Shown: positions 1 to 32,000, numbered from the stretch's first letter. The stretch: DNA of 32,000 nucleotides from an uncultured archaeon (GCA_964577555.1 CAZNZM010000006.1:37501-69500), one strand, 5' to 3'. Notes: generated from the letters alone by a model not told the origin. Program-made: numbers and translations.

Positions 1-700
1 ATTGCCCAAACGTCTGGACAACTATTTTTATTAAAGTTATTAAAAAATTTATTACTACTGCCGTTTTTTCTCTTGAAGCCAAATCAAAAATAGTAAAAGC
101 AAAACCTTTTCCAAATTCGTTGGTTTTCTTTAGTTTGGAAAATATTTCACTGATTTTTTGATAATATATAAACAATAAAAAACCAAAAAATAAAATCATC
201 AAAACTGAAATAAAAACAAAAAACACAATAGTTTGGTTAATAATATTCTCCAAAAGAATTAGTATTTTTTCTCTTATTTGTTCATTAAAAAAAAAGATTC
301 CAAAAAATCCTATTAATATCAAAACTACTAATGAAATCACCTTATCAAAAAATATCACTGCAACACTTTCATTCAATCCTGTTTTTTCCTTTAAAAAATA
401 CGCCAAGCTAAAATCGCCCAACCTTCCAGGCATTATAGAACCTAAAGCCCAACTCTTCAAATACGCTCTTGAAAAATCCTCTTCTGAAATTTCCAATCTT
501 TTATCAAAAAGAACTCTGATTCCAAGCTCGCTTAAAAAAACACTCAAAACAAAAACAACAAAAACAGGAAGCAAAAACAAAAAATCAAAACCGCTTAAAG
601 CCCTAAAAATATTTTCAACACCTACAAAATAGTATAAAAACAACAAAACTAAAACGCCTAAAATTATTCTTGCATAATCAAAAAATTTTTTGATATTCAT
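1..700 (-). CDS. Flippase-like domain / UPF0104 (LPG-synthase TM-region family) membrane protein; C-terminal end runs off the window
   Basis: Absent from the supplied ORF track because it is edge-truncated. My hand translation of the minus strand from ATG (700-698) stays open to position 1: MNIKKFFDYARIILGVLVLLFLYYFVGVENIFRALSGFDFLFLLPVFVVFVLSVFLSELGIRVLFDKRLEISEEDFSRAYLKSWALGSIMPGRLGDFSLAYFLKEK... It has multiple hydrophobic helices and a P-G-x-L-G-D loop of the kind seen in flippase-like domain proteins. It starts 13 bp downstream of the GT-C gene on the same strand. Confidence 0.6.
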   Translation of the reverse strand, partial: MNIKKFFDYARIILGVLVLLFLYYFVGVENIFRALSGFDFLFLLPVFVVFVLSVFLSELGIRVLFDKRLEISEEDFSRAYLKSWALGSIMPGRLGDFSLAYFLKEKTGLNESVAVIFFDKVISLVVLILIGFFGIFFFNEQIREKILILLENIINQTIVFFVFISVLMILFFGFLLFIYYQKISEIFSKLKKTNEFGKGFAFTIFDLASREKTAVVINFLITLIKIVVQTFGQ

Positions 701-713
701 CCAAAAAACCTTT

Positions 714-2336
714 TTATCTTTTTACCTTGTAGATTTTTGTATCCTCGTAAGAATATATTTCTTCCAATACTGATTTTGGTAACGAGTTTCCAATCATTTT
801 TTCGTTTTCCCCGAAAAATACATAATCAATCTTGTTTTCAATAAGTATTTTCATTTTATTTTCTTCGCTTGTGTTGTCGCTGAATAATTTATTCACATTT
901 GTTTTTTTTTCAACCAAATTTGAAGTTTCGGTCCAATGCCCTAAATATGATTTGTGATGAGTCATATAAGGGATATTGTTTCCTGTTTTATAAGACGAAA
1001 TAACGTTTCCTTTTTCCTGTTTTGCAAGAAATTGAATTGCTTTGTAGTCAGATTTTTTCATGTAAGGGCTTGATTGAAAATCCGGGTTTGCTACATCTGA
1101 TATTCTTTTGGCAATAATAAAAGGGGAAGAGAGACAAATAATTATGATTAGTATTGTTGTGAATGCTTTGCTTATATTGTTTTTTTTTCCTAACCAAAAA
1201 AATAATGGAAATTTTGCCTCGCTGATTTTTTCTTTCAAATAAAATATGCCAAAAGTTGCCGCAATTGCAATTGGCAAGTGCAAACTGAACATTAATTTTA
1301 ATCCTTTGTCAGGATTTATTGCGGCTATGAATGAGCCTAAAAGCCAAGCATAAAAAAAATCTTTTGTAAAACCGTTGATTTTGCTTATTTTTCTTATTCC
1401 AAAAAAAGCCAGAGGAATTAGCAATCCATAGCCAATAAAATAGTAAAATAATGGTTCTGCTCTTTTCCAACTCATATATGCTTCAAAGCTTTTTGAATAC
1501 GCATAGTCGTTTAATGCAAATAAAAGATAAACTATTATAAGCCCAGCTGGAAGAATAAAAATAATCATTGTTTTGAAGTATTTCCAAGCTTTTTGAATGT
1601 CAAGTGAATCCATTATTGGGATTATTGGAATCAAAGCAAGGCAAAGAGAAAAAACGGCTATTGAAGCAGGGTGTATAAAAAATATGGCTATATATGATAT
1701 TAATGCGGCAATGAGAAATTTTGCGTTTTTGGTTTCAAAATATTTTTTGAGCAAAATGAAAACAATAATGAAAAGAGAGTATGCAATATAAGGCAATGGA
1801 AAAGCCAAGTGACCGAAAGTGCTGTATCCTAATGAATAATTTATGTCTGTTGAGGCTATTTTTTCAAATATAGGGAAAAATTTTTCTAATATGAAGAAAA
1901 ACCAGCCTATTCCTCCGCCAATTGAACATATCAAAAAAGCTGTTATCCTTTCTTTTTCATTTGTAAAAAAATTTTTGAGAAAAACCCATAAAGCAAAAAG
2001 AAAAATTGATATCACTGCTATTCTTCCGATATTAAAAATTAATGGAATGCTTATTCCTGTAAAATTTGAAATTGTTCCTAATAGTGAAAAATACAAAAAA
2101 ACATAAACTCCATTTTGTGGCTCGGTTGTGTACCTGTTTTCCATGAATATTTTTGGAGATTCTGCAGATTGTTTTATGTAAGAAGCATACAAGTGAAAGT
2201 CGTCCTGCCAATCAAAGCCAGTATAAATATACCCTGACGGTTCAAAAAAGTATCCTGTAAAAGCAGGCAGGGATATTAGTATAGCCAAAGAAATGCAAAT
2301 AATGATTATGGCTTTGTCAATTTCCTGGATTTTCAT
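714..2336 (-). CDS. Polytopic GT-C-fold membrane glycosyltransferase-like protein (STT3/ArnT/PMT-like), specificity unknown
   Basis: 540-aa ORF with ATG at 2336. It has many hydrophobic segments, an acidic first loop after TM1 (GFDWQDDFH) and a soluble C-terminal part. The segment GNVISSYKTGNNIPYMT...KLFSDNTSEENKMKILIENKIDYVFF is collinear with GSKIFNWWDEGHWISF...AKFILSSNPDEAKQIIDKYGSDYIVL of the AglB at 28464-30473. The tail ...TKIYKVKR resembles the AglB tail. Confidence 0.6.
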   Translation of the reverse strand: MKIQEIDKAIIIICISLAILISLPAFTGYFFEPSGYIYTGFDWQDDFHLYASYIKQSAESPKIFMENRYTTEPQNGVYVFLYFSLLGTISNFTGISIPLIFNIGRIAVISIFLFALWVFLKNFFTNEKERITAFLICSIGGGIGWFFFILEKFFPIFEKIASTDINYSLGYSTFGHLAFPLPYIAYSLFIIVFILLKKYFETKNAKFLIAALISYIAIFFIHPASIAVFSLCLALIPIIPIMDSLDIQKAWKYFKTMIIFILPAGLIIVYLLFALNDYAYSKSFEAYMSWKRAEPLFYYFIGYGLLIPLAFFGIRKISKINGFTKDFFYAWLLGSFIAAINPDKGLKLMFSLHLPIAIAATFGIFYLKEKISEAKFPLFFWLGKKNNISKAFTTILIIIICLSSPFIIAKRISDVANPDFQSSPYMKKSDYKAIQFLAKQEKGNVISSYKTGNNIPYMTHHKSYLGHWTETSNLVEKKTNVNKLFSDNTSEENKMKILIENKIDYVFFGENEKMIGNSLPKSVLEEIYSYEDTKIYKVKR

Positions 2337-2404
2337 GTTAAATAATATTTTTCAATACACATTAAAAATACACAGTTGGATTTTTTTTTGATAAAATAAA
2401 ACTT

Positions 2405-2812
2405 TATTTTTTTGTCTTTGGCTTGGTTTTTCAAGCCGATTTTATTTTTTTTCAATTGAAATTCAATTTTTTTTATTAGCCAAATTTTTGTTTTTTTTTG
2501 TTTTGGTTTTGCGAGCTGTTTTTTTGTCATTTTTTTTTGCGTTTTGTTTTTTTTTTGTTTTGCAAGCCATTTTTTTTAGTCATTTTTTTTTGAATTATTT
2601 TTTTTGTTTTGGTTTTGCGAGCTGTTTTTTTTGTCTTTGGTTTTTTCTTATTTTATTTTTTTAGTTTTGATTTTTTTTGTTTGTTTTTTTGCAAGTTTAT
2701 TTTTTTGTCATTTTGGCTTGACTTTTTTCTTTTTTTGCCAACTTGGTTTTTTTTACACGCCTTTTTGTTGTTTTAGCTTTATTAATTTGTTTTATATTGT
2801 TTTTGTCATTGG
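2405..2812. repeat. T-rich (A-rich on minus strand) degenerate tandem repeat array, core period about 53 bp
   Basis: Recurring plus-strand unit: T-run, TTTTGC[G/A]AGC[T/C], T-run, GTCAT, T-run. The gcgagctg core occurs at 2511 and 2617, exactly 106 bp apart. gcaagcc at 2562 lies between them (51/55 bp spacing). Related cores are tcaagccg at 2431, gcaagttt at 2691 and gccaactt at 2737. GTCAT occurs at 2526, 2579, 2706 and 2805. The array fills the divergent intergenic region between genes starting at 2336 (-) and 2826 (+). Confidence 0.8.
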
Positions 2813-2825
2813 AATTTTTGTTGTT

Positions 2826-3500
2826 ATGAAAACTTCTCTTATAGTTTTGACTCTTAATGAATTTGAAGGTTTCAAGAAAATAATGCCTAAAGTTAATAGA
2901 AAATGGGTTGATGAGATTATTGTAATAGATGGCGGTTCTACTGATGGGACTCCGGAATTGGCTAAAAAGATGGGTTATAAAGTAATAACTCAAAGAAATA
3001 GGGGTCGGGGAGAAGCATTCAGGCTTGGTTTGGAAAAATCAAAAGGAGATTTGCTTGTTTATTTTAGTCCTGATGGCAATGAAGACCCAAAAGACATACC
3101 AAAGCTTTTAGAAAAAGCCAATGAAGGCTATGACATGGTTATTGCGTCAAGGTTTGGTAATGGCTCAAAAAGTTATGATGCTACTTTTATTAGGTTAATA
3201 GGAAACAAATTTTTTACTTTGTTGATAAATATGCTTTTTGGCTTGCATCTTTCTGATGCAGTTAATGGTTTTAGGGCAATAACCAGAAAAGCCATGGAGT
3301 CTATAAAAACTGACGCTGTTTATTTTGATATTGAAATACAAATGACTATGAGGTGTGCCAGAAAAGGTTACAAGATTTCAGAAATTCCAACGATAGAATA
3401 CCCAAGAGTTTTCGGAAAAGGCAAATTGAGCACTATAAAGGACGGTTTTAGGTATTTGAAATTGATTTTAATTGAATTTTTCAAGGTTGATAAAAAATGA
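2826..3500 (+). CDS. GT2 family, DPM1/GtrB-like polyprenol(dolichol)-phosphate hexosyltransferase candidate (224 aa from internal ATG)
   Basis: The track ORF 2604-3500 begins with 74 codons of poly-Phe, which is translation of the T-rich repeat. The first plausible start is ATG 2826 (MKTSLIVLTLNEFEG...), with tttatat 28 nt upstream. Motifs: EIIVIDGGSTDGT, SPDGNEDP (DxD-like), ASRFGNGSKS, DAVNGFRA, EIPTIEYPRVFGKGKLS. These match the DPM1-like template as I remember it. No C-terminal TM segment. Confidence 0.8.
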   Translation: MKTSLIVLTLNEFEGFKKIMPKVNRKWVDEIIVIDGGSTDGTPELAKKMGYKVITQRNRGRGEAFRLGLEKSKGDLLVYFSPDGNEDPKDIPKLLEKANEGYDMVIASRFGNGSKSYDATFIRLIGNKFFTLLINMLFGLHLSDAVNGFRAITRKAMESIKTDAVYFDIEIQMTMRCARKGYKISEIPTIEYPRVFGKGKLSTIKDGFRYLKLILIEFFKVDKK

Positions 3501-4789
3501 AAAAGTCTGTTTGTATAGTTGGCACTGGCTATGTTGGCTTGACATTGGGTGCAGTATTGGCTGACAATAATTTTGATGTTCATTGTGTAGAAATAAATGA
3601 ATCGGTTGTCAAGTCTCTTAATTCAGGAGAACCTCATTTTCATGAAAACGGACTTAAAGCATTAATGAGGAAAAATCTTGGCAAATCTTTGTTTTTTTCA
3701 ACCAAATTTCCAGAAAAATCCTGCGACATATATGTGATTTGTGTAAGCACCCCTGTTGACAAAAACGGCAAGCCAATCTTGGATTATATTGTTTCTGCTT
3801 CGGAAGCTGTTGCAAAAAACATGGCTTATTATAGTTTAGTCGTAATGAGAAGCACAATTCCTGTTGGCACTTCAAGAAATATTGTCAAACCTATATTGGA
3901 TAAAAGCGGTAAAAATTATTTGTTGTCATTTTGTCCAGAACGTACTGTTGAAGGAAACGCTATTAAGGAATTAATGGAGCTTCCGCAAATAATAGGCGGT
4001 TTGAATGAAGCAAGTGTCAGAGAATCTGTTAATTTTTTCAAAAAAATAGCTCCAACAACAATAGAAGTTTCTTCTCTTGAAGCGGCTGAAATGATAAAGC
4101 TTTTGAATAATTCTTATCGTGACATGGTGTTTGCTTACGCTAATGAAGTGGCTCTGCTATGCGAAAAAATTTCAATAGACGCCAATGAAGTTATTAAAGC
4201 CGCAAATTTAGGGTATTCCAGATCCAACATTCCAGTGCCAGGGTTTGTTGGAGGCGCATGTTTGGAAAAAGACCCTTATATACTTTCAAATGTCGCTGAA
4301 TCAGTTGGCTTTAATCCAAAGCTTGTAATGGCTGCAAGATCAATAAACGAATTTTTGCCAATTCATGTAGCCAAAAGAATAAATAATATGCTGAATTCTA
4401 TTGGAAAAAATAAATCTGCAAAAATATTTGTATTAGGTTTTGGATTTAAAGGGAAACCAGAAACAGACGATGTGAGAGGATCGCCAACCATAACTTTGGT
4501 TTCAGCATTGAAAAACTTTGGTTACTCAAATATTTTCGGTTTTGATCCTGTAGTAAAACCAGAAGTTATAAAATCTCTCAAAGCTTTTCCAGTAAATGTT
4601 GAAGAAGGTTTCAATGGTGCTGATTGTATAATATTTGCCAATAATCACAATTTTTTTAATTCGCTTGACATTGAGTTTTTGATAGGCAAAATGAATAAGC
4701 CAGCAGTATTCTTTGATTGTTGGCAAATATTTCCGCCAAAAATTATTATTCGCAGTAATATAGTTTATGGAGGCATAGGTTTTGAGTAA
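3497..4789 (+). CDS. Nucleotide-sugar dehydrogenase (UDP-glucose/GDP-mannose dehydrogenase family)
   Basis: 430 aa. N-terminal Rossmann motif VCIVGTGYVGLTLG and catalytic-Cys region GFVGGACLEKD. ATGA overlap with the upstream GT2 stop. Confidence 0.85.
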   Translation: MKKSVCIVGTGYVGLTLGAVLADNNFDVHCVEINESVVKSLNSGEPHFHENGLKALMRKNLGKSLFFSTKFPEKSCDIYVICVSTPVDKNGKPILDYIVSASEAVAKNMAYYSLVVMRSTIPVGTSRNIVKPILDKSGKNYLLSFCPERTVEGNAIKELMELPQIIGGLNEASVRESVNFFKKIAPTTIEVSSLEAAEMIKLLNNSYRDMVFAYANEVALLCEKISIDANEVIKAANLGYSRSNIPVPGFVGGACLEKDPYILSNVAESVGFNPKLVMAARSINEFLPIHVAKRINNMLNSIGKNKSAKIFVLGFGFKGKPETDDVRGSPTITLVSALKNFGYSNIFGFDPVVKPEVIKSLKAFPVNVEEGFNGADCIIFANNHNFFNSLDIEFLIGKMNKPAVFFDCWQIFPPKIIIRSNIVYGGIGFE

Positions 4790-5771
4790 AATTCTTGTTA
4801 CTGGTGGAGCTGGTTTCATAGGCTCTAATCTTGCAAAAAAGCTTTTAGAATTGAAAAACGAAGTGCATATATGCGACAATTTTTCAAGGGCAAAAAAAGA
4901 CGAATTTACAAGACAAATATTTGAACACCGTAATGCATCTCTCATAGAAGCCGATTTGTCAAATCCTGACAAATTTTCCAATTTTGAAAAATACGATTAC
5001 GTTTATCATCTTGCAGCAATTAACGGCACAAAATATTTCTATGAAAAACCTGATGTTGTTTTAAAGACTAATTTATTGATGTGCATAAATGTCCTGGATT
5101 GGTTCTCAAAAACAAAAAAAGGCAAAATTCTTTTCTCTTCGTCTTCCGAAACTTATGCAGGCACAATTTCAAGTTTTGGGGGAAAAATACCGACTCCAGA
5201 AAACATTGAGCTTTGCATAAACGACGTTTACAATCCAAGATGGTCCTATGGCGGAAGCAAGATTGCAGGAGAATTATTGTTCATAAATTATGCAAGAATC
5301 CATAAATTTCCAATGACAATCGTAAGATACCATAATATATATGGCCCAAGAATGGGCTTTGAACATGTAATACCAAACTTTGTTGAAAGGGCTTATAAAA
5401 AAGAAAATCCGTTCAAAGTTTTCGGGCTTAATAATACTAGGGCTTTTTGCTATATTTCTGATGCTGTTGAAGCAACTCGTCTTGCTATGGAATCAAAAAA
5501 CACCGACATGCAAATAATAAATATAGGGAACAGTTTTGAAGAAATATTAATTGGAGAACTTGCAAAAAAAATCACGGCTCTTGCAAAATACAATCCGAAA
5601 ATAATTGAGGTTAAATCGCCAGAGGGAAGCGTGGAAAGGCGTTGTCCAGATACTAAAAAAATGCAAAATCTTATTGGTTTTATCCCGAAAATAAAGTTGG
5701 ATGAAGGGCTAGAAAAAACTTTCAAATGGTATTACGATTATTATGATAATTGCAAAGGTGAAGTCAAGTGA
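4782..5771 (+). CDS. Extended SDR, NAD-dependent nucleotide-sugar epimerase/dehydratase
   Basis: 329 aa. Motifs TGGAGFIGSNL, SSSETYA and YGGSK (S/Y/K triad). TTG start overlaps the upstream stop by 8 nt, with GGAGG 9 nt upstream. Confidence 0.8.
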   Translation: MSKILVTGGAGFIGSNLAKKLLELKNEVHICDNFSRAKKDEFTRQIFEHRNASLIEADLSNPDKFSNFEKYDYVYHLAAINGTKYFYEKPDVVLKTNLLMCINVLDWFSKTKKGKILFSSSSETYAGTISSFGGKIPTPENIELCINDVYNPRWSYGGSKIAGELLFINYARIHKFPMTIVRYHNIYGPRMGFEHVIPNFVERAYKKENPFKVFGLNNTRAFCYISDAVEATRLAMESKNTDMQIINIGNSFEEILIGELAKKITALAKYNPKIIEVKSPEGSVERRCPDTKKMQNLIGFIPKIKLDEGLEKTFKWYYDYYDNCKGEVK

Positions 5772-7033
5772 ATATTAGCGATGAAGAAAAAAACTTTCTT
5801 AAAAAAATAATTTCCAAAAATCTGGCAAAAAAAACCAAATTTATTCCAGGAAAAAGCCAAGTAAAAGTTGGTTGGCCCATTTTTGGCGAAGAAGAAATAA
5901 TTTCGGTTTTTTCATCCATGCTGGAATTGCGCATATCCCAAGGTGAAAAAGTAAAAGAATTTGAATCAATGTATGCTTCAGAAATAGGAGTAAAAAACGC
6001 TATTGCCGTGAATTCAGGTTCTTCGGCAAACCTTCTCGCTATTGATGCTTTACTTCAAAAAGGCATGGTAGAAAAAGGCTCGGAAGTAATCGTTCCTGCA
6101 GCCACTTTTGCAACTGTTGCATCGCCAATTATACAGTTAGGGCTTGTCCCTGTTTTTGTTGATGTTGAATTGGATTCTTATAATATTTCGCCAGAAGAAA
6201 TAGAATCTGCAATCAACAAAAAAACCTCAATGGTAATGGCGGTTCATTCACTTGGCAACCCTGCAAAAATGGATAAAATAACAAAAATAGCGAAAAACAA
6301 TTCCGTTATTCTTTTTGAAGATTGTTGCGAAAGCCACCATGCTTCAATTTCAGGCAAAATAGTTGGGAGTTTTGGAGATATTTCAACATTAAGTTTTTTT
6401 GTAGCTCACAACATAACCACTGGAGAAGGCGGAATGATTTTTTCCAACGATTCCGAGTTAGCGGAAATTTGTAGGTCAATCAGGGAATTTGGAAGAAGGC
6501 TCAACCAATCGCCAAGGTTTCAATATGTTAATGACAAGCTTGGCGAATATGATGTCAGATACATTTTTGACAGGCTTGGTTACAATTTTCGCATGACTGA
6601 TATTGAAGCTTCAATAGGCATAGAACAATTAAAAAAACTCCCGAAATTCAACAAAGCTAGGATAGAAAACGCAAAATTCTTTTACAATTCGCTTAGCAAC
6701 TTGGATTCTTTGCAATTGCCCACAATAGAAAAAAATTCTGTTCACACGTTTTATGGATTTCCAATAATGGTGAAAGAAAAAGCAAATTATTCACGCAGGC
6801 AACTTGTCGATTTTCTTGAAAAATCAAACATAGAAACCAGGCCATTTATGGGAGGAAACCTCGCAGTACAACCAGCTTTTGTTGGAAAGAAAATCAAAGT
6901 ACATGGCGACTTGAAAAATTCCAAATTGATTTCCAAAAACATGTTTTTCATAGGATGCCACCCAGGAATAGGTGAAGAAGAAAGAGAATACATAACTGAC
7001 AAAATAAAAGAATTTGACTCTAAAAACAAGTAA
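5768..7033 (+). CDS. DegT/RfbH-family PMP-dependent NDP-4-keto-6-deoxyhexose 3-dehydratase-like enzyme (ColD/E1 type)
   Basis: 421 aa. RfbH-like N-terminus FIPGKSQVKVGWPIFGEEE, then NSGSSANLLA and VPVFVDVELDSYNIS. In the PLP-site region SFFVAHNITTGEGG, His occupies the position of the Schiff-base Lys of DegT aminotransferases (SFHxxKN..GEGG), as in ColD and E1. I saw no Cys cluster in the region where E1 binds its 2Fe-2S cluster. GTG start in a GTGA overlap, with AAGGTGA upstream. Confidence 0.8.
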   Translation: MNISDEEKNFLKKIISKNLAKKTKFIPGKSQVKVGWPIFGEEEIISVFSSMLELRISQGEKVKEFESMYASEIGVKNAIAVNSGSSANLLAIDALLQKGMVEKGSEVIVPAATFATVASPIIQLGLVPVFVDVELDSYNISPEEIESAINKKTSMVMAVHSLGNPAKMDKITKIAKNNSVILFEDCCESHHASISGKIVGSFGDISTLSFFVAHNITTGEGGMIFSNDSELAEICRSIREFGRRLNQSPRFQYVNDKLGEYDVRYIFDRLGYNFRMTDIEASIGIEQLKKLPKFNKARIENAKFFYNSLSNLDSLQLPTIEKNSVHTFYGFPIMVKEKANYSRRQLVDFLEKSNIETRPFMGGNLAVQPAFVGKKIKVHGDLKNSKLISKNMFFIGCHPGIGEEEREYITDKIKEFDSKNK

Positions 7034-7038
7034 CTATT

Positions 7039-8007
7039 TTACTCGTGCTCCAACGCCCACTTTATTGTTTCTTTCAATCCATAATCTATGTTTGTCTTTG
7101 CTTTGAAATTTATCAATCTTTCAGCTTTTTCAGTGTTGCACAATCTTTTCAAGCTTCCTGCGTTTGATTTTTCGTCAAATTCAAAAACAGGGTTTTTCTC
7201 CATTATTTTGGCAATTTTTTTTGCAAGATCAATTATTTTAATGCTTTCCTTGGAACCCAAATTTATTGGATCCGGCTTCGGATAAAGTTCAGCAATTTTT
7301 GCAATGCCCTCAACAAGGTCTTTTACATAAATAAAACTTCTCTCTTGTTGTCCGTTTCCAAAAATCTTGACAGTTTTGTTTTCTTTTATCCTGTGTATCA
7401 AACTCGGTATTACGTGTGATTTTTTAGGATCAAAAACATCTCTTGGCCCATACACGTTGAAAGGCCTGGCAATGCCTATTTTCAATCCAAATTCATCAGA
7501 ATAAGCCTTTGATAAAAGCTCATCAAACCTTTTGCTCCAAGCATAGCCAAACTTGGCTTTGTCAGGTTCGCCAGTGAAACCCAAATTTTCAGTTAAAGGA
7601 AATTCATAATTGTCAGGATAAACACACGCTGAACTAACGATAACAGCTCTTTCAACATCACGTTTTCTTAAAGCCTCAAGAACATTTGAAGTTATTCTTG
7701 TATTAGTCATAAGCATGGTGGCAGGATGTTCAAGATTGTATTGTACTCCGCCAACTATTGCAGCAAGATGAAACACAACATCAGAATTATTCACAGCATT
7801 AATTGCTGATTTTTCATCCAAAAGATCCGCTTCAACCAACTCTATCTTTCCTTCAGACAAAATATTTTTATCCAAATTGATTTTTTTTGTATTCTTGGCA
7901 GTTACTTTGACTTTTGCGCCTTTATTCAAAATATGTTCTGCCAAATGGCTTCCTATAAAACCAGCTCCCCCTGTAATAAGCACTTTTTTGTTTTTCCAGA
8001 ACTCCAT
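7039..8007 (-). CDS. Extended SDR, GDP-L-fucose synthase (GMER)/ColC-like epimerase-reductase
   Basis: 322 aa. Motifs TGGAGFIGSHL, SSACVYPDNYEFPLTE and YAWSK, resembling the GMER SSCIYP...YAxAK pattern. Convergent with the 3-dehydratase gene across a 5-bp gap. Confidence 0.7.
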   Translation of the reverse strand: MEFWKNKKVLITGGAGFIGSHLAEHILNKGAKVKVTAKNTKKINLDKNILSEGKIELVEADLLDEKSAINAVNNSDVVFHLAAIVGGVQYNLEHPATMLMTNTRITSNVLEALRKRDVERAVIVSSACVYPDNYEFPLTENLGFTGEPDKAKFGYAWSKRFDELLSKAYSDEFGLKIGIARPFNVYGPRDVFDPKKSHVIPSLIHRIKENKTVKIFGNGQQERSFIYVKDLVEGIAKIAELYPKPDPINLGSKESIKIIDLAKKIAKIMEKNPVFEFDEKSNAGSLKRLCNTEKAERLINFKAKTNIDYGLKETIKWALEHE

Positions 8008-8075
8008 GTTAGCAATATTATCTGGCCAAAAATAAAAACATTAGCATATTGCAAAATTCTGTTGCTTTTTAATAA

Positions 8076-8086
8076 TAAGCTTATAA
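8076..8086 (+). promoter_or_regulatory. Putative archaeal TATA-box element TAAGCTTATAA, 25 nt upstream of ATG 8112
   Basis: The identical 11-mer occurs on the minus strand at 28350-28340, 24 nt upstream of the Alg14-like ATG. A one-mismatch AGCTTAAAA lies 23 nt upstream of the aglB ATG. The spacing fits leaderless or near-leaderless archaeal transcripts. It contains the 10-bp palindrome ATAAGCTTAT (8075-8084). Confidence 0.4.
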
Positions 8087-8111
8087 ATTGGATAAGAATT
8101 ATTTGTTTTTA

Positions 8112-9260
8112 ATGGAGCCTTTAGTCACTTTAGTTGGAACCATGCCGCCAATAAAAGGCATAAGCGATTATTGCATAGAACAAATAAAATCTCTTTCAAA
8201 TTTTGTTTCCCTTGAATTTTACGGTTTCAAAAGTATTTATCCAGAATATTTTTATCCAGGCGGCAAAACCAAAGAATATGACAAAACCTTTTCATTGGAA
8301 AAACCGAAAAATGTTGAAATAAAAAATTTTTTAGCATGGTACAACCCTATTTCATGGATTTTTGTTGGTTTAACATCAAAAGGCAAAATATTGCATTTTC
8401 ATTGGTGGACTTTTTGGTTGTTTCCAGTTTTCTTTACAATATCAGCAATTTCCAAGTTGAGGGGCAAAAAAATCGTATGCACAGTCCACAATGTTGTGGG
8501 ACACGAATCAGGATTGATTGACAAATTATTTTCAATGATAATTTATTTAATTCCAGACAAAATAATAGTTCACACCAAAGCCAATCAAAAACAACTTGAA
8601 AACACTTTCCATGTTGGCAATAAAAAAATCAATGTTATCCCCCATGGCATATACGAGTTTTATCGTGATGCCGAAATGACAAAATCAAAGGCAAGAAAAA
8701 TGCTTGGCATTCCAAAAAAATCTAAAGTAATTTTGATGTTCGGCAACCTCAGGCCTTATAAAGGAATTGATGACCTTATTTTAGCTTTTAAAAAGGCAAG
8801 AAAAATTGTCCCAAATATTTTTTTAGTTATTGCAGGAAAACCGTGGACAAAGCAAATAAACGATTATATTATTCAAGAACTTAGCGATTGCTCTTCCTGT
8901 CTTCTAAAGTTGGACTATGTCCCATCTTCGGAAATAAAAAAATATTTTTTTGCATCAGACGTAGTTGTTCTTCCTTACAAGGATTTTGCCGCACAAAGCG
9001 GACCAGGAAACATAGCTTTAGCCTTTCAAAAACCCATTATAGTTTCTGATACCGGCGGACTTGTAGAACTCGTGCTCGACAAAAGAGCAGTTTTTTCCAG
9101 TGGAAATTCCAATGACTTGGCTAATAAAATTTCAAGCATTATTTCAGACGAAAAACTCCTTAAAAAACTAGAAAAAGACTCTGCATTGCTAAGTGAAAAA
9201 TATTCTTGGACATCAATTGCAAAGCTTACCTTGAAGGTTTATAATGAATTGGTTGAATAA
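8112..9260 (+). CDS. GT4/GT-B family glycosyltransferase
   Basis: The track ORF starts at TTG 8088. I prefer ATG 8112 (MEPLVTLVGTMPPIKGISDY...) because the TATA-like box sits 25 nt upstream of it. C-terminal Glycos_transf_1-like region: LMFGNLRPYKGIDDLI, VVLPY, GPGNIALAFQKPIIVSDTGGLVELV. Confidence 0.75.
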   Translation: MEPLVTLVGTMPPIKGISDYCIEQIKSLSNFVSLEFYGFKSIYPEYFYPGGKTKEYDKTFSLEKPKNVEIKNFLAWYNPISWIFVGLTSKGKILHFHWWTFWLFPVFFTISAISKLRGKKIVCTVHNVVGHESGLIDKLFSMIIYLIPDKIIVHTKANQKQLENTFHVGNKKINVIPHGIYEFYRDAEMTKSKARKMLGIPKKSKVILMFGNLRPYKGIDDLILAFKKARKIVPNIFLVIAGKPWTKQINDYIIQELSDCSSCLLKLDYVPSSEIKKYFFASDVVVLPYKDFAAQSGPGNIALAFQKPIIVSDTGGLVELVLDKRAVFSSGNSNDLANKISSIISDEKLLKKLEKDSALLSEKYSWTSIAKLTLKVYNELVE

Positions 9261-9268
9261 ATTTTTTT

Positions 9269-10297
9269 ATGGGTTTTTTAATTCATTCTAGGGCGCCTGT
9301 ACGAATCAGTTTTGCAGGCGGCGGAACCGATGTATCGCCATATCCTGAAGAAAGAGGCGGTTGCGTACTAAGTGCAACCATAAACAAGTATTCATTTACT
9401 TCGCTTCGCTTCACAAATTCAAAAAAAATAAGCCTTGCTGAAACCAATAATAATTCCCTGATGCTTGAATCAATAGAAGATGCAGTCCTTGACGGAAATT
9501 TTGACCTTGCAAAAACAGTCATAATGGAAATGAATCCAAAAACAGGTTTGGAATTGTTTTTCAGAAACGATGTTCCGCCTCGCAGCGGCCTTGGATCTTC
9601 GGCAGCAGCTTTCGTTTCTATAATAGGCGCATTCAACCTTGCTTTCGGCAAAAAACTTTCAAAACACGAAATAGCCCAACTAGCTTTTGAAATAGAAAGA
9701 AACAGGCTTGGCGTGAAAGGCGGCAAACAAGATCAATTTGCGTCATCATATGGCGGCCTCAACTTTATCGAATTTATAGGAAAAAATGTTAAGGTTTCAA
9801 GCATGAATATTTCAAAATCAACATTATTAGAGCTTGAAAAAAATCTTTTGCTGGTTTTTGTTGGCGAAAGAAAAATGAACGGAACCGACATAATATCTGA
9901 CCAAGTGAATTCTTTTGTTTCAGGAAATAAACAAGTTTCGGATGCTTTGGATTCTGCAAAAAGCATTGCCATTGATATGAAAAACGCCCTCAAAAAAGGC
10001 GATTTAGAACAATTTGGAAAACTATTGGACAAAGGCTGGGTTGAAAAGAAAAAATACAGCAAAAACATTTCAAATCCATTTATTGACAAAATATACTCAA
10101 CTGCAATCAGCGCAGGTGCAATAGGCGGCAAGTTGACAGGCGCAGGCGGAGGCGGTTATATGGTGTTTTATTGTTATCCGGACAAAGAAATTAATGTTAA
10201 AGACAAGCTTGTTGAAATAGGCGTTAATCCAATTAATTTTTCATTTGACTTTGAAGGAGTACAAGCTTGGAAGATAAAGGTAGATAAAAATGATTAA
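9269..10297 (+). CDS. hddA: GHMP sugar kinase, D-glycero-alpha-D-manno-heptose 7-phosphate kinase-like
   Basis: 342 aa. Motifs SRAPVRISFAGGGTDVSPY, PPRSGLGSSAAAFVS and GKLTGAGGGGYMVF. Directly followed by gmhA and gmhB. Confidence 0.75.
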   Translation: MGFLIHSRAPVRISFAGGGTDVSPYPEERGGCVLSATINKYSFTSLRFTNSKKISLAETNNNSLMLESIEDAVLDGNFDLAKTVIMEMNPKTGLELFFRNDVPPRSGLGSSAAAFVSIIGAFNLAFGKKLSKHEIAQLAFEIERNRLGVKGGKQDQFASSYGGLNFIEFIGKNVKVSSMNISKSTLLELEKNLLLVFVGERKMNGTDIISDQVNSFVSGNKQVSDALDSAKSIAIDMKNALKKGDLEQFGKLLDKGWVEKKKYSKNISNPFIDKIYSTAISAGAIGGKLTGAGGGGYMVFYCYPDKEINVKDKLVEIGVNPINFSFDFEGVQAWKIKVDKND

Positions 10298-10877
10298 TTC
10301 TGACAAAGCCATGAAAATAATAGAAAACAATTTTTCCGAACACCAAAAAGTATTGGCCGATTCACTTAATTTATCGCCAATAATAGTTAAAACAGCCCAA
10401 AAAATATTGGATTGCATTAAAAATGGAGGAAAAATTTTGATTTGCGGCAACGGAGGAAGCGCTGCAGACTCTAACCATCTTGCCGCAGAATTCATTAACA
10501 AGTATTTGATAAACAGGTTGCCTCTTCCAGCAATTTCGCTTACATCAAATCAATCAAACCTGACCTCAATAGGAAACGACTATTCTTTTGACTTGGTTTT
10601 CAGCAAACAGGTTGATGCACTTGGAAAATCAGGAGACATACTTATCGCGATCAGCACTTCTGGTTTGTCAAAAAATATTTTAGAAGCAATAAAATCAGCA
10701 AAGAAAAAATCAATGTTCTCTATTATTTTCACAGGAAATAAAACAACAGAAGCTTCAAAAATAAGCGATTTGGCAATACATGTGCCTTCCCAATCCACGC
10801 CAAGAATACAGGAAATTCATCTTTTGATTTACCATTGCATTTGTGAAATAGTTGAGAGGGAATTGTTTGAAAAATAA
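10290..10877 (+). CDS. gmhA: Phosphoheptose (sedoheptulose-7-phosphate) isomerase, SIS domain
   Basis: 195 aa. Motifs GGKILICGNGGSAADSNHLAAEF and ISTSGLSKNILEAI. 8-nt overlap with hddA. Confidence 0.9.
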   Translation: MINSDKAMKIIENNFSEHQKVLADSLNLSPIIVKTAQKILDCIKNGGKILICGNGGSAADSNHLAAEFINKYLINRLPLPAISLTSNQSNLTSIGNDYSFDLVFSKQVDALGKSGDILIAISTSGLSKNILEAIKSAKKKSMFSIIFTGNKTTEASKISDLAIHVPSQSTPRIQEIHLLIYHCICEIVERELFEK

Positions 10878-11421
10878 AGCCATATTTTTGGACAGAGATG
10901 GAGTAATAATCAAGGATGCAGGGCATTTGAACAAAAAATCTCAAGTGAGGCTTATAAGAGGAGTTTCCAAAGCCATAAAGTTGCTCAACAAACATTATCT
11001 TGTAATAGTAATTTCAAACCAATCGGTTGTAGCAAGAGGCATGGCAACAATCAGCGAAGTTCAAGAAATAAACCAATACATTTTGGGTTTATTATCCAAA
11101 AAAGGTGCAAAAATAGATGCTGTTTATTTTTGCCCGCATCACCCTGATTTTACAGGCAAGTGCAATTGCCGAAAGCCGGAAACAGGTTTATTCAAGCAAG
11201 CTGAAAAAGATTTCAAAATATCAATGGATGGTAGTTATATGATTGGCGACAAGCTAATAGACATAGAGGCTGGAAAAAAAGCAGGTTGTAAAACAATTTT
11301 AGTTAATAATACACTTGGCAACACTGAAAACACTGAAAATAATATTAATATTCTTCAAAAACCGGATTTTGAATGCGCCAATCTTCTAGATGCTGTCAAA
11401 ATAATATTGTCCAATAATTAG
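10852..11421 (+). CDS. gmhB: D,D-heptose 1,7-bisphosphate phosphatase (HAD family)
   Basis: 189 aa. Motifs AIFLDRDGVI, the Zn motif CPHHPDFTGKCNCRKP, and GDKLIDIEAGKKAG. The start is uncertain: TTG at 10852 or TTG at 10867. Both overlap the gmhA 3' end. Confidence 0.85.
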   Translation: MRGNCLKNKAIFLDRDGVIIKDAGHLNKKSQVRLIRGVSKAIKLLNKHYLVIVISNQSVVARGMATISEVQEINQYILGLLSKKGAKIDAVYFCPHHPDFTGKCNCRKPETGLFKQAEKDFKISMDGSYMIGDKLIDIEAGKKAGCKTILVNNTLGNTENTENNINILQKPDFECANLLDAVKIILSNN

Positions 11422-11522
11422 GATTATTAAATTCCTACTCTCCAAAACCAAATTTTTGCATTATTAAGCGTACCAAACCATTTATATGCCAAAAAATAAT
11501 ATTTTAATTATCGAGTGGTTTC

Positions 11523-13064
11523 ATGGATTTTTTCCAAAAACATGCTTTTGTACTAGGCATATTTATTTACATAATCATATTCATTGCCTTTTTTCCAAAA
11601 ATTTATTCTTCAATAGATGAACACACTATTCTTAAAAATGCCATTCTAATCAAATCAGGCAAAATTGCAGAACCAACTCCTGAACTTGCTTGCAGATCAA
11701 GTTTATTATCAGACAAAGGATATTTAGGAGCACAATTCATCGGACGTTCGATTGCTATATTGCCATTTTCTTATTTTGACTTGAATGCTGTCATGTTGTC
11801 AGGCTTGCTGATACACCTAATTAACGCTTTTATAATATATTTCATTCTTCGCAAGCTTTCAATTAATCCGAATTTTGCTTTGCTCTATCTTTTCTTTCCG
11901 GTAATGCTTTGGGAAAGCAGAACTCTTTATAGCGAGATTTTTGTTTTAACGTTTTTCTTGGCAGGCTTCTACTTTTATATTAATAATGAAAAATTTTCAA
12001 AAAATTCAACAAAATTTGAAAATAACGAAACTTTTGCCAAAAATTTACTCAAAAAAATAAACAAGCTTTCTGATTTCATTGCAGGCGCTTTTTTTGGCTT
12101 GGCAATATTTGTGAGATATGACGCTTTAATAGGGATTATTGCATTTTCCATTCCGCTTTTAATTTATGAAAAACAGCGTTTTATAAAAATTTTTTCCGGC
12201 TTTATTCCTATATTCTCTATTTTTCTTTTATTCAATTACTTTGTATATGGCAACATATTAGGAACTGGTTACGGATCCGGCATAGCCATTGCAACTTCAA
12301 TTATCCAAAAATTTTCAATTAATTGGCTCATAAATTTTTTTATTTACTCCGCAATACTGCTAATAATTTTTCCAGGCATGTTATTGTCACCATATTTTAT
12401 GAAAGACAAAAAGTTTTTGCTGCAATTTATTTTATTGTCTTTGGGTTATCTTGCAATGAACAGCCGTTTTACAGACTTTTTATCCTTTGACTTCTCAATT
12501 CAAACGCTTTTCACTGGCAGGCTAAGATACCTTGTTCCATTAATAGGAATGCTATTAATACCTTATTCTGGAATGATTGACGCTCTCATTAACAAATTCA
12601 AAATAAACAAAAACAATGCAATTGGTGTTGCAATTTTATTAATGTCCGCAGGCGCAATTTTTGCTTCAGCCCAGCACAACAATTTTATTGATTCAAGATA
12701 TTTTATCTATGAACAAATAAATTCGTTAATTCCATCAGATTCTTTAATTGTAGGCAGTTCCGACGACTGCATTTATTCAATTTCAAAAAACCTTGAAAGA
12801 AGAAAATACTTGAACGTTATTCCAAAACTTGACCTTGGCTTTAATTCACCAGTTTCCCTTGATTCTTATATCAACTCTTCAACCTATTTTTTGGATATTA
12901 ATTACAATAATTTGAAATTTAAAACAGGGTTGCGCCAAAGAGTGATAGTTGCGGAAAGAAAGGCAATGTCAGATTTTATAAATTCCAACAAAGAAAAGTT
13001 AGAACTTGTTTTTGAAACTTCTCAACCAAACGATTTCAAAATTTACAAATGGAAAGGCGATTGA
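11523..13064 (+). CDS. Polytopic GT-C-fold membrane glycosyltransferase-like protein (PMT_2/ArnT-like), specificity unknown
   Basis: 513 aa with many hydrophobic segments. An acidic DE motif sits in the first loop after TM1 (KIYSSIDEHTILKNA), as in ArnT/PMT_2-type GT-C enzymes. Soluble C-terminal part. The segment IPSDSLIVGSSDDCIYSISKNLERRK aligns by eye with TPPGSKIFNWWDEGHWISFIAERR of AglB. Tail ...FKIYKWKGD. tttatat lies about 35 nt upstream. Confidence 0.6.
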   Translation: MDFFQKHAFVLGIFIYIIIFIAFFPKIYSSIDEHTILKNAILIKSGKIAEPTPELACRSSLLSDKGYLGAQFIGRSIAILPFSYFDLNAVMLSGLLIHLINAFIIYFILRKLSINPNFALLYLFFPVMLWESRTLYSEIFVLTFFLAGFYFYINNEKFSKNSTKFENNETFAKNLLKKINKLSDFIAGAFFGLAIFVRYDALIGIIAFSIPLLIYEKQRFIKIFSGFIPIFSIFLLFNYFVYGNILGTGYGSGIAIATSIIQKFSINWLINFFIYSAILLIIFPGMLLSPYFMKDKKFLLQFILLSLGYLAMNSRFTDFLSFDFSIQTLFTGRLRYLVPLIGMLLIPYSGMIDALINKFKINKNNAIGVAILLMSAGAIFASAQHNNFIDSRYFIYEQINSLIPSDSLIVGSSDDCIYSISKNLERRKYLNVIPKLDLGFNSPVSLDSYINSSTYFLDINYNNLKFKTGLRQRVIVAERKAMSDFINSNKEKLELVFETSQPNDFKIYKWKGD

Positions 13065-14066
13065 ATGAAACCAATTGTGTCAGTTGTAATAGTAAGCAGG
13101 GAAAAAATCGATTCCCTTTTCAAGACTATTGAGGGCCTTGCAAACCAATCTTTGCCGAAATCAAAATTTGAAGTCATAATAGTTGACGACGGCTCGGAAA
13201 AACAAGACCTCTCATTGCTTGCAAAAAAATTCAAAAACAGGTTTTCCTCAATCAGAGTAATAAGGCAAGATAAATGCGGCCTTGCAGCTGGCAGAAACCT
13301 TGGAGTAAAAGAAGCCAAATCAAAAATAATCGCTTTTACCGACAATGATTGCCTTCCGGAAAAAAACTGGCTTGCAAATCTTCTTTCCAAATTCAATGAC
13401 CCACAAGTTGCAGGTGTTGAGGGAAAAATAATTACAGATTATCCGAAAAGATTATTCACAAGCGCTCCGGAAAACATTGGAGGAGGATTGTTCACCGGAG
13501 CAAACACCGCTTATAAAAAAGAAATAATCCAAAAAGCTGGTTATTACGACGAAAAAATGGCTTTTTGGCGCGAAGATTCTGAATTTGCATTCAGGGCAAT
13601 GAAGTTCGGAAAAATAGTTTTTGCAAGCGATGCAATAGTTTATCACCCGCTCAGAAAAGATTCCATGTCAAATTCTTTTCGTTATTTGTTCTTTTTGAGA
13701 AACGACTTTTTTTGTATTTTAAGACACCCTAAACAATCATTTTTCATTTTAGCCAATCTTGCAAAAGAATTTTTTAAATCATTACTGGCAATTTTGTTTT
13801 TTGCAACATCCCTTTACATTTATTTACTGTTTGGCTTTGCACAAGCAGTTGCGTTTTTTTTAATTGGTTTATTGGCAGGGTTTTCCATTTTTGTCTTTTT
13901 ATTAACTGCTTCCAAAAAATATCAACTTCGATTTTCAGAAGTATTCAAACTAATATTGTTTTTTCTAATCTCTTTTACAAAATATCTTGCGTTTCCCGTT
14001 TTTTTCTTTTTTGGATTTTTTGATGCAATTTCATTAATGTTTTTTGGAGGGAGATTTTACAAATGA
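13065..14066 (+). CDS. GT2 glycosyltransferase with C-terminal multi-TM region
   Basis: 333 aa. Motifs VSVVIVSRE, FEVIIVDDGS and FTDNDCLPEKNWL (DxD). The C-terminal roughly 120 aa are strongly hydrophobic. The ATG directly abuts the upstream TGA. Confidence 0.8.
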   Translation: MKPIVSVVIVSREKIDSLFKTIEGLANQSLPKSKFEVIIVDDGSEKQDLSLLAKKFKNRFSSIRVIRQDKCGLAAGRNLGVKEAKSKIIAFTDNDCLPEKNWLANLLSKFNDPQVAGVEGKIITDYPKRLFTSAPENIGGGLFTGANTAYKKEIIQKAGYYDEKMAFWREDSEFAFRAMKFGKIVFASDAIVYHPLRKDSMSNSFRYLFFLRNDFFCILRHPKQSFFILANLAKEFFKSLLAILFFATSLYIYLLFGFAQAVAFFLIGLLAGFSIFVFLLTASKKYQLRFSEVFKLILFFLISFTKYLAFPVFFFFGFFDAISLMFFGGRFYK

Positions 14067-15067
14067 AGCTTTTTTTATCCCACACAAATTATTCGGAAGT
14101 TATGGGCGGAGTAGAAGTATATTCAAGTTTCATGAAACGCGTTTTTTCAGACATAAATTTTTTGGATTACCATTCATTAAAATCTGATTTAGGCAACTCC
14201 GTTAACCCTTTTTTTCGCGAGCCTGAAAGAGCTAAAAAGCTTGGGGAATTTGTTGAAAAAAATTTTTCCGACGTTGAAATTATTTTTACAAATGGAATGT
14301 TTTGCTGGAACATTAAAAGAATTCCGCAAATAAATATTTGCCACGGCACTTACAAGGCTTTTGCAGAAGCCGCGGTTTCAAAGTTTAATCCTGATTATTA
14401 TAGGCTAAGTTATATATACTCTTATTTTGAAAAAATTGCCGCGGTTAATTCCTCAAAAATCGTTGCCAATTCTTCAATGACTGCAAAAAATGTTTCAAAA
14501 TTTTTCGGACGCAAAGCCGAAATAATATATCCGCCTGTAGATCTTGAAGTTTTTTCCATCAAACCCAAAGAATTTGCAAAAAAAAAGCTTGGCTGGCAAG
14601 GAACAAATGCATTGTTTGTAGGCAGACCAGAAAGAGCCAAAGGGTTTCATTTTATTGAAGACCTAGCCAAGAAAAACCCACAAATAGAATTCCGATGCAT
14701 ACTTTCAAGGAAATACTGTACTACAACACCTAATATTTCAGTTTACCAAAACGTGCCTCACTCAAAATTGCCTGTTTTTTATAATGCATGCGACGTAGTT
14801 TTGTTTCCTTCCTTGTTTGAAGGATGCGGTTTAGTCACTTTAGAAGCACTTTCATTGAACAAAAAAATCGTTTGCCTTAAAACAGGAATAGCATTGGAAA
14901 TTGATTCAGACAACTTGGTAATTTCTCAGCCTTCTATTGATTCGCTCAACGAAAATCTTCAAAATTCCTTAAACTCCAGCAATTCAAATTCAAGGAAAAT
15001 AATTAAATCAAAGTTTTCTTTTCAAAAATTCAAAAAGGAGTGGAAAAATGCAGTCAATTCAAGATAA
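14063..15067 (+). CDS. GT4/GT-B family glycosyltransferase
   Basis: 334 aa. Motifs ALFVGRPERAKGF and VVLFPSLFEGCGLVTLEALS (EX7E-type). ATGA overlap, with GGAGGGAG 9 nt upstream. Confidence 0.75.
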   Translation: MKLFLSHTNYSEVMGGVEVYSSFMKRVFSDINFLDYHSLKSDLGNSVNPFFREPERAKKLGEFVEKNFSDVEIIFTNGMFCWNIKRIPQINICHGTYKAFAEAAVSKFNPDYYRLSYIYSYFEKIAAVNSSKIVANSSMTAKNVSKFFGRKAEIIYPPVDLEVFSIKPKEFAKKKLGWQGTNALFVGRPERAKGFHFIEDLAKKNPQIEFRCILSRKYCTTTPNISVYQNVPHSKLPVFYNACDVVLFPSLFEGCGLVTLEALSLNKKIVCLKTGIALEIDSDNLVISQPSIDSLNENLQNSLNSSNSNSRKIIKSKFSFQKFKKEWKNAVNSR

Positions 15068-16217
15068 AATAGTTTTAATAGTTACTCCTTATGCAGAACC
15101 TGAAAAAGGAGCCTGCACATTAAGAGTTAATTTCTTTAAGGATGTTTTAGAAAGACAAGGTTGCCAAGTTTTAGTGCTGGCTCCTTACAGAAAATCTGTT
15201 AGTGAAGTAGAAGGAGTTTTAAGGTATAAATCCAAATTCGATTTGGTTTCAAAGATGCTGTCAATTTTCAACAGCCGCAAAGCAAAATTTTTTGTTATAG
15301 GTGTTTCCCCACCTTTATTTACCAACTTGTTTGTAATGATTGCCTCAAAGCTCGGAAAAGCCAAATTCATTCTAGACGCAAAAGACGACGGGCAATACTA
15401 TAAAAAAAATTCTTTAGGAATATTAAAATCACTAAAAAGACTAGTTTATTTAACAACAAGAAGAGTTGTTTACAAGAATGCTGATAGCCTCATGTTTCTT
15501 TCTAATTCAGATTTAAAAGAAGCAAAGGAAAACTATTCTATTCCAATTCATAAAATGCATATTGTAATGAACGGCACAAACACAATGAAAATTTTTTCAG
15601 ACAAAGTTGCAAGAGCACGCATAAGAAAAAAATTCAGGATTCCCCAAAATTCCATAGTGCTTATTTATGCTGGAAGCCTTGGAGACGAAGAAATTTCAGA
15701 TTTTATTGTTGAATGTTCAAACACTATAAAGTCTTCAAAAGCCAAACTATTAATGGTTGTCGCACATGAAAATTCTCTACAAGGAGATTATGAAATTAAA
15801 TCCCTTAAGTCAATTATAAAATCACAAGGCTTGGAAAAAGACGCTTTTATTTTTGAAAATATTCCATATGAAGAATTGAACAAATATTTGTCCGCTTCAG
15901 ATATTGGAGTGCTTCCTTGGCCAGAAAACCTTATTACAAGCATTCCAGTAAAAATATTCGATTATGCTTCAGCAAGCCTTGCCATTGTCGCCAAAGCCCC
16001 ACTCAATTCTGAAGCGTCAAACTTCATTCACAATAATAATTTGGGTTTTGCTGTTTCCGATTGGCAAAACTTCAAAAAAGCAATTGTTTTTCTTATAAAA
16101 AACAAATCAATGCTTGAGAAAATAAAACTGGAAAACAGGATTCAAGCTGAAAAATATTTTGACCGCTACAACCAAAAAAAATTTTTATTATCAGCGGTTT
16201 TCGGAGATTCATTTTGA
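15048..16217 (+). CDS. GT4/GT-B family glycosyltransferase (WbuB-like N-terminus)
   Basis: 389 aa. Motifs IVLIVTPYAEPEKGACTLRV, LIYAGSLGDEE and IGVLPWPEN. AGGAGTGG lies 4 nt upstream of the ATG. 20-nt overlap with the upstream gene. Confidence 0.7.
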   Translation: MQSIQDKIVLIVTPYAEPEKGACTLRVNFFKDVLERQGCQVLVLAPYRKSVSEVEGVLRYKSKFDLVSKMLSIFNSRKAKFFVIGVSPPLFTNLFVMIASKLGKAKFILDAKDDGQYYKKNSLGILKSLKRLVYLTTRRVVYKNADSLMFLSNSDLKEAKENYSIPIHKMHIVMNGTNTMKIFSDKVARARIRKKFRIPQNSIVLIYAGSLGDEEISDFIVECSNTIKSSKAKLLMVVAHENSLQGDYEIKSLKSIIKSQGLEKDAFIFENIPYEELNKYLSASDIGVLPWPENLITSIPVKIFDYASASLAIVAKAPLNSEASNFIHNNNLGFAVSDWQNFKKAIVFLIKNKSMLEKIKLENRIQAEKYFDRYNQKKFLLSAVFGDSF

Positions 16218-16805
16218 CGCAATTACCAATATTTCTGGTGAAAAGTCATGATTGGTTATTTTTGATTGAATTTTTTTTATAAAAATTGGAATTAATCCTT
16301 TTTTGTAAATCCTATATATTTTTATGTTGTTGAAGTTTGCTTTTTTGAGTAAAGCGTATAATGTTCTTGGCGAGTAAGGTTTTACATGCGTTACGTCGTC
16401 AAAAAAACCCCATACAGGAAAATAGATATTGTTTGTTGTTATGATTATTTGGTTTGTCAATTTTGAACATTTTTGCAACAAATTTATTGATTGTTCAGGA
16501 TTCAAATGCTCTATTGTTGCAAAAATTGTTATCAAATCGAATTTTTCTTTTATTTCATCAATGTTTTTATAATCTGGTTTGGTGGTTAAATCAATATCTT
16601 GGGTTTTATATTCTTTCAAACTAATATTTTTTTGTTTGCAAAAACTTTCAAAATGCCTCCTGCTTGCGCCTATATCTAAAACTTTTTTTCCTTTTGCTAT
16701 TTCGCTTGCAAACTCAAAAGAAGTTTTCAACATTAGCGGAATTTCACGAAAAGAATTATAATTTGAAAATTGTTTTCTGAAATCGTTATAAGTTGCCCAA
16801 TCCAT
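16209..16805 (-). CDS. Class I SAM-dependent methyltransferase
   Basis: 198 aa. Motif I KVLDIGASRRHF, then FDLITIFATIEHL and IIITTNN. Its stop overlaps the convergent GT4 gene by 9 bp. Confidence 0.7.
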   Translation of the reverse strand: MDWATYNDFRKQFSNYNSFREIPLMLKTSFEFASEIAKGKKVLDIGASRRHFESFCKQKNISLKEYKTQDIDLTTKPDYKNIDEIKEKFDLITIFATIEHLNPEQSINLLQKCSKLTNQIIITTNNIYFPVWGFFDDVTHVKPYSPRTLYALLKKANFNNIKIYRIYKKGLIPIFIKKIQSKITNHDFSPEILVIASK

Positions 16806-16843
16806 GTTATCTTATACTATTATTCATGTTTTTTTATTTATTG

Positions 16844-18193
16844 TTATTTTGACAGTTTTTGTATTTTGTAAAAAATTTTTTTGAGCAAATCAAAGTCCAC
16901 TTTGTCTGGCAATAATACCTCGACTATTGAAAATGTTTTAATAGATTTTTTTATGATCACAATTTTTGAAAATAAATCTATAACTGCTGATATTAGCCTG
17001 CTTATTGCAATGCCAATTATATGAAGTTTCATAGTCAAAAAATAGCCCGTTAGCACGCTAATAATTAAAACCAGAATTGATGCGCCAGTCAATGCTTTTT
17101 GTTGTTTTAAATTGAAAATAATGGGTTTATATGGCGTATTTAGAATTATTGTGAAGATTATTAGAATGAATATTTTTAGAGCGTTTGCATTTTCTTGGAT
17201 ATTTTTATCCGGAATAGTTTTTAAAAACCAATCAACGCCAAACAGTATTATAAAAATAATAAGCGGAATGGAAAAATAAAAAACGTATTTTGTTGCTCTT
17301 ATTATAATGTTTTTAGAGTTTTTCAATCCGCCTAATTTGGCTACAAGAGGATAAAATATAGTATCAAGCGGTTCAAAGAACTTAGCCAAAATTGAGTAAA
17401 ATTTTGTAATTGCAAAATAAACTCCAGCCCATTTTACACCCAATACATGCTCAACAATCCAAATGGGAATATTGGCTTCAAGGTTTTTTATTTGAGAATT
17501 CAACAAAGCCCATTTGCCATGGCTTTTTAAGGTTTGTATGATTAGCGACTTGTCAGTATTCCTTTCTTTTAATAGAGTTTTTATTTCACTTGGTATTTTT
17601 GTTGCTCTTGCGAATATTGTGAAAATGTCAGACAAAATCATTGCCAAAAAAATCAATTCAACGCTTTTACCAACAAAAAAGAATAATACTGCTAACAAAA
17701 AAAGTTTTGAAATTGAATCAATAATTTGAAAAAAAACAAGTTTTTTAAAATCCGCGACAGTTTCAAACGAGGTTTGATACACAAGCTTTATTCCTGAAGT
17801 AAATATAAGAATTGAAACTAGTTGGATTATTGAAGAAATATTTTTTTTAAAAAAATCAGCAATCAAACCGCTAGAAAAAAAAACCACAAAAAACAAAATT
17901 AAACCAACTGCGATTTGAGTGTAAGCATATCCTTTAAACAACCCAGCAGCTCTTTTAACATTTCCTTCATTTAAATCCTTTGATACATCAGATATTACAA
18001 CTTTTGACAAACCCAAGTCAATTAAAAAAGTAGCCAACGAAAGCCCAGAAACAGCAAGCCCATAAACGCCTAAATCATAAGTGGTTATGGAACTTATAAT
18101 AAAAATAAATATTGCATAGTTTATAGCGGTAATTAGCAAATTATTTCCAGCAATCAAACCCATGCTTTTAAAAATTTCCTTTAAATTACCCAT
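16844..18193 (-). CDS. Wzx/MOP-superfamily oligosaccharide flippase (polysaccharide biosynthesis protein family)
   Basis: About 450-aa polytopic protein with a MOP-like N-terminus: GLIAGNNLLITAINYAIFIFIISSITTYDLGVYGLAVS. ATG at 18193. An alternative GTG at 18202 is the track start. Confidence 0.7.
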   Translation of the reverse strand: MGNLKEIFKSMGLIAGNNLLITAINYAIFIFIISSITTYDLGVYGLAVSGLSLATFLIDLGLSKVVISDVSKDLNEGNVKRAAGLFKGYAYTQIAVGLILFFVVFFSSGLIADFFKKNISSIIQLVSILIFTSGIKLVYQTSFETVADFKKLVFFQIIDSISKLFLLAVLFFFVGKSVELIFLAMILSDIFTIFARATKIPSEIKTLLKERNTDKSLIIQTLKSHGKWALLNSQIKNLEANIPIWIVEHVLGVKWAGVYFAITKFYSILAKFFEPLDTIFYPLVAKLGGLKNSKNIIIRATKYVFYFSIPLIIFIILFGVDWFLKTIPDKNIQENANALKIFILIIFTIILNTPYKPIIFNLKQQKALTGASILVLIISVLTGYFLTMKLHIIGIAISRLISAVIDLFSKIVIIKKSIKTFSIVEVLLPDKVDFDLLKKIFYKIQKLSK

Positions 18194-18205
18194 GTTTTTC
18201 ACAAT

Positions 18206-19168
18206 TTATTTGTTCAATTTCTTTTCTTTTTGATAATCCAAATACCATTCTATAAACATAGGTATCCCTTTTTCTAGCTTGATTTTTGGCTTGAACCCTA
18301 TTGTTTTTTTTGCAAGCGTAATATCCGCTATTGTGCTTTTTACATCTTCCAATTTTCCTTTTTTTATTTCTATTTTTGCTTTTTTTCCAAGGTTTTCTTC
18401 GATTAAGCTTATTATTTTTTTAAGCGTGTTTGGTTGAGAATTTCCTATGTTGTATATTTTGAATCCTTTACATTTTTTTATTGATAGCATTATTGCGTCT
18501 ATTGTGTCGCTAACATATGTAAAGTCTCTTTCTATTTCCATTGAACCAAATACTTCTATTTTTTTTCCATGAAAAATATTGTTTGTAAATTTGTATACAG
18601 CCATGTCCGGCCTTCCGCCGGGACCGTAAACCGTAAAAAGTCTTGGAATCATGATTTCTGTTCTGTTGATATGGTGTAATGCTTCAGCCATTGCCTCCAT
18701 GCTGATTTTTGAAGCTGCATAGATACTGCACGGCGTATTAATAGTCATTGTTTCTTTGAATGGAGGTTTTTGCAAGCCGTACACGCTTGATGTTGATGCA
18801 GCAACCACTTTTTTTATTCCTTCTTCCTCAGCAAATTTCAGTATGTTTGCAGTACCAAGAACGTTGGTGAGTATGTAACTTGATGGTTTTTTTGTTGATT
18901 CTCTTACCCCTGTTTTTGCGGCAAGGTGTATTATATGTGTTATTCCCATTCCTTTCAGTTTTGAAAGGTCTTTTGTTTTTGTAATATCCAATTTGGCAAA
19001 TTCACCGTATTTTCCAGATTTTATTTTTTTAATGTTTTCCAGTTTTATGTCAAGACCGTATGTGTTGCTTAGGTTATCTATTCCTATGAATTTTATTTTT
19101 TCTTTTTCCAACCTTTCAACAAGGTTTCCTCCAATAAAACCTGCAGCGCCTGTTACAAGAATTTTCAT
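18206..19168 (-). CDS. Extended SDR, NAD-dependent nucleotide-sugar epimerase (UDP-glucuronate 4-epimerase-like)
   Basis: 320 aa. Motifs TGAAGFIGGNL, STSSVYG and YAASK. Confidence 0.75.
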   Translation of the reverse strand: MKILVTGAAGFIGGNLVERLEKEKIKFIGIDNLSNTYGLDIKLENIKKIKSGKYGEFAKLDITKTKDLSKLKGMGITHIIHLAAKTGVRESTKKPSSYILTNVLGTANILKFAEEEGIKKVVAASTSSVYGLQKPPFKETMTINTPCSIYAASKISMEAMAEALHHINRTEIMIPRLFTVYGPGGRPDMAVYKFTNNIFHGKKIEVFGSMEIERDFTYVSDTIDAIMLSIKKCKGFKIYNIGNSQPNTLKKIISLIEENLGKKAKIEIKKGKLEDVKSTIADITLAKKTIGFKPKIKLEKGIPMFIEWYLDYQKEKKLNK

Positions 19169-19169
19169 A

Positions 19170-19283
19170 TTATTTATTTTTTGTTGTAATACATTTTAAA
19201 GCTTCAAGTAAAGGTTTTTTTGCACCTTCTGTACCAAAACCAATATAATTTTCCGCTATTTTTCCATTTTTATTGGTATGCAT
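19170..19283 (-). CDS. Hypothetical 37-aa micro-ORF filling the only sizeable gap in this part of the operon
   Basis: Hand translation: MHTNKNGKIAENYIGFGTEGAKKPLLEALKCITTKNK*. The ATG lies inside the last codons of the upstream GT4 gene, and the stop ends 1 nt before the next ATG (19168). It is below the ORF-track size cutoff and has no recognisable family. Confidence 0.25.
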   Translation of the reverse strand: MHTNKNGKIAENYIGFGTEGAKKPLLEALKCITTKNK

Positions 19284-20346
19284 TAATTATTTTTTCATAA
19301 TTTTTTTCCAAAGAATAATTTTCCGCTTTTTTCTTCAAGTCTTTTTGCAATTTTATTTTTTCTTCTATTCCAATTTTTATCATGTTTTTTATTGCTTTTG
19401 CCGCTTCTTCCGGTTTTGAGTAATCCACCAAACAGTTTTTGAAATCCGAGAGTATTGATTTAAAACCCGAATTGTTTTGCACTATTGGAATGCATTTGCT
19501 TGCCATTGCTTCTACCAAAGAAATTCCAAATCCTTCATATTCGGAAGCCGAAATAAAAAATTCAGACGACGAATAAAGTTCTATGACTTGTTTTTCGCCA
19601 GGATTAAGTATGAATTCTATTTTTTCGGCAATTCCAAGTTCTTTGGCTTTTTTCAAATAATTTTCAAAAAGACCTTCGCTGTCAGTTCCTGCAATTGTAA
19701 GCTTGAAATTTTCATTTTTCAAGTTTGCAAGCGCATTAATCAACAATTCAATTCTTTTGTTTTTTGAGAATCTTCCAAGATAAAGCATAGTGCCAGGTTT
19801 TTTTTTGCCGCTTTTGAATTTTGAAATTACAATGCCATTTTCAATCAACGTTATTTTTTTACATATTTTTCCAAAAATTTCATAATCGTTTTTGCTGACT
19901 GCGATTACCTTATCGGCAAAACCGAGTAAAATCCTTTGTATTATGTTGAAATAAAACCATTTTGCGAGCCCAATATTTTTTGTATGAAATATTCCGCCAT
20001 GTGTTGATATTATTATTTTTTTTTTATGCAAAAATTTTGTTGCAAGAAGAAAATCAGAAAAAAACCCTATGCCGTGTATGTGAATTATATCAAATTCTTT
20101 TATTTTTTTTATTATTTGTGGAGATATTTTGTAGTATTTTAAATCCAAAAATTCAAGTCTTTCCACAGAAATTTTTTCCACTATACTTGTTTTTGGCAGT
20201 TTTTCTCGGTTGTTTGCGCATTTGTTCAAGCATATTACTTTTACTTTGTGTCCTTTTAATGCAAGCAATTTGCTTGTGTCAAACACTACTTTTTCTACCC
20301 CGCCAACGCAAGGATGGAAATGGTTGCATACTTGCAATATATTCAT
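19270..20346 (-). CDS. GT4/GT-B family glycosyltransferase
   Basis: The track ORF extends to 20580. Its first 78 codons overlap the upstream GT2 gene in another frame and look non-protein-like. ATG 20346 (MNILQVCNHFHPCVGGVEKVV...) forms an ATGA overlap with the GT2 stop. C-terminal motif: EFFISASEYEGFGISLVEAMA. Confidence 0.8.
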   Translation of the reverse strand: MNILQVCNHFHPCVGGVEKVVFDTSKLLALKGHKVKVICLNKCANNREKLPKTSIVEKISVERLEFLDLKYYKISPQIIKKIKEFDIIHIHGIGFFSDFLLATKFLHKKKIIISTHGGIFHTKNIGLAKWFYFNIIQRILLGFADKVIAVSKNDYEIFGKICKKITLIENGIVISKFKSGKKKPGTMLYLGRFSKNKRIELLINALANLKNENFKLTIAGTDSEGLFENYLKKAKELGIAEKIEFILNPGEKQVIELYSSSEFFISASEYEGFGISLVEAMASKCIPIVQNNSGFKSILSDFKNCLVDYSKPEEAAKAIKNMIKIGIEEKIKLQKDLKKKAENYSLEKNYEKIINAYQ

Positions 20347-21338
20347 TTTGCCATCACTCTTCCCAAAAAACCTGCTGGCAATCCAAGCATAAATGCCGCT
20401 GTCCTTACTTGTATCATGAAAATTGAGAATAATGCGACTTTCCAATCTTTTCCAGCCATGAAAAAAAAGGATTTTATTATGGTTGCAGTCGCAGCAATAA
20501 GCAATATTGTGTTTAATATAAGTAAAATTCCTGCTATTTCGTGTTGTCCTAAAAAGTAAAGTATTGGAACCATGAGCCATTGCAAGGTTCCAAAGTATCC
20601 TGCAATAATTTGCACTTTTATAGAGTCAGTAGTATAGGAATCGCTAATAATCTTGTCAGGGTGTTTGTAATAAAGTTTTACTCTGTAAAAAGCACGATAA
20701 AATTTAATCCAAAAATATTTTATGATTGATTCAGGGTGCGAGTGATAAACTATTGCTTTTGGATTGAAAACCAGTTTTCGTCCCTTTTTGGATATTTTAA
20801 AACTTAATTCAGGGTCTTCGCCAGATGCTTTTGGAAAAGATTCGTCAAATCCACCTGCCTTGAAGAAATCCTCTTTTCTATAAGCTGCAGAGTAACTTCC
20901 TATCCAATCCAATTTGTCTCTTGAAGCCAACATTTTTTTGTATCTTTCTTCAATTTCATATTGCACAAATATTGCTACCAAGGATTTTTGTTTTGTTTTG
21001 TATGCTCCTTGCACTCCAGCTACTTTTTTGTCTGAAAAAGGTTTCAACATTTCTTTCAACCAATTTAATTCAGCAATGCAGTCGGAATCGGTAAAAACCA
21101 GTATTTTTCCTTTTGCAATTTTTGCCCCATTGTTTCTTGCTGTTGCAGGCCCTGAATTTTTTTGGAATACAACTTTCGCTCCTAATTCTTTGGCAATTTT
21201 TGCAGTATTGTCTGTTGAACCATCATCAACTACAATTATTTCATAGTTGCCTTTATAATTCTGTTTTTTTAATGCTTTGATGCAATCCGCAATTGTTTTT
21301 TCGCTATTATATGCGGGAATTATTATGCTTGCATCCAT
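20343..21338 (-). CDS. GT2 glycosyltransferase with C-terminal TM region
   Basis: 331 aa. Motifs SIIIPAYNSEKTI, YEIIVVDDGSTDNT and FTDSDCIAELNWL, with a hydrophobic C-terminal third. Confidence 0.8.
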   Translation of the reverse strand: MDASIIIPAYNSEKTIADCIKALKKQNYKGNYEIIVVDDGSTDNTAKIAKELGAKVVFQKNSGPATARNNGAKIAKGKILVFTDSDCIAELNWLKEMLKPFSDKKVAGVQGAYKTKQKSLVAIFVQYEIEERYKKMLASRDKLDWIGSYSAAYRKEDFFKAGGFDESFPKASGEDPELSFKISKKGRKLVFNPKAIVYHSHPESIIKYFWIKFYRAFYRVKLYYKHPDKIISDSYTTDSIKVQIIAGYFGTLQWLMVPILYFLGQHEIAGILLILNTILLIAATATIIKSFFFMAGKDWKVALFSIFMIQVRTAAFMLGLPAGFLGRVMAK

Positions 21339-21911
21339 TCAGCTCACTTTTATTGCCTTGATAATCATTTCTTCTTGCAATTCCTTTGGAAGAAATTCAT
21401 GTATAATTTTTCTGAATATAAAAGTCCACTTGTTTTTGCTTCCATAAGAATTTTCTTCAGTATATGGTTGGCAGTAAAAATATTCTATTTTAAAACCGTT
21501 TTTTTCAAGAAGTTCTTTAAGCTCAAGATAATTGAACAAACTGAAATGCAATGGCGCGTGATAGTTTTTGAAAATCCTATTTATCAAGCTATCTCTGTTA
21601 GGAGTTGTTATTATAATAATTCCATTTTTTTTCAAAACTCTATTGGCTTCTTTTACGAATTTTTCAGGATGATGCAAATGTTCTATAAGTTCTCCAGCCA
21701 ATAAAGAATCAAAAAACCCGTTTTTGAAAGGTATTTTTTCAGCGCTGGCTTTTTTGTAGTGGCTTGTTTCTTTTTTGACTTCTATGTCTATGCCATAAAC
21801 GTTTTTTTCTCCAAGTCTTGAAATCAGTTTGCTGTGCAATTCTCCTACTGAAAAACCCACGTCAAGTATTTTACCCTTAAGATTAGATAATGCAAAATTT
21901 ATTCTGTCCAT
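21339..21911 (-). CDS. Class I SAM-dependent methyltransferase (Methyltransf_11-like)
   Basis: Motifs KILDVGFSVGEL, FDSLLAGELIEHLHHPEKF and GIIIITTPN. ATG at 21911. An alternative TTG at 21920 is the track start. The stop abuts the GT2 ATG (TGAATG). Confidence 0.7.
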   Translation of the reverse strand: MDRINFALSNLKGKILDVGFSVGELHSKLISRLGEKNVYGIDIEVKKETSHYKKASAEKIPFKNGFFDSLLAGELIEHLHHPEKFVKEANRVLKKNGIIIITTPNRDSLINRIFKNYHAPLHFSLFNYLELKELLEKNGFKIEYFYCQPYTEENSYGSKNKWTFIFRKIIHEFLPKELQEEMIIKAIKVS

Positions 21912-21977
21912 ATTAATCAAAAATAATAACGATTGTTGTTAATTAGTGTTTTGGAACACCGATATTTTTATTGCAAT

Positions 21978-23468
21978 TCAAGTTACTTGTTTTGTCGCCG
22001 CAGATTTTTTCCAAAAATCAATGTCAAACAAGTATTTTGCAAAGGTTTTTGCACCCATTATAAGCCTAGGAGCTTCTCGCGGCTGTGTTGCTATAAGCTT
22101 CAACCTGCTAATAATATATTCTGGCCTCATATAAAATTCTTTTCTAGCCAAATCGCATGCTTCAACAAGTTCTTTGGCTGAAAGCTTGTCAGTATTAAGC
22201 AAAGTATTGTGCGTTCCTTCAGCGGTAAGCCAATCATCCCAATTTGTAGTAGTTATGAATTTGTTTTCATAAGCCCATTTGAAAGCTTCAGTGCCAGGAT
22301 AAACCATCAAAGGAAAAAATTGTGCAGTATCAGGAGCAAGTTTCTTTGCCCATTCAACAGTCTTTCTAATAGTTTCCTTTGTTTCACCCTTGTTGCCCAT
22401 CATAAAACAACCATGCACAAGTATCCCAGCTTTTTTTGTATCATCCATGAATTGCTCTATATTTTCTATTCTTGTAACTTTCTTTATATTGTTAAATATT
22501 TCCTGCTCCGCGCTTTCAAAACCTACGCATAAAAGCCTGCACCCGGCTTTTTTCATCCATTGCAACGTTTCAAGATCAACGTCAGCGCGAGAATTACAAG
22601 TCCAAGTTACTTTAAGGCCTCTATTCACAACTTCCTTGCAAATCTCTATTGTCCTTTGCTTGTCTTGAGTAAGAGTATCATCTTCAATCATAATGTCCTT
22701 TACATATGGCAAATTTTTTGTTATCCATTCGAATTCATCAACAACATTTTTGACGCTTCTTGCCCTGTAAAAATGACCTGTCAAAGTTTGAGGCCATTTA
22801 CAAAAAGTGCACCTGAATTTACAACCCCTGCCTGTTATTATTGTGACTTCCGGATAAAGAACCGAAGGATAAAAATAATCCTTTATTTTCAAGTGCCTGT
22901 TATAAACTTCACTGACAAAAGGCATTTGATCCAAATCAGGTTGCTCAATAGGAGGCATATTCGGAGTGAACTTTATTTTGCCATCAGAATCCCTGTAAGT
23001 CAAACCCAACACATTATCCAACGGCTTGTTTTTTTCCAACGCCTCGGCAAGGTCCCTTACAATAAAATCATATTCGCCTCTTGCAACAGCATCTATTTTT
23101 TTGCTCGCATTAAGACTCATTTCAGGCAACGCGCTTACATGGGTTCCAACCATCAACGTAAAAGCTTCAGGCAATGCATCTTTAAGCTTCTCAACAACTT
23201 TAACATCATTATTAAACGACGCAGTCACGGAATCCACTACAATAAGCCTTGGCTTCCAATTATTCACTATTTCAATTACATCTTCAATTTTCATTCCAGA
23301 AGCTGGACAATCAAGAAGTTTCACATCATGCCCGGCTTTTTCTAACACTCCTGTAGCATAACCCATCCAAATAGGATAATAAACACAACCTCCTTTTGAA
23401 ATCGCAGGACTCCTGCTTGTCCTTGAAAACCTGTAAAGAAAAGGAGGATTCAACATCAATACTCTCAT
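21978..23468 (-). CDS. B12-binding-domain radical SAM enzyme (class B radical SAM, methylase-like)
   Basis: About 496 aa from ATG 23468 (MRVLMLNPPF...). The N-terminal B12-like domain contains LMLNPPFLYRFSRTSRSPAISKGGCVYYPIWMGYATGVLEKAGHDVKLLD. Radical SAM motif GRGCKFRCTFCKW (CxxxCxxC), followed by a TIM-barrel-like region with VGFESAEQ. Confidence 0.85.
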   Translation of the reverse strand: MRVLMLNPPFLYRFSRTSRSPAISKGGCVYYPIWMGYATGVLEKAGHDVKLLDCPASGMKIEDVIEIVNNWKPRLIVVDSVTASFNNDVKVVEKLKDALPEAFTLMVGTHVSALPEMSLNASKKIDAVARGEYDFIVRDLAEALEKNKPLDNVLGLTYRDSDGKIKFTPNMPPIEQPDLDQMPFVSEVYNRHLKIKDYFYPSVLYPEVTIITGRGCKFRCTFCKWPQTLTGHFYRARSVKNVVDEFEWITKNLPYVKDIMIEDDTLTQDKQRTIEICKEVVNRGLKVTWTCNSRADVDLETLQWMKKAGCRLLCVGFESAEQEIFNNIKKVTRIENIEQFMDDTKKAGILVHGCFMMGNKGETKETIRKTVEWAKKLAPDTAQFFPLMVYPGTEAFKWAYENKFITTTNWDDWLTAEGTHNTLLNTDKLSAKELVEACDLARKEFYMRPEYIISRLKLIATQPREAPRLIMGAKTFAKYLFDIDFWKKSAATKQVT

Positions 23469-23564
23469 TTTTTTCACCAACCAAATAATGCTTATTTTCA
23501 AATTTAATTATTATCACGTGTTAATTCCAATTATTTTTCAGTTTAAAAATCCTTTTTGGTACAA

Positions 23565-24281
23565 TCATTTTTCCCCAACAATTTTGTTTGCCCTCAACAA
23601 TTCATCAAAAGAACCAGCATCAAGCCATTCTTTTTCAAGCATGCTTGCAACAATGCTTCCGTCTTTTATATAATAATTGTGAATATCAGATATTTCAAGT
23701 TCGCCTCTGGCACTAGGTTTTAATGTTTTAATAACCTCAAAAACATGAGGCGTATACATATAAACTCCTACAACCACCAAATTAGTTGGCGGGTCTTTCG
23801 GCTTTTCAACCACTTTGACAACCTTACCCTTTTCAACTACAGCTACTCCAGCTTTTGCAGCTTCTTCCCTTGTAGTCTCATACAACAATATCCTTGCTTT
23901 TTCTTTCCCTCTTTCAAATTCCCTTACAAAAGGACTTATATCATCAAACAATATGTTGTCCCCGTTTATTGAAACAAACTTGTCATTACCAACAAATTCT
24001 TTTGCAAGCCCTATTGCTTGCGGCAAACCGCCAGCCTCATCCTGCACTCTGAAAGTAAAATTCACTCCAAAATCCTTGCCAGAACCAAGCAAACTAAAAA
24101 TATCCCCTGCATGATTAGTACCAGTAATAACAAGTATTTCCTTTATACCAGCTTTTTTTAGGGTTTCAATAGGATAATAAATCATCGGTTTATTGTAAAT
24201 TGGCAACAAATGCTTGTTAGTCACGTTTGTCAAAGGCCTCAACCTTGAACCAGTGCCACCAGCAAGAATAACACCTTTCAT
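23565..24281 (-). CDS. Short-form sugar-1-phosphate nucleotidyltransferase (glucose-1-phosphate thymidylyltransferase-like; could also serve as the missing heptose-1-P guanylyltransferase)
   Basis: 238 aa from ATG 24281, with GGTGG 5 nt upstream. Motifs MKGVILAGGTGSRLRPLT, GGLPQAIGLA and RGELEISD. Directly downstream of rfbB. Confidence 0.75.
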   Translation of the reverse strand: MKGVILAGGTGSRLRPLTNVTNKHLLPIYNKPMIYYPIETLKKAGIKEILVITGTNHAGDIFSLLGSGKDFGVNFTFRVQDEAGGLPQAIGLAKEFVGNDKFVSINGDNILFDDISPFVREFERGKEKARILLYETTREEAAKAGVAVVEKGKVVKVVEKPKDPPTNLVVVGVYMYTPHVFEVIKTLKPSARGELEISDIHNYYIKDGSIVASMLEKEWLDAGSFDELLRANKIVGEK

Positions 24282-24297
24282 GCAACCACCCAAAAAA

Positions 24298-25260
24298 TCA
24301 TTTTTTTGCTTTTAATGGCTTCCACCACCACTCATTATTTTTATACCATTCAATTGTTTCCACAAGCCCATCATAAAAATTCTTTTTAGGCTTCCAACCA
24401 AGAGCCATTAACTTTGAACTGTCAAGCGAATACCTTTTGTCATGCCCTGCCCTATCCTTAACAAACTGAATTTCAGAATCGCTTTTGCCCATACAAGAAA
24501 TTATTTTTTTAGCAACATCAATATTCCGCATTTCATTCCCGCCACCAATATTATAAATATTACCAGCCTTTCCTTTCTCCGCAACCAACATTATTCCATT
24601 ACAATTGTCTTTCACCCAAAGCCAATCCCTAACATTTGTGCCATCGCCATAAACAGGAATTTTTTTACCTTCAATAAGATTTGTTATCGCCAAAGGCAAA
24701 AACTTTTCAGGGTACTGATAAGGCCCATAATTATTAGAACTCCTTGTAACAACAACATTCAAATCATAAGTATTCGCATAACTCAAAGCCAACAAATCAC
24801 CTGCAGCCTTGCAAGCCGAATAAGGATTACGCGGCTCCAATTTGTCATCCTCACTACTAGAACCCTTTTCAATACTCCCATAAACCTCGTCAGTTGAAAC
24901 TTGAACAAACCTCTCCACTTTGTTTTTTCTCGCAACATCCAACATAACCTTAGTACCCATGACATTAGTTTTGACAAAAGGATCAGAATCAATTATAGAA
25001 TTATCAACATGACTCTCTGCCGCAAAATTAAAAACAACATCACAATCAACCATTGCCTTCTCAACAATTTTTTTATCAGCAATATCACCCTTCACAAACT
25101 CATAATTTTTTTTCTTCTCCAAACCCCTCAAATTATCCAAATTGCCGGCATAAGTCAACAAATCCAAGTTTACCACTTTTATACTTGTATTTTCAACAAG
25201 CATCCTGACAAAATTCGAACCAATGAATCCGCAACCGCCAGTTACAAGAACTTTTTCCAT
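24298..25260 (-). CDS. rfbB: dTDP-glucose 4,6-dehydratase
   Basis: 320 aa. Motifs TGGCGFIGSNFV, LTYAGNLDNL, FAAESHVDNSI, STDEVYG, YSACKAAGD, SNNYGPYQYPEK, NVRDWLWVKD, RAGHDKRYSLD and NNEWWW. Confidence 0.9.
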   Translation of the reverse strand: MEKVLVTGGCGFIGSNFVRMLVENTSIKVVNLDLLTYAGNLDNLRGLEKKKNYEFVKGDIADKKIVEKAMVDCDVVFNFAAESHVDNSIIDSDPFVKTNVMGTKVMLDVARKNKVERFVQVSTDEVYGSIEKGSSSEDDKLEPRNPYSACKAAGDLLALSYANTYDLNVVVTRSSNNYGPYQYPEKFLPLAITNLIEGKKIPVYGDGTNVRDWLWVKDNCNGIMLVAEKGKAGNIYNIGGGNEMRNIDVAKKIISCMGKSDSEIQFVKDRAGHDKRYSLDSSKLMALGWKPKKNFYDGLVETIEWYKNNEWWWKPLKAKK

Positions 25261-25310
25261 ATAGTCACTTAAAAAAATACTAATTCAATTAAATAAATCC
25301 TTTTGGTTCA

Positions 25311-26237
25311 TTATTTTTCACCAACATAATTCAAATACCACTGAACAGTCCTTTTTATTCCTTCACCAATCATTACTTTTGGCTTAAAACCCAAAACCTT
25401 ATTAGCCTTTGAAATATTAGCCGAAAACTTGACAACCTCCCCCTTTCTATTATCCCTAAAAATAATTGGCACCTTAAAACCAAACTCCCTCTGCACCAAA
25501 TCAGCCACCTTAGAAAGCTTCACACTCCTGCCAGAAGAAATATTATACACAGAATTCTTGGCACGTTCAAAATTCTCCACACACTTCAAAACTCCATCAA
25601 CAGCATCATCAATATAAGTAAAATCAAGCTCTTTATCCTTGCCATAAATCACCAAACTCTTGTCACTCTTGCAATTCCTAATAAAAGTCGGAACAAGCCT
25701 GTCACTCTTATCATACATTCCATAAACATTTGAAAACCTAGTAATAATAAAATCAATCCCATAACACCTTTTATAAGACTGAACCAAAGCCTCGCCAGCT
25801 ATTTTTGAAGCACTATAAGGACTCTCACAATAATCAATACTCACCTGATTCTCGCCAAGCTTCCCATTTTTAACATTACCATATATTTCCCTGCTAGACG
25901 CAAAAATAAATCCAGGCACTTTCCTTTGCCTGCAAAATTCAAGAGCATTAAAAACAGTTTTCATATTATCAAGCGCAAGCTCAGGCTCAACCACCAAATT
26001 ATAAACCCTCGCATTTGCCGCCAAATGTATAAAAAAATCCACATCACCCGGCAATTTCTCAAAAAACTTTTTTTCACGCATGTCAGAAATCATGGTTTTG
26101 GAATTAACTTGGGCACTCCATTCATTAGGCTTCAAATCAAGCCCAATCACTTCATAACCTTCTGAAATCAAACTTTCGCATAAACGAGTTCCAATAGTAC
26201 CACTACTGCCGCTTACAACAATTTTTTTAGTCTTCAT
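25311..26237 (-). CDS. Extended SDR, NAD(P)-dependent nucleotide-sugar epimerase/reductase
   Basis: About 308 aa from ATG 26237; the track start at 26249 is TTG. Motifs VSGSSGTIGTRL, ASSREIYG and YSASK. It may reduce or epimerise the RfbB product. No rmlC or rmlD was recognised in the window. Confidence 0.7.
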   Translation of the reverse strand: MKTKKIVVSGSSGTIGTRLCESLISEGYEVIGLDLKPNEWSAQVNSKTMISDMREKKFFEKLPGDVDFFIHLAANARVYNLVVEPELALDNMKTVFNALEFCRQRKVPGFIFASSREIYGNVKNGKLGENQVSIDYCESPYSASKIAGEALVQSYKRCYGIDFIITRFSNVYGMYDKSDRLVPTFIRNCKSDKSLVIYGKDKELDFTYIDDAVDGVLKCVENFERAKNSVYNISSGRSVKLSKVADLVQREFGFKVPIIFRDNRKGEVVKFSANISKANKVLGFKPKVMIGEGIKRTVQWYLNYVGEK

Positions 26238-26466
26238 AAAAAAAACCAAAATTCAAATAATTCTCATAACATCATTTTAATAAAACTTTTAAAAAAAGGT
26301 TCTAACACGAATAACACCTGCCAACGCCCCACAATTACATTATTCTACTATAATTTTTTAGCTCAAATTATTTTGTTTTCATTTTGTTTTTTCACTAAAT
26401 TTTATTTGTTATTCTAAATCAACCAAAAAATCGGTGAAATATTTATTAAAAAAGGTTTTATTTTTT

Positions 26467-27366
26467 TTAAATCACTAATTTTTTGAATTTTATGCTTCCA
26501 ATGAGCCTGCTTGTTTTGACTGCCAAGACATAGCAGATTCCTAATAGTATTATTAACAAGGCGTGCAAAGGAGAGTTGTTTTTGATAAAGGTTATTCCTC
26601 TTGGACTGCTTAACTCAAATTTTCCGTTGTTTTTCCATAATCCAGTGGCTACTTTAAAGTCTTCTAATGGATCAACAAGGAAGCCATATTTTATGTGAAG
26701 AAAGTTTTCGCAAACTTTTGTAGGATGTTTTTTGTAAAGCAGGACATCGTTTTGGTGGTATTCAAGTCTTTTCAGTACGTACTTTAAGAAGTTAAAAACG
26801 CCTTTCGGCTTGGTTTCTTTGTGGTCGTGGAAATATTTTGCTTCAACTTGCTTGAATTCATACCCCAAATCCATTATTTTGAATGTCAAATCCGTGTCTT
26901 CTCTGTAATATTTGTATTCTGGGTCGTAACCACCTACTTTGGTTAAAAGATATCGTCTGAATGCTGTTGAGGTTCCTCCGTATCCGCCATAAGAACTTAC
27001 AACTCCGACTTTTTGCGAATCAAATCCGGATACTATTTTTTCTAGCCAATCTTTTTCCGCAATGCAATCATGATCCATATTAACTACTATTTCGTATTTT
27101 GATTTTTTTATTCCAAGGTTTCTTGCAGCGCAAACCCCAGAGTTTTTTTGATGAAACACTTTCAACTTGTTTTTGTCTTTGTGTTCAGCGTAGTTGTCCA
27201 ATAATTCAGAGGTTCCGTCAGTGCTTCCGTCATCAACCACTATTATTTCGTATTTTCCATTAAATTTTTGTGATAGTAAGCTGTCCAAAACCCTTTCAAT
27301 TGTTTTTTTTCCGTTATATGTGGCTACTACAATGCTTGCATTCATGTTTTTTGTCATCAAATTCAC
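26467..27366 (-). CDS. GT2 glycosyltransferase with a single C-terminal hydrophobic segment
   Basis: 299 aa. Motifs SIVVATYNGKKTI, YEIIVVDDGSTDGT and MDHDCIAEKDWL. GTG start in a GTGA overlap with the Alg13-like stop. Alternative ATGs at 27357 and 27345. Confidence 0.8.
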   Translation of the reverse strand: MNLMTKNMNASIVVATYNGKKTIERVLDSLLSQKFNGKYEIIVVDDGSTDGTSELLDNYAEHKDKNKLKVFHQKNSGVCAARNLGIKKSKYEIVVNMDHDCIAEKDWLEKIVSGFDSQKVGVVSSYGGYGGTSTAFRRYLLTKVGGYDPEYKYYREDTDLTFKIMDLGYEFKQVEAKYFHDHKETKPKGVFNFLKYVLKRLEYHQNDVLLYKKHPTKVCENFLHIKYGFLVDPLEDFKVATGLWKNNGKFELSSPRGITFIKNNSPLHALLIILLGICYVLAVKTSRLIGSIKFKKLVI

Positions 27367-27860
27367 TTTTCCAAATAATTTTCAATTATTTTTATTATGT
27401 TTCCATTTTCAAGTTTTTTCGGCTTGAATTCTTTCGCTTTTTCAATTGTTTCTTCAAGTTTGCTTGTTTCAGTTACTGCAATGCCAAGCCCTTTTTCTTG
27501 TATTGCTTTTGCGAGTTCTAATTGATGGTTGTCTGTGTGCTCTTCAAGATTTTTCATTCTTGGCACTACAATAATTTTTTTTTCCATTCTGTTGCATGCT
27601 CCAAATGTTCCGGCACCAGCGTGCATTATGACAATATCAGCCCAACTTATTTTTTTTGAAAATTCTTCAATTCCTAAAAAATTTTTGTGTTTGAAATTAT
27701 TTGGTTTGTAGTCGGAAAATCCTGTTTGGGCAAAAATTTCATATTTTCCTTTTTGGGCTATTTTTTCCATTTCTTTTATGAGCCTGTTGAATTGTTGAGG
27801 GTGTGTTCCCACAGTCACGAATATTTTCAATCTTTTTTCTTTTTGGTTTTCTTTTTTCAA
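27363..27860 (-). CDS. Alg13-like / PssE-Cps14G-like glycosyltransferase catalytic subunit (Glyco_tran_28_C)
   Basis: 165 aa. Motifs IFVTVGTHPQQFNRL, IVIMHAGAGTFGA and VPRMKNLEEHTDNHQLELA. TTG start with GGAGGGAG 5 nt upstream. 4-nt overlap with the Alg14-like gene. Confidence 0.75.
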   Translation of the reverse strand: MKKENQKEKRLKIFVTVGTHPQQFNRLIKEMEKIAQKGKYEIFAQTGFSDYKPNNFKHKNFLGIEEFSKKISWADIVIMHAGAGTFGACNRMEKKIIVVPRMKNLEEHTDNHQLELAKAIQEKGLGIAVTETSKLEETIEKAKEFKPKKLENGNIIKIIENYLEK

Positions 27861-28315
27861 AAAATACTCCCTCCATATACGCCTTTGGGATAAAATTTTT
27901 CAAGTTCTTTCCATTGGTAAATGAATAAGTCGCAAAAAAGGTAAGCTATTTTGCCGCTGAGCGATGGCTCTTTTATTCTGCAAAAACTTTCAATAAAAAT
28001 TGTTTTTTTGCCAAAAAATTTTCCGACAAGGCAAGCTATGACACCTATGTGTGATCCTGTTGAAATTATTGCATCTGGTTTTTCTTTTTGAATTATTTTC
28101 CAGCAATCAAGAAAGCATTTCAAATATAGTAAAGGGTTTCTGTTTGGGTATTGTGCGAAAAAAACTTTTTCCGATTTTGCGAGGCTTTTAGTGTCTTCTC
28201 TTTCAAACGTTATGAAAAAATGGTTTTTTTTTGTATAGAACTCTTTTAAGCCGGTTAATTCTGAAAGGTGTCCTCCGGCAGAGCAAGCCAAACAGATTTT
28301 TTTTTCTTGTTTCAT
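27857..28315 (-). CDS. Alg14-like / PssD-Cps14F-like glycosyltransferase accessory subunit
   Basis: 152 aa. Motifs ICLACSAGGHLSEL, DAIISTGSHIGV, IFIESFCRIKEPSLSGK and YQWKELEKFYPKGVYGGSIF. I see no obvious N-terminal TM helix. Confidence 0.75.
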   Translation of the reverse strand: MKQEKKICLACSAGGHLSELTGLKEFYTKKNHFFITFEREDTKSLAKSEKVFFAQYPNRNPLLYLKCFLDCWKIIQKEKPDAIISTGSHIGVIACLVGKFFGKKTIFIESFCRIKEPSLSGKIAYLFCDLFIYQWKELEKFYPKGVYGGSIF

Positions 28316-28339
28316 GAAAATGAAATTGTTTTTTTATGG

Positions 28340-28350
28340 TTATAAGCTTA
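28340..28350 (-). promoter_or_regulatory. Putative TATA-box element TAAGCTTATAA, 24 nt upstream of the Alg14-like ATG (28315)
   Basis: Minus-strand 11-mer identical to 8076-8086. It lies in the 148-bp divergent region shared with aglB. Confidence 0.4.
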
Positions 28351-28431
28351 ATGGGGCAATTGGCAAAAAATGTAGTGAAAATGCTTTTTTGAGGCTTTTC
28401 AAGGGGATTTTTATTTTTTTGGTTTAATTTC

Positions 28432-28440
28432 AGCTTAAAA
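28432..28440 (+). promoter_or_regulatory. Putative TATA-box element AGCTTAAAA, 23 nt upstream of the aglB ATG (28464)
   Basis: One mismatch to the AGCTTATAA core of the other two sites, with similar spacing to the start codon. Confidence 0.35.
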
Positions 28441-28463
28441 ACCTTATCAATAATGTTTTTGTA

Positions 28464-30473
28464 ATGCTTTTTGAATTGTTGAAGAAAAAGCTTTCAGGCA
28501 GAAAAAAGGAAATTGCTTTTATCGTGCTTGTTTTTCTGCTTGCTTTTGGAGTTCGCGGTCATCTTATTCAGCATCAGCTTTTCTTTGAGTTCGATTCTTA
28601 CTATCATGGCAGAATGGCTGAGTATTGGATTACTTCAGGTACAATACCTGTGATTGATCCAATGGCTTATTATCAATTGCCTGAAGGCGGTTCCAGAATG
28701 CCGAGTGTTGGCTATTTTTTTTGGATTTTTACAGGCACGATATTTGCTGTTGTTTATAAAATCTTGACTTTGAATGCGCCTTACAGCAAGGACGCCTGGA
28801 TAATTGCAATAAAGTTTTTTCCAGCAATTTTTGGCGCATTGATATCTGTTGCAATGTATTTTCTTGGCAAGGAAATGTACGGCAAAAAAACTGGAGTTGT
28901 ATTCGCTTTTTTTGCGGCAATTATTCCAGCTTTTGTTTACAGGACAATGGCTGGTTTTTTTGAAGATGATTCGCTTGGTTTTTTGCCTATGATTATTGCA
29001 ATGGTGTTTTTTGTCAGGGCAATGAAGAATGCTGAATTTAACAAGTCAACTGTGTTGAATTCTGTGCTTGCGGCTTTTTTCATGTTTTTAATGGCTATTA
29101 CTTGGCAAGGATTTGGATTTGCTTGGTTGATTTATCCGCCTTATTTTGTTGCTACTGTAATAATGATGTTTATGAGGCGCGAGCCTATTGAAAAAATAAT
29201 TAATCTTTCCAAAAACTTTGCCGTATTCTTTTTGCTTATGGTTGGTTCGGTGACAATTGTTCTTGGTCCTTGGTGGCTTTCTTTTGCACTTGACAACCTT
29301 GGAAATTATTTGCCGGTCTCTGCATCAAATATAGAGCACCTTTCCACAGGCAGGATTGAAGATAAAAGCGTGTTTTCTGTAAGCATAGGCGAAGAATCAC
29401 AAGGAATAAAGTATTGGTTCAACAAGTATAATGCATTAGTAATATTACCAATTATTGCGATTTTGATTTATGTTGTTGCAATAATTTTAGCTGTTTTTGA
29501 ATATTTTTCCAAGCCGAGCGGAGAAAACGCAGAAAAAACAAAACCAGCAAATATGGTGTTGAAGCGTCCGGGCGATTATGTATCTTTCCTTGTTTTATTT
29601 TGGGTTTTGCTTTGCATGACTATGGCTTATGTAAAACTAAAATATACTTATGTTTTTGGCTTGCCAATTGCTGCCGCCATTGGGGTTGTATTTTTTGAAA
29701 TTTTTCAATGGGTTGGAGAAAAACCGAGTTTTGAAAAGAAATTTGTTGCAGTGTCATTCGGCTTCATGTTCCTTACTGGCGTTGCTGCAGGAACTTATTT
29801 TGTTTCCCAAAACTATCCAAACATTGAAGAAAATACAGGTTGGAAGGAAGCACTTTATTGGATTAGGGATAATACTCCGCCAGGTTCAAAAATATTTAAT
29901 TGGTGGGACGAAGGGCATTGGATTTCATTCATAGCGGAAAGAAGAGTAAGTGCAGACAACAGAAATTATTCAACAAAGGTTAATGCGGAAATCGCAAAAT
30001 TTATTTTGTCTTCAAATCCTGATGAAGCAAAACAAATAATTGACAAGTACGGTTCTGATTATATTGTTCTTGACGAAGGAATGATTAGCAGGCTGAATCC
30101 TTTAGTATTGTATGCTTATGAAACTGACAGTGTAGACCAGGAAAAATTGATTTATTATAATACTTATGCCTTGCCTTGTAATAAGCAAAAAGACATTTCT
30201 AACCAGGTAACTTACAATTGTTCAGGAATTCAAATGTCTGAATCACAATATTTGTCTTTGCCGTCTAAAAGAATAGAACAACCTAATGCGCCACTAGACC
30301 AAAGAACCAAGGTATTTGCTTATCGTGACGAAGAAGGGCAAAAGTTGTTCCTTTTGAATAAAGCTTCTAATGATACTATGATAGCTCGGCTTTTCTTTGC
30401 TCCGGAATCGATACCTTGGGTTGAAAAGGTTTATGACAAGAAAGAAGTTAAAATTTACAAAGTAGTTAAATGA
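28464..30473 (+). CDS. aglB: Archaeal oligosaccharyltransferase, STT3 family
   Basis: 669 aa with a multi-TM N-terminal domain. Motifs in order: EFDSYYHGR (first loop), FFEDDSLGF (second acidic motif), SVSIGEE (SVSE-like, EL5), NWWDEGHWISF (WWDxG at nt 29901-29915), and DNRNYSTKVNAEIAKF (DK-type, compare eukaryotic DNNTWNNTHIAxVGK). A soluble C-terminal domain follows. Confidence 0.9.
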   Translation: MLFELLKKKLSGRKKEIAFIVLVFLLAFGVRGHLIQHQLFFEFDSYYHGRMAEYWITSGTIPVIDPMAYYQLPEGGSRMPSVGYFFWIFTGTIFAVVYKILTLNAPYSKDAWIIAIKFFPAIFGALISVAMYFLGKEMYGKKTGVVFAFFAAIIPAFVYRTMAGFFEDDSLGFLPMIIAMVFFVRAMKNAEFNKSTVLNSVLAAFFMFLMAITWQGFGFAWLIYPPYFVATVIMMFMRREPIEKIINLSKNFAVFFLLMVGSVTIVLGPWWLSFALDNLGNYLPVSASNIEHLSTGRIEDKSVFSVSIGEESQGIKYWFNKYNALVILPIIAILIYVVAIILAVFEYFSKPSGENAEKTKPANMVLKRPGDYVSFLVLFWVLLCMTMAYVKLKYTYVFGLPIAAAIGVVFFEIFQWVGEKPSFEKKFVAVSFGFMFLTGVAAGTYFVSQNYPNIEENTGWKEALYWIRDNTPPGSKIFNWWDEGHWISFIAERRVSADNRNYSTKVNAEIAKFILSSNPDEAKQIIDKYGSDYIVLDEGMISRLNPLVLYAYETDSVDQEKLIYYNTYALPCNKQKDISNQVTYNCSGIQMSESQYLSLPSKRIEQPNAPLDQRTKVFAYRDEEGQKLFLLNKASNDTMIARLFFAPESIPWVEKVYDKKEVKIYKVVK

Positions 30474-30474
30474 G

Positions 30475-31476
30475 GTGGCTACTTTGCAACTTTTTTTATC
30501 TCTTACAATTATTTTTCTTTCATCATTTTTTTTGACTTATTTTGTCACGCCGATAATGATAAGGAAAATTTCCAAGCGAGGAATTGTCGGAAAAGATATG
30601 AACAAAATCGGAAAACCAAAAGTGGCAGAGATGGGCGGAATAAGCCTGATGCTTGGAATTTCTTTGGGAATAATAATTGCTACATTTATTTCAACTTATT
30701 TGGGCATTTTAAAATTCGATTTGAAAATACTTTTTGCATCATTTTTAACAATTTTTTTTGTAGGATTTATTGGGGTAATAGATGATTTAATAGGGTGGAG
30801 AACAGGCATCAGACAATGGCAACATGCTCTTTTTCCGTTGTTTGCAGCTTTGCCGCTAATGGCTATAAATGCAGGCACAAAAACTTTTTTTATTCCATTT
30901 TTAGGCGAAGTAAATGTTGGAATTTTTTACTCGCTTTTGCTTGTGCCTTTGGGAATTACAGGTGCAAGCAATGCATTGAATATGTTGGCTGGTTTTAATG
31001 GACTTGAAGCAGGATTGGGAGTTTTAATAGTTTCAACGCTTTCATTAATATCTTTCATGACTGGGAAAATAGAGGCACTTATAATAGGAATTGCAATTTT
31101 AGCCTCTTTGCTTGCTTTTCTTCGTTATAATTGGTACCCTGCCAAAGTATTTGGCGGGGATTCGTTAACTCTTATGATAGGAGCAAGCATTGCAACAATT
31201 TCAATAATCGGAAACATGGAAAAAGTCGGGGTTTTGATTATTGCTTTGCATTGGATAGAACTTGTTTTCAAGGCGAAGCACAAGTTTCAAAGCCAATCAT
31301 TCGGGATTCCGCAAAAAGACGGCACTCTTGCTCCTGATCCGCGTGGCGGTTCGCTAACCCACTTTATAATGAAGCAAGGAAGATTCACTGAACAACAAGT
31401 TGTTTTGATTTTGCTAAGCGCTCAAACAATTGTTTGTTTAATTGTATTTGGAATGTTTTATTTTAAATTGTTTTAA
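30475..31476 (+). CDS. aglH: UDP-GlcNAc:dolichyl-phosphate GlcNAc-1-phosphate transferase (Alg7/DPAGT1-type, MraY/WecA superfamily)
   Basis: 333 aa. GTG start 1 nt after the aglB stop. Motifs GVIDDLIGWRTG, ALPLMAINAGTKTFFIP, NALNMLAGFNGLEAG and YNWYPAKVFGGDSLTLMIG. Confidence 0.9.
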   Translation: MATLQLFLSLTIIFLSSFFLTYFVTPIMIRKISKRGIVGKDMNKIGKPKVAEMGGISLMLGISLGIIIATFISTYLGILKFDLKILFASFLTIFFVGFIGVIDDLIGWRTGIRQWQHALFPLFAALPLMAINAGTKTFFIPFLGEVNVGIFYSLLLVPLGITGASNALNMLAGFNGLEAGLGVLIVSTLSLISFMTGKIEALIIGIAILASLLAFLRYNWYPAKVFGGDSLTLMIGASIATISIIGNMEKVGVLIIALHWIELVFKAKHKFQSQSFGIPQKDGTLAPDPRGGSLTHFIMKQGRFTEQQVVLILLSAQTIVCLIVFGMFYFKLF

Positions 31477-31490
31477 CTTTTATTTTTTTC

Positions 31491-31868
31491 ATGAAGAAAA
31501 TTTACGTTGTCGGAAATTTGTTTTTGAAAGAAGACTCTTTGCCTTTGAAAATAATGCCGTTGCTTGCCAAGAAATTTCCTGAAATAAAATTCATTGAATT
31601 TGATCCGACTGAAAATTTTCCCAAAGAAAAAAATATTTTAATATTGGATACTGTTGCAGGATTGAAAAAAGCTTGTTTGATAAGCGATATTTCGGAATTT
31701 GAATTTCAAAAGCCTTATTCGTTGCACGACTTTGACTTGGGTTTGAACCTTAAATTAATGCAAAAAATCGGTTATATAAAAAAATTTACTATTGTTGGCG
31801 TTCCTCAAAAAATTTCAAAAAAAGAAGCTATAATTCAGGTTTCAAGGCTTATAAAATCTCTTTTGTGA
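31491..31868 (+). CDS. Small HycI/HybD-like (peptidase A31, hydrogenase-maturation-protease fold) protein
   Basis: 125 aa. By eye it is collinear with E. coli HycI: IYVVGNLFLKEDS vs LLCVGNSMMGDDG, ILILDTV vs LLIVDAT, YSLHDF vs TTHNM, FTIVGVP vs IFLGIQP. The three presumed metal ligands (E/D, D, H) are present. 14 nt downstream of aglH. Confidence 0.5.
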   Translation: MKKIYVVGNLFLKEDSLPLKIMPLLAKKFPEIKFIEFDPTENFPKEKNILILDTVAGLKKACLISDISEFEFQKPYSLHDFDLGLNLKLMQKIGYIKKFTIVGVPQKISKKEAIIQVSRLIKSLL

Positions 31869-31888
31869 AATTTTACTAAACTTTTCTG

Positions 31889-31896
31889 TTTTTTTT
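31889..31896 (+). terminator. Oligo-T tract (T8), candidate archaeal intrinsic terminator for the aglB-aglH operon
   Basis: The T8 run lies 21 nt after the stop codon at 31866-31868 and is followed by more T-runs belonging to the repeat family. Archaeal RNA polymerase is known to terminate at oligo-T. Confidence 0.35.
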
Positions 31897-31904
31897 ATAT
31901 TTAG

Positions 31905-32000
31905 AAAAATTTTTTTGTTTTTTTTGCAAGCCGAGTTTTTTTTGTTTTTTTTTGTGAGCCGTTTTTTTGTCATTTTTCTTTTTTTTTTGAATTCTTTTTT
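31905..32000. repeat. Second locus of the T-rich TTTTGCAAGCC...GTCAT...TGAATT repeat family; runs off the window
   Basis: Cores gcaagccg at 31926, gtgagccg at 31954, gtcat at 31969 and gaattc at 31989. The stretch gtgagccgtttttttgtcatttttcttttttttttgaattctttttt matches gcaagccattttttttagtcatttttttttgaattatttttttt at 2562-2605 in order, orientation and spacing of every non-T position. Confidence 0.75.

What the first reader, a model, noticed from the sequence alone, without database searches (positions are those of the whole stretch)
27363..31476. Compact divergent locus joining a split Alg14/Alg13 pair to STT3/AglB and Alg7/AglH: a eukaryote-type initiate, extend, transfer core
Seen in sequence:
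- An Alg14-like gene (GGH, IESFCR..SLSGK) and an Alg13-like gene (IFVTVGT, HAGAGT, EHxxxHQ) are coupled by a 4-nt overlap.
- They diverge across only 148 bp from aglB, which is followed 1 nt later by aglH.
- AglB motifs (EFDSYYHGR, WWDEG, DNRNYSTKVNAEIAKF) and AglH motifs (NALNMLAGFNGLEAG, NWYPAKVFGGDS) look closer to the eukaryotic STT3 and DPAGT1 consensus I remember than to bacterial PglB/WecA.

Established knowledge: in eukaryotes Alg7 makes Dol-PP-GlcNAc, Alg13/Alg14 add the second GlcNAc, and STT3 transfers the finished glycan. From memory, the archaeal chitobiose-forming step has been assigned in only a few lineages, for example the Alg13/14-MurG-like Agl24 in Sulfolobus.

Inference: physical linkage of all four functions in one bidirectional promoter unit suggests a co-regulated minimal N-glycosylation core with a separate-subunit Alg13/14 enzyme.

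Caveat: bacterial PssD/PssE and Cps14F/G homologs transfer other sugars.
Basis: partly seen in the sequence, partly recalled or inferred. Interest (0 to 1): 0.7.

Follow-up and report, generated by a model that had tools for sequence, protein, structure and literature searches.

The report
Archaeal N-glycosylation operon with split Alg13/14
This is the conserved core of a protein N-glycosylation gene island from a tiny DPANN archaeon (Iainarchaeota), in which the enzymes that start, extend and transfer the sugar chain sit side by side; it is a real and tidy pathway module, but the "extend" enzyme belongs to the bacterial-type PssD/PssE (Cps14F/G) branch and its sugar is unknown.

Summary
Alg14-like (27857-28315) and Alg13-like (27363-27860) genes overlap by 4 nt. 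They diverge across 148 bp from aglB (28464-30473), which aglH (30475-31476) follows after 1 nt. All four pass Pfam cut-offs.

The contig is archaeal (Iainarchaeota, DPANN). The linkage is not chance:
- Of 80 species-level relatives found through AglB, 70 of 72 evaluable loci have aglB->aglH.
- 52 carry the Alg14/13 pair, 40 as a colinear aglB-aglH-alg14-alg13 run and 12 in the window's divergent form.
- The pair is present with one AglH subtype (49/52) and absent with the others (0/12).
- Natural Alg14-Alg13 and Alg13-GT2 fusions exist.

The Alg7-like, then two-subunit GT-B, then STT3 logic holds. However:
- Both small proteins pass NCBIfam's PssD/Cps14F and PssE/Cps14G cut-offs.
- The Alg14-like protein has no predicted transmembrane anchor.
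- The Alg13-like protein sits nearer Lactobacillales homologues than vertebrate ALG13.
- The donor sugar cannot be read from sequence.
- The unit is not minimal: it heads a glycan island of about 30 kb.

Split EpsE/F-like pairs in DPANN were already reported. The phylum-wide operon with aglH and aglB was not described in the papers I searched.

The parts
27857..28315 (-). Alg14-like / PssD-Cps14F-type subunit (152 aa). It is the acceptor-side half of a split GT-B glycosyltransferase, carries an SAGGH16 loop, and has no predicted TM segment.
   Evidence: Pfam PF08660 66.5 bits. NCBIfam PssD NF041549 153.7 bits against a cut-off of 110, full length. S12, G14, G15, H16, E109 and R113 are invariant in 34 homologues. 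No hydrophobic segment found.
27363..27860 (-). Alg13-like / PssE-Cps14G-type catalytic, donor-binding subunit (165 aa). It overlaps alg14 by 4 nt.
   Evidence: Pfam PF04101 83.5 bits. NCBIfam PssE NF041548 139.6 bits against a cut-off of 120. AF2 model pLDDT 90.9; its top Foldseek matches are full-length two-domain GT-B glycosyltransferases (YjiC, OleD, GtfA, MurG), of which it covers roughly half (TMq 0.55-0.66, TMt 0.24-0.35). Best solved sequence relative is yeast Alg13, profile E 4.6e-6.
26467..27366 (-). GT2 glycosyltransferase with one C-terminal TM helix, translationally coupled to alg13. Candidate third-sugar transferase.
   Evidence: PF00535 121.5 bits. TM at residues 265-283. A homologue lies within 200 bp downstream of alg13 in 20 loci. 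It is fused to Alg13 in L049, L057, L065 and L083.
28316..28463 (.). 148-bp AT-rich divergent intergenic region between alg14 and aglB.
   Evidence: Read directly. Promoter elements were judged by eye only and not tested. The divergent layout is shared by 12 related species.
28464..30473 (+). AglB, the oligosaccharyltransferase (669 aa, about 12 TM segments plus a C-terminal soluble domain).
   Evidence: PF02516 and PF22627. Aligns to human STT3A across EFDSYYH/EFDPYFN, FFEDDS/SYDNEG, WWDEGH/WWDYGY and DNRNYSTK/DNNTWNNT. TM count.
30475..31476 (+). AglH, an Alg7/DPAGT1-type polyprenyl-phosphate HexNAc-1-phosphate transferase (333 aa, about 10 TM segments).
   Evidence: PF00953 115.2 bits. Best solved relatives are human DPAGT1 (E 5e-16), ahead of MraY (4e-10). 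It lies immediately downstream of aglB in 70 of 72 evaluable related loci.
21978..26249 (-). Sugar-nucleotide block downstream of the GT2: an SDR epimerase/dehydratase, RmlB (dTDP-glucose 4,6-dehydratase), an RmlA-like nucleotidyltransferase and an HpnJ-like B12-radical-SAM enzyme.
   Evidence: Pfam and NCBIfam: RmlB 446.9 bits against a cut-off of 365; HpnJ 441.7 bits. The same order occurs in L004 and L005.
16844..18202 (-). Wzx/AglR-like polysaccharide flippase candidate (10 TM segments).
   Evidence: PF13440 63.4 bits. TM count.

Best explanation
The locus is the conserved core of the N-glycosylation pathway of an Iainarchaeota (DPANN) archaeon.

Proposed steps:
1. AglH, an Alg7/DPAGT1-type phosphotransferase, loads a HexNAc-1-phosphate (most likely GlcNAc-1-P) onto dolichyl phosphate. 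This gives a pyrophosphate-linked first sugar.
2. The Alg14-like and Alg13-like proteins assemble into a MurG-like two-lobed (GT-B) glycosyltransferase. It adds the second sugar, by family precedent in beta-1,4 linkage.
3. The translationally coupled, membrane-anchored GT2 adds the third sugar.
4. Further glycosyltransferases and sugar-nucleotide enzymes of the surrounding island finish the glycan.
5. A Wzx-like flippase turns it outward.
6. AglB transfers it to Asn.

What is shown: the domain identities, the catalytic motifs, phylum-wide synteny, covariation with AglH subtype, and the gene fusions.

What is inferred: the order of action, the pyrophosphate carrier, the beta-1,4 linkage, and which sugars are used. 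The identity of the second sugar (GlcNAc, Gal, Glc or GlcA) is left open.
For: - Domains and cut-offs.
- Archaeal origin: every close AglB relative is an Iainarchaeota/Diapherotrites-type MAG, including Ca. Iainarchaeum andersonii.
- aglB->aglH adjacency in 70 of 72 evaluable loci.
- The Alg14/13 pair lies beside them in 52 of 80 loci. 34 have an aglH-alg14 gap of 150 bp or less.
- The pair is present in 49 of 52 evaluable loci with the window's AglH subtype and 0 of 12 with other subtypes. Fisher P = 1.4e-10, not corrected for phylogeny. In four of those other-subtype loci checked, the downstream ORFs gave no Alg14 or Alg13 domain hit; Pfam-identifiable ones were unrelated genes (UbiA, NYN, Nre) and several had no hit.
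- Rosetta-stone fusions: Alg14-Alg13 in L074; Alg13-GT2 in L049, L057, L065 and L083.
- 4-nt coupling of alg14-alg13-GT2 in the window.
- The GGH loop, proposed to bind the acceptor's diphosphate and essential in Agl24 and MurG (PMC8993221), is invariant here.
- The Alg13-like model is a confident (pLDDT 90.9) single Rossmann-type domain whose Foldseek matches are GT-B glycosyltransferases.
- AglB carries all the catalytic motifs that align to STT3A.
Against: - No biochemical or glycan-structure data exist for any DPANN archaeon. The 2024 review PMC11407970 mentions none.
- The Alg14-like protein has no membrane anchor, so how the pair reaches the membrane is unknown.
- In methanogens the role of AglH homologues in N-glycosylation is disputed (my own knowledge of the M. 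voltae AglK work).
- The island also encodes two unassigned polytopic membrane proteins. These could be polymerases or other GT-C enzymes, so some of the glycan could go elsewhere.
- The loci were retrieved through AglB. Pairs not linked to AglB would have been missed.
- The covariation is partly a clade effect.
Confidence: 0.72

Rival explanations
1. One reading: the pair is a true Alg13/Alg14-type UDP-GlcNAc transferase. It makes dolichyl-PP-chitobiose, so the locus is a eukaryote-type Alg7 -> Alg13/14 -> STT3 core.
For: - The pair is always coupled to a DPAGT1-like enzyme, whose family uses N-acetylated sugars. The bacterial homologue examined follows a CpsE-type hexose-1-P transferase instead.
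- The best solved sequence relative of the catalytic subunit is yeast Alg13.
- Human ALG13 itself scores 93.7 bits on the PssE model, so the families are close.
- Published trees place eukaryotic Alg13/14 in one clade with the split EpsE/EpsF-like sequences, as sister to Agl24 (PMC8993221).
Against: - Both subunits pass the PssD/PssE equivalog cut-offs.
- The characterised members of that branch transfer Glc or Gal (PMC8993221), or GlcA (PssDE and WelK; own knowledge and the NCBIfam name).
- Identity is 32% to vertebrate ALG13 against 40% to Lactobacillales.
- The Iainarchaeota+bacteria grouping is the majority in 79 of 100 bootstrap replicates; Iainarchaeota+eukaryotes in 18.
- There is no N-terminal TM segment on the Alg14-like protein.
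- The third enzyme is a GT2, not an Alg1-like GT-B.
- Donor-site residues are not conserved even among known GlcNAc users (PMC8993221). Sequence therefore cannot settle the sugar.
Confidence: 0.3
2. The pair is a Cps14F/G- or PssD/E-type hexosyl- or glucuronosyltransferase. It still works in the N-glycan pathway but adds Gal, Glc or GlcA to the first HexNAc. The result would be a LacNAc-like or similar core rather than chitobiose.
For: - NCBIfam equivalog hits are above cut-off, and there are partial hits to the fused beta-1,4-glucuronosyltransferase WelK (89.7 and 83.4 bits).
- The nearest named homologues are Lactobacillales, Methanobacteriaceae and Halobaculum proteins annotated PssE/Cps14G or beta-1,4-galactosyltransferase.
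- A nucleotide-sugar dehydrogenase is present in the island.
Against: - 'Equivalog' here spans enzymes with at least three different donors, so the name predicts no particular sugar.
- All characterised members act on Glc-PP-lipid, not HexNAc-PP-lipid, so acceptor specificity has already shifted in this lineage.
Confidence: 0.4
3. The pair, the GT2 and the rest of the island build a separate lipid-linked polysaccharide, such as a capsule, EPS or O-linked glycan. That product is not handed to AglB, and the adjacency reflects only a general glycosylation island.
For: - Outside Iainarchaeota the pair sits in polysaccharide clusters without AglB (L087-L091).
- The window encodes a Wzx-like flippase and two unassigned polytopic membrane proteins.
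Against: - The pair lies immediately after aglB-aglH, with gaps of 150 bp or less, in 34 species, and remains beside aglB after an inversion in 12 more.
- The pair covaries with AglH subtype.
- No Pfam-recognisable Wzy/O-antigen-ligase or chain-length regulator was found in the window.
Confidence: 0.1

Closest known systems
Eukaryotic initiation module Alg7 (DPAGT1) + Alg13/Alg14 + STT3
   Same: - The same three protein families in the same logical order.
- The extending enzyme is split into an Alg14-like and an Alg13-like polypeptide.
- The GGH loop, HAGAG and NHQLELA motifs are shared.
- AglH and AglB have DPAGT1 and STT3A as their best solved relatives.
   Different: - Here the genes are physically linked in an operon.
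- The Alg14-like protein lacks a predicted membrane anchor.
- There is no specific tree affinity to vertebrate ALG13.
- The third enzyme is a GT2, not Alg1.
- AglB is a single-subunit enzyme.
- The donor sugar is unknown.
Bacterial Cps14F/Cps14G, EpsE/EpsF, PssD/PssE (and fused WelK) second-step transferases of Wzy-dependent polysaccharide loci
   Same: - Both subunits pass the NCBIfam equivalog cut-offs.
- Same sizes (about 150 and 160 aa), same gene order, same tight coupling.
- Highest sequence identity among named homologues.
   Different: - The bacterial pair examined follows a CpsE/WbaP-type Bac_transf (PF02397) enzyme in a capsule locus with LytR_cpsA_psr, Wzz, tyrosine-kinase-like ATPase and CpsB genes. 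By the literature it acts on Glc-PP-undecaprenol.
- Here the pair follows a DPAGT1-type enzyme and an oligosaccharyltransferase in an archaeon.
Sulfolobus acidocaldarius AglH + Agl24 + AglB (PMC8993221)
   Same: An archaeal pathway in which an Alg7-type enzyme and a MurG/Alg13-14 homologue build the first two sugars on dolichyl pyrophosphate before AglB transfer. The conserved GGH histidine is present.
   Different: - Agl24 is one fused polypeptide from a different clade.
- The paper does not mention an operon, gene cluster or adjacency for agl24 with aglH or aglB.
- Its GlcNAc activity is demonstrated; here nothing is.
Bacterial MraY + MurG (peptidoglycan lipid I/II synthesis)
   Same: The same two superfamilies act consecutively on a polyprenyl pyrophosphate. 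The same fold class applies: the Alg13-like model matches GT-B glycosyltransferases including MurG.
   Different: - MurG is fused and only distantly similar (TIGR01133 29.6 bits against a cut-off of 250).
- There is no peptidoglycan context.

Membership tests
PssD/Cps14F + PssE/Cps14G (EpsE/EpsF) split glycosyltransferase family | Both subunits score above the curated NCBIfam equivalog cut-offs | tested here: met
   PssD 153.7 bits (cut-off 110). PssE 139.6 bits (cut-off 120). Calibration: Enterococcus 117.4, Limosilactobacillus 120.7, Methanobacterium 130.1, human ALG13 93.7.
PssD/Cps14F + PssE/Cps14G (EpsE/EpsF) split glycosyltransferase family | Two adjacent genes of about 150 and 160 aa, Alg14-like first, tightly coupled | tested here: met
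   152 aa and 165 aa with a 4-nt overlap. The gene order is the same in 52 related loci and in Enterococcus.
PssD/Cps14F + PssE/Cps14G (EpsE/EpsF) split glycosyltransferase family | Works after a CpsE/WbaP-type (Bac_transf) hexose-1-P transferase in a capsule/EPS locus | tested here: not met
   No PF02397 domain in the window. The neighbour is a PF00953 DPAGT1-type enzyme plus AglB. The Enterococcus comparator does have PF02397 immediately upstream.
PssD/Cps14F + PssE/Cps14G (EpsE/EpsF) split glycosyltransferase family | Transfers Gal, Glc or GlcA in beta-1,4 linkage to lipid-PP-Glc | not testable with these tools
   Needs an enzyme assay.
Eukaryotic Alg13/Alg14 UDP-GlcNAc transferase | Pfam Alg14 (PF08660) and Glyco_tran_28_C (PF04101) domains on separate polypeptides | tested here: met
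   The Alg14 model matches only its C-terminal half (profile positions 79-170).
Eukaryotic Alg13/Alg14 UDP-GlcNAc transferase | Alg14 carries an N-terminal transmembrane anchor that recruits Alg13 to the membrane | tested here: not met
   No hydrophobic segment in the 152-aa protein. The GGH loop starts at residue 13. The feature itself is from my own knowledge of Gao et al. 2005, a reference listed in PMC4973528.
Eukaryotic Alg13/Alg14 UDP-GlcNAc transferase | Groups specifically with the eukaryote (and Thor/Odin Asgard) clade in phylogeny | tested here: inconclusive
   Rough distance analysis with vertebrate ALG13 only. Iainarchaeota+bacteria: 66% of quartets, majority in 79 of 100 bootstrap replicates. 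Iainarchaeota+eukaryotes: 26% of quartets, majority in 18 of 100. Published trees place DPANN split sequences among bacterial EpsE/F (PMC8993221). No maximum-likelihood tree with broad eukaryote and Asgard sampling was possible here.
Eukaryotic Alg13/Alg14 UDP-GlcNAc transferase | Acts on the product of an Alg7/DPAGT1-type enzyme | tested here: met
   By genomic context only: adjacency in 34 species, and covariation with AglH subtype at 49/52 against 0/12.
Eukaryotic Alg13/Alg14 UDP-GlcNAc transferase | Uses UDP-GlcNAc and forms GlcNAc-beta-1,4-GlcNAc-PP-dolichol | not testable with these tools
   Donor-site residues are not conserved among known GlcNAc-using homologues (PMC8993221).
Agl24 (crenarchaeal fused Alg14-13 homologue) | Single fused polypeptide | tested here: not met
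   Two genes in different frames. One relative (L074) is secondarily fused.
AglB/STT3 oligosaccharyltransferase | STT3 N-terminal domain plus AglB core domain, with the first acidic loop, the DxD/E motif, WWDxG and the DK-region motif | tested here: met
   PF02516 and PF22627. Residue-level alignment to human STT3A. The motifs are invariant in three homologues at 45-91% identity.
Alg7/DPAGT1/AglH polyprenyl-phosphate HexNAc-1-P transferase (PNPT) | PF00953 domain with the DD, NxxNxxxGxNGLE and NWxPAK..GD motifs; closer to DPAGT1 than to MraY or WecA | tested here: met
   PF00953 115.2 bits. DPAGT1 62.3 bits, MraY 43.1 bits. WecA model 36.7 bits. The motifs are invariant in 36 homologues.
Alg7/DPAGT1/AglH polyprenyl-phosphate HexNAc-1-P transferase (PNPT) | Uses UDP-GlcNAc and dolichyl phosphate | not testable with these tools
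   Needs an assay or yeast alg7 complementation.

The most novel reading that the evidence does not exclude
In Iainarchaeota the split pair is a genuine chitobiose synthase working between an Alg7 homologue and an STT3 homologue.

If so, it would be the first prokaryotic lineage in which the complete eukaryote-style Alg7 -> split Alg13/14 -> STT3 initiation logic exists, and exists as one ancient, vertically kept operon.

The Lactobacillales Cps14F/G-type genes, which sit next to or inside the Iainarchaeota diversity in the rough tree, would then be derived from such an archaeal N-glycosylation module by interdomain transfer and a change of acceptor.
Probability: 0.25. Interest if true: 0.7.

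Novelty: new variant of a known kind. Interest (0 to 1): 0.45.

Why it matters
How the eukaryotic two-subunit Alg13/Alg14 enzyme arose is unsettled. Lombard 2016 favoured a bacterial EpsE/F origin. Meyer et al. 2022 favoured an archaeal one, noting that archaeal split pairs look like scattered transfers of unknown function.

This locus shows that in one DPANN phylum the split pair is not scattered. It is a fixed member of an aglB-aglH operon, and its presence depends on the AglH subtype. That gives genomic-context evidence that a split EpsE/F-type enzyme serves protein N-glycosylation in Archaea.

It also predicts a pyrophosphate-type lipid carrier in a DPANN lineage. Finally, it offers small soluble proteins and natural fusions that can be expressed and assayed directly. 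No DPANN N-glycan or pathway has been characterised.

Tried and rejected
- AlphaFold2 of the window's Alg14+Alg13 concatenated, without an alignment, gave pLDDT 38.6. The model was unusable.
No heterodimer model was obtained; only the Alg13-like subunit was modelled.
- The profile search meant to reach eukaryotic Alg13 was saturated by Iainarchaeota-type sequences.
- The bait search with human and yeast fragments returned only vertebrate ALG13. The eukaryote sample in my distance analysis is therefore narrow, and no Asgard, Agl24 or MurG outgroup was included.
- No solved structure matches the Alg14-like subunit by sequence, either as a single sequence or as a profile.
- Bacterial origin of the contig was considered and rejected.
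- I suspected that the 151-aa and 172-aa ORFs after aglH in L031 were a divergent pair. They have no Pfam hit, so this was dropped.
- I checked whether the two unassigned polytopic proteins (714-2336 and 11523-13064) are AglB paralogues. There is no significant similarity; the best E-values are 0.02 and 0.015.
- The sigma-70 promoter scanner was not used because the organism is archaeal. The TATA-like stretches in the 148-bp spacer were seen by eye only.
- Donor sugar could not be inferred from motifs. HQ, HAGxG and GGH are shared by members with different donors.

Full report
**Observation.**
- Alg13-like: 27363..27860 (-), 165 aa.
- Alg14-like: 27857..28315 (-), 152 aa.
- AglB: 28464..30473 (+), 669 aa.
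- AglH: 30475..31476 (+), 333 aa.

Reading the junctions directly confirms three points. The alg14 stop and alg13 start overlap by 4 nt (TTGA). The spacer is 148 bp. One base separates the aglB TGA from the aglH GTG.

All quoted motifs are in the translations. Pfam assigns PF08660, PF04101, PF02516 with PF22627, and PF00953, each above its curated cut-off.

One thing was missed. alg13 is itself coupled, by a 4-nt overlap or a 5-nt gap depending on the start codon, to a GT2 gene at 26467..27366.

**Surroundings.**
The unit is not a compact stand-alone core. Nearly every gene in the 32-kb window is glycan-related. The window holds:
- Five further glycosyltransferases of the GT2 and GT1/GT4-like families.
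- A Wzx-like flippase.
- RmlA-like and RmlB enzymes and several SDR epimerases/dehydratases.
- A nucleotide-sugar dehydrogenase and a DegT-type aminotransferase.
- A GHMP-kinase/SIS/HAD heptose set.
- Methyltransferases and an HpnJ-like B12-radical-SAM enzyme.

The source contig is a 66-kb JGI metagenome contig, and the window lies at its end.

**Whose genome.**
A profile of three AglB sequences was used to scan one genome per GTDB species. It returned 80 loci at 26-57% identity.

Most are labelled Candidatus Iainarchaeum, Diapherotrites, Forterrea or simply 'archaeon'. They include Ca. Iainarchaeum andersonii SCGC AAA011-E11.

Iainarchaeota belong to the DPANN group, kingdom Nanobdellati. The 'bacterial contig' refutation therefore fails.

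The best species-level match is only 57%, so the organism has no close representative in that set. A second metagenome holds a relative with 91% AglB identity and the same layout (L004).

**Is the linkage meaningful?**
I searched all loci with the window's proteins (tblastn).
- aglH lies immediately downstream of aglB in 70 of 72 loci that extend far enough (median gap 28.5 bp).
- The Alg14-like gene lies beside them in 52 of 80 loci. Where the contig continues, the Alg13-like gene is there too.
- 40 of these are a colinear aglB -> aglH -> alg14 -> alg13 run. In 34 the aglH-alg14 gap is 150 bp or less.
- 12 have the window's divergent form. These 12, plus L004, are among the closest AglB relatives (44-52% identity) and include I. 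andersonii. Two equally close relatives (L007, L016) show no pair but have truncated flanks.

The divergent 'bidirectional' layout therefore looks like a local inversion of an ancestral operon.

A relative at about 45% AglB identity keeps the whole order. It runs aglB-aglH-alg14-alg13-GT2, then SDR epimerases, RmlB, RmlA, rSAM, a methyltransferase, a GT2 and a GT4 (L005).

**Covariation.**
AglH falls into at least three subtypes (alignment A5).
- Loci whose AglH is at least 47% identical to the window's have the pair in 49 of 52 evaluable cases.
- Loci with the other subtypes have it in 0 of 12 (Fisher P = 1.4e-10).
- In four of those other-subtype loci checked, no Alg14/Alg13 domain lies downstream; the Pfam-identifiable genes are unrelated (UbiA, NYN, Nre) and several ORFs have no hit.

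The test is not corrected for shared ancestry, and only AglB-linked pairs could be seen. The pattern still fits an acceptor-specific partnership between this AglH type and the pair.

**Fusions.**
One species has re-fused Alg14-Alg13 into a 324-aa protein (L074). Four species have Alg13 fused to the downstream GT2 (469-532 aa; L049, L057, L065, L083).

The GT2 carries a single C-terminal transmembrane helix. Neither small subunit has one. These fusions argue that the pair and the GT2 act consecutively at the membrane.

**What family is the pair?**
- NCBIfam places both subunits above the equivalog cut-offs of PssD/Cps14F (153.7 vs 110 bits) and PssE/Cps14G (139.6 vs 120 bits). There are partial hits to the fused beta-1,4-glucuronosyltransferase WelK.
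- PGAP already names the Iainarchaeota homologues this way. JGI calls them ALG13.
- As a calibration, human ALG13 scores 93.7 bits on the PssE model. Bona fide Lactobacillales members score 117-121 bits. The model thus separates the two only modestly, and eukaryotic ALG13 is a close cousin of the whole family.
- The window protein is 33% identical to human ALG13 over 125 residues.
- In a model-column alignment it averages 44% identity to Iainarchaeota, 40% to Lactobacillales, 38% to Methanobacteriaceae and 32% to vertebrate ALG13.
- A rough distance analysis groups Iainarchaeota with the bacteria in 66% of quartets (majority in 79 of 100 bootstraps). It groups them with eukaryotes in 26% (majority in 18 of 100).

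This agrees with Meyer et al. 2022. [quoted passage not shown] Lombard 2016 agrees (PMC4973528).

My sampling was weak: vertebrates only, no outgroup, and neighbour-joining. I therefore rate specific eukaryote affinity as unsupported rather than disproved.

**Structure.**
With a 61-sequence alignment the Alg13-like subunit folds confidently (pLDDT 90.9). Its best matches are full-length two-domain GT-B glycosyltransferases (YjiC, OleD, GtfA, MurG), of which the 165-aa model covers roughly half.

By sequence profile, the best solved relative is yeast Alg13 (E 4.6e-6), ahead of MurG (0.06). No solved structure matches the Alg14-like subunit by sequence. A heterodimer model could not be obtained.

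**What differs from the bacterial relatives.**
- In Enterococcus the pair follows a CpsE-type Bac_transf enzyme inside a classical capsule locus.
- In Methanobacterium and two unnamed metagenome contigs it sits in polysaccharide clusters without AglB or AglH.
- One unnamed contig has a PF00953 enzyme 2.8 kb away among Wzy-type polymerases.

Only in the Iainarchaeota loci is the pair wedged against a DPAGT1-type enzyme and an oligosaccharyltransferase. The PNPT family to which AglH belongs uses N-acetylated sugar donors (own knowledge). The acceptor here is therefore probably HexNAc-PP-dolichol, as in eukaryotes and Sulfolobus, rather than the Glc-PP-lipid of the characterised bacterial enzymes.

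**AglB and AglH.**
- AglB's best solved relatives are human STT3A (E 3e-15) and yeast STT3 (3e-13), ahead of Archaeoglobus AglB (2e-5). No PglB matched at E <= 1.
- The residue alignment matches EFDSYYH/EFDPYFN, FFEDDS/SYDNEG, WWDEGH/WWDYGY and DNRNYSTK/DNNTWNNT.
- AglH's best solved relatives are human DPAGT1 (E 5e-16), ahead of MraY (4e-10).

I did not test whether this ranking is typical of other archaeal AglB and AglH proteins, so I do not read it as a special eukaryotic signature. Published work places DPANN AglB apart from the STT3-like TACK/Asgard type (PMC8993221).

**Mechanism proposed.**
1. AglH makes dolichyl-PP-HexNAc.
2. The Alg14-like subunit presents the lipid acceptor to the Alg13-like subunit. 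Its GGH loop is invariant here. That histidine is essential in Agl24 and MurG, and the loop is proposed to bind the acceptor diphosphate.
3. The Alg13-like subunit binds the nucleotide sugar and transfers the second sugar. By family precedent the linkage is beta-1,4.
4. The membrane-anchored GT2 adds the third sugar.
5. The island's other enzymes complete the glycan.
6. A Wzx-like flippase moves it outward, and AglB transfers it to Asn.

Domains, motifs, synteny, covariation and fusions are shown. The order, the carrier and the sugars are inferred.

The donor cannot be read from sequence. Meyer et al. note that MurG's donor-site residues are not conserved even among GlcNAc-using homologues. 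I put chitobiose at roughly 0.25-0.3.

**Novelty.**
Already known:
- Split EpsE/F-like pairs occur in DPANN.
- Databases annotate these genes.
- aglB-centred glycosylation clusters are familiar from haloarchaea (own knowledge).

I found no paper in the searchable library describing any of the following:
- The phylum-wide aglB-aglH-alg14-alg13(-GT2) block.
- Its dependence on AglH subtype.
- The fusions.

Nikolayev et al. 2020, which surveyed aglB across Archaea, did not appear in my searches, so I did not read it. I file the locus as a new variant of a known kind, of moderate interest. It does not overturn anything. It does turn an unassigned archaeal gene pair into a directly testable second-step N-glycosylation enzyme, in a lineage where no glycan chemistry is known.

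Noticed in passing
L049:13497-14957, L057:13615-15213, L065:13666-15192, L083:2878-4287; L074:10700-11674: Natural gene fusions in related Iainarchaeota. Alg13-like is fused to the downstream GT2 (469-532 aa) in four species. Alg14-like is re-fused to Alg13-like (324 aa, Gly/Ala/Lys-rich linker) in one.
   Followed up: partly
Alignment A5; loci L027, L029, L032, L033, L038, L052, L054 versus L031, L041, L045, L055, L073: Two further AglH subtypes follow aglB in Iainarchaeota/Forterrea genomes that lack the pair. One has a 13-residue insertion after the DDL motif and QQKKEKP in place of DMNK.GKP. In the four loci checked the downstream genes gave no Alg14/Alg13 hit and those identifiable were not glycosylation genes (UbiA, NYN, Nre). 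Their sugar specificity and second-step enzyme are unknown.
   Followed up: partly
window 21978-23501 (-), with 23565-25260 (-): A B12-binding radical-SAM protein most similar to the hopanoid enzyme HpnJ (441.7 bits, below the cut-off of 577) sits next to RmlA-like and RmlB genes, with a methyltransferase downstream in the related loci L004 and L005, where the same order is kept. This suggests an unusual C-modified or ring-rearranged deoxy-sugar in the glycan.
   Followed up: no
window 714-2336 (-) and 11523-13064 (+): Two polytopic membrane proteins (9 predicted TM segments each, with large C-terminal soluble parts) have no Pfam family. One weakly hits the LA_3751/LA_3752 putative glycosyltransferase family. 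Like AglB, both end in a KIYK(V/W) motif. They show no significant similarity to AglB overall. They may be GT-C enzymes or polymerases.
   Followed up: partly
window 9269-11421 (+): A GHMP kinase, a SIS-domain isomerase and a HAD phosphatase lie in a row. This is the signature of a nucleotide-activated glycero-manno-heptose pathway and suggests a heptose in the glycan.
   Followed up: no
window 29955-29975 (AglB residues 498-504, DNRNYST): An N-x-S sequon (N501-Y-S503) lies in the AglB region that aligns with the DNNTWNNT stretch of human STT3A, which Meyer et al. cite as a double sequon. D498, N499, R500, N501, S503 and K505 are invariant in the three aligned Iainarchaeota AglBs.
   Followed up: no
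L042, L048 (labelled Thaumarchaeota); L050, L061 (Chloroflexi/Chloroflexota); L080 (Falkowbacteria): Contigs carrying an Iainarchaeota-type AglB, most with the adjacent aglH-alg14-alg13 genes (L061 is cut short after aglB), are deposited under unrelated taxon names. This is probably mis-binning in those MAGs.
   Followed up: no
Neighbour-joining tree of Alg13-like sequences: The Lactobacillales Cps14G/EpsF-type clade came out beside Iain_L040 and inside the broad Iainarchaeota assemblage. This hints at an interdomain transfer whose direction is open. The tree is crude and has no bootstrap values on its branches.
   Followed up: no
L091:5567-10403: An unnamed metagenome contig has the split pair 2.8 kb from a PF00953 (WecA/MraY-family) enzyme, among two Wzy_C polymerase-like genes. 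Pairing of this glycosyltransferase with a HexNAc-1-P transferase may therefore also occur outside N-glycosylation.
   Followed up: no
window 19270-20580 (-) versus 20343-21338 (-): The mechanical ORF for the GT4-family gene (436 aa) overlaps the upstream GT2 by 238 nt. The public gene call for the identical contig is 358 aa, so the true start is probably downstream.
   Followed up: partly
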